Shown here: positions 1-64,000 of the stretch, one piece after another
How positions within the stretch are numbered: position 1 is the first letter of the stretch
How the letters are laid out: each line of letters begins with the position of its first letter
DNA from: a virus
Lineage: Duplodnaviria > Caudoviricetes
Virus record (IMG/VR): IMGVR_UViG_2833400001_000001
Span: 5,232-69,231 of that record
Length of the DNA stretch: 64,000 bases
Strand: one strand, 5' to 3'
Notes under the pieces: model-generated
The model's input: the letters and a program-made list of their open reading frames with translations, nothing else
Databases searched by the model: none
What the model was told of the DNA's origin: nothing
Made by a program: the position numbers and the translations under genes

Positions 1-1
1 G

Positions 2-382
2 GATACATTTATCAACCAAATTTATCTCAATAGCCAATTACAATTATCCTTAATTACTATGTTAGTGACTAACAAGTCTGTACCTTACAACGCTACTGGT
101 AAAGCGTTACAACGTGCAGCGTGTACAGATCCAATCAATGAAGCGTTGAATTTTGGTTCTATTGAGATCGGAATTCAGTTATCCGAATTACAAAAAGCAA
201 CCATCAATAATCAAGTTGGGTACGATGCAGCCGCATTAATTAATGCTCAAGGCTATGCGTTGCATATTGGTGATGCAACCGCGCAAGTAAGAGCTAATCG
301 CGGTTCATTCCCATCTAAATTGTGGTATGCGGACGGCGGTAGCGTTCACGCAATCAATCTTGCTTCTATTGCTGTTCAATAG
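2..382 (+). CDS. Tail sheath-like protein (DUF3383-type), C-terminal part; gene begins before the window
   Basis: Frame open from base 2 (DTFINQIYLNSQLQ...) to C-terminal WYADGGSVHAINLAS typical of this family; precedes tube-like gene. Confidence 0.75.
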   Translation, partial: DTFINQIYLNSQLQLSLITMLVTNKSVPYNATGKALQRAACTDPINEALNFGSIEIGIQLSELQKATINNQVGYDAAALINAQGYALHIGDATAQVRANRGSFPSKLWYADGGSVHAINLASIAVQ

Positions 383-446
383 TCATTATTCAATCATCTT
401 CACAAAGCGACCCAAGTGGTCGCTTTTTTATTTTTAAGGGAAAAGT

Positions 447-890
447 ATGCGTACAAATACACAAAAAACTCTTACATCTGCTAACAGTATCTTAATGCTT
501 CGATCTAGCGGTTTTAATGATAACTGGGTCAATATGGAGCAATACGCCGCGGACAATGCGTTTGATTTTGGACAAGGTTCAATCGCAGAAACTGCAATGG
601 GCGTTGATGGTGTGCAATCAGGCGGTTTTACACCGTATGAGGTAGATTTAAATATTCATTTGCAAGCTAACAGTCCTAGCCGCGATTACATGGATTCAGC
701 AATCAACTACTTCAATAATCAACAAGAAGTTGCACCATTTGAGGTGTCTTGCGAAATTCCGTCTATCAAAAAACGCTATCAAGCAAGTGGCTTTTTGACA
801 CAAGTAAGTGCAGCAACAAACGCTAAGAAACTCTTAGAGTCAGCGACTTATACATTAAAAATCGTGATTAAAAGTATTGAAGATATTTAA
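447..890 (+). CDS. Tail tube-like protein (DUF3277-type)
   Basis: 147 aa, position between sheath and chaperone; motifs ETAMGVDG and LQANSPS. Confidence 0.7.
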   Translation: MRTNTQKTLTSANSILMLRSSGFNDNWVNMEQYAADNAFDFGQGSIAETAMGVDGVQSGGFTPYEVDLNIHLQANSPSRDYMDSAINYFNNQQEVAPFEVSCEIPSIKKRYQASGFLTQVSAATNAKKLLESATYTLKIVIKSIEDI

Positions 891-939
891 CAAAGTAAGC
901 CTAGACAGTGTTCTAGGCTTTTTATTTTGAGGTGATGCA

Positions 940-1341
940 ATGTTAAAGACAAAAGAAATTGTTATCGAAAAAGGTCGTGATGCTGGTACTAAATTCATCA
1001 TCACTGAAATGCCAATTGCTAAGGCGGATAAATGGGCAATGAAAGTCTTATTGGCTTTAGCTGGTAGCGGAATTGATGTACCTAACCCACAAGACGGCAT
1101 GTTAGCTATTGTAAGAGTAGCGTTAAGTGCATTTAAGAATATTCCAGAAGAAAAATTCATTCCTTTAGCTGATGAGCTGTTAGATTGTGTAGAGATTGTG
1201 CCTAAAGGCGGACAACCTCGCAAACTTAATCTTGAGTTTAACGATGTGCAAGATATATCAACTCTGTATCGATTAAGACAGGAGGTACTGATGTTACACA
1301 TTGATTTTTTGCTACAAGACAACAACCCGATCTTGGGGTAA
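940..1341 (+). CDS. Tail assembly chaperone (gpG-like)
   Basis: 133 aa immediately upstream of tape measure; GRDAGTKFIITEMP motif; contains slippery heptamer. Confidence 0.75.
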   Translation: MLKTKEIVIEKGRDAGTKFIITEMPIAKADKWAMKVLLALAGSGIDVPNPQDGMLAIVRVALSAFKNIPEEKFIPLADELLDCVEIVPKGGQPRKLNLEFNDVQDISTLYRLRQEVLMLHIDFLLQDNNPILG

Positions 1342-1529
1342 GCGCACCAAGTAATGGTGAAAATTACTTAAATCTCAGCTCAATAGTCGGTGCGTTAATC
1401 TCGTCAAAATTGGCTACGTTACACGAACTACAAACAGTGTACAGCTTGGAAGATGCACTCGATTTAATCGAAGTATTAAGTGTAGATAATTACAATCAAA
1501 GGAAAGCGAACAATGGCAACCGTTATTGA
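1305..1529 (+). other. Programmed -1 frameshift site (T TTT TTG, 1305-1311) and gpGT-like extension
   Basis: -1 frame open from 1311 to TGA 1527-1529, encoding ...LATLHELQTVYSLEDALDLIEV...; not in ORF track. Confidence 0.75.
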
Positions 1530-3936
1530 TGCACTCTTTTTTGAATTAGGTATTGCTGGCGATTTTAATCAACAAGCGGATGAAGCGTTATCTAAAATTG
1601 ATGATTTGGAAAAAGGAATTTCCGATCTTGATGATAAGACTAAGAAAAAGTCTAAAACGGTTAAAGATGACAGTAAAGCGCTTGATGACAATAACAAGAA
1701 CTTAGAGAAGCACGAAAAGCAATCTAAGAAGAATGTTAAGGTAGCTAAAGATTTACTTGATGTCATTGTCAATTTTACTAAGACATTAGGTGCATTAGGT
1801 ACTGTCATTATGGCTGGTGTTGGTTTAAACAAGTTAGCGTTGGAGGCGGCAAATGCTAATCGAGAATTAGATAATACAGCAAAAAATATTGGCATTAGCA
1901 CAAATGCTTTAGCAAATTGGGGTAGTGCTGCTGAAATGGCTGGTGGTTCTGCTGAGGGTATGACGGGTTATCTTGGCTCATTATCTTCAAGCATTACTAA
2001 TATGGTCGTTATGGGAGATACCTCATTAGTACCATTTTTTAATGCTTTTGGTGTTGGTGTGCTTGATAGCGCTGGCAAAATGCGTAATTTAAACGATATT
2101 TTGTTAGATTTATCTGACAGTATGTCAAAAATGGATCGCACTCAAGCATACAGCATAGCTAAATCTATGGGTATGGATGATGGAACATTTAACTTACTCA
2201 TACAAGGCAGACAAGCTGTAGAGGGTTATCTTAATAATGTTAGTAAACTCTATAAATCAAACGCAGAAGATATTAAAACCTCTCAAAAACTCACAGCGGC
2301 AACAACTTACTTAAATCAACAATTTGAAAGCTTACAATTAATGATTGCTAATGCAGTTGCGCCGATGTTGTTAAAAATATCAGAAATAGTTACGGGCTTT
2401 TTTGATTACTTACAACGCCATGAGGATCTTGTTAAAGGGGTATTTTTTGGTATTGCGACAGCGATTTCAGTTGCACTAATTCCTACTTTAATTTCTGCCA
2501 CCACTGCTGTATTTAGCTTTATGGCGCCGTTTTTACCTGTAATTGCAATAGTGTTAGGTTTAGCAGCTGCATTTGGTTTGTTATATGAAGACTATGCAAA
2601 ATGGGCAAAAGGTGGTGAAAGTTTATTTGATTGGGGTAAGTTGATTCAATGGATTGACGGAGCTGACTTCTCAATTAAAAACTTATTAAAAGCGATTTTA
2701 TTTTTTAATACAGGCTATACCGATCTTACTAGCATAATTGAAGATGGCAAGGCGTGGTTAGAGCTAAAAGGATTCATGAAAGATGGAAAAGTCAGTGTTG
2801 ATTCGATCATAACAGGCTTTAGAAACCTTGCTAGCGACTTAATTAACGCAGTATTGCCAGCTTTAAGAAAAGTTGGAGATACCATTTCAAAATTGCTTGA
2901 TGGTGATTTTGAAGGCGCGTGGGAAGGTGTTAAAGATTTGGGTAATGATGCGTGGGAAGCTGGTAAAGATTTAGCTAATGACGTTTGGACTGGAGCTAAG
3001 AAAAAGTTTACAGGATTTGCTGATGTATTTGGTGGATATGATCCAAATAAGAATGAAAACTCAATGACTCAGCTTGAAGAAAGCGGCAAGCTTTACAATA
3101 ATGAAAAAGGGTTTAAAGGGTTTGGTGCTGAAGTTGATGGTTATATAAAAGAAGCTTCAGAAATGTTTGGTATGGATGAAAAAACTCTTAGAGGCTTTAT
3201 TAAAATGGAGGATGGTTGGACTGGGAAAATGTCTCCTACAGGGGCTATTGGAACAGGACAATTCACAAAAGATACATGGAATGACTTAGCTAAAACAAAA
3301 GAAGGGCAAGCAATAGGAATGACTTTAATTGACAGTTCTAATTTTAGAAAAGATAGTGATCCTAGGTATAACAAACGTATTAATACGCTGGCAACTGCAC
3401 TTTTAGCTAAAAAGAATGGAGAATATTTGCAAAAATATGGCATAGAAGCTACAGGAGAAAATTTATATATGGCCCACAATATCGGATTAGGTGCATTTAC
3501 TCGCGCTATGAGAGGTAATGCAACTGAAGATGATATTAAAGCCATGCGATTAAATGGTATGACTAATGAAATGACGCCGCAAAGTTTTGTTAGATACCAA
3601 AAATCTAGATTTAATCGACACTACGCTCAAGCAAATAATCCTCAAAATAACGATAAAGAAGTATCTTATTCATCACAAACCAAACTTAATGAAAATCAGC
3701 CAATACTAGGGCAAAATATTGCTAATGCTTCAAGAAATGTAATGCCTATGTTGCAAAATGCACAAAATCTTGCCCAAAGTAGAAATATTAGCAATAATAC
3801 TCAAGTGGTTTTTAATGGTGGAGTGCAAGTACAAACAAGCGCTTCAACAATGAGTGGTACAGCTACTGATTTCGCAAAAACATTGAGCGAAGATAGATCT
3901 TTCTTGTTAATGAGGAATAATTACGGAGTGAACTAA
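1513..3936 (+). CDS. Tape measure protein with C-terminal lysozyme/transglycosylase-like domain
   Basis: 807 aa Ala/Gly-rich helical protein with hydrophobic mid segment; EDGWTG..AIGTGQFT..TW and YMAHNIG motifs. Confidence 0.85.
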   Translation: MATVIDALFFELGIAGDFNQQADEALSKIDDLEKGISDLDDKTKKKSKTVKDDSKALDDNNKNLEKHEKQSKKNVKVAKDLLDVIVNFTKTLGALGTVIMAGVGLNKLALEAANANRELDNTAKNIGISTNALANWGSAAEMAGGSAEGMTGYLGSLSSSITNMVVMGDTSLVPFFNAFGVGVLDSAGKMRNLNDILLDLSDSMSKMDRTQAYSIAKSMGMDDGTFNLLIQGRQAVEGYLNNVSKLYKSNAEDIKTSQKLTAATTYLNQQFESLQLMIANAVAPMLLKISEIVTGFFDYLQRHEDLVKGVFFGIATAISVALIPTLISATTAVFSFMAPFLPVIAIVLGLAAAFGLLYEDYAKWAKGGESLFDWGKLIQWIDGADFSIKNLLKAILFFNTGYTDLTSIIEDGKAWLELKGFMKDGKVSVDSIITGFRNLASDLINAVLPALRKVGDTISKLLDGDFEGAWEGVKDLGNDAWEAGKDLANDVWTGAKKKFTGFADVFGGYDPNKNENSMTQLEESGKLYNNEKGFKGFGAEVDGYIKEASEMFGMDEKTLRGFIKMEDGWTGKMSPTGAIGTGQFTKDTWNDLAKTKEGQAIGMTLIDSSNFRKDSDPRYNKRINTLATALLAKKNGEYLQKYGIEATGENLYMAHNIGLGAFTRAMRGNATEDDIKAMRLNGMTNEMTPQSFVRYQKSRFNRHYAQANNPQNNDKEVSYSSQTKLNENQPILGQNIANASRNVMPMLQNAQNLAQSRNISNNTQVVFNGGVQVQTSASTMSGTATDFAKTLSEDRSFLLMRNNYGVN

Positions 3937-4340
3937 TGTTAAAGAGATTAATTCCTTTATGTGTGGCAGTTTCATTTTCTAGTTTTGCAATATCAAGCGA
4001 GACGTGTTTATATGCTGGATTTAATGAGAAGTTAAATTCAGTAAAATGTGACATATCAACACCACAAGGCGTTGAACCAGATGGAATTAATCCTCTTTTT
4101 CTGAAAATGATTAAATTTGATGGGAAATTAAGATACTTTTACATTGAACAGCATAGCGAAAACGATAGTAGTGCTAATATTGGTTTCTTAAGTGACGATG
4201 CTTTTTCTTTAGCTAAAAGTGGAAGTTCATTTTTCTGGATTGATAAAAATAAGAATATTGTTAACAATTTAAGTAATAGTTCTTATGAATGTTTGCAAAA
4301 CAATAAATCTAAAGAAATGCTTTGTATATCTAGTTGGTAA
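3936..4340 (+). CDS. Hypothetical exported protein (moron)
   Basis: N-terminal signal peptide-like sequence; very AT-rich; inserted between tape measure and baseplate genes. Confidence 0.6.
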   Translation: MLKRLIPLCVAVSFSSFAISSETCLYAGFNEKLNSVKCDISTPQGVEPDGINPLFLKMIKFDGKLRYFYIEQHSENDSSANIGFLSDDAFSLAKSGSSFFWIDKNKNIVNNLSNSSYECLQNNKSKEMLCISSW

Positions 4341-4346
4341 TTAGAT

Positions 4347-5192
4347 ATGGGGTTTAAATTTAGAAAAAGAATAAAAGTAATGCCAGGTCTTACTATAAAT
4401 TTAAGTAAGAGTGGTATAAGCACAACAGTTGGCACAAAAGGTCTATCTGTTAATTTAGGTAAAAAAGGAGCTTACTTAAATACAGGGATTCCTGGGACAG
4501 GAATTTATAACAGGGAAAAACTGGCGCCTAATAAATCAGATGATGATATTAAATATAAAAATAACACTAAAGAAAATAGAATGTCGAATAGATCTGTAGC
4601 TCTTGAAATCCAAAGATTAGCTTCATTAAGAGATAATGGAGTGATTACCGAAGATGAATTTCAACGAGAAAAAAATAAAGTTCTTAATTACGAACAAGAA
4701 AAAACAATAAATGAAGAACAAATTTTAAGCTCTTATATTAAAATGAGCAAGAAAAGAACAAAAGCTTCATTTATTGCTTTCTTTTTTGGATTTTTAGGTT
4801 TACATAAGTTCTATTTAGGTAGAACGTGGCAAGGTATAATTTATTTAATTCTATTCTTTACTGGATTAAGCTTTTTTCTATGGTTGATTGATATATTTAT
4901 ATTGGGATTTATGTCTGATGAAAGGTTTTTACTAAAATATAATAGGAATTTGTTACTGAATTTAGGTGTTGATATTGATTATATAGACAGAAATTCATCT
5001 TTTTATGATTTATTAGTAAGAAATGGCAGTAAATATAGACACAATGGTGGATTTATATCAACTATCCTTAAAATAGTTTTGTTAGTATTGTTATTCGTAA
5101 TTGCTTTTGTATCTGTACAGTCTAATTCCGAACATAATAAGTCTTATTTGAGACAGATGTTTGGCGATAATAAAGTTGAGAAAGTTAAGTAG
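4347..5192 (+). CDS. DUF4236-SHOCT-TM2 fusion membrane protein (moron)
   Basis: N-term MGFKFRKRIKVMPGLTINLSKSG (DUF4236-like), LASLRDNGVITEDEFQREK (SHOCT-like), AFFFGFLGLHKFYLG (TM2-like). Confidence 0.7.
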   Translation: MGFKFRKRIKVMPGLTINLSKSGISTTVGTKGLSVNLGKKGAYLNTGIPGTGIYNREKLAPNKSDDDIKYKNNTKENRMSNRSVALEIQRLASLRDNGVITEDEFQREKNKVLNYEQEKTINEEQILSSYIKMSKKRTKASFIAFFFGFLGLHKFYLGRTWQGIIYLILFFTGLSFFLWLIDIFILGFMSDERFLLKYNRNLLLNLGVDIDYIDRNSSFYDLLVRNGSKYRHNGGFISTILKIVLLVLLFVIAFVSVQSNSEHNKSYLRQMFGDNKVEKVK

Positions 5193-5224
5193 TTAAAAAG
5201 CCTGTTAAAAAACAGGCTTTATAC

Positions 5225-5404
5225 TTATTGAGCATTTTTCAATAGCTCAATCGCTTGTTCTAATACTTTACCTTTAGAAATACCTAGTATTTCAGAAAGT
5301 TGATCAATGTCATCTGAAACAGATTTAGGAATCTTAAAGGATTTTGTCACTATACCTCGTTTAGCTTCGCTACGAGCGTTAATCTCTGTTCTTGACAATG
5401 CCAT
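5225..5404 (-). CDS. Small ribbon-helix-helix/HTH-type DNA-binding protein (59 aa, MALSRTEINARS...)
   Basis: ATG at 5402-5404; TKSFKIPKSVSDDIDQLSEILGISKGKVLEQAIELL has strand-helix-helix RHH pattern. Confidence 0.6.
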   Translation of the reverse strand: MALSRTEINARSEAKRGIVTKSFKIPKSVSDDIDQLSEILGISKGKVLEQAIELLKNAQ

Positions 5405-5427
5405 ATAATTTACCTTATAGTACGTTT

Positions 5428-5560
5428 TGAAGAACTGGGGAGTTGCCGCTCCCCAGATTATCACCTAGTAAGCTGGTAGACTTACTAACAACAAGGCGAT
5501 AAGGATAATTAGCTTAAACATTTTCTTATCCTCTTCAACCGTAAGGATTAAGCCTTACAC
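5428..5560 (+). ncRNA. Putative Sib-like antisense antitoxin RNA
   Basis: TTGACA(5392)-18-TATAGT(5416) promoter; 5' hairpin GGGGAG-TTGCCG-CTCCCC; spans the ibs-like ORF in antisense; 3' hairpin GTAAGG-ATTAAG-CCTTAC; ends approximate. Confidence 0.55.
5465..5521 (-). CDS. Ibs-like 18-aa hydrophobic toxin peptide MFKLIILIALLLVSLPAY
   Basis: ATG 5519-5521, TAG 5465-5467, GAGG RBS upstream; pattern matches the E. coli Ibs family (e.g. MMRLVIILIVLLLISFSAY, recalled). Confidence 0.75.
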   Translation of the reverse strand: MFKLIILIALLLVSLPAY

Positions 5561-5592
5561 TCACTTTCAAGCTGTCCCTTGAAAGTGAGATT

Positions 5593-5621
5593 ATTATATT
5601 GTATGTTTACATACAAATCAA
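5593..5621 (-). promoter_or_regulatory. Sigma70-type promoter with palindromic operator driving ibs-like + RHH genes
   Basis: Minus strand TTGATT-17-TATAAT; palindrome TTGTATGT-TT-ACATACAA (5599-5616) fills the spacer. Confidence 0.7.
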
Positions 5622-5760
5622 GAGATTTTTTTGATAAAGCCTGTTTTTTAACAGGCTTTATTTTTATCTAGTAGTAATACCTCATTAATTCAATTCTGGT
5701 CTGTTATTCCCTATCTCAACAATCTCTTTATATTCACAATTTAATTTCTTTGGAGCAAAA

Positions 5761-6384
5761 ATGTGGAACTCAATCGGTATTCCTAGCGTGCCAGGATTGC
5801 CAAAAAATATTGGTGATGCCGCAATTAAATTTGGTGGAGCATTATTAATTAATGCGCTATTTGATAATTATTGGGGCATTTTCGATCAAAATGGCATTCC
5901 GCTGTTATTGGCTGATAATGTCAAATCCGTAAGGTTTAAAAACTCCTCAAAAGTAGCTGAAGCACCTTTAGAAATGGGGTCATTCACTAATTACAACAAA
6001 GTTAACGATCCGTTTACTGTTGATGTGATGATGACAAAAGGCAGTGGTGGAGTAGTTGAGAGAAGTGCATTTTTAGCTTTGTTAGATGTATTTGCTAATA
6101 GTACCGATCTGTTTATGGTGATTACGCCAGAATCTATTTATCCAAATTGTAATATTATTGGCTATGACTACGCGCGAGAACATAACGATGGTGCTAGATT
6201 ATTGAAAGTAAATATCCATTTAAAAGAGATTAGAGAAGTACAAGCCGAATATACGGAAACTAAATCTGATACCTCTAGCGCTACACAAAAGCAAGGTAAA
6301 GTGTCACCGATAGAGCAAGGTGGCTCTTCTAGCAACAAATCTGTTTTGAAAGAATTATCCGAATTTTTTGGTAAGAAACCATGA
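5761..6384 (+). CDS. Phage baseplate/tail-tube initiator-like protein
   Basis: 207 aa; APLEMGSFTNYNKV motif; first gene of baseplate cluster. Confidence 0.65.
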   Translation: MWNSIGIPSVPGLPKNIGDAAIKFGGALLINALFDNYWGIFDQNGIPLLLADNVKSVRFKNSSKVAEAPLEMGSFTNYNKVNDPFTVDVMMTKGSGGVVERSAFLALLDVFANSTDLFMVITPESIYPNCNIIGYDYAREHNDGARLLKVNIHLKEIREVQAEYTETKSDTSSATQKQGKVSPIEQGGSSSNKSVLKELSEFFGKKP

Positions 6385-6689
6385 GTATTTATCAGATTCC
6401 ATTAGCCAGCACACCTAATCAAGAACTTACAGTTAATGTTGGTGGGCAGAATATCGGCATTACACTAAATACACGCTTGAATAACGAGCTTTACATCTCA
6501 GTTACAGCTGATGATAAGCAAATTATTAATAATCGTATTTGTCGCAACAAAACAAAGCTAATTAATGCGGAATATCAAGACATTAACGGAGAATTAGTCT
6601 TTTTAGACTCGCAAGGTAATTCAGATCCAAATTGGAAAGAATTAAATTCTCGCTATTTATTATATTGGGTTGATAAAGATGAGTTTTAA
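6381..6689 (+). CDS. Baseplate plug-like protein
   Basis: 102 aa; IPLASTPNQELTV N-terminus and SRYLLYW C-terminus; overlaps neighbours. Confidence 0.6.
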   Translation: MSIYQIPLASTPNQELTVNVGGQNIGITLNTRLNNELYISVTADDKQIINNRICRNKTKLINAEYQDINGELVFLDSQGNSDPNWKELNSRYLLYWVDKDEF

Positions 6690-7566
6690 TAAAAAGCGTT
6701 TAAAAGTCACTCTCTATCTTGGTGAAAAAGGAAAATCATTTGATGACAACGGTAAAAATACAGTTGTTTTAGAGAATTTTCGTGTTTCTGCAATGGTGCA
6801 AAGTGGCAACGGTTCTGGTGCTTCTCCAACCGCTAAAATAATGATATGGGGGTTGGGTAAAAACATCATTAATCAAGTCACAAAAATACACTGGAACACA
6901 GAACAATCACAGCTTAACAGCATTAAATTAGAAGCGGATAATGGTGATGGTGTTTATTATGTAGTGTATCAAGGAACGATTTCTTTTGCTTATCCCAACT
7001 TTGGATCTGCTCCTGAACACATCTTAACTATTGATTCCGTTACAGCCTTAAATCATCAAGTTTTGCCTACTCAACCAACAAGTCATAACGGTTCTGCTGA
7101 TGTTGCGGATATGATTAAAACGCTATGTGACAGTATGGGAATGAAATTTGAGAACAATGGTGTAAATATTAAGCTATCAAATCCTTATCTACCACAAACC
7201 GCATTAGAGAAAGTAAGACAAATTTGCGAAAGTGCTAACATCAGTATGTATCTTGATAAAGATACCATTGCTATTGCACTTAAAGATCAACCACGCAAGA
7301 CTAAAATTGCCGTTTTATCACCAAATACAGGGCTTATCGGTTATCCAGTGCCTAATCTACAGGGCATAACATTAAAAGCGCTATACGATCAAAGTGTTAT
7401 CTTTGGTGGTTTAATAGAAATTAAGGATAGTCAAATTGAAATGGCCAATGGGCAGTGGAGAGTGTTTGGTATTACTTATTATTTAGAAAGTGAATTACCA
7501 AGTGGACGGTGGGAAATGGAAATACAAGCCGCTAGTCCGACAGGAGGTGCGAGAATTGCAAAATAA
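6679..7566 (+). CDS. Baseplate hub protein
   Basis: About 295 aa; LSPNTGLIGYP motif; precedes spike gene; ATG at 6679. Confidence 0.65.
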   Translation: MSFNKKRLKVTLYLGEKGKSFDDNGKNTVVLENFRVSAMVQSGNGSGASPTAKIMIWGLGKNIINQVTKIHWNTEQSQLNSIKLEADNGDGVYYVVYQGTISFAYPNFGSAPEHILTIDSVTALNHQVLPTQPTSHNGSADVADMIKTLCDSMGMKFENNGVNIKLSNPYLPQTALEKVRQICESANISMYLDKDTIAIALKDQPRKTKIAVLSPNTGLIGYPVPNLQGITLKALYDQSVIFGGLIEIKDSQIEMANGQWRVFGITYYLESELPSGRWEMEIQAASPTGGARIAK

Positions 7567-8185
7567 TAATTTCGCTCTTATGAATATAGAGCAACTATTC
7601 AATAAAGATTACAACTTCATCATATCCAGCCTAATAAACCGCATTCAAACCGTCACATTAGTTCAAGTTAAAGCCGTTAATGTAACAGGAGTTAATCCTG
7701 TTGGTACAGTTGATGTGCAACCAATGGTAGCGCAGCTTGATGGGCAAGGTGGTATACATCCGCATGGAATTATTTTTAATATTCCTTACTTTAGGTTACA
7801 GGGTGGTTCTAACGCCGTTATTATCGATCCTAAAGTTGGCGATATTGGAATGTGCGGTTTTTGTAGCAGGGATATATCTTCAATTAAAAATACGAAAAAA
7901 CCAAGTTCACCTCAAAGCCGTCGGAAGTTTGATTATGCTGACGGCTTATTTTTTGGTGGGTTTTTAAATGGTACGCCAAGTCAGTATATCTTTTTCAAAG
8001 AAAGCGGAATTGATGTTATTTCTCCAGGCGAAGTGAAAATTAAGGCTTCTAAAATCACGTTAGATGCGCCTGTTAAAACAACATCTACTATTGATTCTGA
8101 TGGTGATATGACTGCTGGCAGCATATCAGTACAAAACCACATACATCCAGGTGATAGTGGTGGAACAACAGGAAAACCTCAGTAG
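7490..8185 (+). CDS. Baseplate spike (Gp138-type); real start probably TTG 7556
   Basis: GTVDVQP, NIPYFRLQGG, DPKVGDIG motifs and C-terminal HIHPGDSGG. Confidence 0.8.
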   Translation: MNYQVDGGKWKYKPLVRQEVRELQNNNFALMNIEQLFNKDYNFIISSLINRIQTVTLVQVKAVNVTGVNPVGTVDVQPMVAQLDGQGGIHPHGIIFNIPYFRLQGGSNAVIIDPKVGDIGMCGFCSRDISSIKNTKKPSSPQSRRKFDYADGLFFGGFLNGTPSQYIFFKESGIDVISPGEVKIKASKITLDAPVKTTSTIDSDGDMTAGSISVQNHIHPGDSGGTTGKPQ

Positions 8186-8192
8186 GTGGCTA

Positions 8193-8543
8193 ATGGAAAC
8201 GTTATTTTTACATCCAAATACATGGGATTTGGCGTTAGATGATGGTGGAAATATTGCTTTAGCTAAAGATCCATACTCAAAAGCTCAAGATGTTGCTAGT
8301 GCGATAAAGCTATTTAAAGGTGAGTTGTACTACAACACGAAAAAAGGAATACCGTACTTTGAAGAAACGCTAGGTCAGAAACAATCTTATGCGTTGTATA
8401 AATATCGCTTAGAAAAGGCAGCTTTAACAGTTCCTGATGTCGTTAGTGCAAGAGCAAATATTACAGGGAAAGCTGGACGCGTATTAAGCGGACAAGTGTT
8501 TTTTACTGATGAAAAAGGTAAGGAGTTGAGTGTACAGCTATGA
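8193..8543 (+). CDS. Baseplate wedge gp25/W-like protein
   Basis: TWDLALDDGGNIA, LFKGELYYNTKKGIPY motifs; between spike and J-like gene. Confidence 0.7.
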   Translation: METLFLHPNTWDLALDDGGNIALAKDPYSKAQDVASAIKLFKGELYYNTKKGIPYFEETLGQKQSYALYKYRLEKAALTVPDVVSARANITGKAGRVLSGQVFFTDEKGKELSVQL

Positions 8544-9724
8544 GTTTACCAGATATTCAATTTACGCCAGAAGGCGTCATTTTGCCAACAGAAGAAGATA
8601 TTTTAAACGGATTGTTTGATATTTTTGATACTGCGTTTAGTAGCAAGTTAAACAGAAACTTAGAAACACCACAAGGCCAACTTATCACATCACTTACCGC
8701 AATCATTGCTGATAAAAATAATCAAATTGCCTGGCTAGCTAATAATCTCGATCCGACATTTAGTGACGGTCGAATGCAAGATGCAATTGGTAATATTTAT
8801 TTTTTATCACGCAAAGGACAAATAAATTCAACTGTAGTTTGTGAGTTTACTGGTATGGCTGGAACAGTAATACCGAAAGGCTTTGAGCTTGTTGATAACA
8901 ATGGAAATTCTTGGTTTTTGAATAAAGAAATATCTATATTATCTAGCGGCACAGTGACAGGAGAACTGACGGCAGCTGGTGTATATAGTGCAGAAAAAAA
9001 CACGATTACTACAATTAAGAGTGCTATTGTTGGCTTAGATAGAGTAACTAATCAAGAAGCGGCTATTATCGGTATTGAAAAAGAAAATCGAGCTGATTTC
9101 GGCACTAGAATCAAAAATAGTGTGGCGAAAAACTCGCAGGGTATGTTGGGTTCTATTTATTCTAACGTATCTGATTTAACAGGCGTTTTAGATTGTTACG
9201 TTGTTGATAATGTCAAAGATACACCGATTACTGTTGGCGTAACAAATTACACGCTTACACCGCATAGTGTTTATGTTGCTGTTGTTGGTGGTGATGAAGC
9301 AGAGATCGCAAAAAATATTTGGATCTACACAGGGAATGGTTGCGATTATAACGGTAATACAACAGTCAATGTTACAGATGATAACTACCAAACACCAAAA
9401 CCGACATATGAAGTTAAGTTTATGCGCCCAAATCCAACACCAATCTATTTTAGAGTCAAAGTAAGACAAGGTGCGCAATTAAATTATGAAAGTGCGGTAA
9501 AAGAAGCGATTATTAATGCATTTAGTAGAGAAACACTCAATAAAATAGGTAGTCAGTTGTATGCAATGACTTATGCAAGTGACATCATCACTGCACTATC
9601 AGGAAGTAAGCTACTTGATATTGATGTGTCTTTATCAAGAGATAATTATGCTGATTATGTTGAGTTAGGAATAGATCAATATCCTATTGTGTCATCAGAT
9701 AGCATTGAGGTGATATTAGTATGA
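8540..9724 (+). CDS. Baseplate J/gp47-like protein
   Basis: 394 aa; ETPQGQL, DGRMQDAIG, PHSVYVAVVGG, GCDYNGNTTV motifs. Confidence 0.85.
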   Translation: MSLPDIQFTPEGVILPTEEDILNGLFDIFDTAFSSKLNRNLETPQGQLITSLTAIIADKNNQIAWLANNLDPTFSDGRMQDAIGNIYFLSRKGQINSTVVCEFTGMAGTVIPKGFELVDNNGNSWFLNKEISILSSGTVTGELTAAGVYSAEKNTITTIKSAIVGLDRVTNQEAAIIGIEKENRADFGTRIKNSVAKNSQGMLGSIYSNVSDLTGVLDCYVVDNVKDTPITVGVTNYTLTPHSVYVAVVGGDEAEIAKNIWIYTGNGCDYNGNTTVNVTDDNYQTPKPTYEVKFMRPNPTPIYFRVKVRQGAQLNYESAVKEAIINAFSRETLNKIGSQLYAMTYASDIITALSGSKLLDIDVSLSRDNYADYVELGIDQYPIVSSDSIEVILV

Positions 9725-10338
9725 TTGATGTCGATAAAACAATAATCAGCCAATACGCCAATAGCCCAATTATCTGCAATTTCATTGAAAGCCTTAATAC
9801 TTGTATCGATCCAAGTAAGAATATTGATGATTTTTACAATTTGATCTGGAATCTAAACACAGCAAAAGGAATTGGACTAGATATTTGGGGGAATATCGTA
9901 GGAATAAACCGCTACATTTTAATTAATGAAAAAAATCAGTTTCTAGGCTCATCTTTGTCAGATAAAGATTTAGAAGATTTTAAGCTAAACACTAATTATC
10001 GAATGAATGATGAAATGTTTAGAAGCATGATTTTCATGAAAGCGTACAGCAATATCATCTACTGTACTGCACATCATATTAATCAATTACTCTCAAACTT
10101 ATTCAAAAAACGTGGACGAGCTTACTTTGTAAAAAATGGAACAATGAAAGCGAGATACGTTTTTGAATTTAATCTCTTACCAGTTGAAAAGGCAGTATTA
10201 ATCAGTACTGATCTATTGCCGCGGCCAACTGGCGTCCTCATAGATTATTACGAACCAGACATCACAAAAACGTTCGGTTTCATAGAAGCAGGATTAGCGC
10301 CATTCGGAGAGGGTGCTTTCTATATCGGCGACGCCTAA
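9721..10338 (+). CDS. Baseplate wedge protein (DUF2612-type)
   Basis: TIISQYANSP, TAKGIGLDIWG, LLPRPTGV motifs. Confidence 0.8.
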   Translation: MIDVDKTIISQYANSPIICNFIESLNTCIDPSKNIDDFYNLIWNLNTAKGIGLDIWGNIVGINRYILINEKNQFLGSSLSDKDLEDFKLNTNYRMNDEMFRSMIFMKAYSNIIYCTAHHINQLLSNLFKKRGRAYFVKNGTMKARYVFEFNLLPVEKAVLISTDLLPRPTGVLIDYYEPDITKTFGFIEAGLAPFGEGAFYIGDA

Positions 10339-10419
10339 TTACTAAATCAATTCAATTTTACACATAACCCACAGCAGCAATGTTGTGGGTTTTTTGTTTT
10401 CTGAAAACAGGGAAATGTC

Positions 10420-11493
10420 ATGAATACACCAAAACTCATTTCAAAGACGTGGGCTGAAAACGGCTTAAAAAATAGCATTCCTAACGATAGAGAAGTCGGA
10501 TTTTCTGATGAAAGGGCGACTTATGAAGAAGGATTTCCATCTATCACAATGACACCTATTGCGCAGGGTGGTAAAGCGCCATCAGGTAAAGATATGAACG
10601 GTATTTTGCATGAAATTACAGCTCATATCGTTTTCCAAAATAAAGGTGGAACGTATCAATTCAATCAAGATTTTGCTAATGAAATTGGTGGGTATGAAAG
10701 AGGATCTATATTAATCAGTGATGATTACACAACAGTATTTGTAAGCTTAGTTGATAACAATACATTAAATTTTAACACAGCCGAAGATTATTCTAGATAT
10801 TGGTCTGTTATTGCCACAACTGGTGTCGCACCGAAAGATCTAGATGAAACAAGCGAAAGTATAACAGATAAAGCAGGTCACTCTCACAAATTACCGATTG
10901 CGACATTATTCGCCAAAGGTATTACAAGTCTATATTCAGGCTATGATTTAGCTAGAGAGGATTTAGCTGCAACACCAAAAGCTATAAATACACTAAAAGC
11001 CTTTATAGATGCACTCGCATCTAATCAACAAAACTATATTCCTAACAGCAAAAAATCTAACTCATTAACATCACCAAGCGCTGACAATGTTGCTACTAGC
11101 TATGCAGTTAATCAAATTTATTCAGCGGTTGTTGCATTATTCAATGGTGATAGATCGGGATTTCAGAGTATTGTTAATTCGTGGGGTGTTTCAGGTATTA
11201 CGCCACTCGGTGTTTCATACGATTTTACTAATCCAAATGCATGGTGGATTAAGTTTGGCCCACTCTATGGAAATCTAATTATCCAAGGGGGACTGATCAA
11301 CGTGACTGGAACTGCTCGATGGTATAATTACCCCATCACTATGTCGAAAAGATTATGTGTAATAATCGGCGCTGCCACATCGCAAGAATGGGGTGTTGTC
11401 GATAGCGTACTTAGCGATACATCAAAATTTCAAGCGAGAAAAACTAATGATAGCTCAGGAACAAATTATTGGTACGCTATAATTGGAGCCTAG
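10420..11493 (+). CDS. Tail fibre: constant region plus currently expressed variable tip (cassette A, 11283-11493)
   Basis: N-term GFPSITMTP..GGKAP.GKDMNGIL baseplate anchor; HSHKLP and AATPKA fibre repeats; NLIIQGG junction coincides with the repeated crossover site. Confidence 0.9.
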   Translation: MNTPKLISKTWAENGLKNSIPNDREVGFSDERATYEEGFPSITMTPIAQGGKAPSGKDMNGILHEITAHIVFQNKGGTYQFNQDFANEIGGYERGSILISDDYTTVFVSLVDNNTLNFNTAEDYSRYWSVIATTGVAPKDLDETSESITDKAGHSHKLPIATLFAKGITSLYSGYDLAREDLAATPKAINTLKAFIDALASNQQNYIPNSKKSNSLTSPSADNVATSYAVNQIYSAVVALFNGDRSGFQSIVNSWGVSGITPLGVSYDFTNPNAWWIKFGPLYGNLIIQGGLINVTGTARWYNYPITMSKRLCVIIGAATSQEWGVVDSVLSDTSKFQARKTNDSSGTNYWYAIIGA

Positions 11494-11725
11494 CCAAGGG
11501 GGAGTCGTTAGAGCTAATGGAATGCCTATTCCTTGGAGTTTCACTTATCCAATTGTGTTATCCTCAAATTTATTATATGCAGATGTAATTAGATATGGTG
11601 GTGCAGGTGCATTCTCAGAGATTATTCAATATAGAGGGTTATCATATTTTACTTGGATAGATAAAGATTGCAGCAACAAAACTGGAGGAGGTGATATTGT
11701 TGGCGTTATTGTTGTTGGGGTCTAA
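11494..11725 (+). other. Silent tail-fibre tip cassette B (QGGVVRANG...VIVVGV*)
   Basis: Open frame from site to TAA; no own start codon or RBS. Confidence 0.85.
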
Positions 11726-11981
11726 CCAAGGGGTAGGTATAGTTAGAGTAAAAGCAACGAACGGGCTAGGTATAACGGTAAACTATCCTGTCAATTTATC
11801 TAAATTTTTGGGAGCAGTAATGACTCCAGAATCTGGGCAAATTGACAATACCAAACCTTACCCTACATTTGAGGGAACGAAATTAAGAAATGCAACAAAT
11901 ACTAGCATATATTATTACAATGATTACGAGAGCACAGAAATAGATAGCATTGTGAGTCTGTTTATTGTAGGTGTTAATTAG
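11726..11981 (+). other. Silent tip cassette C (QGVGIVRVK...FIVGVN*)
   Basis: Variant site CCAAGGGGTA; open to TAG 11979-11981. Confidence 0.85.
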
Positions 11982-11986
11982 TCTAG

Positions 11987-12227
11987 CCAAGGGGGAATGA
12001 TTGCCGATCTTATATCTAACAGACCTGTTTATTTGCCGATAAGCGTGAACAATATTTTTGGTGTTTGGGGTAGTGATGTTGCAGAATATCCCAACCCCAT
12101 CGTGTTTAATTTTAACTATTTCACAAGTATATCTTTTTCAGTAAATGGCGACAGAATAAAATCAAAGATGGATGATCTACACACAGGTACTAATATGTGG
12201 TGTAGATGGATTTGTGTTTGTATTTAA
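11987..12227 (+). other. Silent tip cassette D (QGGMIADL...ICVCI*)
   Basis: Open frame from site to TAA 12225-12227. Confidence 0.85.
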
Positions 12228-12230
12228 TAA

Positions 12231-12444
12231 TTAAACGCCAAGAAATAGTACATTACAAAGCGGTTTATCTGGAAGTCGCGGATCTGATGTTATTCTGTAC
12301 TCAGACTGACTTATAGCACTAATACCGAGCGGAACCGATACGCCGCCAACGTCGGTTGCGACAGACGATATACAACGTTCAGAGAATTGTATTGCAAATT
12401 TTGCAACGGTATTTCTATTTTCACACCAAATCAATCCCCCTTGG
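12231..12444 (-). other. Silent tip cassette E (QGGLIWCEN...LFLGV*)
   Basis: Minus-strand site; converges on cassette D. Confidence 0.85.
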
Positions 12445-12450
12445 CTCGCA

Positions 12451-12682
12451 TTAAATACCAACAACGTAGTACATCGCTGGCCAGTTCGGAGCTTTAGTCG
12501 GAGATTCTGGCGAATAAAACCTTATGCGAACTGAAGAATTATTAGTTGTATTTTCATAGATATTGAAACTCATTGTTAATGATCCAATGTGCATCATATC
12601 CATATAAAACAAATGTGTTAATTTAATTGGGGATGTCACCGTTGCTTCTGCATTAGAATCTGATTTGATCAGTCCCCCTTGG
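12451..12682 (-). other. Silent tip cassette F (QGGLIKSD...YVVGI*)
   Basis: Shares CCAAGGGGGACTGATCAA with the expressed site. Confidence 0.85.
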
Positions 12683-12931
12683 CTAGACACCAACGCTTAT
12701 CCAGTGAGTAAGTATATTTTTTAGATTTTTATCACCGGCACTAGCTACAAACCAAAAATCACGCAGTCCTAAATTTTCAGCAGTTTTCGATAAATAGTAA
12801 TCGTTTATTCCAAGTCCAAGTTCTCCGCTAGCATAGAAATGACTTTTTTGTATGAAATTGCTAATGATATTTTAGAGATGCTGTAACCTTTACCATCATA
12901 GTTAAAAGCATGTATAAAAGCTCCCCCTTGG
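12683..12931 (-). other. Silent tip cassette G (QGGAFIHAFNY...WISVGV*)
   Basis: Translated by hand, open frame to TAG at 12683-12685; absent from ORF track. Confidence 0.85.
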
Positions 12932-12938
12932 CTAGGCG

Positions 12939-13158
12939 TTAGATGCCAGCAACAACATACCTACACCATACATTCGATGTTGCTCCCGACCTTCGTCCAG
13001 ACACTCTAAATGATGACAAACTATAATCGTAAAAACTTATTGACAATGGATCTGTTACAGCAACATCATTAGCTAATACACATAGCATTTGACTAGATAA
13101 ATTTATGGGTATAGTAACTCTTGTACCGTTGACAATATCAAAAAGGATTCCCCCTTGG
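12939..13158 (-). other. Silent tip cassette H (QGGILFDIVNG...YVVAGI*)
   Basis: Translated by hand, open frame to TAA at 12939-12941; absent from ORF track. Confidence 0.85.
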
Positions 13159-13308
13159 CTCGATAAATCAGAATAAAAATGACACTGAAAGCCATTAAAA
13201 AAAACATTAAAAAAATGAAATAAGTATCAAATAAGTAACACGTTTAAACATAGATTAATAAGGCTTTAAATGTGTTTTAAATTTTTAAATAAGTAACATT
13301 TAAGTAAC

Positions 13309-14334
13309 TTATTTTAATAGATTTATTGTTTTTCTTAAGTGAATCAATGTCTTATGTGTATATACTGCATCTCCAACGTTTGATGATGCGTGTCCGAGTA
13401 ATTTATCTCGAGCAACTTTGTTTGCTCCAGCGGCGTCAAGTAATGTTGCAACTGTGTGTCGGCAATCGTGTGTGCTATGCTTTGCTCTGATTGCACGCAT
13501 TACTCGTGCAAATTGTGATGCTGCTTGCGAGTAAATTAGAGCCGTTAAATCTTGATTAACAAATAAGTATTTTGCGCGCTTATTCTCGTGCATTTTTCGT
13601 TCAATAATGGGGAGTATACGTGGGTGTATTGGGATAATACGGATGCCGGCTTTTGTCTTTGCCGTCACAATATCAAAATACTTTTGCTTAAGATTTACGC
13701 AAGACCGCTTTAGTTGCAACAACTCACTGACTCGCATACCGGTGTACAGTAAAATTAGCGTTAAATCGGTGTTGACTGTCGTACATTGCCACACTCGATT
13801 AATTTGTTGGCGTGAAAATATTTTATGTGGGTTTTTCGGAGTATTTTTGCCCATTTGCAAATATTGTCCATATGACTTATCTACCCATTCGTTAATAATA
13901 GCGTATGAAAATAGTTGGTTAATCAAAGATCTTACTTTTTTAAGACTTGCGTATGACAATCCTTTTTCTCGCATTGTATCTAGCACTGTCTGTAGATGAC
14001 GATATTTAATCTTATTAATCGGCATTGCGCTAATCGTTGCAAGGTGATTATAGCTATTTTGATAACTTGATGCGGTTGCAATAGATACTTGTTTTGTGTG
14101 AATTGGATACCAGAGCTGATAAACTTTTGCGAGAGTTACGCTAGGCTCTGGCTTGTCTTGCTGATTGTAATTAGCTAGTGCAGTTAATGCTTCGTCTCTT
14201 GTTGCGTAGTATCCAATTACATTATAAATCTGTTTTTTCTTTTCATTATATCCCACGGTCTTGCGAGCAACATAAGGTTTGCGTCTTGATCCACTTAACT
14301 TCACAACTGAGCCATAGCCATTTGGTAGTCTCAT
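13309..14334 (-). CDS. Tyrosine recombinase, probable shufflon invertase
   Basis: Catalytic set TGMRVSEL, KTKAG, HDCRH, LGH, VYTH; directly beside the inverted-site cluster. Confidence 0.85.
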   Translation of the reverse strand: MRLPNGYGSVVKLSGSRRKPYVARKTVGYNEKKKQIYNVIGYYATRDEALTALANYNQQDKPEPSVTLAKVYQLWYPIHTKQVSIATASSYQNSYNHLATISAMPINKIKYRHLQTVLDTMREKGLSYASLKKVRSLINQLFSYAIINEWVDKSYGQYLQMGKNTPKNPHKIFSRQQINRVWQCTTVNTDLTLILLYTGMRVSELLQLKRSCVNLKQKYFDIVTAKTKAGIRIIPIHPRILPIIERKMHENKRAKYLFVNQDLTALIYSQAASQFARVMRAIRAKHSTHDCRHTVATLLDAAGANKVARDKLLGHASSNVGDAVYTHKTLIHLRKTINLLK

Positions 14335-14426
14335 TTTTATCCTCCGTGTTTTTCTTTAAACCAGTTTAAAATCAATTATCTTTTGTTTTGTATAAGCTAA
14401 TTACAGTTAAATAAGAGGTAATTAGT

Positions 14427-15068
14427 ATGGCACTAACACATTTAATTGTTATTGATCCAAAGAGTGGAGAAAGAGTGACATCTTATGTTGTACCAATTCA
14501 CGGTAAAACATATGAGGTGTTACTAGATAAAGCGCAAGCAGACTATCCCGGATATCTATATTTGCGAGATAATGATGGTGAGTTGCAAGCGATATTAACG
14601 CGTCAAGATGCGCATTGGTTTAACAATAAAGTTCAGATTAGACCATCTCAAATTCACGACTGGGATGGTTCTGCGTGGGTGATTAACGAAGAAAAAAAAG
14701 CAGAGTTACTTAAAAATCAACAAAGTGCAACTTGGGAGCACATTAAAGCAGAAAGGACAAGACGTACTGAAGGTGGTGTCTATGTTAAATCAGTTGATAA
14801 ATGGTTTCACACAGATCAGCCGAGCCGTATTCAGTATTTAAGTATTCAACAAATGCCGACATTACCAGAAAGTTTTGCTTGGAAAACTATGGATAATACA
14901 TTTGTTAATATGACAAAAGCATTGATTGATGAATTGATTTTATCTTTGCGCATTAAAGAACAAGCTGATTTTGCAAACGCAGAGCGACATAAAGCGGCAA
15001 TGTTAGAGAGCGATAACCCCGCAGACTATGACTATTCAGCAGGATGGAGTGACATTTATGACGAATAA
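14427..15068 (+). CDS. Tail fibre assembly-type protein (DUF4376-like)
   Basis: HDWDGSAW, WEHIKAER..GGV...KWFHTD, WKTMDN, AERHKAAM motifs; homologous to 56853-57590. Confidence 0.75.
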   Translation: MALTHLIVIDPKSGERVTSYVVPIHGKTYEVLLDKAQADYPGYLYLRDNDGELQAILTRQDAHWFNNKVQIRPSQIHDWDGSAWVINEEKKAELLKNQQSATWEHIKAERTRRTEGGVYVKSVDKWFHTDQPSRIQYLSIQQMPTLPESFAWKTMDNTFVNMTKALIDELILSLRIKEQADFANAERHKAAMLESDNPADYDYSAGWSDIYDE

Positions 15069-15523
15069 TGTTTATCTTGCTCTGTATAAAGGAAAACGTA
15101 GCGGTAAATCGCTTTATGCACACTGGTGTAGATTGTGTGATTTGTTAATTCGCAAATGCACCCGCGGTAAATACAGTCACTGCGAAATTGCGGTGAAAAA
15201 GGATGGATTTTATGAGTGTTACAGTTCATCTGTGCGTGACGGTGGTGTGCGTAAAAAAGTGATTGATGTTGATGATGGCAAAGTGGGATTTGATTTTGCT
15301 CAATGGCGTGTCTGAATCACAGATTGTCTATTATTATCAACTGACGAAAGAAAAAAAATACGACTGGTGGGGTGCATTAGGACTGATTTTTTTAATTTCA
15401 GAACGGCGTGATAAATATTTTTGTAGCGAGTGGTGCGCAAGAGCAATCAACTATGGCTGCGAAGGATGGCGATTCTCTCCTAATCACTTGGCTGCTATTT
15501 TTAGGGGGTGTGCAATGAAATAA
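15058..15523 (+). pseudogene. Frameshifted phage protein (YSHCE / KYDWWG / KYFCSEWC, permuted papain-like pattern)
   Basis: ORFs 15028-15315 and 15263-15523 join into one protein if one A is removed from GGCAAAGTGG at 15280-15282. Confidence 0.7.
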
Positions 15524-15658
15524 ATGATATAAGACGGCAGTGTAATACGCGTTCCGCCACGCATTACACCCGATTATACAGACATCTCCTGCATAAACGT
15601 TGCCGCCACCCTGCAAGGCAGGCGGATTATAACAGAAATCACTTAAAGTGAGATTATT

Positions 15659-15793
15659 ATGCAAGGTAAAATCCAAGAATGTCGTTGTAAGTGCTGCAAA
15701 AAGCTACTGGCACGAACAATAAATGCACAATTTTTAGAGATTAAGTGTGTGCGTTGTAAGACAGTAAATACATTTACTCAAGTAATCCGTTAA
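15659..15793 (+). CDS. com: Com-family zinc-finger regulator (44 aa)
   Basis: MQGKIQECRCKCCKKLLAR...LEIKCVRCKTVN: two CxxC pairs, upstream of a DNA modification gene as in Mu-like phages; not in ORF track. Confidence 0.85.
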   Translation: MQGKIQECRCKCCKKLLARTINAQFLEIKCVRCKTVNTFTQVIR

Positions 15794-15851
15794 TTAACTT
15801 AGAGTGTCGGAACACCTAGAGTGTCGGAATGCCATAATAAAGGAAATTATT

Positions 15852-16688
15852 ATGGCAAAACAATTCAAACAAGCTCCACTGCCTTTTATTGGGCAGAAAA
15901 GAATGTTCATTAATCATTTCACAAAAATTTTAAATGAGTATATCAATGATGACGGCGAAGGTTGGACAATTATTGATGTATTTGGTGGAAGTGGTTTACT
16001 TGCTCACACAGCTAAGCATTTAAAACCAAAAGCGCGTGTAATTTATAATGATTTTGATGGCTATACTGAACGCTTGAAACACATTGATGAAATTAACCAG
16101 TTACGTCAAATATTAAGCGAATTATTAGAGGACTGTCCTCGACAGAAACGTCTTGATATTGCTAGCCGTCATAAAGTTATTGAGGCGATTGAGCAGTTTA
16201 AGGGATACAAAGACCCACATATTTTATGTGCTTGGTTGTTGTTTAGCGGACAACAAATAAACTCTCTTAATGAGTTGTATCGCCACGGTTTTTATAATTG
16301 CGTCAGACAAAGCGATTATCTTGATGCAGAAGGCTATCTTGATGGTATTGAGGTTGTTAATGAAAGTTTTCGCACGTTAATGCCTCAATTTTTACAAGAT
16401 AAGAAAGTATTATTCGTGTTGGATCCGCCTTATTTATGCACGCAGCAAGCAAGCTACAGGCAAGAAAGTTACTTTGATTTAATTGATTTTCTTGAGTTGA
16501 TTCGTTTGACTCGCCCTCCGCACATCTTTTTTAGTTCAACAAAATCAGAATTCATGCGGTTTGTAGATTGGCTAATCGCAACAAAAGGAAGTAATTGGAA
16601 GTCTTTTGCAGGTTATCAGAGAGTTATCGTCCAAACATCTACAAGTTATAGCGGACGGTATGAGGATAACTTAATTTATAAAATTTAA
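15852..16688 (+). CDS. DNA adenine methyltransferase-like protein (D12 class; Mu-like phage terminal gene)
   Basis: APLPFIGQKR, DVFGGSG (SAM binding), LDPPY (motif IV); ATG 15852 after AAGGA RBS. Confidence 0.85.
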   Translation: MAKQFKQAPLPFIGQKRMFINHFTKILNEYINDDGEGWTIIDVFGGSGLLAHTAKHLKPKARVIYNDFDGYTERLKHIDEINQLRQILSELLEDCPRQKRLDIASRHKVIEAIEQFKGYKDPHILCAWLLFSGQQINSLNELYRHGFYNCVRQSDYLDAEGYLDGIEVVNESFRTLMPQFLQDKKVLFVLDPPYLCTQQASYRQESYFDLIDFLELIRLTRPPHIFFSSTKSEFMRFVDWLIATKGSNWKSFAGYQRVIVQTSTSYSGRYEDNLIYKI

Positions 16689-16697
16689 ATGGCGTTT

Positions 16698-16780
16698 AAA
16701 ACCACATAAAGTGAGATTTTTGCGTTTTTAATATTCTCATTTTATGTGGTTTCATTTCTCAAATTATGCGGCTTGCTACA
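16698..16780. promoter_or_regulatory. Mu-type right end: sites R3 (16699-16718, inverted), R2 (16733-16752), R1 (16755-16774), terminal CA
   Basis: R2 ATTCTCATTTTATGTGGTTT vs R1 TTTCTCAAATTATGCGGCTT 15/20 at 22-bp period; R3 reverse complement 18/20 to R2; R1 ends 6 bp before ...GCTACA. Confidence 0.8.
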
Positions 16781-19700
16781 GCCAATGCCAAAAAAATGCC
16801 CTCAAAGAAACACGTAGAATTTTAGACCAATTTGCTGAACGTTGTGGTGATCGTGTCTGGCAAACGGCAATTACTCACGCTGGTTTGCAAACGTTAAAGC
16901 AATTATTACGGCAAACAGCAAGAAAAAATACAGCAGTCGCCTGTTATTGGACGCATGGAAAAAATCAAACTTCATTATTGTGGATAGTAGGCGATCAACG
17001 ACAATTTAATCAAAAAGGGCGTGTACCAACCAATCGAACTCAACGCAATATTTTACGGCAAGAAGATGAAATTGCTTGGCATAATGCTTATAGCATACAG
17101 ATTATTAGTGCATTAGCGGCGTTGTTGCACGATTTAGGCAAATCTAGTATCGGTTTTCAGGAAAAATTAAAACCACAAGCGCCTTTTTATGCTGATCCTT
17201 ATCGACATGAATGGATTTCGGTACGGATATTTGAAGCAATGATTCAAGGATGCCAAACCGATATGGAATGGCTAACACGCTTGGCGAATTGGGCGGAATA
17301 TCAGCAGCAAAATTCAAGTTGGTTGCAACAGATAAAGATAGAAGATCCAACACCAAAACAAGGGCGATTTGAACAGTTATCACCATTAGCGAAAACGATT
17401 ATTTGGTTAATTTCTTCACATCATAGGGTGCCGTATTTACCAGAATTTGCCGAAAAAAATAATAAGCGGAAAAAGGTATGGGAAACGGAAGTAGCGCACG
17501 ATTTAAAGCGTTTTTATCGGTTGTTATCAGCAAGTAATGGCTGGGTTGCTAATCCGCATAGTGAACATCCACAACCGAAGAAATTCTGGCGTTTTAATCA
17601 GTTAGTTTCAGATAGCTCTGCGTGGCAAAAAGCAATGACTCGTTGGGCAAATAAAGCCTTAAAACATACGTCGTTAATGAATTTAGTCAGCAATGTTGAA
17701 AATATTAGTGATCCTTTTTTATTGTTGTTGAGTAGATTGTCATTAATTACAGCTGATCACCATTATTCTTCACTTAATCCTAATCCTCAATTTGGAGAGA
17801 AGGATTTTCCTCTATTTGCGAATACAGATGCGAAAGGGCAGACGAAACAACGTTTAGATGAGCATTTGCTAGGTGTTTGTCAAAGTGCAGTGCGTTTTGC
17901 CCGTATTTTGCCAAGATTGAAAACATTGTTGCCAGCATTAACACATAAAAGTTTTAATAAACGGAGTGATATTGCTCGCTTTCAATGGCAGAATCGAGCT
18001 TTCGATTTAGCAAAACGATTACAAGCCAGTACTGAACAGCAAGGTTTTTTTGGCGTAAATATGGCGAGCACTGGATGTGGTAAAACTGTTGGAAATACTC
18101 GCATTATGTATGCACTCGCCAATCCGCAATTAGGGGCAAGGTTTACTATTGCTTTAGGATTAAGGGTATTAACTTTGCAGACAGGTAGAGCTTTAAAAGA
18201 TAAATTGCGATTAGATGATGATGCACTGGCTGTATTGGTAGGCGGTGATGCTGTTAATAAGTTATTTGCTTTACAGCAAGAAAAATCTGGTAGTGAATCT
18301 GTCGAAGATTGGCTGGAAATGGCACAAGTTGATGGCGGTATAGTTGGAGAGAGTGCGTTAGATAACCTTGCAGAATTTAATACATTGCTTGCTAATCATA
18401 AAGCGAAAAATTTATTACTTACCCCACTCGTTACCTGCACGATTGATTACTTGATGAATGCTAGTGAATGCTTGCGAGGTGGTAAACACATTGTGCCAAT
18501 ATTACGTTTATTGAGTGGTGATTTAATTCTAGATGAACCAGATGATTTTGATCAAAATGACTTGCCAGCCTTGAGCCGTTTAGTGCATCTAGCAGGATTA
18601 TTTGGCAGTAAAGTGTTGCTTTCATCTGCAACATTAACGCCAGATTTGGTGAGTGGTTTGTTTGAAGCTTATCAAGCAGGAAGAAATGTTTGGAATCAGA
18701 ATAATCAATTACCATCTCAAGGCGTTTGTTGTGCTTGGTTTGATGAATTTAATCAGCAAAGTTTTTCTTGTTCAGATCTCGCCAGTTATCAAGCACAGCA
18801 TCAAGAATTTGTTCAGCAAAGAATTAATAAATTGAAACAACAACCCACCAGACGTATGGCAAAAGTAATGTCTTTGCCTAGTGTTGCTGGTGGGGAAAAT
18901 CAAACACTGAATTGGCCGCTATTTGCTCAACATCTGTTACAACAAGCAATAGCATTTCATACCGAGTTTGCGATTAGTGATGATTCATCTACAAAACGAG
19001 TAAGTGTTGGCTTGCTACGGTTTGCGAATATTCGTCCAATGATTCCAACTATCCAAGCAATGTTGCAACAACAATGCCCAGAAAATACAGAAATCCATCT
19101 TTGTTGTTATCATTCACGCCAATTGTTGTTATTACGTAGCCGCTTAGAACAAAGTTTGGATCGCTTATTAACACGAAATGATCCACAGGCTTTATTTCAA
19201 CAACCTGAAATAAAATTAGCATTAGACAATAGCCAAAATGAAAATCATATTTTTATTGTAGTAGGCAGTCCGGTGACGGAAGTGGGACGTGATCATGATT
19301 ACGATTGGGCAATTATCGATCCGTCGTCAATGCGTTCTATTATCCAATTAGCTGGACGAGTGTGGCGACATCGTCCAGATAAAGTTGCAACAACGCCGAA
19401 TATTGCATTGTTACCAAGTAACTGGAAAGGGCTAAAAGGGCATCACTATACACGAGAAATTTTTTATCATCCCGGTTTTGAAAGCAGTGAACATCCTCTC
19501 ATTTCTCACCGTACACAAGATATTATTAACCCAGAACAACTTGCTGTTGTGGACGCAGTAGCGAGAATTGAAGCTCCAACTGAATTGGATGAGAATGCGA
19601 AGGCACAAAAAACGCTAGCAGAGTTAGAGCATAGTGTGATGAGAAAGATGTTTAATAGTTCTAGTTTAAATTATGTCAATGGCTATTGGCGTAGTGATAA

Positions 19701-20088
19701 TGCTAAATTAGCTGCACACTATACGTTGACTACGCCGTTTCGGGCCTCACAAAAAATGGAAGATTTTGTCTGTTTACCTGATGATGAAAGTTCGTGGGGT
19801 TATGCCTTTGCGTATAGTGAAAAAGCACATCAGAATTTATTCTCTTGTAATAAAGAGTGGCATAGGTTTCAGTATCAACCGATTAAAAATCAAAATTCAC
19901 TGATTAAGCCATGGCTTGTTTTTTCCTTAACAACAGCATTGGATGAGCTAACAGAAGCATTAAAGTTAAAAGATATTGAACAAACAGCGTTATCTTATGC
20001 AACCGTTTCATTAAGAAAAGATGAGCAAACAGAAGCAGTTTGGCAATTTAATGAGTTTTTAGGCTTTTGGCGACAGGAAGAGCAATAG
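16744..20088 (+). CDS. cas3: Type I-F Cas2-Cas3 fusion helicase-nuclease; native N-terminus replaced by phage-end sequence
   Basis: SQCQKNALKETRRILDQFAER (Cas2), LHDLGK (HD), STGCGKT, ILDEPD, SAT, QLAGRVWRH; first 12 codons come from the Mu-type end. Confidence 0.95.
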   Translation: MWFHFSNYAACYSQCQKNALKETRRILDQFAERCGDRVWQTAITHAGLQTLKQLLRQTARKNTAVACYWTHGKNQTSLLWIVGDQRQFNQKGRVPTNRTQRNILRQEDEIAWHNAYSIQIISALAALLHDLGKSSIGFQEKLKPQAPFYADPYRHEWISVRIFEAMIQGCQTDMEWLTRLANWAEYQQQNSSWLQQIKIEDPTPKQGRFEQLSPLAKTIIWLISSHHRVPYLPEFAEKNNKRKKVWETEVAHDLKRFYRLLSASNGWVANPHSEHPQPKKFWRFNQLVSDSSAWQKAMTRWANKALKHTSLMNLVSNVENISDPFLLLLSRLSLITADHHYSSLNPNPQFGEKDFPLFANTDAKGQTKQRLDEHLLGVCQSAVRFARILPRLKTLLPALTHKSFNKRSDIARFQWQNRAFDLAKRLQASTEQQGFFGVNMASTGCGKTVGNTRIMYALANPQLGARFTIALGLRVLTLQTGRALKDKLRLDDDALAVLVGGDAVNKLFALQQEKSGSESVEDWLEMAQVDGGIVGESALDNLAEFNTLLANHKAKNLLLTPLVTCTIDYLMNASECLRGGKHIVPILRLLSGDLILDEPDDFDQNDLPALSRLVHLAGLFGSKVLLSSATLTPDLVSGLFEAYQAGRNVWNQNNQLPSQGVCCAWFDEFNQQSFSCSDLASYQAQHQEFVQQRINKLKQQPTRRMAKVMSLPSVAGGENQTLNWPLFAQHLLQQAIAFHTEFAISDDSSTKRVSVGLLRFANIRPMIPTIQAMLQQQCPENTEIHLCCYHSRQLLLLRSRLEQSLDRLLTRNDPQALFQQPEIKLALDNSQNENHIFIVVGSPVTEVGRDHDYDWAIIDPSSMRSIIQLAGRVWRHRPDKVATTPNIALLPSNWKGLKGHHYTREIFYHPGFESSEHPLISHRTQDIINPEQLAVVDAVARIEAPTELDENAKAQKTLAELEHSVMRKMFNSSSLNYVNGYWRSDNAKLAAHYTLTTPFRASQKMEDFVCLPDDESSWGYAFAYSEKAHQNLFSCNKEWHRFQYQPIKNQNSLIKPWLVFSLTTALDELTEALKLKDIEQTALSYATVSLRKDEQTEAVWQFNEFLGFWRQEEQ

Positions 20089-20185
20089 TGGTTTTTTTCG
20101 GCGAGGTACATACAGATAAAGAGAATAATAATCTCAATTTAAAGTAGCTTTAAATCACGTTTAAATTACGTTTAAAAGAGATTTT

Positions 20186-20995
20186 GGTCTAAGCTGCCTA
20201 TGCGGCAGTAAAGGCACAGGAAGAGGTACCTGCTCACATCATGGATTTCTAAGCTGCCTATGCGGCAGTAAAGAAACATCTATTGATTTGCATGGTATTC
20301 ATTATTTTCTAAGCTGCCTATGCGGCAGTAAAGTTCGCCATTAAACATTTAGGATGTTTTAATGATTTCTAAGCTGCCTATGCGGCAGTAAAGAATGGGT
20401 TTATGCCGGTGGGGAAAAGTTACCATTTCTAAGCTGCCTATGCGGCAGTAAAGTGCGGATCAAGTCTTTAATTGGGCGGATAACTTTTTCTAAGCTGCCT
20501 ATGCGGCAGTAAAGCATTACCAGTTTCGTAGTGACTAGGTGTAATCTTTCTAAGCTGCCTATGCGGCAGTAAAGGAGTACCGAGAAAGCTACATCAAGAT
20601 CTACATTTTCTAAGCTGCCTATGCGGCAGTAAAGTTATTCGGACTCTAACCAAGGGGGAACGCTAGTTTCTAAGCTGCCTATGCGGCAGTAAAGGTCTCA
20701 TTGTACTGTCCGCCTAGTACGTTCGTTTTCTAAGCTGCCTATGCGGCAGTAAAGCACTATCAGGTAAACCTGTTATGCTTAGAAATTTTCTAAGCTGCCT
20801 ATGCGGCAGTAAAGCTAGTAGTAAAAAGCCAAGAAAGAAAAATAATGTTTCTAAGCTGCCTATGCGGCAGTAAAGTGAGTATTGCTACATTGATATTAGG
20901 CGAAAGTTTTCTAAGCTGCCTATGCGGCAGTAAAGTAAGTGTGTAATTCGTCGCACCAACAGTGATTTTTCTAAGCTGCCTTTATGGCAGTGTAG
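20186..20995 (-). CRISPR. Type I-F CRISPR array, 14 repeats (28 bp, CTTTACTGCCGCATAGGCAGCTTAGAAA), 13 spacers of 32-33 bp
   Basis: Repeats counted by hand; Cas6f-type hairpin CTGCC-GCATA-GGCAG; both terminal repeats degenerate; orientation supported by CC PAMs of two near-matches. Confidence 0.98.
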
Positions 20996-21087
20996 TCTTT
21001 GATGTAAGATAAAATATTGAATTTAAAAGAAAATATCTGTTTTTAGAAAAGTGAGAGTTCCGAAAAAAAGTGCATTTTTCCGAAACT

Positions 21088-22128
21088 CTATTTAGTTGGA
21101 TTGACTACACGAGTCTTACGGATGTAACGTTGTGTCATACGTACAGACTTATGACCGAGTTGTTTTTGTGCAGATTCATCTGTGAAAGCAAGAGCAGTAT
21201 CAGTACCCGCCTTTGCACGTAAATCTCGAAATTGAAACTCGGCAATTTCGTCTGCCAACTCAGGGTATTTTTCCAAAGCTACATTACGAAGATTGCGAAA
21301 TCTTTCACTAAGCGTTGTTCTCCTTAATTTACCCCCTCTAGAATGTAGAAATAGATAGCCTGGGTGAGTTTCCATGCGCCTTGTTATAATGTCTGCGAGC
21401 TGGCCAACTAATTTTATTCTGACTTTTGCTTTAGTCTTTTGTTGCGTGATATGCAAAATGCCGTCAAAAATATGGTTTGTGTGAATATTGCAGACATCAA
21501 TCGGGCGTTGTCCGGTTAGATAAGCGATATCCATTAAGTCGCGCATATCCTGATCCGCAAGTAGATAGAGTTTATTGTAGATATGGTCCTCGATATACAC
21601 ATCTCTAGTTTCTAACGTATATTTAGTTACCCCATCAGTTGGACAAATTAGATTTGTGTAGCCCCACTCACGTGCGAATGACCATATTCTATGAAACATT
21701 TCAACTTCATAGTTTGCTGATCTGGGAGTATCTTTTCGCCACTCAAGATACATCTTGATGTGCTTAGCTTGGATTTTTTCGAGCTGAATTGGAGGGTCTC
21801 CGAAAAAAGCCATTAGTCTATTTGTTGCCCATCTATAGTTGTCTTGTGTAGCTTTTGCTTTATTGTCTAATTGAGAGTTTAGATAACGAGTAGCGACAGT
21901 GATAAATGTTGTAATTTCGGTTTGAGTGGTTCTATCGAGATTTAACTCAGCGGCTTTTAGTACTGCAATATGCTTATCATTAGTTTTAAGAGAGATTTCT
22001 TTTCCGTCAGCGTTGACGTAGTAATAGTAATTAACATATTTACCATTTTTACGTTTTCTGCGACGGCAGAGTAGGTGTTGCGGTAAGCCATTATTCTCTC
22101 TGTTTCGAGGTCTTGCCATTTTGATCAC
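21088..22128 (-). CDS. int: Phage integrase (tyrosine recombinase); likely start 22119
   Basis: TGQRPIDV, QQKT, FRDLRAK, LGH, TQRY motifs; at the prophage edge. Confidence 0.9.
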   Translation of the reverse strand: MIKMARPRNRENNGLPQHLLCRRRKRKNGKYVNYYYYVNADGKEISLKTNDKHIAVLKAAELNLDRTTQTEITTFITVATRYLNSQLDNKAKATQDNYRWATNRLMAFFGDPPIQLEKIQAKHIKMYLEWRKDTPRSANYEVEMFHRIWSFAREWGYTNLICPTDGVTKYTLETRDVYIEDHIYNKLYLLADQDMRDLMDIAYLTGQRPIDVCNIHTNHIFDGILHITQQKTKAKVRIKLVGQLADIITRRMETHPGYLFLHSRGGKLRRTTLSERFRNLRNVALEKYPELADEIAEFQFRDLRAKAGTDTALAFTDESAQKQLGHKSVRMTQRYIRKTRVVNPTK

Positions 22129-22366
22129 CTCTTTTAATAATATTAGGTGTCCATTCTGTGTCTATAGTAGGCTCTACGTTGGTTCGTTTTTTTGATTTGC
22201 GCTGGAATTCATCTTTGTGAACAATCGGGTCTCCAGCTAAAGTAAGAAAGAAATTTATTCCGTTCTTATTAAGAACTTTTATTAGTCGCGATTTTTGATA
22301 GACACTGAATATTTGGAATAAATCTTTTTTGAAATAGAAATCCGGATTAACATCTGTTTTATCCAT
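22091..22366 (-). CDS. Excisionase-like protein (DUF4224-type)
   Basis: Small basic protein overlapping the integrase start; NGINFF...GDPIV pattern. Confidence 0.6.
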   Translation of the reverse strand: MDKTDVNPDFYFKKDLFQIFSVYQKSRLIKVLNKNGINFFLTLAGDPIVHKDEFQRKSKKRTNVEPTIDTEWTPNIIKRGDQNGKTSKQRE

Positions 22367-22413
22367 GTTTTATCTCCTTCTATAGCCCTCATTTAATGTT
22401 GAAAAATATGCAA

Positions 22414-22635
22414 TTAATCTTTAAACCCGTCATGCCATTCTAAGATACGCACTGTGTCGCCTCTTTCGCGCATCGTATTATCAAAAGTAAATCCATGCTG
22501 TGTTGAGTAGTAATTTTCGAAAGTATGGAGTTTTCCATTTGGTAGAATAATTCTTACCCTGTATAGCCCGGCCATTTTCGGATAATCGCGTTGCGCAGTA
22601 CTGTGCCATCTAAGCTCTTTAGTGTGTCTTGTCAT
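22414..22635 (-). CDS. Hypothetical phage protein
   Basis: 73 aa ORF with GGA RBS in leftward operon. Confidence 0.5.
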   Translation of the reverse strand: MTRHTKELRWHSTAQRDYPKMAGLYRVRIILPNGKLHTFENYYSTQHGFTFDNTMRERGDTVRILEWHDGFKD

Positions 22636-22676
22636 TTAGTTTTCCTTTTAATAAAAAAGACCTCTAATGTAGAGGT

Positions 22677-22970
22677 CTATTCAGATGGAATTAATTTTTT
22701 AGCGGTCAGCACTCTTAAGCCAAATTCACCGTTTTGTTTTCGTGCGTAGCCTGATAATTTAAGTTCGATATTGTCATTAAAAATGTTACTAATTTTTATA
22801 TTGATAATTTTGATTTCTGTATTATCGAATGAGTCAGATTTAATAATATCTCCAATTTTATGTGGTGAGATTAGTTCAGCATAAGCAGCTTTCATTGCTT
22901 CTAGCTCTTCTATTGTTTGCTCTAAATGTTTATTTTTATTGATAAGGGATTGTATGTAATTACTTTGCAT
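22677..22970 (-). CDS. Hypothetical phage protein
   Basis: 97 aa ORF with AGGAG RBS in leftward operon. Confidence 0.55.
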   Translation of the reverse strand: MQSNYIQSLINKNKHLEQTIEELEAMKAAYAELISPHKIGDIIKSDSFDNTEIKIINIKISNIFNDNIELKLSGYARKQNGEFGLRVLTAKKLIPSE

Positions 22971-23032
22971 ATTTATTTCTCTATTTAAAAGCCTAGTATT
23001 TATCTACTAGGCTTAAAGTGTAAGTATTAATG

Positions 23033-23839
23033 TTAAATCTCAATCTGTCCGATATTTACAAGAATATCGGTGCCCGAAAGAGCTTCTTTTACCTTATCGG
23101 AAAATTCTTGTGCAATAGCTTCTTGTATCTGTTCTCCCTTAATTAAGCGAGCCACCAAAACAGGAGCATCTCCGCCGGTAAGAATTGATAATCGCAGCGT
23201 AAATGCTTGGCAACTTAACCCTTTGTATGTTTCAGTCTTAAATACAAAGTATTTAGGTAACTGTAGTTTGCTTTTAGCTTCTACGCTTTCCATTGCTGAT
23301 TTTTTCGCAGCAAAATCTCCGACCTCGTGTTCTTCATTGCGAGCATAATCAAGAGTAATTTTACGTATCGCTTGTACTGCAACAGTTAAAGACATTACTT
23401 TCTCTTCGTCAGAGTATGGTGTAATAAAATCACCCCAATCTTCTAACCAATCGCTAAAAGTACGTTGATCATGTCGTCTGTCTTGGAAGTTTAATAAAGC
23501 GCTATAAGCTGCGGTTTTTTGCATTTTTAGTATTGCACGATGAGCAGCGTGCAATGGTTGTTCTATTGTTCCGACATCAAAGATGACTACAGCTGACAGA
23601 AATTCTTCATCAATAAAGCATTTAGTATTATCTTGTTTATGCTGTTTCGCATAATCAATAAAGCTATTGAAGTTGAATGTGCTAAATTTAGCCCTAAATT
23701 GGTTGCGGAATTGATTATGTTTTTCAAGTGATACGATATTGACATCACTAGGTAAAATAGCAATCGGATAATCGCTGTTTCCGATATGGACACTTGATAA
23801 GACTAAATCTTTAATTTGTTCTAAGTTAGTTTGTTCCAT
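23033..23839 (-). CDS. DUF2303 (YfdQ-like) phage protein
   Basis: FSDWLEDW, AVQAIRKIT, SAMESVEAKS motifs. Confidence 0.8.
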   Translation of the reverse strand: MEQTNLEQIKDLVLSSVHIGNSDYPIAILPSDVNIVSLEKHNQFRNQFRAKFSTFNFNSFIDYAKQHKQDNTKCFIDEEFLSAVVIFDVGTIEQPLHAAHRAILKMQKTAAYSALLNFQDRRHDQRTFSDWLEDWGDFITPYSDEEKVMSLTVAVQAIRKITLDYARNEEHEVGDFAAKKSAMESVEAKSKLQLPKYFVFKTETYKGLSCQAFTLRLSILTGGDAPVLVARLIKGEQIQEAIAQEFSDKVKEALSGTDILVNIGQIEI

Positions 23840-23856
23840 TAATTAGTTCTCCTTAA

Positions 23857-24219
23857 TTACATTACTTTTAAACTTTTATCAAAAGCTGGATCATCACTTC
23901 CGCTAAACATTGGCATTTGTTCTTTGTCAGGTGTTGCACAAATTGCACCACCTTTATGAACATACATTGGGGTTGCGGTAGTGTCTTCTTCTGAAGATTT
24001 GCCACGTTTTGTTGGTTTGATGTAACTTAATTTATGTTGGATTTGTACGGCAGGTTGATCACTGTCCATTTTTTTAATTGCAAATTCAACAACGACTTTT
24101 CCAGCTTTGTCATGGGTGATCGAGCCAATTGCAACCTCTGAAAGAGCAGTTGCTAATTTGTTTGCAAAAATACCTGCATCTAGTTCACCTAAGAACTCGT
24201 GAATATCAGTTTTTGCCAT
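23857..24219 (-). CDS. YfdP-like partner of DUF2303
   Basis: FLGELDAG, HKLSYIKPTKRGK, EEDTTATPMYV.KGG motifs; usual gene pair. Confidence 0.7.
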   Translation of the reverse strand: MAKTDIHEFLGELDAGIFANKLATALSEVAIGSITHDKAGKVVVEFAIKKMDSDQPAVQIQHKLSYIKPTKRGKSSEEDTTATPMYVHKGGAICATPDKEQMPMFSGSDDPAFDKSLKVM

Positions 24220-24312
24220 AGTGTTTTTTCTCCTATTTTTGTTAATAAAAAAGCCCTCATAGGGAGGGCATTGTCTAAAAGTCGTCTAAATTTCGTCTAG
24301 CATTGTCTAAGT

Positions 24313-24774
24313 CTAGAACGGCATATTGTCATCAAAATCAGCATGCAGTGGTGGTGGATTTTTCGCTATCCCACTTGCTTTAGCCTGTGCGTATGCGTTC
24401 TGCTGAGGTTTTGTTTGTTGCTGTGGCTGTTGCTGACTATCTTTACTGTCTAACATTTGCAAAGTGTCAGCATGGATTTCAGTCAAATAACGTTCTTGTC
24501 CACTTTGATCTTGCCATTTGCGAGTACGGATTTTACCTTCTACATAGACTTTTGAACCTTTGCGGAGATATTGTCCTGCCACTTCTGCTAGACGGCGGAA
24601 TAACACTATACGATGCCATTCTACAAAATCTTTCTTCTCCCCAGTGTTTTTATCTACCCAGCTTTCTGATGTTGCCACGCTAATATTTGCAACTGCATCA
24701 CCGTTAGCGAATGTTCGCATATCTGGATTATCACCTAATCGACCGACAATAATTACTTTATTGATACCTGCCAT
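24313..24774 (-). CDS. ssb: Single-stranded DNA-binding protein
   Basis: [29 protein letters not shown]-terminal DFDDNMPF. Confidence 0.95.
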
Positions 24775-24789
24775 AAAAGTCTCCAATAG

Positions 24790-25611
24790 TTACTCTTCAG
24801 TTTTTTCATTGTCTATTAATTCATTCAGTGAATTTGCATTACTAGATAAATTTGTATTAAACCAATCTTCAGGAGAGCTCATACCATCTTTAAGACTAGT
24901 ATATATTTTACGGAGTTGGACAACTTGAGCTGGGCGAATAGATTCAAAACGGCATTGAAATCTATCAGCAATCATTTCTTTTGTTACACCAAAACAGGTA
25001 AATGTTTCAGCCATCTTTTTTAGCCCTTCTGGAGTAACATCAGCTTTAGATTGTAAAGTGAGAGAGCATTGTTTTACTGCTTCTTCAACGACATCACCCG
25101 GAATAACACCTAAAATACATGCGCGTAATCTTCTTGCACCATTATTGGCAACAAGTTCGTAAATATCTCTCGGATCAGTTAATACGGTTTTACCTTTTTT
25201 ACTATATCTAATATGAGGAACTTGAAAGACTTTGACTTGTCTAGTGTTAGTTTGGATATCCCATGCGAAGGCTTCAACAGTACTTTCTCCATTAGATTGA
25301 TTTAATTCTCTTATACCATACTGAATGTTTCCCCATTCTTGGGCGAGGGTTTCCGCAAGACGAATTGATGGACCTTCAACATTTTGTCCACCTTTTGGAT
25401 AAGAATAAACAGCAGTTTGAGCAAGTGTTTCTCTTGTGCAAGCTCTTAAAATTCTATCCATAGCGTCAACAGGATCTCTTGGGAAGCGCTTTGCGATAAT
25501 CATCATGGCTTGTACTTCTTGGCTTTCTCTAGCGCTTTGAGTATCAATCATTGCATTTGATGATGTTTGATGATTTTGTGTTGAGAAAATATTAGTAGCT
25601 AGTTCTGTCAT
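24790..25611 (-). CDS. Putative recombination (single-strand annealing) protein
   Basis: Between exonuclease and ssb; AKRFPRD and EGPSIRLAE motifs; function inferred from position. Confidence 0.5.
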   Translation of the reverse strand: MTELATNIFSTQNHQTSSNAMIDTQSARESQEVQAMMIIAKRFPRDPVDAMDRILRACTRETLAQTAVYSYPKGGQNVEGPSIRLAETLAQEWGNIQYGIRELNQSNGESTVEAFAWDIQTNTRQVKVFQVPHIRYSKKGKTVLTDPRDIYELVANNGARRLRACILGVIPGDVVEEAVKQCSLTLQSKADVTPEGLKKMAETFTCFGVTKEMIADRFQCRFESIRPAQVVQLRKIYTSLKDGMSSPEDWFNTNLSSNANSLNELIDNEKTEE

Positions 25612-25621
25612 TTTCTTGCTC

Positions 25622-26410
25622 CTATGATTTAAAAGCCCAGTTAGGTAGGCTTAGTGTTTCAATTTTTTGGCTAAAAGCGTCCCACACATTTCTTTCTAAT
25701 GCTTCTTTATATGTTTCAAGATTGGCACGAAAACGTATTTCACCTTCTAGTTTTGCCTCGTCATTTAGTGTATATACACCAACAGCGTAAGGAGGGTCTT
25801 TTTCTACGGCAATAAAAACAAAACCTTTCGGTGGATAGCCAAATGCTTGTTTGAAACCATATGAGTAATAAGCGTCTTGAACGTGATAGCGAAAGTTAGC
25901 TACTGATTTTGCGAAACCTTCTGGACTAGCATCTGTTGTAGTTTTTAGATCTACAATAATCTGATTGTCATTAATGAAATCCGGACGACATCGGCAATCA
26001 ACCCCAATTTCATCTTCCCAAAATATAGATACTTCAGGTTTTCCTGATGAGAGTAATTTACTCGCCGCATGATGAGCAAAAACACTTTCTTTCATTGCAT
26101 TAATCTGTTGAAAATCTTCATGAGAGATAATTTCTTTCCCTTCACTTTCTGCGTTAGCTTTCCATGATTTACCTTCTTTAGTAGATAAATTTAAACCTTC
26201 AGGTTTCACAATATAGTTTTTTTCAAAAACATCAGGTAATAAGACTAAATCGTGAAAAGCAGAACCTATGATTAATGCTTTTGTTTTTTCTGGTTCAGAA
26301 TAGAAATAATGAGCAGGGCTTTTTTCTATTTTATCAAGTCCAGATTTGCTAATTGCTGGGCTTGCATGATATTCGGCATTTGGCATATTTTCGATAACAA
26401 CAGCAGTCAT
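25622..26410 (-). CDS. RecE/exonuclease VIII-like PD-(D/E)XK nuclease (DUF3799-type)
   Basis: EYHA..ISKSGL, CRCRPD, IVDLKTT, YHVQDAYY motifs. Confidence 0.85.
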   Translation of the reverse strand: MTAVVIENMPNAEYHASPAISKSGLDKIEKSPAHYFYSEPEKTKALIIGSAFHDLVLLPDVFEKNYIVKPEGLNLSTKEGKSWKANAESEGKEIISHEDFQQINAMKESVFAHHAASKLLSSGKPEVSIFWEDEIGVDCRCRPDFINDNQIIVDLKTTTDASPEGFAKSVANFRYHVQDAYYSYGFKQAFGYPPKGFVFIAVEKDPPYAVGVYTLNDEAKLEGEIRFRANLETYKEALERNVWDAFSQKIETLSLPNWAFKS

Positions 26411-26649
26411 TTAAACCTCCTCAATAATGTATTTAATTTATCTTTATATACTTGGGTTACATCAAGTAGCTTTATTGCATTAACAACATCTTGATAATTT
26501 TCAGTGCATAGCAATTCATTGAAAAACGCAGTGAATTGAGCATCAGTCTTATATTGCTGACAAGCCAAAAAGAGTCTGTTTCGTAAAGCTTTAAATGACT
26601 GTTTTTTTATTAAAACAGCTTGTCGGTTAAGTTTCTCAAAAATGTCCAT
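26407..26649 (-). CDS. Hypothetical phage protein
   Basis: 80 aa, overlapping start/stop with neighbours. Confidence 0.55.
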   Translation of the reverse strand: MDIFEKLNRQAVLIKKQSFKALRNRLFLACQQYKTDAQFTAFFNELLCTENYQDVVNAIKLLDVTQVYKDKLNTLLRRFK

Positions 26650-26926
26650 ATCTCACTCCTTTCGCTAGTCGTTCCTTAATCTCTGCTTCGTGAGCAGGAG
26701 TGAGCGGTGTTTGATACTCACCGTAGCTTTCTTTCCACTCTCGATTAGCTTGCTCTTCCCACTCTAATTGTTCTTCGCTTAATTCGGCTTCAATATTGAG
26801 TGTGTGATCGTAATAGTCAGTATCTTTTTCGTACTGTGCTGCTTTAGCTGGCTGACAACTTATTCCTAAGATACAAGCGATAAATAATGCAAAAACAAGG
26901 TAAATGGGTTCGTGCGTGAATTTCAT
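26636..26926 (-). CDS. Hypothetical phage protein with N-terminal hydrophobic segment
   Basis: 96 aa, AGGAA RBS. Confidence 0.55.
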   Translation of the reverse strand: MKFTHEPIYLVFALFIACILGISCQPAKAAQYEKDTDYYDHTLNIEAELSEEQLEWEEQANREWKESYGEYQTPLTPAHEAEIKERLAKGVRYGHF

Positions 26927-27068
26927 TTTTTTTGTTCCTGTAAAAAAAGCCTAGTTAACAGCTAGGCTTTTGTGTTATAAATCATACAGACCGCTTCTGG
27001 ATATAAACAGATTAGGTAAAATACAGCATTCCTTTAATTGTTTTTGAGTAAGAAGCGGTCTTTTTGTT

Positions 27069-27254
27069 TTAATATCGGCTATCTTGTCTAAAATAAGTTA
27101 GCTCATAATCAAGAGCCGCTTTATCACACTCTCTTTTATCAATCCAATCATCTTCACAATCGCAATCCTGATCTTCTGCATTAATAGCCATCTGTTCACC
27201 GTAGTAATCTTCGGCACTGTCATAACTTAGCGGACTTATTGGTCTTATTTTCAT
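27069..27254 (-). CDS. Small acidic hypothetical protein
   Basis: 61 aa, GAGGAG RBS. Confidence 0.5.
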   Translation of the reverse strand: MKIRPISPLSYDSAEDYYGEQMAINAEDQDCDCEDDWIDKRECDKAALDYELTYFRQDSRY

Positions 27255-27652
27255 AGTGCTTCTCCTCTTCTTTTCTTTTTAAAACAGACCTTAATCTGCT
27301 TTAAAAAAAGCCCTCATAGGGAGGGCAAACCAAACGGAGTTTATAATGCAAGCGAAAATCACTCACCTATCAGTAAATGATTTTCCTAATGCCTACTCCA
27401 GAAACTGGGAAAAATATTCCTAGCTCATGACAAGAGTAGAGCAGGCATTAGATTTAACGGTTCGTGGGCTTGTTCGCCTAGTTTCCCCAACCGTTGTAGC
27501 AATCTTTCGACCGTGCGTTTCGCACTCAAGCAAGTAAGCAGCGCTGCCCTTGATTTTCCGCCCACCTCTCTTAGGACGAGAAACACAGTTTTCTGCTCGG
27601 GGGTTACTCAACTTTATTCAGTTGATGACTTACCGCCATTGCCACACTAATC

Positions 27653-27737
27653 TGTTAAAGAACATTGAGATATGTGTATCTCGTTTTGATGTGGTTATAT
27701 TACCTTTTGGTATTTATATTGTAAATACCTTATGGTA
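27653..27737 (-). promoter_or_regulatory. pL/oL region with boxA-like element
   Basis: Operators TACC-N4-GGTA at 27701-27712 and 27726-27737; minus-strand TTTACA-17-TAATAT; GTTCTTTAACA at 27653-27663. Confidence 0.65.
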
Positions 27738-27999
27738 ATAAATTTTACTTTTTTAGCTTGCCAAAAAGGTAAAATATTGAGATTTAAAGGAATAAAAATT
27801 TATGAGATTGGTTTAATTGGTTATTTTTTAACCGTTAAGAGGATCTAAATAGTTGGATTTGGGAAAGTTGATGGGGAAAATGGACAAATGAACTCGTTCA
27901 GTGAACAAATGACCGATTGATTTTTTTATTTAATATGTGAATTATAGTTTACATATATTGGCAATAAGTTTTATAATACACCTATGCTAAGGAGTAAAA

Positions 28000-28296
28000 A
28001 TGATTCAGATAAAATCAACAGAAGCCTTTGATAAATGGCTAGATAATCTTAAGGATTTGCGGGCAAGGGCTAAAATTCAAGTGCGGATTAAACGATTACA
28101 GCTTGGCAATTTTGGTGATGTAAAGCCGATAGGTGAAGGGTTATCTGAATTAAGAATAACAGAAGGGAAAGGCTATCGCCTGTACTTGAAAAATCAAAAT
28201 GGGGTGATTGTGATTTTGTTATGCGGTGGCGACAAATCCACACAGAAAGCGGATATTGAGAAAGCAAAATCGTTAGCAAAGATATTAGGAGTTTAA
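28000..28296 (+). CDS. RelE/HigB-like addiction-module toxin
   Basis: FDKWLDNLKD, GNFGDVKPIGEGLSELRI, LLCGGDKSTQ motifs. Confidence 0.9.
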   Translation: MIQIKSTEAFDKWLDNLKDLRARAKIQVRIKRLQLGNFGDVKPIGEGLSELRITEGKGYRLYLKNQNGVIVILLCGGDKSTQKADIEKAKSLAKILGV

Positions 28297-28297
28297 T

Positions 28298-28582
28298 ATG
28301 GCAGAACAATTAAAAGACTTTGATATGTCAGAACATTTACGCACAGAAGAAGAAATACAGCTCTATCTTAATGAGATTTTAAGTGAGGGCGATATTGATT
28401 TATTGCTTTCTGCATTAGGTGATATAGCGAAAGCGAGAAATATGAGTCAAATTGCTCGAGAAGTGGGGGTAACAAGAGAAGGGTTATATAAAGCTCTTTC
28501 TGGGCGAGGCAATCCAACATTTGCTACTGTGTTTAAGGTAATGCAGGCGTTAAACTTGAATTTAGAAGTAAAACACGCTTAA
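28298..28582 (+). CDS. HigA-like HTH antidote protein
   Basis: ALGDIAKARNMSQIAREVGVTREGLYKALSGRGNPTFATV. Confidence 0.9.
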   Translation: MAEQLKDFDMSEHLRTEEEIQLYLNEILSEGDIDLLLSALGDIAKARNMSQIAREVGVTREGLYKALSGRGNPTFATVFKVMQALNLNLEVKHA

Positions 28583-28802
28583 CTTGAACTACGCGATTTT
28601 CTTAGTTTGAGAAAATGATTAAGCACGGAAGAATAATGGTTAAGTAAGGGGTATAGACTTATCTATTGTTTTGAAATTATTGATAATTTTTGGATTAAGC
28701 AAGGTTTGATAGAAAATAGGCAAGGTAAAAGAAAACCGCCGTAGGCGGTTTATAAACAAATTTACTTATAAGTTAAAAGCATCTTTTATTGAGATATATC
28801 GA

Positions 28803-29762
28803 TTAGGACTCGTGGCTTTCAGTGCTTCCTGTAGTGTTTGAGGTTGACTTCTTGGACTTTGTTTTAGTGCTTCGTTCAGTGTTTGTGGTTGTTGTACCTG
28901 AGATGTTATCTTCTGATGAAGTATCGCTAATTGACCCATTTTGTTCTTCCTCTTGTTTTAAATATTCAACATATAATTTGCTTAAAATATCCTGACGCAA
29001 TTCCAATATATCGTGTATATTCTGATAGCGTGAAATTATACTATTATTAGCTTCTTCTACACAACTAAAAATCGTTCTAGCTTCTTTTCTATCAATAACA
29101 AATCCATGTGTTGGGTAACCTCTTATTAATTTCTCTAATGAAGTGTTATCTTTCAATGACATAGATGTTTCAGCAAGTCTTTTTCCATACTCATAAGCTA
29201 TGTCGTTTGCTCTTTGATGTTCTCCTATTTTCATTGGATCTATTTGTTCTGCAATTGGTTTAATGATTGCATCAACAAGTTTTGTAGCCATTTCTGCTGA
29301 CATTTTTGTGCTAAGACCTTGTCCAAATCTGATACTTCTTAGATATTTACTAAAAGCTAAATTAGCTCTATCTTCTAAAGTTTCAAGAGTTTTGAATATA
29401 TCTAGTCCAGAGTTACTTACTCCCAGCTCGTCATCTTTTCGTAGTTGAATATCAAGTGGTCCTAACTCACCTTGATTATGCATAATAATTTTCTTTGCTG
29501 CAATAACGGTGAGAGTCCCAGCACTTTTACATATATTCGGTATGTATATTGTAACGTTGCCTTTATAATGATGTTGTAATGCTCGTCCTATTCTAAATCC
29601 AGCATCAGGGTTGCCACCGTAAGTTACAAGGCATAGAATGACCTTATCTTTTTGCTTGTTATTAGTTATTTAATTGCAAAGTCTGCGATAGCCTTCCATG
29701 CTAATTACACCAATATAAAAATAACAGTCATAATCATTTATGTTAAAGTTATTATTTTCCAT
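28803..29762 (-). pseudogene. ClpP-fold (SDH/S49-like) serine protease homologue with premature TAA at codon 31
   Basis: ATG 29760-29762; in-frame TAA at 29670-29672; then TYGGNPDAG, CKSAGT, ELGPLD motifs in the same frame as ORF 28803-29483. Confidence 0.75.
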
Positions 29763-29854
29763 TTTATTAAATCTCCAATAATAGTTTTAAAGTACTACTT
29801 TATAACCACCACCCAATAAAATTCAGCCTCTATTTATCAACCGCCACGCCAAAC

Positions 29855-30535
29855 CTACTCAATAAAATTCAGCTTCTGGCTTTGATGAACGATCACTTTC
29901 CCTTGAATAAAGAGTTGGTTTTCATCATCAATGTCCCATTCTTTGTAAGTTTTGTTATCAGATAACACAAGGAATTTCTCGCCTATACGTTGTAACCGCT
30001 TAATATATAAAGCATTTTTATAGTTGAAAATATAAACGCCATCACCATCAAATGATTGAATTTTGATATTAACAAACACCATATCACCAGAATTGAATGT
30101 TGGTGACATTGAATCACCTTTGATATTGATTACTCTAATACCGTCAGGATTGATGCCTCTAAACAGTGTGTAATATTGTTCAGGAACGTAATATAAGCGA
30201 CTAACCACTTCAACAAGATCGCCTGTTGTACCATTACCAGCACTAGCTTCAACATTAAGAACCTCAATGATAACTTTATCGTTTATGACTTTTAATTCAG
30301 TAGGTAGATCACTGTCATTATCAAACCAGTTATTGGGTAGATCTAAGGTTTTACATATTTCAGCAACAATTTTTTCGCCAATTGGTTTAGCACCTTTTTT
30401 GTCTTCAGGGTACAGCATTCTTGATACATAACTAGGCTCTTTACCAATTTTTCTTGCAAATTCAGCAACGTTTCCATTGCAAAGTTCGTCTATCAAACTT
30501 TGTAGTTTATGTTGTCTAATCGCTCGTTTATTCAT
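29855..30535 (-). CDS. cI: CI-like repressor (HTH + S24 peptidase)
   Basis: EFARKIGKEPSYVSRM HTH; KGDSMSPT and YIKRL S24 motifs; divergent from cro. Confidence 0.9.
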   Translation of the reverse strand: MNKRAIRQHKLQSLIDELCNGNVAEFARKIGKEPSYVSRMLYPEDKKGAKPIGEKIVAEICKTLDLPNNWFDNDSDLPTELKVINDKVIIEVLNVEASAGNGTTGDLVEVVSRLYYVPEQYYTLFRGINPDGIRVINIKGDSMSPTFNSGDMVFVNIKIQSFDGDGVYIFNYKNALYIKRLQRIGEKFLVLSDNKTYKEWDIDDENQLFIQGKVIVHQSQKLNFIE

Positions 30536-30579
30536 TTTCTACCACCATCGATAAATTTTAGCTAAATATATCCCTTGTT

Positions 30580-30632
30580 TACCTTGAGGTAAATAAACCA
30601 AAAGGTATTTACTTTATAATTCCCAAATGGTA
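30580..30632. promoter_or_regulatory. oR operators (three TACC-N4-GGTA-like palindromes)
   Basis: TACCTTGAGGTA 30580, AACCAAAAGGTA 30596, TCCCAAATGGTA 30621; same consensus as oL. Confidence 0.7.
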
Positions 30633-30667
30633 AATTAATCTGGTAATTTTAATAACCGGGAATCGAT

Positions 30668-30889
30668 ATGAACGAATTAAGAATATTTTTAAATTCACTC
30701 CCTCTCGTTGAACAGCAAAACTTTGCAAATCGCTGTGGAACAACAATTAATTACTTAAGAAAAGCCCTTTCTAGAAACTCAACTCTTGGTACAGAGCTTT
30801 GTGTTGCAATTGAGAAAGAATCTAAAGGTGTTGTTACACGGAAGGTTCTTGTATCGAATTGGCAAGCTCGTTGGCCTGAATTGGTTTAG
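30668..30889 (+). CDS. cro: Cro-like regulator
   Basis: FANRCGTTINYL..., LCVAIEKES.G.VTR YdaS/Cro-like pattern; divergent from cI. Confidence 0.8.
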   Translation: MNELRIFLNSLPLVEQQNFANRCGTTINYLRKALSRNSTLGTELCVAIEKESKGVVTRKVLVSNWQARWPELV

Positions 30890-30915
30890 TTTTAATTTAC
30901 CTAAAGGGCATTTTT

Positions 30916-31212
30916 ATGGCACGCAATAAACTCACTCGATCCGCAAAACCACTTGCAGATCTTGTTATGGAGAAATACTACAAGCAGAAACAGTATGAAA
31001 TTGCTGATGCAATGGAAACTACGCCATCAACGGTAAGCCGTTTTGTAAGTAATGAAGAAGGGAATAACACTTTTAATTTCATTGCGGCAAATCGCTTTGG
31101 TGTTTTTGATGTTGATACACACGTTGCGATAGAAAAAAGCGAGTTAGAACTTTTGCTATTAGCAGCAAAAGGGTTTGATGAGCGGTTACGCAAGAAATAT
31201 TTTAAGCAATAA
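30916..31212 (+). CDS. CII-like regulator
   Basis: HTH QYEIADAMETTPSTVSR; position after cro. Confidence 0.6.
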   Translation: MARNKLTRSAKPLADLVMEKYYKQKQYEIADAMETTPSTVSRFVSNEEGNNTFNFIAANRFGVFDVDTHVAIEKSELELLLLAAKGFDERLRKKYFKQ

Positions 31213-31248
31213 AAAACCACCGCGGCAACGGTGGTTTAGGAGGTTAAA

Positions 31249-31959
31249 TTGAATCAATTAATTGTTATTGATAATACAGAAATCAAACAAGATGGTCAAG
31301 GAAGATACTGCTTAAACGATTTGCATCGTGCGAGCGGAGGCGAAAGCCGTCATCGTCCAACTTATTGGTTATCGAATCAACAAACACAAGAATTAATTAA
31401 TGAAATTTCAAAAGACGGAATTCCGTCTATCCTTACAAAACAAGGACTTGGAACATTCGTTTGCAAAGAACTTGTATATGCTTATGCAATGTGGATTAGC
31501 CCTAAATTTCATTTACTTGTTATTCGCACTTTTGATTCAGTAGTAAATAAATCACAAACGATAGATCCAATGATGGCATTGAATGACCCAGCTTATTTGC
31601 GTTCTGCCTTATTAACATATTCGGAGAAAGTATTAGAGCTTGAGCCAAAAGCAGAGGCCTTTGATCGTTTAGCAACAAAAACACAAGGCTCTATGAATTT
31701 AACTAATGCAGCGAAACATCTACAAGTACAACCTAAGATGTTTATTCAATTTTTATTTTCTCATCGGTGGATTTATAAGCGAGTAAGTTCTAAGCCTTGG
31801 ATAGCTTATCAAGACAAATTACAGGCTGGTTATTTAGAACATAAAGCAAACTCATATGAAGATAAAGATGGAAATCTAAAAATTAGTGAACAAGTCCTTA
31901 TTACAGCTAAAGGATTAGCAAAATTATCAGAGATGTTAAATAAGAGGGTGGCACTATGA
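31249..31959 (+). CDS. KilA-N/antirepressor-type DNA-binding protein
   Basis: YCLNDLHRASG, YAYAMWISPKF, C-terminal ITAKGLAKL; TTG start. Confidence 0.85.
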   Translation: MNQLIVIDNTEIKQDGQGRYCLNDLHRASGGESRHRPTYWLSNQQTQELINEISKDGIPSILTKQGLGTFVCKELVYAYAMWISPKFHLLVIRTFDSVVNKSQTIDPMMALNDPAYLRSALLTYSEKVLELEPKAEAFDRLATKTQGSMNLTNAAKHLQVQPKMFIQFLFSHRWIYKRVSSKPWIAYQDKLQAGYLEHKANSYEDKDGNLKISEQVLITAKGLAKLSEMLNKRVAL

Positions 31960-32735
31960 GTTTTCACGCAGTCGCAAAAGCAGTAGAAGCACCATTATCA
32001 GGTAATTTAAAGCTTGTATTTATTTTAATGGCAAATTATGCGGACGAAAAAGATCGTTGTTATCCAAGTCAAGCTACATTAGCTAGACAGGCTGGTGTAT
32101 CAGAAAAAACTATTCAGAGAGCAATTGAAAAGCTAGAGGAAATTGGTTTTGTTAGCGTATTAAGAAAAGGAACTGGCAATAAATCTTCTGTTTATTGTCT
32201 TAATTTTAAAGTTGAGGGTAGTCAAAATGTCACCCCAGACAATTTGACGGGTGGTCAAAATGTCCATGCGGGGGAGACAAATTGTCTAGTCGGGGTGGAC
32301 AATTTGTCTAGTCAGGGTGGTCAAAATGTCCACCGATCCTATCAAGATACTATCAATGATCCTATTAATGATCCTATCAATAATACGGGCGTAGCAAAAA
32401 AATCTAAAAAATCGTTAAACATTGACGCTGAGGATGTTGATTTGCCGAATTATGTCAATCGTGAAAAGTGGATTGAGTATTGTCGTATGCGCAAAGCTAA
32501 GCGTGTTGAAATTAAGACGATAGGCACGCTTAAGAAGTGTTTGAGTGATTTGGAAAAACTTAGCGGTCGAGACCCACAGAAAGCCATTGCTGTGTTAGAC
32601 CAATCTATCGGTAACACTTGGACCGGGCTTTTTAAAGTCAAAGAAGAATTAACACCAATCAAGCCTAAACCTAGCAGTCATCATAGTTTTAATGACAAAA
32701 AATATGAAGAGCATATCCCTGATATTTATAAGTAA
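31956..32735 (+). CDS. Replication initiator (O-like, N-terminal HTH)
   Basis: LANYADE..CYPSQATLA HTH; internal iterons; C-terminal WTGLF. Confidence 0.8.
   Translation: MSFHAVAKAVEAPLSGNLKLVFILMANYADEKDRCYPSQATLARQAGVSEKTIQRAIEKLEEIGFVSVLRKGTGNKSSVYCLNFKVEGSQNVTPDNLTGGQNVHAGETNCLVGVDNLSSQGGQNVHRSYQDTINDPINDPINNTGVAKKSKKSLNIDAEDVDLPNYVNREKWIEYCRMRKAKRVEIKTIGTLKKCLSDLEKLSGRDPQKAIAVLDQSIGNTWTGLFKVKEELTPIKPKPSSHHSFNDKKYEEHIPDIYK
32221..32385. repeat. Replication-origin iterons inside the initiator gene
   Basis: GTCAAAATGTC at 32221, 32254, 32320; GACAAWTTGWC at 32238, 32276, 32298; tandem ATGATCCTAT(T/C)A after. Confidence 0.75.
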
Positions 32736-32751
32736 AAAAAAAGGCTAAAAA

Positions 32752-33573
32752 ATGACTAAAGACGAATTACTTAAAACTCTTAACGATTTAGAAAATAAAT
32801 TATCTGTCGCAGAAGAAGCCGCTAAAGATCCATTTGCGAATGTGGTGCATTGTCAGAAACATGGGGATTATCGTAGCGTAAAAACTGTTTTTGAAGCACC
32901 TTATTTAAACATAGCAAGTGAGACTAAATGTCCTCACTGCTTGCAAGAAGAAATTGATCAAGTAAAAGCAAGAATTTTGGCTCATGAAAATGCGTTAATT
33001 GCTGATTTAAAGAAATCAGCTCAAATTCCACCTCGATTTGAGAATTGCCATCTTAATAACTACGAAGTACTAAATGACGGAACAAAAAAAGCGTTAATGC
33101 TTGCAACTCGATACACTGAAAAATGGTTAGACCGGTTAGCAAAAGGTGGTGGCTTAATTTTTTGCGGTAAACCGGGAACCGGGAAAAATCATTTAGCTTG
33201 CGCGATTGCAAACGAAATCATAGAGCAATATCAGGCAAAAGTGTTGTTATCTACAGCATTACGTATCGTTAGAGATATTAAAACAAGCTGGAATCGTGAC
33301 AGTACAAAGACCGAAGATGAACTTATCAAATATTACGCGAAAAAAGACCTGTTAATTATTGATGAAATTGGGGTTCAGTTTGGATCAGAGGCGGAAAAAA
33401 TCATTTTGTTTGAAATTATCAATACTCGATATGAAAACAGACTCCCAACAATTTTGATTAGCAACTTATCGGTAAATGAATTAAGTGATTATATCGGTGA
33501 GCGTGTGCTTGATCGAATGATGGAAGGACAAGGAGCGATTGTTGCGTTTGATTGGGAGAGTTACAGAAAATGA
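32752..33573 (+). CDS. DnaC/IstB-like helicase loader ATPase
   Basis: GKPGTGKNHLA, LLIIDEIG, PTILISN motifs. Confidence 0.9.
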   Translation: MTKDELLKTLNDLENKLSVAEEAAKDPFANVVHCQKHGDYRSVKTVFEAPYLNIASETKCPHCLQEEIDQVKARILAHENALIADLKKSAQIPPRFENCHLNNYEVLNDGTKKALMLATRYTEKWLDRLAKGGGLIFCGKPGTGKNHLACAIANEIIEQYQAKVLLSTALRIVRDIKTSWNRDSTKTEDELIKYYAKKDLLIIDEIGVQFGSEAEKIILFEIINTRYENRLPTILISNLSVNELSDYIGERVLDRMMEGQGAIVAFDWESYRK

Positions 33574-34100
33574 GTTTTGATAAAGATTGTTATCGTACAC
33601 CTAAATATGTTTTTAACTGGCTCAACAAATTATTTAAGTTTGATCTGGATGGTTGCGCAAGTAAAGAGAACGCATTGTGTAAACATTATTGCACAAATGA
33701 AGAGGGTTGTTGTTTTTTAACGTTTGATCCAAATGGCTACGATACACCCGAATATGGATATACGTTTAAACCTACATCCATTTTTGTTAATCCGCCTTAT
33801 AGCAATCCATTGCCATTCGTTAAACGTGCGGCAGAGCTTAAAGAACAGGGGTATTTAGTTGTGATGTTATTACCAGCTGATAAATCCACTAAGTGGTATC
33901 AAGTTATTCAAGAAAATGCGACAGAAGTTATCGACATTGTTGGTGGACGTATTAATTTCTTACATCCAGTTACGGGTGAAGAAGTAAAAGGTAATAACAA
34001 AAGTTCAATTATCGCAGTGTTCGATCCAATGATGCAAGGCTTCATCACTCGTCAAGTGAGCTTGGATTTTGTTAAGCAGTGTGGTGGATATTATCAATGA
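33570..34100 (+). CDS. Phage N6-adenine DNA methyltransferase
   Basis: YRTP, FDLDGCAS, FVNPPYS motifs. Confidence 0.85.
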   Translation: MSFDKDCYRTPKYVFNWLNKLFKFDLDGCASKENALCKHYCTNEEGCCFLTFDPNGYDTPEYGYTFKPTSIFVNPPYSNPLPFVKRAAELKEQGYLVVMLLPADKSTKWYQVIQENATEVIDIVGGRINFLHPVTGEEVKGNNKSSIIAVFDPMMQGFITRQVSLDFVKQCGGYYQ

Positions 34101-34546
34101 TCATTGAGATGGTTAAAGGTGCTGGTGGAACATTTGTTGCCGCTGATGATATGTATCTTCCAGCACTACAAAAATTTAAAAATGGTGAGATGTACGAAGT
34201 TGAGGTGAAAAGAACTCGTAACCCTCAATTTCACCGTAAAGTCTTTTCATTTTTTAAATTTTGTTTTGAACATTGGGCAGCCGATAAAACGGAATGGAAA
34301 TATTTCGATGAGAGAAAGCAGTTTAACACATTTCGCAAGAATTTAACTGTGTTAGCTGGTTTTAAAGAAGTGAGTTATACGATAGATGGACGAGTAAGAG
34401 TAGAAGCTCAATCGTTAAGTTATGGAAATATGGAACAAGATGAGTTCGAAACGTGTTATTCAGCGTTAATCAATGCTGCTTTAAAGCATATTTTCAATAA
34501 CACAACAGATCAAAACATTATTAACCAGTTATATGCGTTTTTTTAA
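34097..34546 (+). CDS. DUF1367/NinB-like protein
   Basis: RNPQFHRKVF, SLSYGNMEQDEFE motifs. Confidence 0.75.
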   Translation: MIIEMVKGAGGTFVAADDMYLPALQKFKNGEMYEVEVKRTRNPQFHRKVFSFFKFCFEHWAADKTEWKYFDERKQFNTFRKNLTVLAGFKEVSYTIDGRVRVEAQSLSYGNMEQDEFETCYSALINAALKHIFNNTTDQNIINQLYAFF

Positions 34547-34556
34547 TGAATGATAG

Positions 34557-34772
34557 CTAATAGAACACTCGGCGATAACGATAGTAAGGCTTAATAAAGT
34601 CGGCAACATAACCCCCTTTTGAGTAAGCAGATAATAAGCCTCTATAACGTTCAGGAGGAACACTTAAATATTGATAAATAGCACCACTACGGAATTTAAC
34701 TTCAAGAATAGATTGATTTTCATCATAAGCAATAGAGGAAATATTAGATGAACGGACAGGAATATGCTGCAT
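34557..34772 (-). CDS. KTSC-domain protein
   Basis: VRSSNISSIAYD...LEVKF.SG.IYQY..VP...SKG signature. Confidence 0.85.
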   Translation of the reverse strand: MQHIPVRSSNISSIAYDENQSILEVKFRSGAIYQYLSVPPERYRGLLSAYSKGGYVADFIKPYYRYRRVFY

Positions 34773-34918
34773 ATCAACCGCCTAAATTTACTGAAATGAC
34801 AAAGGAACAGATCGTTAGTCATTTTGCCAAGTATTGTTTTGTCGATCAAGAGGGGCACAAATTAGAACAATGCGATGATTTTATTCAATTAATTGAGTGT
34901 GTGGTTGCTAATGAATAA
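34748..34918 (+). CDS. Small nin-region protein (56 aa)
   Basis: Translated by hand: ...FAKYCFVDQEGHKLEQCDDFIQLIE...; stop overlaps the ninG start. Confidence 0.5.
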   Translation: MNGQEYAAYQPPKFTEMTKEQIVSHFAKYCFVDQEGHKLEQCDDFIQLIECVVANE

Positions 34919-35471
34919 GTCAAATAAACAGTATAAATGCAAGGTTTGCGGTAGTTACTACACGAAAACAATTAGCAGCTTGCAGAAAGTGTGTAGTGTT
35001 GAATGTGCGATTAAACTCAGCAAGGAACAAGCACGCAAGAAGCGTGAAAAGCTAGATAAGCAGGCGAGGAAAGAACATAGAAAAAGATTAGAAGCAATTA
35101 AAACAAGGGCTCAGTGGCTGAAAGATTTGCAAAAAGTGTTTAATCAATTTATTCGCCTGCGAGATAAAAATGAGCCTTGCATTTCTTGCGGTAGATTTCA
35201 TCAAGGGCAATGGCACGCAGGGCATTATAAGACAGTTAAAGCAATGCCAGAATTGCGATTTAATGAGGATAATTGTCATAAGCAATGCTCCGTTTGTAAT
35301 AACTATTTAAGCGGTAATTTAACTGAGTATCGTATCAATTTGATCAAGAAAATTGGTGTTGAGAGGGTGGCATTTTTAGAGAGAAAAGATCATCAAAAAG
35401 TTAAGCTGACGATAGATGAAATTAAGGCACTAATTACTGTTTATAAAAACAAAGTTAAGGAGTTGCAATGA
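34911..35471 (+). CDS. ninG: NinG/Rap-like endonuclease
   Basis: IRLRD..PCISCG, HAGHY, LRFNEDNCHKQC..CN..LSGN. Confidence 0.85.
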   Translation: MNKSNKQYKCKVCGSYYTKTISSLQKVCSVECAIKLSKEQARKKREKLDKQARKEHRKRLEAIKTRAQWLKDLQKVFNQFIRLRDKNEPCISCGRFHQGQWHAGHYKTVKAMPELRFNEDNCHKQCSVCNNYLSGNLTEYRINLIKKIGVERVAFLERKDHQKVKLTIDEIKALITVYKNKVKELQ

Positions 35472-36193
35472 GTAGAGAAATTGAACTATTGGTTAAAATG
35501 TTTGAGCCACGTTGTGTAAGTTTTGAGGCTGTTGCTCATTGCAACGGCAATCTACATAAAGATCAAATTATTGCTGCATTTGCTAAAGCGGAAAGACAAC
35601 ACTGGCTCGGCTATCAAATGCTATCACTCAAATATAAGTTAGATAACGATGCAAAGCACAAACTTGCTCAATACATTGATTTGTATTTAAAAGACAAAAA
35701 TATTAGCGATCATTATGCTGCTAAAGCACTAAACCTTGTTGTTGATATGCTGGCTGATATTCCGTTGCCGACACAACATAAACGATTAAGCTCGTTAAGA
35801 CGTAGATATTTGCGCTCGCAATTTGCTTACACAAAAGAGATTGATAAAGCTAATAAAATAGCTGAGCAAGCAGGCATCGATCGCAACAGCAAAGACGGTA
35901 GAACACTCAAAATAAATGCGATTAATGAAATGAAAAGAACGAATATCTGCCCTCGCTGCCATGGCACAGGGGAAATTGGCAGGGAACAAAAACGGTCTTG
36001 TCCATCTTGCGAGGGAAAGGGAAGATTGATTGCCACAGTTGATCATCTTATTTATGCGATCGGGTGCAGCAAAGAGCATTTCGATCTTTATCTCAAACAT
36101 ATTATTTTAGAGTTTACTAGCAAGCTACAATATGAAATGTCAGACGCTGAAAGCTTGATCAAACAACGTTTAAGAGCTGAAATAGCGGCATAG
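35468..36193 (+). CDS. Late antiterminator Q-like protein
   Basis: CPRCHGTG and CPSCEGKG zinc motifs; between nin and lysis genes. Confidence 0.75.
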   Translation: MSREIELLVKMFEPRCVSFEAVAHCNGNLHKDQIIAAFAKAERQHWLGYQMLSLKYKLDNDAKHKLAQYIDLYLKDKNISDHYAAKALNLVVDMLADIPLPTQHKRLSSLRRRYLRSQFAYTKEIDKANKIAEQAGIDRNSKDGRTLKINAINEMKRTNICPRCHGTGEIGREQKRSCPSCEGKGRLIATVDHLIYAIGCSKEHFDLYLKHIILEFTSKLQYEMSDAESLIKQRLRAEIAA

Positions 36194-36437
36194 GTGAGTT
36201 GTTGCAAATAACTCAATAACTCGTTGATTTTAAAGCAAAGCTCAATTTTGAGTTTCGTTTATTGACAACCAAACCCCATTCTATTATCCTTAATTTAAGA
36301 TTTTAGGAGTCGAAACCTAAATTCCTGTTAGATCAGTTCGTTATTCACTGCGTCAATGTGATTTTTTTGTATCTGAAATTCGGTGTTTCTCTTTTTCTTT
36401 TCTAGCCAATTTCAATACAAGAACAAAACTCAATCTA

Positions 36438-36508
36438 TGGATAGGTGGGTATGGGAATATCCAATACCATACGCCGTTTAACTGAGCGGTTTTCGAACCA
36501 CCTATCCA
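36438..36508 (+). ncRNA. C4-type antisense RNA (P1 c4 / P4 CI-like cloverleaf)
   Basis: Outer stem TGGATAGGTGG/CCACCTATCCA; loop TAACTGAG complementary to CTCAGTTA (36527-36534) and TCAGTT (36333); TTTCGA complementary to TCGAAA at 36310 and 36517. Confidence 0.75.
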
Positions 36509-36533
36509 CCCAATATTCGAAAGGTACTCAGTT

Positions 36534-37388
36534 ATGTCTAATATTATTACAGCCGATTTCAACGGCATTCAAGTTTTCTTCCAAGATGATGCTTATTTAA
36601 ATGCAACGGCGATCGCAAAACATTTTAATAAAGTTCCTGTTGAATGGTTACGCCTTGAAACTACGCAACAATATATTGATCTACTTAGCAAAAAATTAAA
36701 TATGGGAAAATCCCATATTTTAAAAACCACTCGTGGCGTAAATGGTGGAACGTGGCTACACCGTCGTTTAGCCGTTCCATTTGCTCGGTGGTTAAATGTT
36801 GAATTTGCAATTTGGTGTGATGAACAAATTGAGAAAATTTTACTTAATCAAGGAGCAAATAATCCAACCACCACAGATGACCGCACAGGTTTACGCAATG
36901 CAGTAAATATGTTAGTGAGTAAAAAGGGGCTGCTTTACAATGAAGCTTATAACCTCGTTCATCACTACATGAATGTGAATAGCATTGATGAAATTTCAAA
37001 AGAGGATTTACCGAGAGCAGTTGAGTATGTACATAAAATTGTGCTTGAGGGAGAACTGATTGTTGAACAACATAAAATCGAAAATTTTACTTTGACGGCA
37101 GATGATGTTGTTGATCTAGCTTGGTGTTTATTTTCTGCGAAACAACAAAACGATTTATTACAAAGACTAGTTAAACCGCTTGATGAAATTAAATCAGGTT
37201 ATTCATCTCAAGTTTATACGTTTGCTAGTGAATATCGCCATTGTTGGCAAATACCGTTTCCAATTTTAGATAAATTGGTTGCGTTAATAGACAAAAGTGC
37301 ATCAAGTGTGAACTATGAACGTATTGTGATGCACTTTAATAGCATAAGAAATGAAATAAACAAACCAGCTTATTTATTCTGTAAGTAA
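36534..37388 (+). CDS. Antirepressor (KilA-N + ORF6C-like domains)
   Basis: YLNATAIAKHF, GGTWLH, FAIWCD; RTGLRNAV...AYNLVH. Confidence 0.85.
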   Translation: MSNIITADFNGIQVFFQDDAYLNATAIAKHFNKVPVEWLRLETTQQYIDLLSKKLNMGKSHILKTTRGVNGGTWLHRRLAVPFARWLNVEFAIWCDEQIEKILLNQGANNPTTTDDRTGLRNAVNMLVSKKGLLYNEAYNLVHHYMNVNSIDEISKEDLPRAVEYVHKIVLEGELIVEQHKIENFTLTADDVVDLAWCLFSAKQQNDLLQRLVKPLDEIKSGYSSQVYTFASEYRHCWQIPFPILDKLVALIDKSASSVNYERIVMHFNSIRNEINKPAYLFCK

Positions 37389-37391
37389 AAA

Positions 37392-37473
37392 TTGACTAGT
37401 GTAAAAAATTGCATTAGAATTTCTCATAATAGCCAAAGTGTAATTTATTTGCATTTTGGCTTTTTTATTGGAG
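37392..37473 (+). promoter_or_regulatory. Late promoter + terminator (pR'/tR'-like), copy 1
   Basis: TTGACT-17-TAGAAT, then hairpin AGCCAAAGTGTAA/TTGCATTTTGGCT and T-run; repeated at 50529. Confidence 0.8.
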
Positions 37474-37538
37474 TTTTAACCTCAACAGCTTTTAGTTGTT
37501 GGGGTTTTTTATTGCCTCAAAAACAAGGAGGCTGAGGA

Positions 37539-37766
37539 ATGAAAATGTTTAAAGATATGCCGGTTGAATCTCAAGTATATGGTTGGCTTACAGCTTTTTT
37601 TGGTGCGCTAACAATCAGTGAGTGGGCGGTCTTAATAGGGATTATCGTAACAGTGGCAGGTTATTTACGAGAAAGTCGTTACAAAAAGCGCATGTTAGAA
37701 CTTGAAGAGATTAAAGCTGGCGTTAGAGATACATCCGGGAAATTAATTAACAATGAAAATCGCTAA
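37539..37766 (+). CDS. Holin (HP1-type)
   Basis: 75 aa with TM segment, first gene of lysis cassette. Confidence 0.8.
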   Translation: MKMFKDMPVESQVYGWLTAFFGALTISEWAVLIGIIVTVAGYLRESRYKKRMLELEEIKAGVRDTSGKLINNENR

Positions 37767-38271
37767 GAAATTAATTGTTTGCTCTGTTGCTACAGTAATT
37801 GGGATAGTTATTACTCAACACTCAGATGAATTACGTACATCAAAAGCCGGGATGGAGGTGATTGGCAATGCTGAGGGGTGTATTAAAAATCCTTACCGGT
37901 GTCCGAATGACGTTTTAACCGTTGGTATCGGTTCAACAGAAGCGAGCGGACAGAAAATTGAGCAGAAAATTTACTCGTTAGATGAAATCGCTAAGCGATG
38001 GGTAAACGACATTAAAATCGCTGAGCAATGTGTTAATCGTTACGCTAACGGTCAAGCGATGCCACAAGGTGCTTTTGACGCACTTACATCAATCACGTTC
38101 AATGTAGGCTGCACAACACTAAAAAACTCAACGCTTTTTAAACTAGCTCGCAACGGTTACACGCCGCAAATGTGCGATCAATTTAGTAGATGGGTTTATG
38201 CCGGCGGACAAAAGCTTAACGGATTAATTATTAGGCGAGAGAAAGAGAAACAATTATGTTTAGCACGCTAA
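37753..38271 (+). CDS. SAR-type endolysin (GH24 lysozyme)
   Basis: N-terminal hydrophobic anchor; EGC...YRCPNDVLTVGIGST; RWVYAGG..LNGL..RR. Confidence 0.9.
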   Translation: MKIAKKLIVCSVATVIGIVITQHSDELRTSKAGMEVIGNAEGCIKNPYRCPNDVLTVGIGSTEASGQKIEQKIYSLDEIAKRWVNDIKIAEQCVNRYANGQAMPQGAFDALTSITFNVGCTTLKNSTLFKLARNGYTPQMCDQFSRWVYAGGQKLNGLIIRREKEKQLCLAR

Positions 38272-38579
38272 CAAAGATACTCGTTATCGCAATTTTAGGC
38301 TTGAGCATATTGTCATGGGTTCAGTTTCAGAAATTAAGTAGCTTAAAAGCCGAGAACAACGCTCAAGCTCAAATCATCACACAGCAAAGCAATTCAATTA
38401 AACAGCTCAACGCAGACATTATCAAAAACACTCAAATCTTAAACGAACTCACAAAGCAAGAATCACTAATGAGGGAAACAGCTAATGAAACGATTGAATC
38501 TATCTCAACAGAAGAAAAAAATAATGACTGTTATCGCAACAACGCTCCTCGCTCTGTTATTAACTTCTTGCAGCAGTAA
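38256..38579 (+). CDS. Rz-like inner spanin (DUF2570-like)
   Basis: N-terminal TM followed by coiled coil; after endolysin. Confidence 0.75.
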   Translation: MFSTLTKILVIAILGLSILSWVQFQKLSSLKAENNAQAQIITQQSNSIKQLNADIIKNTQILNELTKQESLMRETANETIESISTEEKNNDCYRNNAPRSVINFLQQ

Positions 38580-38766
38580 ACCAATTCAGTGCGCTTGTTC
38601 TCCTGTTCCGCTTGCTTATTTAACCTATCTCGATAAAACCACTTTTAAAGGCCAAAGCTATGGTGATGTAGCTAAATACGCTGTCATTTTAAAGCGTGAA
38701 CGTGATATTTGCCTCAATCGTATCGACCGTATCAGAGAGTGGCAAGCGGAGAAAATGCAGAAGTAA
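38524..38766 (+). CDS. Rz1-like outer spanin lipoprotein
   Basis: Lipobox LLTSC; overlaps Rz 3' end in another frame. Confidence 0.75.
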   Translation: MTVIATTLLALLLTSCSSKPIQCACSPVPLAYLTYLDKTTFKGQSYGDVAKYAVILKRERDICLNRIDRIREWQAEKMQK

Positions 38767-38768
38767 TT

Positions 38769-39497
38769 ATGGCAAGAGTAAACTGGCAAGCCTTACAGAT
38801 TGAGTATGTTAAAGCTTATGCAAAAACAGGAGTATCTGTACAAGAGTGGTGTAGAAAGAAAGGACTTAATTTTGCTACAGCAAAACGCTATATCAAAAAG
38901 CCAGACACATTGTTTAACGGTAACAAAAACTGCGAAACTCAAGATATAAATTGCGAAACAGAAAATCAAGATAAATCAGTAGGTTACGAAGAAAACTGCG
39001 AAACAAACTGCGAAACGAATTGCGAAACTGCGAAACCGTTATCTAAAACTGCGAAAGATGGAAAAGGATTGTTTGTTTCTGGAAACAATTTAGCAGTAAA
39101 ACATGGTGGATATGCTCGTTATTTTAGAGATAAGTCCACCTTTGAACAAGTTGCCGATTTCGGCTTAAAAGATGAAATTGATTTAATGCGCCAACGTGCA
39201 GTAGCGGCAATACAAAGCATTGAACAATTTAAAGCTGATTTACAGACAGCAGTAGATAAAAAAGAGCGATTAGCGTTACTTGAGTTAATTGAATCTGCTG
39301 AGGCAGCGTTAGATCGTGCAGTTGGGCGAGTACAAAGCTTAAACAGCGCTGATGCTTCAATCCAGCTAATGTTAGAAACAATCGAGTATCGTAAAGCACA
39401 AACAAAAGAAACATTGCTCAAAGCGGATAAGTTAGCACAAGAGCTAAATATCAAAGCGAACGGCAATAACACAATTCAATTTTTGGATGATTTCTAA
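38769..39497 (+). CDS. Terminase small subunit
   Basis: N-terminal HTH, GNNLAVKHGGY motif; abuts large subunit. Confidence 0.8.
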   Translation: MARVNWQALQIEYVKAYAKTGVSVQEWCRKKGLNFATAKRYIKKPDTLFNGNKNCETQDINCETENQDKSVGYEENCETNCETNCETAKPLSKTAKDGKGLFVSGNNLAVKHGGYARYFRDKSTFEQVADFGLKDEIDLMRQRAVAAIQSIEQFKADLQTAVDKKERLALLELIESAEAALDRAVGRVQSLNSADASIQLMLETIEYRKAQTKETLLKADKLAQELNIKANGNNTIQFLDDF

Positions 39498-41047
39498 TGC
39501 GTATTATCTATCGTGCTTCACCTACATTTAAACAAGTACACCGTTCTAATGCGTTAGTAAAAGCTATTCGCGGGCCTATCGGCAGTGGTAAATCCGTTGG
39601 CTGTGTAAAAGAGATGTGGCGGATCTGTTTAAATCAAGAGCCAAACGCACAAGGGATTAGACAAACTCGTTGGGCGTGTATCAGAAATACTTACCCGGAA
39701 TTAAAACAAACGGTAATCAAAACTTTTCAAACGTGGATACCTCAAGAAGTTTGTCCTATCACTTACGGCAGTCCGATTACCGGAAAACTGAATATTCCAC
39801 ACCCCGATGGACAGACGAGAGTAGAAACGGAATTTTTGTTTTTATCAATGGATAAGCCAAAAGACGTAAAGAAGTTGATGTCACTAGAATTGACTGGCGT
39901 TTGGATCAATGAAGGGCAATTTATGCCACTTGATTTAGTGATGGAAGCATTAACCCGGACAGGGCGTTATCCACCAAAAGTAAGAGAAGAAAACTTTGAT
40001 GGCGCAACATGGAATGGCATGTTGATTGATACCAACTCTCCTGATGACGATCACTGGTGGTATCAGTTTGAACAGGGTGTAGATGAAGAAACAGGGATAC
40101 CTTTCAAGCCTAAAGGTTGGGATTTTTTTATTCAACCTGGCGCGCTAATTGATATTACAAATATCAAGGAAGAGAGCTTATCACAAGAAGAAAAAGTGAT
40201 GTTTGAAAAAGGATTGCACTCTGATTATTTAGGGCATCGCTTTTTAGCTAATCCGCTTGCTGAAAATGTCGAAAATCACAAAAAAGAATATGGTTATTGG
40301 TTTGACAACATTCAGGGGCAAACACTTAACTGGATTAAATCAAGAGTTTGCAACGAGTTTGCAACGATACAATACGGAAAACCTGTGTTTATGGATCATT
40401 TTAATAAAGCACTGCATGTATCAAAAGATAAATTGCTGCCGGTAAAAGGCTGGCCAACTTATATTGGCTTGGATTTTGGTTTAACACCTGCAGCCATTGT
40501 TGGACAAATTACACCGTTTGGGCAGCTAAGAATCACTGATGAGGTGATAGCAACAGGAATGGGGATTGAGCGATTCGTGCAAGAGCAGCTTATTCCGTTG
40601 ATCAAGGCAAAATATCAAGAGTGCGATAATATCCAAGTAATTGGCGATCCTGCTGGTGTTCAACGTGCGCAAACGGATGAAAAAACGTGTTTCCAAATTC
40701 TTTATGAAAACGGTTTTAATGCAATGCCGGCAAGCAGTAATTCTACAACAGCGAGGTTAGAAGCGGTTCGCTGGTGGCTATCTCGTTTAGTTGGAAAAGG
40801 ACAACCGGCAATGTTAATTAGTCCACATTGCAAAGTATTAATTAAGGGCTATGAAACTGGCTACGCTTATAAAAAACTGAATGTGGCTGGTGATGATAAA
40901 TACACAGATAACCCGGATAAAAACCGTTATTCACACCCTCATGATGCAAATCAATATTTATGTCTGAACACCATGCCAGACAAGATCAGAGAACAAATTA
41001 TCAATATTCAATCGCATTCTCCACTAAGCGCTAGAACAGGATATTAA
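39497..41047 (+). CDS. Terminase large subunit
   Basis: GPIGSGKS, WINE, GLDFG, HPHDA motifs. Confidence 0.9.
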   Translation: MRIIYRASPTFKQVHRSNALVKAIRGPIGSGKSVGCVKEMWRICLNQEPNAQGIRQTRWACIRNTYPELKQTVIKTFQTWIPQEVCPITYGSPITGKLNIPHPDGQTRVETEFLFLSMDKPKDVKKLMSLELTGVWINEGQFMPLDLVMEALTRTGRYPPKVREENFDGATWNGMLIDTNSPDDDHWWYQFEQGVDEETGIPFKPKGWDFFIQPGALIDITNIKEESLSQEEKVMFEKGLHSDYLGHRFLANPLAENVENHKKEYGYWFDNIQGQTLNWIKSRVCNEFATIQYGKPVFMDHFNKALHVSKDKLLPVKGWPTYIGLDFGLTPAAIVGQITPFGQLRITDEVIATGMGIERFVQEQLIPLIKAKYQECDNIQVIGDPAGVQRAQTDEKTCFQILYENGFNAMPASSNSTTARLEAVRWWLSRLVGKGQPAMLISPHCKVLIKGYETGYAYKKLNVAGDDKYTDNPDKNRYSHPHDANQYLCLNTMPDKIREQIINIQSHSPLSARTGY

Positions 41048-41049
41048 TT

Positions 41050-43206
41050 ATGGCAGAAGCAAAAACATTAGATGGCTTTGGCAGTGAGTTACAAGGCTTA
41101 CTGTATGAACAAATGAAACAACGTCAACCAATTACTGAGCGTTGGGTTAGTGATATGTATCAATATCGTAATCAGTACGAAAGCGGTACAAAAGCAAACG
41201 GATCACAAGTCTTTGTTGGCTATACGCGCAGTAAAACGGATGCGTGGACAGCTCAAATGACAGATATGTTATTTCCATCTGATGATAAAAACTACGGCAT
41301 TCAGCCCACACCAATCCCTGAAATCGCAACACTTGCAAAACAGCAAGCAGAAACACCCGATGTTATAATGGCAAGACAGTTAATGCAACAAGCCAAAGAA
41401 AGTGCTGAAGCTATGGAGAAATTAATTGACGATCAGTTGCTCGAATGTGATTACGCTGCTGAAGCAAGATTATGTTTACATTATGCGGCGGTATTGGGTA
41501 CAGGAATTTTGCGAGCGCCGATTGTTGAATTAAAAGAAAAACGCTATTACCAACAAACGCCGAATGGTGAATGGCAGGCGCAGACAGAAAGTTATATTGC
41601 ACCAACAGCTAAAGCAATATTGCCATGGGATTTTGTGCCAGATATGTCAGCACCAACATTAAAAGACTGTTTGTTTGTGTTTGAGCGTAATGCGGTAACA
41701 AAAAGAGAGTTACAAAATCTTGCTAAACATCCTTACTACTTAAAAGATAATGTATTGCAACTCTTAGAATCTGAGGCATCAGAAACGCATAACAGCAGTA
41801 GTGATTTATCGTCATATAACGATACATTGCGTGAGTTATCTGGTTTAGAAAAGGTCGTAAATGATAAGCGATACGAGTTATGGACATATCATGGGAATAT
41901 TCCTGTTTCATTAATCGAGCAAGCAAACCAACAGTTAGCAGATAGCTATAAGATTGAACTAACAGAAGAACAGCAACAATTAGAAGAAATTAATGGCGTT
42001 GTGGTGATGTCAGGTAACGGCAAAATTATTAGCGTAAATGTGAGTCCGTTAGATTTAGATGATTTCCCTTACTCGGTGTATGTTTGTGAACCTGATGCAG
42101 CTTGCTTATTTGGCTTTGGCATTCCTTATCTTTGCCGAGATGCGCAAGAAATCCTTAATACAGCGTGGCGAGGAATGATTGATAACGGCGTATTGACGAT
42201 TGGCGATCAAGTTGTTGTCAATAAGTCTGTATTAGAGCCGGCTGATAAAGATTGGAATATTAAGCCTAATAAAGTTTGGACTACCACAGGCGGAGCTGGT
42301 GTGGCTGCACAAGTCGAAGCACAACGAGCATTTGGGGTATTTTCGTTTCAATCTCGACAAGCAGAATTTGCTAACATCATTCAAATGTCAAAGGCATTCA
42401 TGGATGAGGAAAGCGGTTTACCGATGATTGCTCAAGGGGAACAAGGGCAAGTGACACCAACACTTGGTGGAATGTCTATGTTAATGAACGCGGCCAACGC
42501 AGTACGTCGCAGACAAGTAAAAGAATGGGATGATTCTGTTACCAAACCGCTTATCAGACGATTTTACGAATATAACATGCAGTTTAGTGACGACCCTAAA
42601 GTGAAAGGCGATATGCAAATTATTGCGCGCGGCACTTCTGCTTTGTTGGTCAAAGAAACGCAAACAGCACAGATTATTGACTTGCTAGACCGTTTTGGGC
42701 AACACCCAGAATTAAGCCAGGCTTTTGATTGGTATGATGGCTTACGAACATTGATGCAATCTATGTCGATGGGGGCTAAAAATATGCTTATCCCTCGTGA
42801 GGAATATGAACAGAAACTACAACAAATGCAGCAAGCACAAGCACAGCAACCGCAAGACCCTGCAATAATGAAAGCACAAATGGAAATGCAGTTAGCGCAA
42901 CAGAAACAGCAACATGAACTACAAATTGCACAATTGAAGCTTGAATCTGAGCTGAAAATTGAGCAAATGAAAGTAGCAATCAAAGAAAAAGAACTTGAGA
43001 TCAAACTAATGGAAATCCAGGCAAATCAACAACACTCTCAACAAAAATTGCAGGTAGATAAAGAGCTAAATCAAGCTAAGCTGACTGCTGATTTGCAACT
43101 CAATACCGGTAAACAAGCGATCGAAATGCAGAAATTTAAAACAGAGGTTGCATTAAAGAACCAACCAACCACTAACCCAACAGGTAACTACGGGTTAGAA
43201 CAGTAA
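41050..43206 (+). CDS. Portal protein with coiled-coil barrel tail
   Basis: 718 aa after TerL; Gln-rich C-terminus as in podovirus portals. Confidence 0.85.
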   Translation: MAEAKTLDGFGSELQGLLYEQMKQRQPITERWVSDMYQYRNQYESGTKANGSQVFVGYTRSKTDAWTAQMTDMLFPSDDKNYGIQPTPIPEIATLAKQQAETPDVIMARQLMQQAKESAEAMEKLIDDQLLECDYAAEARLCLHYAAVLGTGILRAPIVELKEKRYYQQTPNGEWQAQTESYIAPTAKAILPWDFVPDMSAPTLKDCLFVFERNAVTKRELQNLAKHPYYLKDNVLQLLESEASETHNSSSDLSSYNDTLRELSGLEKVVNDKRYELWTYHGNIPVSLIEQANQQLADSYKIELTEEQQQLEEINGVVVMSGNGKIISVNVSPLDLDDFPYSVYVCEPDAACLFGFGIPYLCRDAQEILNTAWRGMIDNGVLTIGDQVVVNKSVLEPADKDWNIKPNKVWTTTGGAGVAAQVEAQRAFGVFSFQSRQAEFANIIQMSKAFMDEESGLPMIAQGEQGQVTPTLGGMSMLMNAANAVRRRQVKEWDDSVTKPLIRRFYEYNMQFSDDPKVKGDMQIIARGTSALLVKETQTAQIIDLLDRFGQHPELSQAFDWYDGLRTLMQSMSMGAKNMLIPREEYEQKLQQMQQAQAQQPQDPAIMKAQMEMQLAQQKQQHELQIAQLKLESELKIEQMKVAIKEKELEIKLMEIQANQQHSQQKLQVDKELNQAKLTADLQLNTGKQAIEMQKFKTEVALKNQPTTNPTGNYGLEQ

Positions 43207-43272
43207 TTAACAGAACACAAAGATAACCGCCTTAACTGGCGGTTTTTTTATGCCTAAATCAAGGGGAATAGC

Positions 43273-46200
43273 ATGAGTACAATTTACTTAAGTGATGCAA
43301 CACGCAAGCGTTTATCAGAAACCGCCTATGGTGGAAAAAACAAAGAAGATGAAGCTGCGTCTTATCTTGGCGCAATGACAGCTACTTATGAACAGCCGAA
43401 AGAGCAACAAGGTGTAATTGGCGATACGATTGACGCATTTGAAATGGGTCTTGGTAGAGGAGCTAGCGATTTAAGTCGTTTAGTTGCAATTGGGGCAAAC
43501 AAACTCGGTTTTGATAGTGTAGAAAGCTGGTTCAATAAAGCGGCTGATGCCTCTGCTCAATATGCTGATGAGCAAATGAATGAAATGTCAGATGAGATGA
43601 AAGCTGCTCTAAAACAAGATGTAACTGACGATCCCACTGCACTTATGAATATTCGTTGGTGGGCAGGGAACTTAGGAGCCGTATTAGGTAGTGAATTAGA
43701 TACAGTGCTTGTCACAATAGGTACGTTCGGTGCTGGTTCAGCTGCTTATGCTGGAACAAAAACTGCCGCAAAACAGGGTTTAAAGCAAGTCTTTAAGAAA
43801 GAATTAGCGAATAAAGTTGGCGAAGTAGCTGTCAATGAAGCATTAAAGAGAGGAGCAAGTAAGCAATTAGCAAGAGTCGCTGGTGTTACTGCTGTTCAGT
43901 CTGCAATGATGGCTGGTTCACGTGCGAATCAAATCAGAGATGAAATGTTAAATCTTTCTGATGATGAGTTGGCTAATAATGAGCAATTCCAACAAGTTTA
44001 CAATGACTTGTACAACACTGAAGAAGGAATGGGATTAAGCATTGATGAGCGATTTGAGGTTGCAAAAAACAACTTTATCGCAAAAGCGGCAAGAGAAGCT
44101 GCATTTAATCCAGTTTCAGTATTAAGCGATTTAGCAACAAATGCTGTTAGCGGTCTTGGTGGTGGCTTTATGGGGGTTGGTAAAGCCTCAAAAAACGTTG
44201 TAGATGGATTAAAAAAAGGGGCATTAAAAGAGAGTGTTACTGAAGCAATACAAGAGGTTACTGATCAATATTCTGTTAATACTACTGCAAAAGATTATTA
44301 CGATCCAAATCGAGATGTAACAGAGGGAATGGCGAGCAATGCCATTCAGGGAGCGATTTTAGGGGCGGCATTTGGTGCACCGACAGGCGCATTAGATGTT
44401 TACAACGATAGACGTGTACTCAATAAAGCGAAGAAAGAATTTTTAAAATTTAAGTCAACAGGCAATGAAACAGTAGATGAGTCATTACGCAGCTATGTTG
44501 ATATGGTAAATTCACAAGCGAATGACCTCGAAGATCTTATTTCGCAAAGTCGCTTTAATGCCCATTATGTTATTGCACAAAAAGAAGCAAGAGCGGCAAA
44601 TATTATGGCTCAAGACGCTTCACAAGCTAATTTAGGAACTAACGAAGTTGAGATACAAAATACTAGTCCAGCTGAAGATGATGTTGTTGATGTAAATAAT
44701 GATCAATCAAGTAATCAAGAAGATGTTATAGACCAGAATAATATTGCCGCAACACAAGATACACCAACAGAAAATACAGTAAGTTTCTTAACAGACAATG
44801 ATTTGTCTAAGTTGTTTACTCACAATGCAAAATTAGCAAATAAGATTGCTGATTTACAAGATAGACTAGAAGATCCGACTATTTCAGATGTAGATAAACA
44901 AGGATTACAAGCTGAACTTAATTCTCATATCAATGAAACAAAAGATTTCTTTAATCCACCATTTTCTTTCGAGAAAACGCAATTAGATGACATTGCCAAA
45001 GTTAATCCTCAACTAGCTAAAGATTTAACAGCAACACAATCTATTATTACTAATAAGTTAGCACATCCAAGAATTAAGAAAGCGGCGGAACAGCAGTTTT
45101 CAACTTTGCTAGATCAGGTTAAACAAGGAAATTTTGTTAAGTTTAATGACTTACAAAGAAAACAATTGGAACAGCGCCAACAAGAGATAAATAAACAAAT
45201 TACACCAGATCAAAATCCAAAATTAAGCAATGATGAACAAATTGATTTTGTTGAACAACAGCTTTATGACGACCAATTTACCCCAGAACAACATATAGAG
45301 CCTTACAGCGAAGTTAGGTTTAGCCGTTCACAGCATAATACACTAACCGAACAAGCTTACAATCAAGCAAAAGCAGAGGGTAGAACAGAGCTGGATTTTA
45401 ATCAATGGAAACAGGTTCGCACACCAGAGTTTAAAGCTTGGTTTGGTGATTGGGAAAACGACCCAAAAAATGCAAGTAAAGTGATTAATCCTAGAACCGG
45501 CGAGCCATTGGTAGTGTATCATGGTAGTAATAATTATGAGGAAACTCGCAAATGGAATGATAAACAAAAGTATTATGAAACAGAATATCAACCGTTTAAC
45601 ATATTTAAGCGTAATGTTGATGGATTAGAAAACCAAGGACATTTCTTCAATAGTGATAAAGATAATGCGTTTGGTTATGGTGTCAATGAGTACCATACTT
45701 ATTTAAATCTAAAAAATCCGCTTATTATTGATGCAAAGAGCAGTCATTATAGCGCCATTAAACATAAGCGTAATATAAAAGATACGTATGATTGGGCAAA
45801 ATATGCTGAAAATAAAGGTTATGATGGTGTTATCTTTGAAAATGTTAGAGATGGGGCTGATTTTTCCGCTCTAGATAATGATACAAATAATTTTGTTGCG
45901 TTTGCTTCCAATCAAATAAAATCAGCAACAGATAATATCGGCACATTTGATCCAAATAATAATGATATTCGCTACTCTCGTAAAGGTAATGTCAATCGTC
46001 CTAAATCAGAAAGCTTAGAGAAGCTACGCAACGCAGAGAGTATTCACATATCAGGTAATGATATTGAGCCAAGTGCGGATTTAAAACAATATAAACGTAA
46101 TGCGTTAAATTATGGAAAACTGCTTCGAGGTAGTTATATCAATAAAGACACTGGGCAAGAGATTACTCTTGGGCGTGCAGGGGTGCAAGAGGTGTTACGA

Positions 46201-49200
46201 CACGACTACAAGGACCCTGACCATTTACAAAGTATTGCAGCCATTCCACAGATTATTGAAAATGCGATATATATTGACACTTTGCCAAATGAAGATAGAA
46301 GGAAACACCCTGATATTGAAAGTTATGATTATTACGCTGTAGGTTTGAATATTGGTGGTGATTATTATACTGTTAAAGCCGTTATTGCTAATTCAACGAC
46401 TGGTGAAAAATATTACGATCATAAATTATCAGAGATCGAAAAAGGCGATCTATTAGAAATGACCTCTCGCGTATCAACTGCGGAGATTTCCAACTCATCG
46501 CCTTTATCTAGGATTGAGGATAAACGTTTATTACAACTTTTGCAAGCAGAAACAGCAGACTCAACAGAAAATAATAATGCCCCTCATGATAAACAACAAC
46601 TTCAATCTTTACTCTCTAATATCCTAACACCAGAACAGTCAGCCAATGTTGAAATTGTTACAGGGCAAACCGCACCAGATAACGCTCGCAAATTTATTCG
46701 TGATGGTGTGGAAGGTTGGTTTAATCCAAAAACAGGGAAAGTGACGTTAGTTCCTTCAAATATTAGAGCTACAAAAAACATGAGCCGAGAAATGCGGTTA
46801 GCTTGGGTAGCTTGGCATGAGTTAGGACATTTAGGGGTAAATGTTAAATATCGTGCGGACTATAAAGGCATTATGGAAAAAGCTCGTAAGCATAGTGTCG
46901 TAGGTGCAATGTCAGAAGCGATTATGGCAGACAGAAAACGCTTTGTGGATAAATCAGGCAAATATACCGACCCAGCAGCCACTAACAAAGATATTGCAAC
47001 AGAAGAAGCCTTAGTTGAATTATTGGCTGCGCACGAAACAGGTAATTTTGATGAGCTTCGTCAGCGATACGGTGTAAAAATTAACACTCTACACGAAAAG
47101 AACTTTAAAGCGTGGTTTAAGATTATTGCTGATAAAGTGCGTCAATTGATGAATAAGTTATTTGGACGTTCTTTTGATGAAATGACAGATTACGATCTAA
47201 TTCGTTTAATTGGTGGTATTAAGCAAGGCATTAACAGCAATCCAACACCACCGACAACAGGCAAGCGCTTTAGCTTAAATGAACACCCTGATAGTGATTT
47301 TGCAAGAGCGGTTGATGATGTCGCAAGTGGTAAATTTACAGCCCAACAGGTTATTGATGTAGGAACAACGCCAGCAGTTTTAAAAATGTTAGGTTTACCT
47401 GACGTGAATGTTGTCATTAACGGTTCTGTATTAAAGAAAGTAATGTTAGATAAACATAATGTTAGACCTGAAGTATTAAAACAATTACCACGACAAATTA
47501 ATAACCCTGTTGCCGTAATGAAATCTAGCACACAACAAAATGGCTATGTTGTATTAACTGAATTAACCGAAAACGTAAATGGCGTGGATAAACCTATAAT
47601 CGCTGCATTGCATTTAAAACAATCAAAACAAGGTTTAGAGTTGATTAATATTGCAAGTGTCTATGGGCGTAATATTTCGCAGCTGCAAAATGGATTGAAT
47701 AACGATTTATTATATTGGAATAAAACAAAAGGTTCTCAACTTGCTAGGAGAGTTGGGCTTCAATTGCCATCGTCGCTCACTAGCGCTGAGAACCTTTCGG
47801 TTGGTTCTGGCGATAACCTTACGCTTCAATTGCGATCACCGTTATCTAAGAACCAACCCTTGTCTAATATTAAGACAGAGGAGGATTTAAAGCAATACTT
47901 GCCAGAAATTAAATTTTCAGCGGCCACTTCTGTTTTAGATAGCGCATTTAATAAACTTGGCTATGGCGAAAAGGAAAGCGCTTTAGAACGCGGAGTTAGT
48001 GAGTTTAAACAAGCTAAATCTAGAACTGTTTCAGAATGGAAAGCTTTAGCAACAGATTGGGGCAGAAAAATGAATACATGGGTATTTGATTCTTTAGCGC
48101 CAATCAAGTATTGGGAAGATAAAGCGGGTGTTACCGATCATAGTCAATCCGGATATACAGCAGCACGACTTGCAGCCGGTTCGGGTTCTATTGCTGAAGC
48201 GAGTATGACACATGGTTTACCGGAATGGAAAGATGGCATTATTCAACGTAAAGCAGGAACGAGCAAAAACGATGCTTTATTAGGTATTATGGAAAATCTC
48301 GGTGATGACATGAATAACTTTTTAGCCTGGATTGCCGGTAATCGTGCTGAAAAGTTAATGGCAGAAGGTCGAGAACATAACTTAAGTGTTGAGGAAATCC
48401 AGGAGCTGAAAGCGTTAAATAAAGGCAAAGAGCAAAAGTTTGAACAGGCTCGTAAAAAGCTGATGAATTGGAATAAAGCCATTTTAGATTTAGCGGAGCA
48501 TGCTGGTTTATTTACGAAAGAAGATAGAGCGAAATGGGAAGATACAGAATGGTATATTCCGTTTTATCGTGAAACAGAAGAAGGTGATGTGATTGCACCG
48601 TTTCGTAATAAAGGTCTGGCTAACCAAACAGCTGGAATTAAAAGATTAAAGGGAAGCGATAAAGCGACATCTGATTTACTTAGCAATATCATCACTAACG
48701 CTACAAAATTAATTGATGCGTCAGTCAAAAATGATGCTTTGACTAAAGCGGTTGTCAATCTTGCTGATACAGATGTAATTACGGTTATTGAAAAGCCTAA
48801 TCTAATTGATTATCGACGACTCGAGCAAAATAAACAAGGCAAAGGCATTAAAGATGGTGGTTTAGCTATTGTGAAGATTAAAGGCGAAGATTATATGATC
48901 GAAGTCCACGATAAAGCGCTATTTAATGCTATTACCTCTATCGACCAAAAACCATTAGATTATACTGGCCGTAAAATTTTTACTGGAGCGAAACACGTTT
49001 TAACAGCAACAGTAACCTCAATGCCTGATTTTATTGTGAGAAACTTTTTGCGAGATGTTGTGCAAGCAGCAACAACAGATCGAAATCATATGAAGTTAGG
49101 TGTTGATTCACTCAAAGGCTTGAAAGAGTCATACAGCAAAGGTGGCGCAGCAGTGGATCTAATGTTTTCTGGTGCGTCATTTGGTCATGGGTATATTGAT

Positions 49201-50532
49201 GCCGGCGATCCTAAAGTGGCTGCTGACAATATTCGCAAGCATTTACGAAAGAAAGGGTACAGTAAGTCAGAAATTGATGGCTATATGAAAACTATTGTAT
49301 GGTCTAAAGACCAACTTACTAATCTGCTTGATAAATATCAACACCTCAATTCATCCGTTGAAAATGCAAACCGCGTAGCGGTATATCATGCAGCCTTAAA
49401 GAACGGAAAATCAAAAGCGCAAGCTGCTTTAGAGGCAAAAGATTTAATGGATTTCTCAATGAAAGGGAACGCAAGAATCATTCGATTCTTAGCTGATATT
49501 CTTCCTTTCTTCAATGCAAGATTGCAAGGATTGTCACAATTAGGACGAGCCTTTAAAGACAATCCAAAGAAAGTTGCACAAAGAGGCGCTATGATTGCAT
49601 TGACATCAGTAGGACTGGCATTAGCGAATATGGGCAACGATCGTTATGAAGAATTACCAGATGAAGAAAAAGATAATTATTGGCATATTTTCATCGGCAA
49701 TGAACATCTTCGCATACCTAAACCATTTGAATTAGGGGTTGCTTTCGGCACAATTCCAGAGCGCTTACTCAGAACAACACTAGGGTTAGACTCAACAGGT
49801 AAATTAGGCGAAAGATTAAGCTCTGCAGTGATTAATACGTTATCACTTAACCCAATTCCTCAAGTGGCTAAACCGCTAGCTGAACTTTATATGAATAAAG
49901 ATATGTTTAGTGGTAGAGAAATTGAAAGTATGTCCGATAAACGACTTATATCTGCTGCGAGATATGATGAAAATACGTCATTATTAGCGAGAGGAATTGG
50001 ACAGGTAACAGGCGAGTTTGGATTAAGCCCTAAACAGATTGAGCATCTAGCAAGAGGGTATTTCGGTACGCTAGGTATGTATGTCTTGGGTATGAGTGAT
50101 TATTTAATTAGAGCGAACGGTAATTATGGTGATAAACCTAAGAAAAATTGGAATGAATTACCGGTTTTCAGTGCTTTATTTGGTGGTGATGTCAATGTAC
50201 CTAGACGCTATACCAGTTACATGAATGATTATTATGAGTATCTCAATAAAGCAACAGAGATTGTAGCTACCATTAATAATTATGAGAAGAAACGCGGCAT
50301 GTTAGATGAAGCAAGACAACTTAAAGAAGAAAATAAAGCGTTATTACGTCATGTTCCTTTGCTCAATAAAGTGCAAAAAGAATTGAAAGGCGTTAAAAAC
50401 GAAATTGACTTAATTCAGCGTGATCGTGTAATGAGCGCTGAAAGAAAGAGACAGCGTATTGATCAGCTATTAGCTAGACGAAATCAGCTTGTTAAAATGG
50501 TTGCTGAAAGAGTACGACAAGAAGATTATTGA
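43273..50532 (+). CDS. Large polyvalent (ejection/conflict) protein, 2419 aa
   Basis: FKAWFGDW..VVYHG (ART-like), INKDTG..(LPD3-like), HELGH (zincin), MuF-C-like, IPKPFELG (LPD38-like) segments. Confidence 0.8.
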   Translation: MSTIYLSDATRKRLSETAYGGKNKEDEAASYLGAMTATYEQPKEQQGVIGDTIDAFEMGLGRGASDLSRLVAIGANKLGFDSVESWFNKAADASAQYADEQMNEMSDEMKAALKQDVTDDPTALMNIRWWAGNLGAVLGSELDTVLVTIGTFGAGSAAYAGTKTAAKQGLKQVFKKELANKVGEVAVNEALKRGASKQLARVAGVTAVQSAMMAGSRANQIRDEMLNLSDDELANNEQFQQVYNDLYNTEEGMGLSIDERFEVAKNNFIAKAAREAAFNPVSVLSDLATNAVSGLGGGFMGVGKASKNVVDGLKKGALKESVTEAIQEVTDQYSVNTTAKDYYDPNRDVTEGMASNAIQGAILGAAFGAPTGALDVYNDRRVLNKAKKEFLKFKSTGNETVDESLRSYVDMVNSQANDLEDLISQSRFNAHYVIAQKEARAANIMAQDASQANLGTNEVEIQNTSPAEDDVVDVNNDQSSNQEDVIDQNNIAATQDTPTENTVSFLTDNDLSKLFTHNAKLANKIADLQDRLEDPTISDVDKQGLQAELNSHINETKDFFNPPFSFEKTQLDDIAKVNPQLAKDLTATQSIITNKLAHPRIKKAAEQQFSTLLDQVKQGNFVKFNDLQRKQLEQRQQEINKQITPDQNPKLSNDEQIDFVEQQLYDDQFTPEQHIEPYSEVRFSRSQHNTLTEQAYNQAKAEGRTELDFNQWKQVRTPEFKAWFGDWENDPKNASKVINPRTGEPLVVYHGSNNYEETRKWNDKQKYYETEYQPFNIFKRNVDGLENQGHFFNSDKDNAFGYGVNEYHTYLNLKNPLIIDAKSSHYSAIKHKRNIKDTYDWAKYAENKGYDGVIFENVRDGADFSALDNDTNNFVAFASNQIKSATDNIGTFDPNNNDIRYSRKGNVNRPKSESLEKLRNAESIHISGNDIEPSADLKQYKRNALNYGKLLRGSYINKDTGQEITLGRAGVQEVLRHDYKDPDHLQSIAAIPQIIENAIYIDTLPNEDRRKHPDIESYDYYAVGLNIGGDYYTVKAVIANSTTGEKYYDHKLSEIEKGDLLEMTSRVSTAEISNSSPLSRIEDKRLLQLLQAETADSTENNNAPHDKQQLQSLLSNILTPEQSANVEIVTGQTAPDNARKFIRDGVEGWFNPKTGKVTLVPSNIRATKNMSREMRLAWVAWHELGHLGVNVKYRADYKGIMEKARKHSVVGAMSEAIMADRKRFVDKSGKYTDPAATNKDIATEEALVELLAAHETGNFDELRQRYGVKINTLHEKNFKAWFKIIADKVRQLMNKLFGRSFDEMTDYDLIRLIGGIKQGINSNPTPPTTGKRFSLNEHPDSDFARAVDDVASGKFTAQQVIDVGTTPAVLKMLGLPDVNVVINGSVLKKVMLDKHNVRPEVLKQLPRQINNPVAVMKSSTQQNGYVVLTELTENVNGVDKPIIAALHLKQSKQGLELINIASVYGRNISQLQNGLNNDLLYWNKTKGSQLARRVGLQLPSSLTSAENLSVGSGDNLTLQLRSPLSKNQPLSNIKTEEDLKQYLPEIKFSAATSVLDSAFNKLGYGEKESALERGVSEFKQAKSRTVSEWKALATDWGRKMNTWVFDSLAPIKYWEDKAGVTDHSQSGYTAARLAAGSGSIAEASMTHGLPEWKDGIIQRKAGTSKNDALLGIMENLGDDMNNFLAWIAGNRAEKLMAEGREHNLSVEEIQELKALNKGKEQKFEQARKKLMNWNKAILDLAEHAGLFTKEDRAKWEDTEWYIPFYRETEEGDVIAPFRNKGLANQTAGIKRLKGSDKATSDLLSNIITNATKLIDASVKNDALTKAVVNLADTDVITVIEKPNLIDYRRLEQNKQGKGIKDGGLAIVKIKGEDYMIEVHDKALFNAITSIDQKPLDYTGRKIFTGAKHVLTATVTSMPDFIVRNFLRDVVQAATTDRNHMKLGVDSLKGLKESYSKGGAAVDLMFSGASFGHGYIDAGDPKVAADNIRKHLRKKGYSKSEIDGYMKTIVWSKDQLTNLLDKYQHLNSSVENANRVAVYHAALKNGKSKAQAALEAKDLMDFSMKGNARIIRFLADILPFFNARLQGLSQLGRAFKDNPKKVAQRGAMIALTSVGLALANMGNDRYEELPDEEKDNYWHIFIGNEHLRIPKPFELGVAFGTIPERLLRTTLGLDSTGKLGERLSSAVINTLSLNPIPQVAKPLAELYMNKDMFSGREIESMSDKRLISAARYDENTSLLARGIGQVTGEFGLSPKQIEHLARGYFGTLGMYVLGMSDYLIRANGNYGDKPKKNWNELPVFSALFGGDVNVPRRYTSYMNDYYEYLNKATEIVATINNYEKKRGMLDEARQLKEENKALLRHVPLLNKVQKELKGVKNEIDLIQRDRVMSAERKRQRIDQLLARRNQLVKMVAERVRQEDY

Positions 50533-50610
50533 CTTGTGCAAAAAATTGCACTAGAATTTCTCATAATAGCCAAAGTGTAATTTATTTGCATTTTGGCTTT
50601 TTTATTGGAG
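50529..50610 (+). promoter_or_regulatory. Late promoter + terminator, copy 2
   Basis: 82-bp near-identical copy of 37392-37473; -35 overlaps the TGA of the giant gene. Confidence 0.8.
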
Positions 50611-50615
50611 TAAAA

Positions 50616-50798
50616 ATGGAAATTCAATCACACGCAGATAAACAGTTGTTAAAGCGCGAATTAAATCTACGCCTAACAGAATATCAACGTAGCTTATCTC
50701 AGATTGGTTTAACTTCGCAGCAATATGATGTGTTGCGAGGTCGGATAGCTGAAATTAATGATTTAATTGAGTGTTTTCAATTAAACCAAACAGAATGA
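50616..50798 (+). CDS. Small head-associated protein (60 aa)
   Basis: GGAG RBS; YDVLRGRIAEINDLI motif; before scaffold. Confidence 0.6.
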   Translation: MEIQSHADKQLLKRELNLRLTEYQRSLSQIGLTSQQYDVLRGRIAEINDLIECFQLNQTE

Positions 50799-50885
50799 AT
50801 TTAATAAGAAAAAGAGCCACCCATCGCGGTGGCTTTTTTATTGGAATTTACAACAAGCCGCTTTATGCCGCTAATGGAGTAATAC

Positions 50886-51722
50886 ATGGAAAATCAAGAG
50901 CCACAAACATTTGATGAAGCCGCCGCTTTTGAAGAAGCCGCAAGCGAAATGAAATCAAGTGGTGAAACTCAAGTTAACACAACAGACGACGCAGAAAATA
51001 CCGATGCCAGCTTGCCTGATCAGCAAGTGCAAGACGCTGACAATATTCAGCCGTCCGATGTGCCAGATTGGTTGAAAGATGCCTCTGATGAAGTGAAGGA
51101 AAACGTAAGAAAACTTGAGGAAGAACGAAAACGCTTTGAACACATGGCGAAAAGTCAGAGAGGTCGTGTTGGAGCGTTGTCAAAGAAATATCAACAAGCA
51201 AAAGCCGCGCTGGATAAAATTAAATCAAATTCAAGCAATATTGATGCCGATATTGAACGTTTGAAAGAAGATTATCCAGAGATGGCTGAGGTACTGTCAC
51301 GCATTGTGACAGGACAGAATAAACGACTTGATGCTATTTCAGATCCGTTATCACAATTAGCAGAAGCTAACGTTCAGGATTTAGTGCAACAAGAATTAGA
51401 CGGCAATATTGCCCTCGTTTCAAGCGCTGTTCCTGATGCTGAACAGATTGTCGCCGACCAAGGCTTTCATCAGTGGGTACAGTCTCAGCCGAAAGGTGTC
51501 CAGGCTTTATTCAGATCTGATGATCCGAATGACGCAATCTATCTGTTAAATGAGTACAAAAAAGTTACCTTCGCTAAACAAGATAACCGCACAAAACGAA
51601 CACAACAATTATCCGCAATGAGCTTACCTAACGGACGTAACAGTCCGAAAGGTGGCGCAGAGGATTTAGATGAGAATTCACTCTTTAATCGTATTGCGGA
51701 AGATATGAAACGTAATAGATAG
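50886..51722 (+). CDS. Capsid scaffolding protein
   Basis: Acidic coiled-coil protein directly before the capsid gene. Confidence 0.75.
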   Translation: MENQEPQTFDEAAAFEEAASEMKSSGETQVNTTDDAENTDASLPDQQVQDADNIQPSDVPDWLKDASDEVKENVRKLEEERKRFEHMAKSQRGRVGALSKKYQQAKAALDKIKSNSSNIDADIERLKEDYPEMAEVLSRIVTGQNKRLDAISDPLSQLAEANVQDLVQQELDGNIALVSSAVPDAEQIVADQGFHQWVQSQPKGVQALFRSDDPNDAIYLLNEYKKVTFAKQDNRTKRTQQLSAMSLPNGRNSPKGGAEDLDENSLFNRIAEDMKRNR

Positions 51723-51741
51723 AATTTAAAGGAGAAGTATT

Positions 51742-52740
51742 ATGGCTACAGGCACTACGACTTATGGCGACATTTCACCACGTACACAAGTGTATGCAGT
51801 GGCGCAAATGTTAAAACACGCAGAGCCAATTATTGTGTTAAACAAATTTGGCCAATCAAAAGGCATTCCACAAAATAAAGGGCAGAAGATTAAATTCCGC
51901 CGCGCGAAACCTTTTGAACCAGCATTAACACCATTAACGGAAGGTGTACGCCCAGCGGCACAAAAAATGGTGTATGAAGATGTGGAAGCGGTATTGAAGC
52001 AATACGGCGCGTGGACTGAGATTACTGATGTGATTCAGGACACACACGAAGATCCGGTACTCAAAGATATTACGCAGTTATCCGGTGAGCAAGCGGGAGA
52101 AACAACTGAGTTGTTAACGTGGGGTGTTATCAATGGTGGCACATCAGTGGTATTTGCAAACGGTGCAGCGACCAACCAGGTCAATCAGCCGCTTTCACTT
52201 GCTGCATTACGAAAAGCAGTTCGTGTTTTAATGAATAATCGCGCGAAGAAAGTCACGAATATTCTTGATTCATCTATCAAGATGGAAACTAAGCCGATCG
52301 AAGCGTCATTTATTGCGGTTTGTCACACTGACTTAGAGCCGGATATTCGTAATTTGCCAGGTTTTGTGCCTGTGGCAAAATACGGCACTCGCTCAACCGT
52401 TTCTCCTAACGAGTTTGGTACAGTCGAGAATGTGCGTTTTGTCACGACTGCGTTATTCACACCAACTGCTGATGCCGGTGGCGCAAAAGGCACAACGCTA
52501 TCTACAGGTGGAAGCAATTCTGACATTTATAAAATTGTCATTTTTGGACAAGATGCGTTCGGGGTTTGCCCACTCAAAGGTAAAGAATCTGCCAACATCT
52601 TAGTGCGCAATCCTGGTAAGCCTGAAAAAGGCGATGAACTAGGACAAACCGGTTCGGTGGGTTGGAAAACCTGGCATACCGCACTTATCCTCAACCAGGC
52701 GTGGTTAACTCGCATTGAGTGTGCTGCCTCAGCACTTTAA
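51742..52740 (+). CDS. Major capsid protein (N4-gp56 family)
   Basis: TTYGDISPR, LTEGV.P, QYGAWTEITD, DELGQTGSVGWK motifs. Confidence 0.9.
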   Translation: MATGTTTYGDISPRTQVYAVAQMLKHAEPIIVLNKFGQSKGIPQNKGQKIKFRRAKPFEPALTPLTEGVRPAAQKMVYEDVEAVLKQYGAWTEITDVIQDTHEDPVLKDITQLSGEQAGETTELLTWGVINGGTSVVFANGAATNQVNQPLSLAALRKAVRVLMNNRAKKVTNILDSSIKMETKPIEASFIAVCHTDLEPDIRNLPGFVPVAKYGTRSTVSPNEFGTVENVRFVTTALFTPTADAGGAKGTTLSTGGSNSDIYKIVIFGQDAFGVCPLKGKESANILVRNPGKPEKGDELGQTGSVGWKTWHTALILNQAWLTRIECAASAL

Positions 52741-52789
52741 CCTGTACTTAGCCCTCTTCGGAGGGCTTTCTTTTTTATAGGAGAAATTT

Positions 52790-53275
52790 ATGTCTTATCC
52801 ATTTATCAATCTTGACACTGCAAAAAAAGATGAGTTGATTACACACTTAAAAAATTATTGCGGTATTGAAGCGAAAGAAAGTGATACTAAAGACAAGTTA
52901 GTTGAAGCGATTTTAGAATTTGAAGATCTGAATGGGCATGTTAGACCGTATGAATCAATCCCAGAAAAATACAGATCGGACTCAAATCATACTGAAAATA
53001 ACGATGCCATTGAACATAGCTCAGATTTAAACACTTATCCAAAAGTGAAAATCTTAATTCAGTCAACAGAAAAATTTGATGGTCAAGATGATGTATTGGT
53101 TTGGATCAACGGCTTTTCTTATCAAATCAAGCGCGATGTTGAAGTTGTTGTACCTGAACCGGTATATCAATTACTCATTAATTCAAAAACCACGATTTAT
53201 CAGCAAGAAAAAGATGGTTCAGTCACTGAAAAAATCGTACCGAATTATGCAGTTCAATTCTTAGGTAATGCGTAA
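52790..53275 (+). CDS. Phage structural/hypothetical protein
   Basis: VWING..YQIKRDVEV.VPEPVY motif; after capsid. Confidence 0.55.
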   Translation: MSYPFINLDTAKKDELITHLKNYCGIEAKESDTKDKLVEAILEFEDLNGHVRPYESIPEKYRSDSNHTENNDAIEHSSDLNTYPKVKILIQSTEKFDGQDDVLVWINGFSYQIKRDVEVVVPEPVYQLLINSKTTIYQQEKDGSVTEKIVPNYAVQFLGNA

Positions 53276-53673
53276 TGAATTTTCTACAATTGGCTCAACG
53301 CCTGCGTAGAGAAATTAGCGATACCGGAGAAGGCCCTGCTAACGTAACAGGACAACGTGGGCGAAATTTAGAATATGTTGATGCGGTAAGAGAAGCATGG
53401 CTAAACATTCAAACCATCAGAACATGGGGCGATGAATTTTGGGCAGCACCGTACAGTGATTCTAATTTGCAGGTCTTACAAGTTTCTACTGACACACCAT
53501 TTATTCCTGAACACCTGCACTTAGCGATTGTTTATTATGCGCTGGCCAATAAAGCAATTTCACAAAATGCGCAAGAGTTAGTGTTAAAGGCGCAAACAGA
53601 ATGGGATAAATATTTGCATTTATTATGTAAAAGTTATTTGCCGAACATGTCGCTAGGAGAAAATAATGGCTAA
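53275..53673 (+). CDS. Head-tail adaptor-like protein
   Basis: MNFLQLAQRLRRE N-terminus; P.IPE.LH.AIVYYAL. Confidence 0.6.
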   Translation: MNFLQLAQRLRREISDTGEGPANVTGQRGRNLEYVDAVREAWLNIQTIRTWGDEFWAAPYSDSNLQVLQVSTDTPFIPEHLHLAIVYYALANKAISQNAQELVLKAQTEWDKYLHLLCKSYLPNMSLGENNG

Positions 53674-55648
53674 ATTACCTGCTTTTTCTTCGCAATTTAT
53701 CGCTATGTCTGGTGGCATGGATTTAGCAACACCGCCTATCGCTAAGGCGAATAGTGATGCTATTATCGCTTTAAATGTACAGCCTTTGTTTTCAGGTGGT
53801 TTTACACGAATTGAGGGGTACGAAAGCATTGATGGGAAAATCATTCCATCCGAGATGAAGTATTACTTAATTGTCTTGCAAGACGTTCCACCACCAACAC
53901 TATTAAATAGTGAATTTTTACTCGATAACAAGCCTGCTAAAGTCATTGAAGTAATTGATAATAGCATTGTTGTTATTTCGCAAGTCGGTGCAGCAGTTTT
54001 TACGAAATCAAGCATTAGTATTGGCGAGTTTACTTCTGTTATCACTTACATCACATCATCTGTCGGTGATGTAAATAAAAGCCGAGATTATTTAGCTAAG
54101 GCTTTCCAATACGGCTGTGATTTAGTCCGTTCAGTTGATGGTGAGGGTATATTAAGAGGTGTTGCTGAACTTAACGAAAATCTTATTGTTTTTCGTGATC
54201 AAGATTTGTTTTGCGGCGCTTTTATCAGTGATAAAGATGAAGGTTGGAAGCCTGTACCTAAAACTTACGTTATTGAGTTATCTGTAAGCGCACATCCTGA
54301 ATATTTTGCAGATGGTGCGAAATTTACTGTCGATCAGCAAATGCATATTGCTTTATCTTCTAATGTCTCAACTGATAACAAAAAAGTTACGCTTATCTGT
54401 CACTCTCTATTTGAATTAAATAAACAAGTTAGCATTAACAATGAAGTTGTCGGTACTGTTACTGCATGTAATGAAGTGACGCTAACAAAAGGAGGTTACT
54501 TTGAAATTATCTACCACAACTTTTATGGCGGTGTAGATACACAATATGCTTATGCTTGTAATGGCTATGAAGTCATTGAGATTAGGCAAGATGGTTCACT
54601 TATTCCGATTAAAGTCAATGCACAATATCCTCAACATATCGTTGCACATAAAAACCATTTATTTGTTTCGTTCAAAGGTGGACAAGTTGGGCATTCTCTT
54701 GTTGGTTATCCGACAAGGTGGAGCGTGTTATTAGGATCTGAACAGTTTGGCTTAGGTGATGAAATTACTGCGTTATCCTCTGCAGTTGGTGGTGTGCTTT
54801 TAATTTGTTGTGAGCATAAAGTATCAGCGTTGTATGGTTCAACCAGTGATGATTGGGCATTGAAAGGTTTATCGAAAGTGGGTATTCAAGCCGGCACACT
54901 ACAATCAACATTTGTACCGGTTGGCATTAGTACCAACGGCATTACGCGAATCGATCAAACGGAACAATTTGGCGATTTTAAGTTAAGCGAATTAGATGCT
55001 AGTAGAAAGTTAGGTTTTAATCCACTAGATAATAAAATCTCTTTTACTTCTACGTTAGCAAATAGAAATCAAGTTAGATTTTATTCAAGCTCAGGATCTC
55101 ATCTTTGCATTATGTTGTTGCCAGATGGTACAACAAAAAGTACCTACTTCAATTATCCAGACAAATTAACAGGCGTTTGGCAATCAAATAACTATACCTA
55201 CTTAGCATTTAATGACGGCAAAGTATATCGCCAAAATGAAAATTGTTACTCGTATGCAGGAAAGCAAATTGAATGGCTTATCAAAATGTCATTTAACCAC
55301 TGTGGCAGTCCTACTACGATAAAAAGCTGGCATTCGGCAGAATTACAAGCGACAACGCAAGGTGAGGGGAAACTTAAATATCGCTACGATCTCGACTACA
55401 ACGCTAACTTTCATGCCACTAAATTAAATGAAGATATTTCAATTTACGGTGGAGGTGGACGCTGGAATGATTCATTCTGGAATAATTTTCTATGGTCAGC
55501 AGAAGATTATTCAACACCTACTTTTCAACTAAGCGGATACAGTAGAAATATTTCATTATCTTTTTCCGGCGATGAATTGTATGCGCCGCCATTTGAATTA
55601 ACAGGTTTAATTATCAATTACATCACAAGGAGATTGTATCGTGTCTGA
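53666..55648 (+). CDS. Tail nozzle/stabilisation-type protein
   Basis: 660 aa beta-rich protein after the adaptor; assignment by position. Confidence 0.6.
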   Translation: MAKLPAFSSQFIAMSGGMDLATPPIAKANSDAIIALNVQPLFSGGFTRIEGYESIDGKIIPSEMKYYLIVLQDVPPPTLLNSEFLLDNKPAKVIEVIDNSIVVISQVGAAVFTKSSISIGEFTSVITYITSSVGDVNKSRDYLAKAFQYGCDLVRSVDGEGILRGVAELNENLIVFRDQDLFCGAFISDKDEGWKPVPKTYVIELSVSAHPEYFADGAKFTVDQQMHIALSSNVSTDNKKVTLICHSLFELNKQVSINNEVVGTVTACNEVTLTKGGYFEIIYHNFYGGVDTQYAYACNGYEVIEIRQDGSLIPIKVNAQYPQHIVAHKNHLFVSFKGGQVGHSLVGYPTRWSVLLGSEQFGLGDEITALSSAVGGVLLICCEHKVSALYGSTSDDWALKGLSKVGIQAGTLQSTFVPVGISTNGITRIDQTEQFGDFKLSELDASRKLGFNPLDNKISFTSTLANRNQVRFYSSSGSHLCIMLLPDGTTKSTYFNYPDKLTGVWQSNNYTYLAFNDGKVYRQNENCYSYAGKQIEWLIKMSFNHCGSPTTIKSWHSAELQATTQGEGKLKYRYDLDYNANFHATKLNEDISIYGGGGRWNDSFWNNFLWSAEDYSTPTFQLSGYSRNISLSFSGDELYAPPFELTGLIINYITRRLYRV

Positions 55649-64000: not shown

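Follow-up and report, generated by a model that had tools for sequence, protein, structure and literature searches.

The leader-most spacer visible in a type I-F CRISPR array segment, which lies between two prophages, is very probably a true memory of a relative of the left-hand one (prophage 1); this memory no longer fits the resident phage, and the spacer is most likely silent or harmless. The window, i.e., the whole stretch of DNA analyzed here, is 64,000 bases long and comprises bases 5232 to 69231 of a single virus record of 69,231 bases. The features concerned are as follows.

8540-9724, plus strand: Baseplate_J/baseplate wedge gene of prophage 1, 394 amino acids (PF04865, E = 3.4e-10; phrog_6, E = 4e-52)
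9226-9257, plus strand: protospacer inside the Baseplate_J gene, with its CC PAM at 9224-9225; 25/32 to the focal spacer
16744-20088, plus strand: cas2-3 reading frame, 1114 codons (Pfam Cas3_I-F_Cas2, E = 9e-38; Cas3_HD; Cas3 C-terminal)
20186-20995, minus strand in crRNA sense: part of a type I-F CRISPR array, comprising 14 repeats and 13 spacers, trailer end towards cas2-3
20936-20967, minus strand: focal spacer, the leader-most of the array segment on this side of prophage 2
20968-20995, minus strand: hybrid (att-type) repeat, its array-side half consensus and its other half phage derived
21088-22128, minus strand: tyrosine integrase of prophage 2, 92 bases from the right-hand end of the array

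A phage structural module to the left of cas2-3 encodes tape measure, baseplate hub, baseplate wedge, Baseplate_J, DUF2612, and tail fiber proteins, as well as a tyrosine recombinase and a DNA methyltransferase on the prophage 1 side. The array lies downstream of the cas2-3 frame, from which it is separated by 97 bases. On its right, the integrase leads into over 40 kb of the right-hand prophage (prophage 2), and the record ends inside it. The array has a hairpin repeat with an 8-nt 3' handle, an adjoining fused cas2-3, and a CC PAM, all of which place it in type I-F. Its repeats are of the 28-nt I-F type, 12 of the 14 corresponding to Rfam CRISPR-DR4 on the minus strand (42.9 bits; cutoff, 35), and its spacers are 32 to 33 nt long. 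No cas1 gene, no cas8f/5f/7f/6f (csy) genes, and no native leader were found in the 69-kb record. The cas1 and csy genes are present in F150, a strain of Gallibacterium salpingitidis that is conspecific with the window's strain, and in G. melopsittaci.

A sequence-only reading of this DNA had reported that the focal spacer, on the minus strand, matches the plus-strand protospacer at 25 of 32 positions with CC directly upstream, and this match was confirmed. Pfam Baseplate_J and phrog_6 matches likewise upheld its assignment of the target to the baseplate J gene of prophage 1, which adjoins the array locus. The mismatches fall at spacer positions 1, 4, 13, 15, 16, 19, and 28, which correspond to codon positions 3, 3, 3, 2, 3, 3, and 3 of the 8540-9724 frame. 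Six of the seven mismatches are therefore on the 11 third-codon positions (hypergeometric P = 0.003), and the spacer encodes ITVGATNYTL where the resident site encodes ITVGVTNYTL, in keeping with the reported predominance of synonymous differences. The dinucleotide CC, at a background frequency of 3.1%, was found at 11 of the 11 matches of at least 26/32 made by spacers from F150 and G. melopsittaci, which agrees with its having been named the correct I-F PAM (5'-CC).

It is scarcely credible that an unrelated spacer resembles this site by chance. One shuffled spacer among the first 300 trials did hit 25/32, but over 4,000 shuffles only 2 (0.05% per spacer) scored at least 25/32 at any site of the 69-kb record, and none of the 4,000 did so with CC. 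Furthermore, baseplate J homologues with 71% and 59% amino acid identity (from other Pasteurellaceae and IMG/VR) gave a best spacer match of 19/32, and this match falls 686 or 683 bases into the gene, the same offset as in the resident gene, within what is a variable stretch of the baseplate J protein. Together, the shuffles, the CC, the codon phase, and the shared gene offset in homologues indicate that the focal match reflects homology rather than chance. On sequence comparison, the resident baseplate J site is the nearest known sequence to the focal spacer (25/32, against 19/32 for the next).

The synonymous character of the differences and a nucleotide identity of about 78% bear out the earlier proposal of a relative of prophage 1, not the resident itself, as the origin of the spacer. 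Because no 32/32 protospacer was found in the collections searched, we infer the source phage rather than identify it. Such a phage would have approximately 80% DNA identity to the resident in the baseplate J gene and would differ at about 1 base in 5 at the site. A search for perfect protospacers had been recommended together with the sequence-only reading; no collection searched contained a 32/32 site, and hence none contained one in an unrelated element. Searching the INPHARED cultured phages by blastn with the focal spacer returned just one 17-nt chance match, and a codon-degenerate pattern built from the spacer and the resident site had zero matches in IMG/VR. The sole codon-degenerate match, in a JGI metagenome contig, was rejected, since the protein encoded there is unrelated, its sharing of the peptide is fortuitous, and the CC is missing. 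Among baseplate J homologues from 236 Pasteurellaceae species genomes and IMG/VR, the top amino acid identity was 71% (19/32), and among those of cultured phages it was 48%. The protospacer search covered the collections and this record; a perfect target may sit in the rest of the host genome.

We considered whether the source was instead a direct ancestor of the resident prophage, with the seven differences being later escape mutations. The resident gene is the nearest known to the spacer (25/32 versus 19/32), as such descent would have it, yet we regard this account as very unlikely. The PAM is intact, and six of the seven changes are scattered, synonymous, and in third positions, whereas CRISPR escape normally takes one change in the PAM or seed. 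A second spacer of the array, which matches prophage 1 at 28/32, shows the same pattern with an untouched seed, the signature of lineage divergence, and F150 spacers show that a phage nearly identical to the resident circulates unchanged. In the reading that we prefer, that of a memory of a prophage 1 relative, a phage of the prophage 1 lineage would have supplied the spacer, type I-F adaptation having copied 32 bases of its baseplate J gene beside a CC PAM. The resident prophage would be a diverged relative of that phage, and the memory no longer fits it: seven of the 32 positions differ, and two of these (1 and 4) belong to the seed. The locus itself has been hit twice: the end of prophage 1 lies within codon 7 of cas2-3, and prophage 2 is integrated into the repeat beside the focal spacer, which parts the array segment from its leader and from the csy genes. 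Both junctions were observed directly, as were the match, the PAM, and the homology; the order of the acquisition and the two insertions we infer.

At the left junction, the sequence-only reading had prophage 1 interrupting cas2-3, and the end of the prophage does sit inside codon 7. Alignment to F150 showed that the window carries the F150 cas2-3 sequence from position 16781 on and is unrelated to it before 16781. The native first six codons of cas2-3 (MNILLV) are swapped for twelve codons of the prophage 1 end, and from residue 13 the protein is 99% identical to that of F150. No host genes lie between the baseplate gene and the prophage 1 end at cas2-3. In the record, cas2-3 is separated from cas1 and from its native start, and no obvious ribosome-binding site precedes the altered start. 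It would appear from this arrangement that Cas2-3 function is lost. Some expression may nevertheless occur, as judged from the open 1114-amino-acid frame and the phage methyltransferase gene upstream on the same strand. Prophage 1 is putatively Mu-like, an assignment that rests here on its end sequence, and its left half, including the transposase region, lies outside the record. No match to the Mu-type transposase PF02914 was obtained in relatives of the prophage 1 tail module or in the control genomes.

Only the C-terminal approximately 100 codons of the major head gene of prophage 1 are left (contig 1401-1745). To the left of this gene, in the piece outside the window at contig 1-1750, 1.4 kb carries small minus-strand open reading frames, one of them DUF3310. 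Two sites in this piece, at contig 282-313 and 722-753, are matched perfectly by F150 spacers, and a third is matched at 29/32. Because F150 spacers target it, the piece is phage DNA too, and it may be a rearrangement or a fragment of a third phage.

The right junction bears on the claim that the focal spacer is the newest of the array and its last acquisition, which the record does not support. The adjoining repeat, 20968-20995, has five differences from the consensus, all in its integrase-facing half. It falls under the Rfam CRISPR-DR4 threshold, as does the trailer-end repeat (20186-20213), and 12 of the 13 repeats other than the hybrid pass that threshold. In another Pasteurellaceae genome (G071), a 93%-identical integrase adjoins an I-F array whose repeats are of another variant, and the phage-side half of the hybrid repeat recurs in the junction repeat there. 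The recurrence of this junction beside a 93%-identical integrase indicates that the prophage 2 family integrates into I-F repeats, and integration of prophage 2 into a repeat makes 20968-20995 a phage-host att-type hybrid. The G071 locus was also considered as a model for the right junction and was dropped, since its gene order is different.

In G. melopsittaci, the order is cas1 and cas2-3, followed on the opposite strand by the array, a leader of approximately 140 bases, and cas6f-csy3-csy2-csy1. The same conserved leader adjoins cas6f in F150, where the trailer end adjoining cas2-3 is identical to that of the window. Judged by the gene order in these two genomes, it is the right-hand end of the window's array that faces the leader. 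Past prophage 2, outside the record, would then lie the leader and the csy genes, together with whatever newer spacers exist. Neither a consensus first repeat nor the native leader was found before the focal spacer; a phage integrase lies 92 nt past the hybrid repeat. Given the hybrid repeat and the absence of the native leader and cas6f from the record, the focal spacer is just the leader-most on this side of prophage 2, and it is probably not the newest of the array. If prophage 2 entered the first repeat, the focal spacer would be the newest after all.

A terminator-like hairpin (21089-21054) follows the integrase gene, and no promoter-like site was found between this hairpin and the array. 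These observations give a slight indication that the array segment 20186-20995 is no longer transcribed. The hybrid repeat retains the hairpin stem, and crRNA processing could take place if transcription enters from the phage side. On the phage-side flank of the hybrid repeat, an AT-rich stretch of about 30 nt (21007-21036, minus strand) resembles a conserved motif of the native Gallibacterium leader. Its distance to the repeat is approximately 15 to 45 nt, compared with approximately 100 nt in the native leader; the stretch is conserved in the G071 prophage, and the resemblance could be due to chance in AT-rich DNA. Array interruptions were also seen elsewhere. The I-F array of G. melopsittaci (L074:13648-14751) is split by a 1.1-kb insertion with a 120-codon minus-strand open reading frame (14237-14599). 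An array in G071 (L148:5480-6540; G071:C1:601480-602540) is likewise split, by approximately 1 kb with two small adjacent minus-strand open reading frames (99 and 119 codons). G071 carries several I-F arrays with different repeat variants, together with a short plus-strand array beside csy1.

Type I-F targeting is characterized by a seed and a six-base periodicity. Interference was taken to require a matched seed (positions 1 to 5, 7, and 8), the PAM, and near-complete pairing to the PAM-distal end. The focal spacer falls short of this, as positions 1 and 4 of its seed and five positions elsewhere are mismatched, which makes interference improbable; interference against the resident prophage is thus predicted to be unlikely. 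In the I-F1 system of Aggregatibacter, also a member of the Pasteurellaceae, the PAM is CC and Cas2/3 cleaves only after a full-length R-loop has formed (PMC7296934). The 28/32 spacer has an intact seed and falls short as well, having mismatches at positions 25 and 28, in the PAM-distal region that I-F1 needs (PMC7296934).

Priming or low-level self-targeting through the partial match, as the sequence-only reading suggested, stands as a general possibility and is unlikely to operate here for this spacer in view of the two seed mismatches, the disrupted cas2-3, and the leaderless segment. In its full form, in which the focal spacer is the latest acquisition and now drives priming or low-level self-targeting of prophage 1, the suggestion is unlikely. 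It has the position of the spacer in its favor, leader-most of those visible and with CC present, as well as two precedents: mismatched I-F targets can prime, tolerating many mismatches (PMC4117759), and a five-mismatch match causes self-damage in PA14/DMS3 lysogens (PMC11406979). Set against these are the adjoining phage-host hybrid repeat, the absence of the leader and the csy genes from the record, the mismatches at seed positions 1 and 4, and a cas2-3 cut from cas1 and from its own start. I-F adaptation reportedly depends on the complete interference machinery (PMC4678832). Primed acquisition from the resident would also predict some perfect spacers, whereas none of the 13 visible spacers is perfect to the record, the best match being 28/32. 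Nor did any of the 13 form the trace expected of priming, newer perfect-match spacers clustered near a mismatched target. Because cas2-3 is disrupted and the array segment is cut from its leader, priming by the focal spacer is probably moot, and most likely the spacer is silent or harmless today.

Other spacers of the array also match the two prophages. The relevant sites are as follows.

20515-20546, minus strand: second spacer matching prophage 1, 28/32 to contig 2136-2167, with CC and an intact seed
20394-20425, minus strand: spacer matching the prophage 2 endolysin gene, 23/32 with CC; target at 38189-38220 (minus strand)
38189-38220, minus strand: protospacer-like site within the prophage 2 endolysin gene, 37753-38271

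The target of the 28/32 spacer is a head-module gene of prophage 1 (contig 1777-2208; phrog_3714), 3.1 kb to the left of the window, and all four of its mismatches are synonymous and on third codon positions. For the endolysin match, the two peptides are WVYAGGEKLP and WVYAGGQKLN, with codon-consistent differences, and shuffled spacers reached at least 23/32 with CC at a rate of 0.00075 per spacer. A CC PAM is present at all three matches of this array (25/32, 28/32, and 23/32). A further spacer, 20635-20666, has two 21/32 matches in the tail fiber region. Judging from these matches, at least 3 of the 13 visible spacers appear to derive from relatives of the two prophages now in the locus.

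Strain F150 was used for comparison, with 111 spacers from four of its arrays. Against the record, these gave four matches of 32/32, two of 31/32, and one each of 30, 29, 27, and 26/32, all with CC, and one G. melopsittaci spacer matched at 28/32, also with CC. The sites targeted by F150 spacers include the following.

133-164, plus strand: site in the sheath-like gene of prophage 1, 32/32 with CC
6629-6660, plus strand: site in prophage 1, 31/32 with CC
61127-61158, plus strand: site in prophage 2, 31/32 with CC
43171-43202 (30/32) and 30377-30408 (27/32): further sites

In F150, cas1-cas2-3 is intact. When F150 was searched for prophage markers, baseplate J gave just a 30%-identity partial match and the integrase gave none at E <= 1e-60. 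F150 has approximately 125 I-F repeats in at least four arrays. The oldest spacer, beside cas2-3, differs between F150 and the window's strain, and the trailer sequence is identical. On this comparison, the species seems to exist in two states: an immune strain without either prophage marker and a lysogen with ill-fitting memories whose CRISPR-Cas locus has been hit twice.

In Pseudomonas aeruginosa PA14, a type I-F spacer with five mismatches to the Mu-like phage DMS3 sets up a conflict in lysogens; mutation of the spacer or of cas genes, or loss of the CRISPR-Cas region through a phage-mediated deletion, brings it to an end (PMC11406979). The present case resembles that of PA14 CRISPR2 spacer 1 and DMS3 in being of type I-F, with a correct PAM and a partial match to a temperate phage on the same chromosome. 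In both, the conflict is associated with CRISPR-Cas mutation or loss, and in the PA14 experiments some of these changes were caused by transposition of the phage itself. Unlike the PA14 spacer, with its five mismatches, the focal spacer has seven, two of them in the seed, and it is known from sequence alone. The host here is a member of the Pasteurellaceae, the end of a prophage itself lies in cas2-3, and the array is split by another prophage, of the integrase type.

We raise tentatively the possibility that the mismatched memories caused the wreckage, the phages' insertions into the locus being a phage-mediated resolution of CRISPR conflict. If so, prophage 1 lysogeny would have been autoimmune through the seed-perfect 28/32 spacer, helped by the 25/32 spacer, and the surviving lysogens would be just those cells in which the randomly inserting prophage 1 landed in cas2-3. 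Prophage 2 would have escaped its matching spacer by splitting the array, and F150, without either prophage marker, would serve as the control.

The array can also be set beside that of Aggregatibacter actinomycetemcomitans D7S-1, an I-F1 system of the same family with a fused Cas2/3, 28-nt repeats, 32-nt spacers, and CC upstream (PMC7296934). The Cas2-3 of the record shares 55 to 56% identity with that of A. segnis. In D7S-1 the cas genes are intact, whereas here cas2-3 is disrupted and the Cascade genes are outside the record. Prophages integrated into CRISPR repeats occur in the type II-A system of Streptococcus pyogenes. Similarly, prophage 2 sits in a repeat and cuts spacers of the array off from the leader, one of them resembling a gene of that phage type. 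The array here, however, is of type I-F in a member of the Pasteurellaceae, and the likeness concerns the focal spacer's neighbor, not the focal match.

Spacers that half match resident prophages are common and are thought to push bacteria towards CRISPR-Cas loss. The case is a natural counterpart of PA14/DMS3 in a different bacterial family, a phenomenon already on record, and it reveals no new mechanism. It offers a natural pair within one species: in F150 the I-F system is intact, at least four spacers match these phages perfectly, and neither prophage marker was found; the window's strain has diverged spacers alone against them and carries both phages inside its CRISPR-Cas locus. As such, it gives a useful instance from nature for ideas whose tests so far have come mainly from Pseudomonas PA14 and DMS3.

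Two features of prophage 2 were noted in addition. A mini-array of two I-F-like repeats and one spacer lies at 62554-62641 (plus strand), on the strand opposite to the host array. A 2419-codon open reading frame at 43273-50532 (plus strand) has PHROG matches to very large virion-associated proteins, namely the DarB-like antirestriction, methyltransferase, and virion RNA polymerase families.

Follow-up and report, generated by a model that had tools for sequence, protein, structure and literature searches.

A tail-fibre tip shufflon adjoining a tyrosine recombinase in a Gallibacterium prophage

A prophage of the poultry bacterium Gallibacterium stores eight tips for its tail fibre, seven of them intact, and comparative data show that the DNA rearranges exactly at the 13-bp sites that head them. 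We identified this shufflon in a 64,000-nucleotide window of a Caudoviricetes genome (IMG/VR record IMGVR_UViG_2833400001_000001, positions 5,232 to 69,231; coordinates below are those of the window). The array reported in a first-pass annotation of this DNA was confirmed by our analysis, and its reading as a tail-fibre shufflon with an adjacent tyrosine recombinase is supported. However, the principle is already known from prophages of Bifidobacterium.

Anatomy of the cassette array

The first-pass annotation described eight CCAAGGGG(G/T)A sites, four on each strand. The corresponding pattern, CCAAGGGGKA, has nine exact matches in the window against 0.07 expected, and none of 100 shuffled sequences reached nine. 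Eight of these matches form the array, at 11283, 11494, 11726 and 11987 on the plus strand and at 12435-12444, 12673-12682, 12922-12931 and 13149-13158 on the minus strand. The ninth, at 20650, is not part of the array but sits inside a CRISPR spacer (20635-20666). The conserved site is longer than originally described, as 53 sites from 12 loci share the 13-bp sequence TA(G/T)CCAAGGGGGA. In two whole Gallibacterium genomes of 2.4 Mb, all 14 exact copies of the 13-mer lie in the shufflons.

The fibre ORF (10420-11493, plus strand) contains only the first of these sites. Its constant region (10420-11282, residues 1-288, ending in G-N-L-I-I) matches PHROG 1396 tail fibre at 2e-51 and Pfam Phage_fiber_2 at 4e-07. 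Crossover site 1 (11280-11292, TATCCAAGGGGGA) encodes I-Q-G-G within this ORF and is followed by cassette 1 (11284-11493), the currently expressed tip of 69 amino acids plus a stop codon. Read in the frame C|CAA|GGG|GGA, each site opens, with Gln-Gly-Gly or Gln-Gly-Val, a start-less frame. These frames run for 69-84 codons and end in a hydrophobic-Gly-X motif, with the exception of cassette 7. A frame of 69 or more open codons occurs in 0.7% of shuffles of this DNA.

The remaining cassettes are silent. On the plus strand, site 2 and cassette 2 (76 amino acids) occupy 11491-11725, site 3, a variant ending in GGGGTA that opens Q-G-V, and cassette 3 (84 amino acids) occupy 11723-11981, and site 4 and cassette 4 (79 amino acids) occupy 11984-12227. 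Cassette 4 lies tail-to-tail with cassette 5 (12231-12447, 70 amino acids, site at 12435-12447), the first of four on the minus strand. It is followed by cassette 6 (12451-12685, 76 amino acids, site at 12673-12685), cassette 7 (12690-12934, site at 12922-12934) and cassette 8 (12939-13161, 72 amino acids, site at 13149-13161), which forms the recombinase-proximal end of the array. Although cassette 7 had been counted as a complete tip ending in SVGV, it stops after 41 codons. The SVGV ending lies in another frame, and the shift falls near an A6 run. The downstream frame is 38% identical to an intact cassette of a related locus (L019). Cassette 7 is a pseudo-cassette in this record.

To examine the tips, we predicted the structure of cassette 8, which folded with a pLDDT of 93. 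The best structural matches are the gp53 tail fibre of phage AP22 (TMq 0.76), the R2-pyocin fibre (0.69-0.70), the Pam1 tailspike receptor-binding domain and H-type lectins, the first two matching at their distal tips. Beyond the recombinase gene, a DUF4376 tail protein (14427-15068, plus strand; Pfam DUF4376 at 7.5e-22, PHROG 2837 tail protein at 6.8e-57) is a possible fibre-assembly factor. It lies outside the invertible DNA and so is common to all tips.

The adjacent tyrosine recombinase

An intact 341-residue tyrosine recombinase is encoded at 13309-14334 on the minus strand, with its stop codon 150 bp from the last site. It matches PF00589 at 1.3e-19 (71.1 bits against a cut-off of 27.1), and its catalytic residues R201, K226, H289, R292, H315 and Y325 are invariant in 16 homologues. 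By profile, the best solved relative is Tn1549 Int (6emy, 4.7e-17), and the nearest named relatives, 30-36% identical, are ordinary lysogeny-module integrases of Fusobacterium and Butyrivibrio phages. No NCBIfam model passed its cut-off. Although the first-pass annotation had listed the R64 Rci/sfx shufflon among its precedents, the enzyme is not Rci-like but belongs to an ordinary phage/Tn916-type integrase lineage. A tblastn search of 72,556 plasmid records matched only 36 at E<=1e-3, and the listed hits are annotated integrases, none of them an rci gene of an IncI plasmid.

Besides a core-binding and a catalytic domain, the protein has about 66 extra N-terminal residues that are predicted to fold as three strands plus a helix (pLDDT 82). 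Pfam finds nothing in residues 1-70. The top Foldseek hits of this region are AP2/ERF domains and the integrase arm domains 3ju0, 3rmp and 3jtz, but only at E values of 0.4-2, and VIA-align gave Z scores of 4.1-4.3 for AP2 domains among unrelated rows. Additionally, the AT-rich spacer between the array and the recombinase gene (13162-13308) holds tandem GTTACTTATTT-type repeats at 13218-13239 and 13287-13314, which we infer to be candidate arm-type binding sites. Four of the window's five matches cluster here, and an alignment of nine loci shows a conserved block. GTTAC occurs 16 times against 2.0 expected across 12 loci, always on one strand, but is absent from 4 of them.

Because the phage is cut at the left end of the record, its own transposition genes are not visible, and we turned to complete relatives. 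One of these (G004) encodes MuA (DDE_2 at 6e-58, HTH_Tnp_Mu_1 and _2, and Mu-transpos_C) and MuB (Phage-MuB_C). In G004 and a second complete relative (G003), the recombinase is the only PF00589 gene. The serine recombinase family PF00239 is absent from both and from two further records (G000 and G001), although control genomes matched it. Judging from these relatives, the recombinase is distinct from the integration enzyme and sits where gin sits in Mu. The gene order of Baseplate_J, wedge, fibre, cassettes and recombinase is conserved at 49-56% recombinase identity. Recombinases 45-63% identical, from a Veillonellaceae MAG, a Veillonella-like contig and metagenomes, flank similar arrays with other versions of the site.

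Rearrangement at the sites

Comparison of cassette order across related elements, which had been set beforehand as a test, showed that the order is not fixed. Two relatives with 99.97% identical flanks (L027 and L028) differ by re-ordering and inversion of a 684-bp and a 485-bp block, each bounded by sites. Another pair (L023 and L026) holds the same five cassettes in a different order, and the pairs L015/L019 and L014/L016 share cassette pairs in opposite orientation. At the locus itself, a Logan contig (L044) is 100% identical to window positions 15713-13149 and then continues 100% identical with 12684-12653, joining the recombinase-side flank to cassette 6 rather than cassette 8, although this junction could also arise by deletion between directly repeated sites rather than by two inversions. 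Draft assemblies also break at the sites: an NCBI draft contig (L045) ends exactly in the site, and contigs of another genome (G076) end and begin at sites.

The Pasteurellaceae host guessed in the first-pass annotation is right, as the locus is from Gallibacterium. A prophage of Gallibacterium salpingitidis (L046) shows a tip swap on one constant region. Its constant region is 99.7% identical, at 290 of 291 residues up to Q-G-G, but it expresses a different tip and stores the tip of our window, 96% identical, silent and inverted.

We conclude with high confidence that this is a multiple-inversion system that changes the receptor-binding tip of a contractile-tail phage fibre. In this model, the recombinase exchanges strands between two oppositely oriented sites, and polymorphisms that travel with the flank or with the cassette place the crossover inside the invariant 7-bp CCAAGGG. 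Each event would invert the intervening DNA and either fuse a new promoter-less and start-less cassette of about 210-255 bp, encoding a small six-stranded beta tip, in frame behind L-I-I-Q-G-G or re-order the silent stock. From the present state, cassettes 5-8 could reach the expressed position in one inversion, while cassettes 2-4 would need two. Virions of one population would then carry different tips and probably recognize different surface carbohydrates or receptors of Gallibacterium strains. As the phage belongs to a Mu-like group whose complete members integrate by MuA/MuB transposition, the recombinase would not be needed for integration and would occupy the slot that gin and the G segment occupy in Mu. 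Our data establish the anatomy, the predicted tip fold, the intact catalytic residues, the restriction of the site to this locus and the natural rearrangements at the sites. That this recombinase is the catalyst, that inversion occurs within a single clone and at useful frequency in a lysogen, that the tips differ in receptor specificity and that the GTTAC repeats are arm-type sites are inferences.

Other explanations appear very unlikely. The array could be a static or decayed stock of duplicated tip segments beside an integrase or its relic, with the repeats reflecting only conserved Q-G-G codons, as the enzyme's named relatives are lysogeny integrases, the phage's own transposase is not seen and one cassette is frameshifted. 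However, the 13-mer extends 3 bp upstream of these codons into unrelated flanks and stop codons, rearrangements occur exactly at the sites between near-identical elements and in this locus, complete relatives carry MuA/MuB and no other tyrosine recombinase, and the gene lies between tail genes rather than at a prophage end. The rearrangements could instead be made by RecA-type recombination, a host Xer-type or other recombinase, or a co-resident prophage acting in trans. Consistent with this, L027 and L028 carry the same -1 frameshift in a G4 run of the recombinase gene and yet differ by two inversions, so that either the inversions came first, a recombinase acted in trans or the run slips back; some genomes do hold two such prophages (L014 and L020 come from one IMG genome). 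Nonetheless, 10 to 13 bp of identity is far too short for RecA, the recombinase and an array with a co-varying site version (CCAAGGGGGA, CCCAGGGGGGA, CCAAGGTGGA or CAGTGGGGA) travel together across 45-84% identity and across hosts, and a trans-acting copy would still be a member of the same family.

It is also possible, though again very unlikely as the main role, that the sites serve as integron-like joints for exchanging cassettes over evolutionary time rather than as a fast switch within a clone. Cassette number varies from 2 to 11 among relatives, the near-identical constant region of L046 is combined with a different array and a recombinase only 62% identical, and the L044 junction is compatible with a deletion. 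Additionally, L046 and a related locus (L047) differ by one whole cassette between direct sites, so that deletion is not fully excluded by the system unless an assembly is wrong. The equal 4+4 inverted layout, the tail-to-tail pairs, the exact two-inversion differences and the assembly breaks in isolate drafts nevertheless point to frequent inversion, and the two roles are not exclusive.

Relationship to known inversion systems

While the first-pass annotation knew of no such system in Pasteurellaceae phages, there is precedent elsewhere. The closest is the Rin shufflon of Bifidobacterium breve and B. longum prophages (Mavrich et al. 2018, PMC6109161), also reported in Eggerthella lenta prophages in 2022 (PMC8778435). 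In both Rin and our system, a constant 5' part of a receptor-binding-protein gene is followed by several start-less 3' cassettes in both orientations, each behind a short asymmetric site (11 bp for rix, 13 bp here), with a tyrosine recombinase gene at the far end and evidence from inversions between related prophages. The rix 11-mer is unrelated in sequence (TTCCCTAACCC for our site, TAKCCAAGGGGGA for rix). Rin is XerD-like and lacks an arm-type domain, and it is found in actinobacterial siphoviruses with five cassettes and tips of 95-100 amino acids that resemble the TP901-1 head. The enzyme described here has the extra N-terminal domain, and its array, in a Gram-negative contractile-tail phage of a Mu-like group, has eight cassettes (up to 11 in relatives) with tips of 69-84 amino acids that resemble pyocin and AP22 fibre tips.

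The Mu G segment with Gin, the P1 C segment with Cin and p15B Min serve the same purpose, alternative fibre C-termini. The slot in a Mu-like phage is also the same, with the fibre gene, invertible DNA and invertase followed by a com/methylase-type right end, and Min likewise gives multiple inversions. These systems use serine invertases, and Mu and P1 have two states in which each variable part carries its own assembly-chaperone gene, whereas our cassettes are tips only. The R64/IncI shufflon (Rci recombinase, sfx sites, pilV tips; Komano 1999) is a multiple-inversion system of a plasmid pilus adhesin rather than a phage fibre. It is driven by a tyrosine recombinase at short asymmetric sites in which only one side is conserved, and swaps the C-terminal tip of an adhesive fibre protein, but its site sequences differ from ours. 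Finally, the temperate Enterobacter phage FR-phi carries a tail-fibre shufflon with gin and three alternative C-termini (PMC13418256). Its isoforms were seen in long reads, only one infects the tested host, and inversion was tested with a gin deletion.

A more speculative reading, which we consider possible but unlikely, is that a lambda/Tn916-type integrase complete with an arm-binding domain has been turned into an invertase. It would use the one-sided cluster of candidate arm-type repeats (GTTACTTATTT, 13218-13314) next to its own gene as an accessory element to assemble an invertasome that favors inversion over deletion among eight core sites. Such arm-site dependence would be a testable answer to how a tyrosine recombinase is restricted to inversion, the directionality puzzle left open for Rin. 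The portable 13-bp joints would also let unrelated phages trade tips, and because spacers can be captured across a joint, as at 20635-20666, each inversion would also break such protospacers.

While the textbook host-range switches of Mu, P1 and p15B use serine invertases, here a phage of a Mu-like group fills the same slot with an eight-cassette system adjoining, and presumably driven by, an integrase-type tyrosine recombinase. Because short-read assemblies break at these sites and annotation reports only the fused tip, host-range predictions for such prophages miss most of their receptor-binding repertoire. The tiny tips, about 70 amino acids long, confidently folded in prediction and joined at a fixed Q-G-G, are a natural library for studying receptor recognition in a poultry-associated genus. 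The same design recurs, with several versions of the site and recombinases 45-84% identical, in Gallibacterium, a Veillonellaceae MAG, a Veillonella-like contig and metagenomic phages, and the principle first described for Rin in Actinobacteria is therefore broader than the literature we consulted shows.

Array, sites and predicted cassette products

The eight-cassette array described in the first-pass annotation is present, with one correction to its contents. The motif CCAAGGGGKA occurs nine times in the 64-kb window, against 0.07 expected, and eight of these copies lie between 11283 and 13158. Four are on the + strand (11283, 11494, 11726 and 11987) and four on the - strand (ending at 12444, 12682, 12931 and 13158). 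Read as C|CAA|GGG|GGA, each site opens a frame of 69-84 codons that begins Q-G-G, or Q-G-V at site 3, and ends in a hydrophobic-Gly-X motif. A frame that long is found in 0.7% of shuffles of this 38% G+C DNA. Although the annotation counted eight different tips, cassette 7 is broken. It stops after 41 codons, and its conserved C-terminal half, which is 38% identical to an intact cassette of a relative, continues in another frame, with the shift falling near an A6 run. The seven intact cassettes are only 17-30% identical to each other.

Only site 1 lies inside the fibre ORF (10420-11493), a PHROG tail fibre at 2e-51 with a Phage_fiber_2 repeat. A 341-aa tyrosine recombinase is encoded convergently at 13309-14334 and ends 150 bp from site 8. 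Baseplate_J and DUF2612/wedge genes lie upstream, and a DUF4376 tail protein and a Dam-like methyltransferase lie downstream. A strong terminator-like hairpin (10366-10391; 11 pairs plus a T run) lies between the end of the wedge gene at 10338 and the fibre start codon at 10420. Promoter-like sites are at shuffle level, with 20 found against 20.4 expected. A megablast search of the locus against 50,697 phage records found no match.

To define the site more precisely, we compared 53 sites from this window and 11 related loci, which give the consensus TA(G/T)CCAAGGGGGA. The sequence to the left is otherwise unconserved and is either the stop codon of the preceding cassette, the constant region (...CTAATTAT), or the recombinase-side flank. 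The position counts of the 53 sites show no dyad symmetry around the core, so the site is asymmetric. CCAAGGG is invariant in every site seen, including the variants GGGGTA, GGGATA, GGGTTA and GGGAGGA. In two related loci, L027 and L028, a cassette whose site carries a one-base insertion after CCAAGGG keeps that insertion while its left flank changes from the constant region to the recombinase-side flank, and the base just left of the site stays with the flank. The crossover therefore lies within the 7-bp CCAAGGG, a normal overlap length for tyrosine recombinases. In two whole 2.4-Mb Gallibacterium genomes, all 14 exact copies of the 13-mer lie in their shufflons.

An alignment of 69 distinct cassettes has only 15% mean column identity but shares Q-G/W-G, a central 'P-I-x-h' strand and a final 'Y/W-h-x-h-G' strand. 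It gives a confident structural model with six strands (pLDDT 93). The best structural matches are distal parts of fibres, namely gp53 of Acinetobacter phage AP22 (TMq 0.76), the R2-pyocin fibre C-terminus (0.69-0.70) and the cyanophage Pam1 tailspike receptor-binding domain, followed by H-type lectins. Although the E-values are weak (0.03-0.2), this is expected for 72 residues. We read the predicted fold as a small lectin-like fibre tip, which fits a receptor-binding role but does not prove it.

The adjacent tyrosine recombinase

The recombinase residues R201, K226, H289, R292, H315 and Y325 are invariant in 16 homologues. By profile, its closest solved relative is the Tn1549 integrase (6emy, 4.7e-17), followed by the Xer proteins. 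Relatives at 30-36% identity in Fusobacterium and Butyrivibrio phages are ordinary integrases in lysogeny modules. The protein is not Rci-like, and all NCBIfam models, including XerA, XerC, XerD, the integron integrase and the Fim-type invertase model, fall far below their cut-offs.

Residues 1-66 precede the core-binding domain and are predicted to fold as three strands plus a helix (pLDDT 82), the topology of arm-type DNA-binding domains. Pfam finds nothing on residues 1-70, and two structure searches put AP2-like and arm domains near the top, but only as weak matches. The 150-bp spacer next to the gene holds two tandem pairs of GTTACTTATTT-like repeats, and a related block is conserved in nine loci. 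Over 12 loci, GTTAC occurs 16 times against 2.0 expected, always on the same strand, although four loci lack it. That these repeats are arm-type sites is an inference from sequence.

Close homologues of the recombinase occur in 4 of 236 Pasteurellaceae species genomes, and the named close homologues are all Gallibacterium. Homologues at 45-63% identity come from a Veillonellaceae MAG, a Veillonella-like metagenome contig and other metagenomic contigs. They sit in the same synteny, with arrays of 2-9 cassettes and other versions of the site: CCCAGGGGGGA and CCAAGGTGGA, which both encode Q-G-G, and CAGTGGGGA, which encodes Q-W-G. The tips of the two groups are recognisably related. In the loci L040 and L041, whose recombinase is 49% identical, only a tentative site, TGGAGCTAA, could be read from shared k-mers.

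Rearrangement at the sites

To look for other copies of this locus in a different arrangement, we searched for the recombinase protein, and found the identical protein on two other contigs. One, an NCBI draft contig (L045), ends exactly at ...GAGCCAAGGGG (position 2109). The other, a Logan contig, is 100% identical to window positions 15713-13149 and then continues, across the 12-nt shared site, 100% identical to 12684-12653. This joins the recombinase-side flank to cassette 6 instead of cassette 8. From the window's order, this junction needs two inversions or one deletion between direct sites. Exact searches for the constant-region junction in IMG/VR and in JGI metagenomes found nothing.

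Related elements also differ at the sites. L027 and L028 have flanks that are 99.97% identical and differ only by the order and orientation of a 684-bp and a 485-bp block bounded by sites, which amounts to two inversions. In a distant clade, the loci L023 and L026 hold the same five cassettes in a different order, again two inversions. Two further pairs of related loci, L015/L019 and L014/L016, share tail-to-tail cassette pairs in opposite orientation.

We also asked whether the same constant region occurs with other tips. A search with the whole fibre gave only one near-identical relative, P0182. A prophage in a complete G. salpingitidis genome (L046) has a fibre identical at 290 of 291 residues up to Q-G-G, followed by an unrelated tip, while a 96%-identical copy of this window's expressed tip sits there silent and inverted, next to the recombinase. 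In this prophage (L046:8001-10790), a constant region 99.7% identical to the window's is paired with a different cassette set and a recombinase that is only 62% identical, which represents module exchange with a boundary at the crossover site.

Consistent with these comparisons, short-read draft assemblies repeatedly end or begin exactly at shufflon sites. In addition to L045, this is seen in assembly G076 (contig C25 at about 85284 and contig C49 at 3-15) and at the ends of the loci L012, L018 and L020. A 13-bp repeat alone would not cause this, but mixed junctions in the sequenced culture would.

Two observations complicate a simple history of inversion by the adjacent enzyme. The recombinase gene of L027 and L028 carries the same -1 frameshift in a G4 run (GGGG to GGG; L027:2480-2490 and L028:3897-3907), which splits it into 190-aa and 140-aa ORFs, and yet the two loci differ by two inversions. 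Either the order of these events or a helper acting in trans may account for this. One of their cassettes (X) also has a 1-nt insertion in its site that puts it out of frame when fused. Additionally, L046 and L047, a Logan contig that carries the identical fibre protein, differ by exactly one 260-bp cassette lying between two directly oriented sites (L046:9396-9760 against L047:2783-3420). In L047 the neighbouring site has four G instead of five. Deletion (excision) or insertion at the sites, or an assembly collapse, must therefore be allowed for. Taken together, the comparative data support the annotation's interpretation of a tail-fibre shufflon. They show rearrangement at the sites between related elements and in one alternative junction of this locus, while switching within a single clone, and the adjacent recombinase as its catalyst, are inferred.

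Phage context and relation to known systems

The ninth CCAAGGGGGA lies outside the array, in spacer 8 (20635-20666) of a type I-F-like CRISPR array (about 20186-20995; 28-nt repeats, 13 spacers) just downstream of cas2-3. The spacer reads as a cassette end, TAA, the shufflon site and the start of the next cassette (Q-G-G-T-L), and was therefore captured across a shufflon joint of a related phage. It matches none of the junctions in the window or in the related loci examined at 6 or fewer mismatches. An inversion in the target phage would split such a protospacer. Spacer 6 (20515-20546) matches the resident shufflon phage's own upstream region (record G000 2136-2167, locus L029) at 28 of 32 positions, but no CC PAM lies beside the match. 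In this region (16744-21087), cas2-3 (1114 aa, with Cas2, HD and C-terminal domains) is followed directly by the CRISPR array, no cas1 or csy genes are in view, and a prophage lies on each side. The second prophage (21088 to about 62600) is unrelated and has its own tyrosine integrase (21088-22128, - strand), DUF2303 and PD-(D/E)XK genes, an SU10-like portal and a 2419-aa ORF.

The principle of this system was described for the Rin shufflon of Bifidobacterium prophages, called there the first phage-encoded tyrosine invertase, and later for Eggerthella prophages. The locus studied here differs from Rin in phage type and host, in site sequence, in cassette number, in predicted tip fold, and in having an integrase-type enzyme with an extra N-terminal domain, whereas Rin is XerD-like and its authors left the directionality question open. 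In the literature searched, we found no description of such a system in Mu-like or Pasteurellaceae phages.

The window is part of a 69-kb IMG/VR record, and the shufflon phage is cut at the left end of that record, so we turned to complete relatives to ask whether the recombinase could be the integrase. Two complete relatives (37.0 and 37.4 kb) have this gene as their only tyrosine recombinase and no serine recombinase. One of them, G004, encodes MuA (DDE_2 at 6e-58, both Mu HTH domains and the Mu C-terminal domain) and MuB. We conclude from these relatives that the recombinase is not the integrase, and that these are Mu-like transposable phages in which the recombinase and array occupy the place of gin and the G segment.

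Follow-up and report, generated by a model that had tools for sequence, protein, structure and literature searches.

The window analyzed here, 64 kb of a 69-kb virus record, contains at 16699-16780 the right end of a Mu-type transposable prophage, and the open frame of a type I-F cas2-3 gene runs out of it. This end consists of an R3-type site on the minus strand (16699-16717), inverted relative to the other two sites, an R2-type site (16734-16752, plus strand) that holds an in-frame ATG at 16744, an R1-type terminal site (16756-16774, plus strand) and the terminal hexamer GCTACA (16775-16780, plus strand), whose A at 16780 is the last phage base of an element with 5'-TG...CA-3' ends. R1 and R2 are direct 19-nt sites at 22-bp spacing, and both are conserved in the right end of a related prophage of Gallibacterium faecale, whose flank diverges from that of the window straight after ...ACA. 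All three sites had been described in the first-pass annotation of this DNA as two direct copies at a 22-bp period and one inverted copy, and they were recovered in that arrangement. The 19-nt motif TTCTCAWWTTATGYGGYTT has no copy beyond these three in the 64-kb window at up to 3 mismatches. Because dinucleotide shuffling yields 0.57 expected matches, with 2 of 100 shuffles reaching 3, the stronger point is the clustering of the sites within 76 bp and the presence of the same motif at the phage ends of other genomes; these features are those of putative transposase-binding sites. A fourth copy of the R3-type half-site CACWTAAAGTGAGAT lies at 15640-15654 (plus strand), 5 nt before the com start codon, and this half-site has 2 matches in the window vs 0.01 expected. 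The exact right-end pattern gave 0 matches in the viral contig collection.

The genes that precede this end, all on the plus strand, are collinear with the right arm of SuMu (NC_019455), a Mu-like phage of Haemophilus, in the order gp50-gp51-com-methylase, with 67-69% nucleotide identity to gp51, com and the methylase gene. The first collinear gene, at the position of SuMu gp50, is a tail-fiber-assembly-like gene (14427-15068; Pfam DUF4376), which shows 31% identity to the SuMu gp50 region by tblastn and has homologues in G. faecale and in the empty-site strain F150. It is followed by a gp51-like gene (15028-15523) that is split by a frameshift into two overlapping ORFs (15028-15315 and 15263-15523), which align with the N-terminal and the C-terminal half of SuMu gp51, respectively, at 54% identity each. 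Next come a com-like zinc-ribbon gene (15659-15793; Pfam Zn_ribbon_Com, 23.6 bits against a cut-off of 22.9), with a nucleotide match to the SuMu com region, and a D12-class N6-adenine DNA methyltransferase gene (15852-16688; Pfam MethyltransfD12), which occupies the mom position as the last gene before the phage end and is 68.5% identical in nucleotides to SuMu gp53 and 69% to G. faecale C46. In Mu, com encodes a translational activator of the downstream modification gene. The Com-type ORF and the D12 methylase gene stand upstream of cas2-3 in place of cas1, whose absence there had already been remarked on.

The cas2-3 open frame (16744-20088, plus strand) comprises 1114 codons, 12 of them phage-derived and the rest belonging to cas2-3 from codon 7 onward (native part 16780-20088). 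Its Cas2, HD and helicase/C-terminal domains are all intact, as indicated by Pfam matches to Cas3_I-F_Cas2 (9e-38; profile positions 7-79 of 79), Cas3_HD and Cas3-like_C_2, and the product is 99% identical to Cas3f (P0002) of the conspecific Gallibacterium salpingitidis. The difference lies at the N-terminus: the frame starts with MWFHFSNYAACY-SQC, whereas P0002 and all relatives examined start with MNILLVSQC or a close variant. Across P0002 and 62 distinct relatives, both the length and the pattern of this N-terminus, MN-h-h-h-h-[S/A/C]-[Q/E]-C, are invariant, in agreement with the earlier remark that the usual Met-hydrophobic first strand is missing here. Neither the conserved N-terminal strand nor a start overlapping the end of cas1, both of which characterize Cas3f, is found in the window, the strand being replaced by MWFHFSNYAACY; these absences are the lesion itself, not evidence against homology to Cas3f. 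Over the native 1103 codons, the frame and the empty-site allele differ by 55 synonymous and 14 non-synonymous codon changes, with no stop or frameshift, and this mostly synonymous divergence fits a recent insertion and also retained function. A native alternative N-terminus was also considered for this gene and is ruled out by relatives without the prophage, in which cas2-3 starts with MNILLVSQC directly after cas1; the MWFHFSNY start is absent from these strains.

Alignment of the DNA with three empty-site contigs places the breakpoint to the base. The right junction reads ...GCGGCTTGCTACA, with its last A at 16780, followed by GCCAATGCCAAAAAAATGCC, and homology to the uninterrupted gene begins at AGCCAATG, window position 16780; this base is ambiguous, being either the A of the phage CA end or the A of a host AGC codon. 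The GCCAA at 16781-16785 (plus strand) is the right copy of a target-site duplication, the left copy of which lies at 4206-4210 of L112, a separate IMG/VR provirus record (UViG_2833400001_000004), immediately before TGTATAG. In L112, cas1 (3225-4190) is followed by ATGAATATCTTGTTAGTTAGCCAA and then by TGTATAGAACCAC..., i.e., by seven cas2-3 codons ending in GCCAA, after which TGTATAG begins. A three-way alignment and a printout of the junctions show GCCAA at both phage ends and once in the empty site, with nothing missing from the host sequence between the left and right junctions. Mu targets follow the rule N-Y-S-R-N, which GCCAA fits, and the target here is coding sequence, neither a tRNA gene nor an att site. 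Several expectations formed from the window by itself are thereby borne out: homology does start at S-Q-C straight after ...GCTACA, GCCAA does behave as a 5-bp duplication present on both sides and single in empty sites, and L112 contains the left junction that was foreseen, with cas1 followed by a few cas2-3 codons, GCCAA and TG, and with Mu early genes behind it. Because the two junctions sit on separate records, we infer from their exact complementarity that both probably come from one isolate. This right junction also occurs in JTJT01000007.1 and in one DRR768366 contig, and identical-protein look-ups with the chimeric protein and the upstream genes returned nothing on record.

The sequence behind the left junction identifies the element as Mu-like. 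In L112, outside the window, the left end carries three sites and is followed by genes for a repressor (S24 and Mu HTH domains), a Ner-like protein (HTH_35), MuA (5436-7466; DDE_2 at 3e-58, HTH_Tnp_Mu_2, HTH_Tnp_Mu_1 and Mu-transpos_C), MuB (7477-8400; AAA_22 and Phage-MuB_C), Gam, GemA and Mor, with the repressor gene divergent from ner-A-B. The left-end sites, L1 (4217-4235), an L2-like site near 4344-4362 and L3 (4386-4404), share one orientation, with a gap of ~127 bp after L1. Mu itself opposes L1-L2-L3 to R1-R2 and an inverted R3, and the same arrangement is found here; the left-end layout recurs in the G. faecale prophage C38. This relative is an independent insertion with the same sites, ends that read TGTGAAG... 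and ...GCGACA, and its own duplication, ATGAT; nucleotide identity to it is 75% in the MuA region (vs L112) and 69% at the right end (vs the window). The element thus combines MuA and MuB, TG...CA ends, asymmetric end sites, a 5-bp duplication, a Mu early region, and com with a modification gene. It resembles Mu and SuMu in its c/ner/A/B/gam/gemA/mor early region, in its TG...CA termini and 5-bp N-Y-S-R-N duplication, in having three transposase-type sites per end with the Mu spacing pattern, and in placing com and a DNA-modification gene last before the right end. It differs from Mu in encoding a D12 adenine methylase instead of Mom, a tail and baseplate of the DUF3383/DUF2612 type instead of gp39-48, and a multi-site shufflon with a tyrosine recombinase instead of the G segment with the serine invertase Gin.

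Inside, the element as represented in this record appears damaged and is not a clean Mu genome, and this copy of the prophage may be defective. Only the last ~100 codons of the major head gene are left, joined at contig position ~1424 to one or more truncated, unrelated minus-strand genes. Within the tail module, which is of the DUF3383/DUF2612 type mentioned above, the sheath protein has its nearest phage match in a prophage record that carries an integrase. Since a tblastn search of all ORFs of contig positions 1-22100 against the 34.6-kb C38 prophage gave no match, the structural modules are unrelated to those of C38, and kinship is confined to the ends, the early region and the right arm. 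Two other draft assemblies break near window positions 15243-15271, and continuity to the left of these positions is thus provided by this record alone.

Collectively, this evidence makes it very probable that a Mu-type phage transposed into the type I-F cas2-3 gene of G. salpingitidis at about codon 7 and that Cas2-3 function was lost as a result. Transposition by MuA and MuB would have targeted the 5' end of cas2-3, between codons 6 and 8, with a 5-bp staggered cut leaving GCCAA on both sides. This would have moved cas1 and the first seven cas2-3 codons to the far (left) end of the prophage and left the remainder of cas2-3, from 16780, on the 3' side of the phage com-methylase module. The displaced gene would have lost its ribosome binding site (the AAGGAG located within the last part of cas1), its ATG, the ATGA overlap with cas1 and the operon promoter, as well as the invariant first strand of the Cas2 domain, MN-h-h-h-h, and the predicted outcome is that little or no Cas2-3 is made. 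Interference in type I-F systems needs the Cas2-3 nuclease-helicase, and spacer acquisition needs the Cas1-Cas2-3 complex. As both activities require Cas2-3, both would therefore be off, with the Csy genes intact elsewhere, and type I-F immunity was very probably switched off by the insertion. The first-pass annotation had proposed that a transposable prophage knocked out or uncoupled the I-F operon: the insertion and the separation from cas1 are directly visible, and the knock-out itself is deduced.

The main alternative to a loss of function is that a chimeric Cas2-3 is made and active, being translated from ATG 16744 on transcripts that read through from the com-methylase late operon, and thus under phage control, as had been suggested from the window by itself. 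The ATG supplied by the phage end is indeed in frame, no other start follows the TAA at 16729, and the ORF continues without a break over 1114 codons, its native part showing no decay (55 synonymous vs 14 non-synonymous differences). The methylase gene ends 55 nt upstream on the same strand, and the hydrophobic or aromatic residues NYAACY that replace strand 1 could substitute for it. However, no purine-rich, Shine-Dalgarno-like sequence precedes ATG 16744, in line with the earlier comment that it lacks a clear ribosome binding site, and the ATG is enclosed in a predicted RNA hairpin (16699-16752; 18-bp stem, -34.9 kcal/mol, z = -4.8), so that production of the chimeric protein is doubtful. 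In addition, no plus-strand promoter-like site was found between 16049 and 17076, from the methylase gene into cas2-3, the MN-h-h-h-h-SQC start is invariant in 62 relatives, and the coupling to cas1 is lost. An AlphaFold2 model of the chimeric Cas2 domain, built with 33 homologues, has a mean pLDDT of 53.7, with residues 1-9 and 13-18 below 50, a confidence too low to weigh for or against replacement of strand 1 by the new N-terminus. In Mu, moreover, com-mom belongs to the late operons and is not expressed in lysogens. A working, phage-controlled chimera is accordingly improbable, and the proposal does not hold up well against these observations.

Readings that deny a transposition event fare worse. 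That the junction at 16780 is a scar of deletion or illegitimate recombination that joined a decayed prophage to the CRISPR locus would be in keeping with the frameshifted gp51-like gene, by which the region appears decayed, and with the presence in the same record of one such scar, the join of the head gene and a minus-strand gene at contig ~1424; yet the break falls exactly after a conserved ...ACA terminus shared with a related phage in another species, and the complementary left junction carries the same 5 bp with no host sequence missing, which makes a scar extremely unlikely. Phage-borne arrays and cas genes do exist, and the source is a 69-kb virus record made up almost wholly of phage genes, with a mini-array inside its second prophage (62554-62641), so that cas2-3 and the array might be taken for phage cargo, a mini CRISPR system whose odd N-terminus is native. 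Against this, cas2-3 and the array share 97-100% identity with their counterparts on the chromosome of G. salpingitidis strains, where they lie between cas1 and csy4 to csy1 near housekeeping genes, and both flanking elements stop at defined junctions, at 16780 and at the hybrid repeat 20968-20995; there is hardly any room left for a cargo origin. Site-specific integration through the tyrosine recombinase encoded at 13309-14334 could be argued from its Pfam Phage_integrase match and from F150, in which the homologue, a DUF4376 gene and a small ORF adjoin tRNA-Cys (read by eye) in the manner of an integrase prophage. In the window, however, this gene adjoins seven inverted CCAAGGGGGA crossover sites that flank alternative fiber-tip cassettes, because of which the enzyme looks like a shufflon recombinase, and the junction lies in coding sequence, with a 5-bp duplication, TG...CA ends, and MuA and MuB at the opposite end. 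Integration by this enzyme thus has only the slightest probability, and transposition by MuA and MuB into cas2-3 is the reading adopted in what follows.

Downstream of cas2-3 lies the leader-distal part of a type I-F CRISPR array (20186-20995, minus strand; 14 repeats, 13 spacers). The native layout, seen in L091, is cas1, cas2-3, the array and then csy4 to csy1 in convergent orientation, and in intact relatives the array and the csy operon are transcribed jointly on the minus strand. Two spacers, both on the minus strand, match the Mu-like prophage region: that at 20515-20546 matches 28/32 positions of a protospacer upstream of the window (contig C1:2136-2167), and that at 20936-20967 matches 25/32 positions within the baseplate J gene (window 9226-9257), each with a 5'-CC PAM. 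Shuffled spacers gave 0.03 matches of at least 23 positions per spacer, a count for which the PAM was not yet required. The 4 and 7 mismatches that the two spacers carry to the prophage weaken the case for self-targeting before the insertion, which is no more than a possibility.

As the array holds imperfect prophage spacers with the right PAM, loss of the nuclease would remove a risk of self-targeting, and the insertion may have been kept for this reason. A bolder proposal is that the insertion was selected and not neutral, i.e., that an imperfectly recognized phage persists only where the nuclease gene has been knocked out by that transposition or a later one, landing in cas3 being a way in which Mu-like phages repeatedly escape in nature. 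This proposal is tentative and somewhat less likely to be right than wrong; if true, temperate phages would regularly dismantle type I immunity through integration. The use of a CRISPR repeat as attachment site by a second prophage at this locus (see below) points in the direction of selection.

A laboratory counterpart is known from the conflict of the Mu-like phage DMS3 with the type I-F system of Pseudomonas aeruginosa PA14: lysogens resolve autoimmunity by cas mutations or by CRISPR deletions bounded by phage ends (Suttenfield et al. 2024, PMC11406979; also Heussler et al. 2015, PMC4436051). As in that system (PMC11406979), the CRISPR locus here is of subtype I-F, the temperate phage is a transposable one, and the prophage is matched imperfectly by a spacer. 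Unlike the laboratory case, it is natural and occurs in the Pasteurellaceae, the prophage interrupts cas2-3 by simple insertion, with two intact junctions and no deletion, and the role of self-targeting is a presumed one. The locus would thus represent a natural example of an already known way to end a phage-CRISPR conflict, in which a transposable phage occupies the I-F nuclease-adaptation gene, the sequences of both junctions are available together with the empty site and the duplication, and imperfect spacers are retained, linking the work on DMS3/PA14 CRISPR autoimmunity to wild poultry Pasteurellaceae. The lineage could serve as a test system for a Csy complex without Cas2-3, for an uncoupled Cas1 and for the toxicity of restoring cas2-3. 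Annotations should treat the locus as interrupted, the 1114-residue "Cas3f" called in the lineage being a chimeric frame.

A second prophage lies further downstream, inside a CRISPR repeat, with hybrid repeats at its bounds, and separates the array from its leader and from the effector operon. One hybrid repeat is that at 20968-20995, and its partner lies 46.7 kb further on in JTJT01000007.1. The mini-array mentioned above falls within this second prophage. A search of a phage collection for a free relative returned weak integrase matches only. The boundaries of the second prophage suggest that the CRISPR repeat serves this lambdoid Pasteurellaceae phage as attachment site. For the type II-A system of Streptococcus pyogenes, Varble et al. 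reportedly described in 2021 a prophage that integrates into a CRISPR repeat. The second prophage resembles that case in its position within a repeat and differs from it in that the repeat is of type I-F, the phage is a lambdoid phage of the Pasteurellaceae and the attachment site is assigned by sequence. One immune locus in one strain thus appears to have been entered by two integration routes, that of a Mu-type phage into cas2-3 and that of the second prophage into a CRISPR repeat.

The type I-F Cas2-3 reading frame (16744-20088, plus strand, 1114 residues, with Pfam Cas3_I-F_Cas2, HD and Cas3 C-terminal domains) matches the Cas3_I-F_Cas2 profile only from profile position 7. Its best database relative, a Gallibacterium salpingitidis Cas3f of 1108 residues, is 99% identical, with an alignment that begins only at residue 13 of the window protein. 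This relative and every other one examined start with MNILLVSQC, and the N-terminus is always M-N, four hydrophobic residues, S/A/C, Q/E and C in a set of 62 distinct I-F loci of Gamma- and Betaproteobacteria. In the window protein, MWFHFSNYAACY precedes SQC, in agreement with the first-pass annotation, which had homology beginning at S-Q-C without the usual Met-hydrophobic first strand. Empty-site relatives, proposed there for comparison, carry the MNILLVSQC start directly after cas1 and not the window-type N-terminus; on the contigs encoding the intact protein, the stop codon of cas1 (321 aa) overlaps the cas2-3 ATG. In a DNA alignment with these contigs, homology begins at AGCCAATG (window 16780), and the DNA to its left is foreign. 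The breakpoint at 16780 is thus real: cas2-3 no longer has its ATG, the AAGGAG box within cas1, the ATGA overlap and six N-terminal residues, and a prophage stands between it and cas1.

The foreign DNA ends in the configuration of a Mu-type right end. Three related sites, two direct with a 22-bp period and one inverted, had been noticed; sequence comparison recovers them as 19-nt copies at 16756-16774 (R1, plus), 16734-16752 (R2, plus, 22 bp start to start from R1) and 16699-16717 (R3, minus), and the motif TTCTCAWWTTATGYGGYTT has no further copies with up to 3 mismatches anywhere in the 64 kb. The terminal GCTACA directly follows the last site, its final A being 16780, and is followed by GCCAATGCCAAAAAAATGCC. 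Additionally, a fourth copy of an R3-type half-site, CACWTAAAGTGAGAT (two copies in the window versus 0.01 expected), lies at 15640-15654, 5 nt 5' of the com start codon, and could be a regulatory rather than a transposase site.

The left junction had been predicted to read cas1, the first cas2-3 codons, GCCAA and TG, and such a junction was found. Viral contigs were searched with a pattern in which TGT plus a purine comes after the cas2-3 start, which excludes the empty site (TGTC), and one record was returned, the 12,210-bp provirus IMGVR_UViG_2833400001_000004 (L112). Here a peptidase U32 gene and a HigB/HTH pair lie upstream of cas1 (3225-4190), and from 4187 onward ATGAATATCTTGTTAGTTAGCCAA is followed by TGTATAGAACCACTTAAAATGAGAA. 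Beyond this junction come an L1 site (4217-4235), an L2-like site (near 4344-4362) and an L3 site (4386-4404), a minus-strand repressor with S24 and Mu DNA-binding domains (4440-5135), a Ner-like gene (5223-5432), and genes for MuA (676 aa, 5436-7466), MuB (7477-8400), Gam (8635-9144), an RdgC-like protein (9854-10765), GemA (10831-11301) and Mor (11767-12210). The host flank belongs to G. salpingitidis and shares 98.8% identity with an empty-site contig. The two junctions are read on two separate records, which may come from one isolate, the right one on the single 69,231-bp virus record that supplied the window (bases 5232-69231); this right junction recurs in the sibling assembly JTJT01000007.1, 100% identical over cas2-3, and in one DRR768366 contig. 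As anticipated, GCCAA flanks both ends: a three-way alignment (A3) and junction comparison show one copy preceding TG at the left end and one following CA at the right end, with a single copy in the empty site. Mu prefers N-Y-S-R-N targets, and GCCAA fits this consensus.

A related prophage in Gallibacterium faecale (G002) provides an independent view of the termini. Its com-methylase-end segment is 69% identical to the window through the last query base, and in this alignment (A2) both sites and GCTTGC-NACA are conserved, with flanks diverging directly after ...ACA, so that the window terminus is in register with this phage end. A second contig carries a MuA gene, with a small ORF and a divergent ORF assigned to Ner and the repressor by position only; beyond them lie three motif copies spaced by 41 and 127 bp, then TTCACA. 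In phage orientation the junctions read ...TTGATGAT|TGTGAAG and ...GCGACA|ATGATGG, the left end of a single prophage lying on contig C38 (L102, 3430-3454) and its right end on C46 (L105), with a 5-bp duplication, ATGAT. These junctions indicate a phage family that has TG...CA ends and whose transposition generates 5-bp duplications. No structural genes common to this prophage and the window element were detectable. Collectively, the motif sites, the shared ...ACA terminus and the left junction of L112 confirm the Mu-type phage end proposed at 16698-16800; on sequence grounds the Mu-type identity of both ends is firm, and the phage-insertion interpretation is supported.

In line with this identity, the genes upstream of the junction are collinear with the right-end series gp50, gp51, com and methylase of SuMu, a Mu-like phage of Haemophilus: a DUF4376 fibre-assembly-like gene, a gp51-like gene, a Com-type zinc-ribbon gene of 44 codons (above the cut-off of Pfam Zn_ribbon_Com) and a D12 adenine methylase gene (Pfam). 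Gene content identifies the foreign DNA as a Mu-type right arm. The 341-aa tyrosine recombinase at 13309-14334, annotated as an integrase, is best interpreted as a shufflon recombinase, since seven CCAAGGGGGA crossover sites, three on the plus strand (11280, 11491, 11984) and four on the minus strand (12428, 12666, 12915, 13142), flank alternative, start-less fibre-tip cassettes beside it. This tail-fibre shufflon (10420-14334) occupies the position of the G segment and Gin in Mu. The interior is less secure. In the first 1.4 kb of the record, minus-strand genes are joined to what is left of the major head gene, its last ~100 codons. Of the 321 positions in a head-protein profile, this remnant (record positions 1205-1748) matches 232-321 only, and at about 1424 it is fused to a minus-strand gene that is truncated at its 5' end and paralogous to ORF 692-1201. 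The junction looks like a deletion scar, and the prophage is therefore probably defective. Given this join, a frameshift in the gp51-like gene, a nearest phage record by sheath protein that is an integrase-bearing prophage, and two other assemblies that end near window 15243-15271, the integrity and exact make-up of the element's middle are not firm.

What becomes of cas2-3 expression can be gauged from its new upstream region. The phage-supplied in-frame ATG at 16744 is there as described, with no Shine-Dalgarno sequence before it; it is the sole start after an in-frame TAA at 16729 and lies within the R3/R2 inverted repeat, whose RNA fold reaches -34.9 kcal/mol (z = -4.8 versus shuffles). 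No promoter-like sites were found on the plus strand between 16049 and 17076, and the com-mom operon of Mu is late and silent in lysogens. From these features we infer that cas2-3 is silent or nearly so; a chimeric Cas2-3 protein is speculative, and an AlphaFold2 model of its Cas2 domain (mean pLDDT 53.7) was of too low quality to be informative. No damage is seen in the native part of the ORF: it differs from the empty-site allele at 55 codons synonymously and 14 non-synonymously, which fits a recent event and is also compatible with residual use. Elsewhere, two other Gallibacterium sources with cas1 and no prophage at this site have cas2-3 called as two ORFs of 890 aa and 241 or 226 aa (CP103875.1, L091, 10963-14288; L092, 7425-10750), suggesting an independent frameshift in the same gene. 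Additionally, the Gallibacterium anatis Cas3f family P0043 (1011 aa, 117 member sequences) has its annotated start after the Cas2 domain, MKQIAWINGYTIQ..., which may reflect a mis-called start or a naturally occurring form without Cas2.

The array itself may bear on why the insertion was kept. Three partial matches emerged when every spacer was compared with the record, each match being preceded by the I-F PAM CC: spacer 20515-20546 to record positions 2136-2167 in the upstream prophage region (28/32), spacer 20936-20967 to window 9226-9257 in the baseplate J gene (25/32), and spacer 20394-20425 to window 38189-38220 (minus strand), in a second prophage (23/32). Shuffled spacers gave 0.03 hits of at least 23 matches per spacer without the PAM requirement. 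In Pseudomonas aeruginosa PA14, autoimmunity arises from an I-F spacer that imperfectly matches the Mu-like prophage DMS3, and lysogens escape through cas mutations or CRISPR deletions bounded by phage ends (PMC11406979). The Gallibacterium case fits this picture, and the spacers matching the prophage could be a reason for keeping the cas2-3 insertion. Inactivation of a cas gene by a mobile element and conflict between Mu-like phages and type I-F systems are known in kind; new here is a well-resolved Gallibacterium case of a Mu-like prophage in type I-F cas2-3. The sibling JTJT01000007.1, otherwise identical to the window over cas2-3, lacks two spacers of the window array (20454-20546), including the 28/32 self-matching one.

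Downstream, a degenerate repeat closes the array (20186-20995), and the integrase gene (21088-22128) of the second, lambdoid prophage follows. Two hybrid CRISPR repeats with a common GCTGCC core bound this element (window 20968-20995; JTJT01000007.1, 16264-16291), which places its integration, by sequence, inside an I-F CRISPR repeat. In the sibling assembly the second hybrid repeat lies ~46.7 kb further on and is followed by four spacers, the leader and intact csy4 to csy1. The array is thus split into 13 distal spacers beside cas2-3 and 4 with the leader and csy genes, which are present beyond the window. The order in the complete genome CP103875.1 is cas1, cas2-3, array and convergent csy4 to csy1, an arrangement that accounts for the repeats being reversed in the window. 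The second prophage has its right end ~3.7 kb past the window, not at 62550. Its right arm contains a mini-array of two repeats and one spacer (62554-62641, plus strand, crRNA sense); the best match of this spacer in the record, 23/32 and lacking a PAM, is not convincing as a target. From 62723 onward the mini-array is followed by a gene for a 652-aa HATPase_c_3/HSDR_N_2 protein.

Follow-up and report, generated by a model that had tools for sequence, protein, structure and literature searches.

The window considered here is the whole stretch of 64,000 nt that was analysed, and is part of an IMG/VR record with a total length of 69,231 nt. It includes a prophage (prophage 1) with a tail-fibre gene, a block of alternative fibre tips separated by short repeated sites, and a recombinase gene, followed by a cas2-3 gene and a CRISPR array, on the leader side of which a second prophage (prophage 2) begins. 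The features of the region are listed in Table 1.

Table 1. Coordinates of the tail-fibre and CRISPR features in the window.
Feature	Position	Strand	Details
Imperfect target of the newest spacer, in the baseplate J gene of prophage 1	9226..9257	-	25/32
Tail-fibre gene	10420..11493	+	PF03406; constant part to 11282, currently fused tip cassette 11283-11493
Shufflon	11283..13158	.	Eight CCAAGGGG(G/T)A sites, four per strand, each opening a start-less cassette
Best match to spacer 8 in the window (site C of the earlier note)	11711..11742	+	21/32, with a 13-nt identical run and no GG after it; 11972-12003 is equally good
Tyrosine recombinase, presumed invertase	13309..14334	-	PF00589, E 1e-19; 150 nt beyond the last site
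Cas2-3 fusion, type I-F	16744..20088	+	PF21384 (Cas3_I-F_Cas2), E 9e-38, plus Cas3 C-terminal and HD domains
Type I-F CRISPR array	20186..20995	-	14 repeats of 28 nt, 13 spacers of 32-33 nt, repeat period 60-61 nt
Spacer 8 of 13	20635..20666	-	Sixth spacer counted from the leader; flanked by two perfect 28-nt repeats
Leader-proximal (newest) spacer	20936..20967	-	25/32 to the baseplate J gene of prophage 1 at 9226-9257, GG PAM

The crossover sites of the shufflon are located at 11283, 11494, 11726, and 11987 on the plus strand, and at 12435, 12673, 12922, and 13149 on the minus strand. The eight cassettes opened by these sites are in frame with the site and begin with Q-G-G (Q-G-V in one case), and most of them end in a hydrophobic residue, a glycine, a further hydrophobic residue, and a stop codon. 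Seven of the cassettes encode 69-84 amino acids. The remaining one, which belongs to site 12922 (12805-12931, minus strand), ends after 41 amino acids, and is probably a decayed tip. Orthologues of the recombinase, with 74-84% identity, are found within a few hundred bases of sites of this type in four of the six Gallibacterium species genomes. Judged by its sequence, the locus has the composition of a phage tail-fibre shufflon of the Rin kind, that is, multiple sites in both orientations, start-less in-frame cassettes, and an adjacent tyrosine recombinase.

This arrangement recurs in related elements. The two-site pattern was recovered from 22 viral contigs and from three of 236 Pasteurellaceae species genomes, all three of which are Gallibacterium. 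In a survey of 111 distinct junctions, taken from the window and 31 related loci, the Q-G-G opening was present in 109, and a stop codon abutted the site in 60, with glycine at position -2 in 31 of these 60 junctions and the complete hydrophobic-Gly-hydrophobic-stop ending in 24. Fibre homologues from Gallibacterium and its relatives contain the motif (N/G)LIIQGG at 70-90 amino acids before a C-terminus of the form hydrophobic-G-x. No close relative of the constant part of the fibre was found in the viral contigs. Some relatives of prophage 1 have other pools of cassettes, as in two loci (L036 and L037) that encode a DUF2612 baseplate protein identical to that of prophage 1, together with three sites and other tips.

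The shufflons of this family also differ in the arrangement of their cassettes. Two IMG/VR records from different isolates (L020, 1471-2159, and L021, 5157-5845) have the same shufflon sequence, apart from one 407-nt segment between inverted sites that is exactly inverted in one relative to the other. As a result, 11 of the 15 nt that precede a given cassette start are different. Given this exact inversion, junctions do get re-paired in nature, and re-paired junctions are also present in two further loci (L017 and L018). Within the window, the upstream flanks of the sites differ from one another, in pairwise comparisons, at 5-13 of 15 positions, with a mean of 9.1. Assemblies of related phages (L051, L052, L053, L040, L042, and L032) break repeatedly in the fibre gene or at a crossover site, a pattern to be expected if the sequenced culture held a mixture of inversion isoforms.

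When read on the minus strand, the repeat of the CRISPR array is CTTTACTGCCGCATAGGCAGCTTAGAAA, which has a CTGCC...GGCAG stem and ends, at its 3' side, in ...CTTAGAAA, as in the canonical repeat of the type I-F systems. The host is a Gallibacterium close to G. salpingitidis F150, as indicated by the presence of the exact repeat in F150 and by the Cas2-3 sequence, which shares 99% identity with its F150 counterpart beginning at residue 11; the earlier note had assigned the host to the Pasteurellaceae, which was right. The same Cas2-3 and array, with spacer 8 and without window spacers 5 and 6, are found in assembly GCA_001678545.1 (L025, JTJT01000007.1), the contig of which starts at the prophage 1 end, 1.5 kb ahead of cas2-3.

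Spacers other than spacer 8 match several targets in the window. In addition to the match of the newest spacer (Table 1), spacers of F150 match the minus strand at 133-164 (32/32), 61127-61158 (31/32), 43171-43202 (30/32), and 11235-11266 (26/32), the last of which is just before the first site of the shufflon, while a spacer from another Gallibacterium species matches the plus strand at 14470-14501 (28/32). All six of the window targets matched by the window array and its sister arrays have GG directly on their 3' side in the plus-strand reading, which corresponds to the 5'-CC PAM of type I-F. As the repeat is in its canonical form on the minus strand and GG follows every matched target, the crRNA would be minus-sense, with the leader on the right. 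The spacers of F150 target both of the prophages in the window, and F150 would be immune to the phages of prophages 1 and 2, whereas the window strain is lysogenic for both.

The CRISPR locus itself looks disabled at present. In F150, cas1 overlaps cas2-3, and in a related Gallibacterium species (L048; G069:C1:122000-141000) the order is cas1, cas2-3, the array, and four convergent ORFs, with the repeats facing the same way as those in the window. These four ORFs have the sizes of cas6f, csy3, csy2, and csy1, a putative assignment that is made by size alone. In the window, cas1 is absent from its usual place upstream of cas2-3, and no complete cas set (cas1, csy1-3/cas6f) was found. The homology with the cas1/cas2-3 region of F150 begins at GCCAATG, at approximately codon 7 of cas2-3, with prophage 1 DNA upstream of this point (window 16700-16780), so the phage end interrupts cas2-3 within its first codons, and the ORF now begins at a start supplied by the phage. 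Given the intrusion of prophage 1 into these codons, the loss of cas1, and the presence of prophage 2 at the leader side, spacer 8 is best taken as a historical record, left by a past infection.

Directly after prophage 2, at 62550-62641, there are two degenerate I-F repeats and one 32-nt spacer, facing the other way from the main array, and the gene that follows, from 62723 onward, encodes a GHKL-type ATPase (PF13589), and is not a csy gene. The possibility that the 69-kb record represents a single circular phage with its own CRISPR was rejected, given that the record has no terminal overlap, and that the ORF at its end has no sensible continuation across the ends. The chromosomal location of cas2-3 and the array in both F150 and the related species G069 also speaks against it.

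Spacer 8 is 32 nt long, and occurs only once in the window at up to three mismatches. On direct translation, it reads L-F-G-L-stop, then CCAAGGGGGA, and then Q-G-G-T-L, with a single C between the stop codon and the Q-G-G-T-L codons. It is thus composed of the end of one cassette (LFGL-stop), the 10-bp crossover site, and the start of a second cassette (QGGTL), which confirms the structure described in the earlier note, where the spacer was said to have been captured across a shufflon crossover site. In the order of the crRNA, the PAM is followed by 7 nt of the cassette start (the PAM-proximal end being ...ACGCTAG), the site, the stop codon, and 12 nt from the end of the upstream cassette. With one mismatch allowed, the window contains nine copies of CCAAGGGGGA, against an expectation of 0.98, and eight of these copies are the sites of the shufflon, while the ninth is in spacer 8.

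The probability of the combination TAR+CCAAGGGGGA is approximately 1.1e-8 per position, or approximately 6e-6 over the 13 spacers and both strands, as estimated at 37% G+C. On this estimate, the contiguous stop codon and site constitute a signal that is beyond chance. The similarity of the whole spacer to sites 11726 and 11987, at 21/32 each, is not in itself above the level of chance, since values of 20-21/32 are also attained by other spacers at some place in the window. The 13-nt run shared by the spacer and site 11726 is TCTAACCAAGGGG, and this site is followed by TT, not GG, and therefore has no PAM, so that the identical run of 13 bp, the overall count of 21/32, and the lack of a PAM all hold as the earlier note had given them. 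Neither of the flanks of spacer 8 matches any of the eight local cassettes, also in agreement with that note. The succession of LFGL-stop, site, and QGGTL fits the junction grammar of the shufflon family exactly.

The source of the spacer was sought in a number of sequence collections. The earlier note had expected a perfect match at a fibre cassette junction with GG on its 3' side, which was not borne out in the phage, plasmid, viral, genome, or metagenome collections. Searches with blastn returned no target in 50,697 phage records (best alignment 22/25, E 3) and none in 72,556 plasmids, and the spacer was not found at up to three mismatches in 236 Pasteurellaceae species genomes (F150 and 235 others). 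The viral contigs contained neither the exact left half with the site, nor the site with the exact right half, nor the right half with a GG PAM, and a wobble-degenerate pattern of the full spacer was found in no genome, metagenome, or viral contig. The best match outside the window was 23/32. In the six Gallibacterium genomes, the sole match to the right half at up to two mismatches was CCAAGGGGGAACGTTTG, a QGGTF cassette in G069, and neither QGGTL nor an LFGL ending was present in any of 120 fibre homologues. Variants of baseplate J with the peptide of the newest spacer, which would have offered another route to the source, were also absent, and each of the three nearest contigs is cut off within the fibre gene.

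As no protospacer was found, the source, its PAM, and its phage nature are read solely from the junction grammar and the genomic context. This context includes the relatives with other cassette pools and the I-F spacers, with GG at their targets, that the Gallibacterium arrays direct against both prophages. Given this, the derivation of spacer 8 from a relative of prophage 1 with other cassettes is well supported, and with it the suggestion of the earlier note that the host had met a relative with a different cassette pool.

A chance resemblance, in which the spacer would come from unrelated DNA that happens to hold CCAAGGGGGA, is hardly credible. The 10-mer does occur by chance in one metagenome I-F spacer, although in a high-GC array and with no stop codon before the motif, whereas spacer 8 has a stop codon directly against the site, in register with the junctions of the family. 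The upstream codons, moreover, end in F-G-hydrophobic, the commonest type of cassette end, the downstream frame opens with Q-G-G, as in almost all of the surveyed junctions (109/111), and the low expectation of approximately 6e-6 applies to the 13-nt motif alone. The host genus is also one in which the shufflon is carried by four of six species genomes. An origin from the strain's own DNA, either from another of its prophages or from an earlier set of cassettes in prophage 1, would account for the same structure. Self-targets would be tolerated in a damaged CRISPR locus, and the cassette pools turn over between close relatives. This origin is nonetheless very unlikely, given that the target is absent from the 69-kb record, which is the portion of the strain's genome that was searched, and, at up to three mismatches, from F150 and the 235 other Pasteurellaceae species genomes, and that the position of the spacer, sixth from the leader and common to two assemblies, indicates that it predates recent events.

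Spacer 8 is therefore most readily understood as an ordinary I-F spacer, which was probably taken by an ancestor of the strain across a cassette joint of an unsampled relative of prophage 1, in an incidental capture, with the locus having been disabled since then. The donor in this process would be a relative of prophage 1, either a phage or an element resembling a phage tail, and the recipient an ancestor of the Gallibacterium strain. The captured 32 nt would span the joint between two cassettes, with four final codons and a stop codon from one tip, then the crossover site of 10 bp, and then the opening codons of the cassette that follows. The target would be present only in the genomes in which those two cassettes adjoin, and if the crossover site took part in an inversion, the 12-15 nt farthest from the PAM would be exchanged.

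The spot of the capture is most likely incidental, as one GG-flanked 32-mer among many. In a model of random capture, the 32-mers flanked by GG in the visible part of prophage 1 (22 kb) were sampled uniformly. A whole site was contained in 9 of these 1374 32-mers, and at least one such spacer would be expected in up to 8% of the arrays with 13 spacers. If capture is random and limited by the PAM, roughly 0.3-0.7% of spacers would span a site. Random capture is thus a sufficient explanation for spacer 8.

The earlier note had gone further, and linked the shufflon to the evasion of CRISPR, which is plausible in mechanistic terms as an interpretation of the arrangement of the spacer. In this case, part of the source phage population would always lack the junction target, and the shuffled isoforms would keep the PAM, the seed, and some 17-20 matched nucleotides, so that the PAM-distal mismatch would allow escape from cleavage by Cas2/3 and might prime new acquisition. 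In its strong form, this explanation would make the evasion of CRISPR part of the reason why such shufflons persist. The layout of spacer 8 is compatible with such an effect, with the cassette start and the site towards the PAM, and the end of the upstream cassette away from it. The natural inversion isoforms (L020 and L021) alter 11 of the 15 PAM-distal positions, and the upstream flanks in the window also differ among themselves (5-13 of 15, mean 9.1). A checkpoint of R-loop length is documented for type I-F1, and, in a Pasteurellaceae system of this subtype, the shortening of the R-loop at its PAM-distal end abolishes cleavage by Cas2/3 (PMC7296934).

The case for evasion is, however, based on a single spacer, and the other spacers against the same phage would be unaffected by shuffling, while the known role of such shufflons is the switching of host range (PMC6109161). 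No second site-bearing spacer was found among the 54 spacers of F150 or, in either orientation, in the six Gallibacterium genomes, and the metagenome I-F arrays, in which the one high-GC chance match was found, contained no site-bearing spacer with the shufflon grammar. In a non-exhaustive search of the literature, no paper describing an escape from CRISPR through a shufflon was found. Real evasion through shuffling is considered unlikely. It is equally doubtful that the programmed inversion of the shufflon maintains a standing pool of genomes without the junction-spanning target, as a reversible and mutation-free escape route that doubles as a host-range switch. If this were the case, a spacer such as spacer 8 would protect against some isoforms only, and the shuffled isoforms would escape I-F cleavage and possibly prime uptake.

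Spacer 8 provides a clean natural example of a CRISPR memory derived from the junction of a site-specific recombination system, and suggests that Gallibacterium has met shufflon-bearing phages with tip repertoires that are still unsampled. It also offers a simple and testable case of whether programmed DNA inversion can blunt CRISPR immunity. It is, at the same time, a single ordinary spacer, unusual only in where it was taken, and the CRISPR locus around it has since been broken by two prophages. Phage receptor-binding shufflons with tyrosine recombinases are already known, as in the case of Rin (PMC6109161), and spacers against tail genes are commonplace. Spacer 8, with its crossover site, amounts to a neat curiosity that can serve as a test case, and not to a new system.

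The closest of the known systems is the Rin shufflon of the Bifidobacterium prophages (Mavrich et al. 2018, PMC6109161), which, like that of the window, is phage-borne and has a tyrosine recombinase adjoining the locus, with short asymmetric crossover sites placed before start-less alternative cassettes for the C-terminal, receptor-binding part of the protein. Inversion isoforms of Rin are found between genomes, and no CRISPR spacer is tied to a Rin junction in that study (PMC6109161). The shufflon of the window differs in its Pasteurellaceae host, in its site, which is CCAAGGGGGA, as against the 11-bp rix site TTCCCTAACCC of Rin, and in its set of eight cassettes of approximately 70-85 amino acids. 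The Min (p15B), Gin (Mu), and Cin (P1) systems also switch the C-termini of tail fibres by site-specific inversion, which involves multiple sites in Min, although these systems use serine invertases (PMC6109161). The recombinase of the window, by contrast, belongs to the tyrosine family (PF00589). In the R64 shufflon, the tyrosine recombinase Rci drives multi-site inversions that swap the C-terminal segments of the adhesin PilV. Unlike the locus of the window, the R64 shufflon is plasmid-borne, alters a pilus in place of a phage fibre, and differs in the sequence of its sites.

With regard to the CRISPR locus, the nearest comparison is the type I-F1 system of Aggregatibacter actinomycetemcomitans (PMC7296934), which shares the bacterial family, the subtype, the 32-nt spacers, and the Cas2/3 effector. 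That system is intact and has been tested experimentally, and a full-length R-loop is needed for cleavage (PMC7296934). In the window, by comparison, cas1 and the first codons of cas2-3 have been displaced, no csy genes are in view, and the system is known from its sequence alone. Phages can escape from CRISPR by point mutation, deletion, or recombination of the target, after which the crRNA no longer matches in full. An escape through the shufflon would differ from these routes in relying on a programmed and reversible change that the phage population would already contain.
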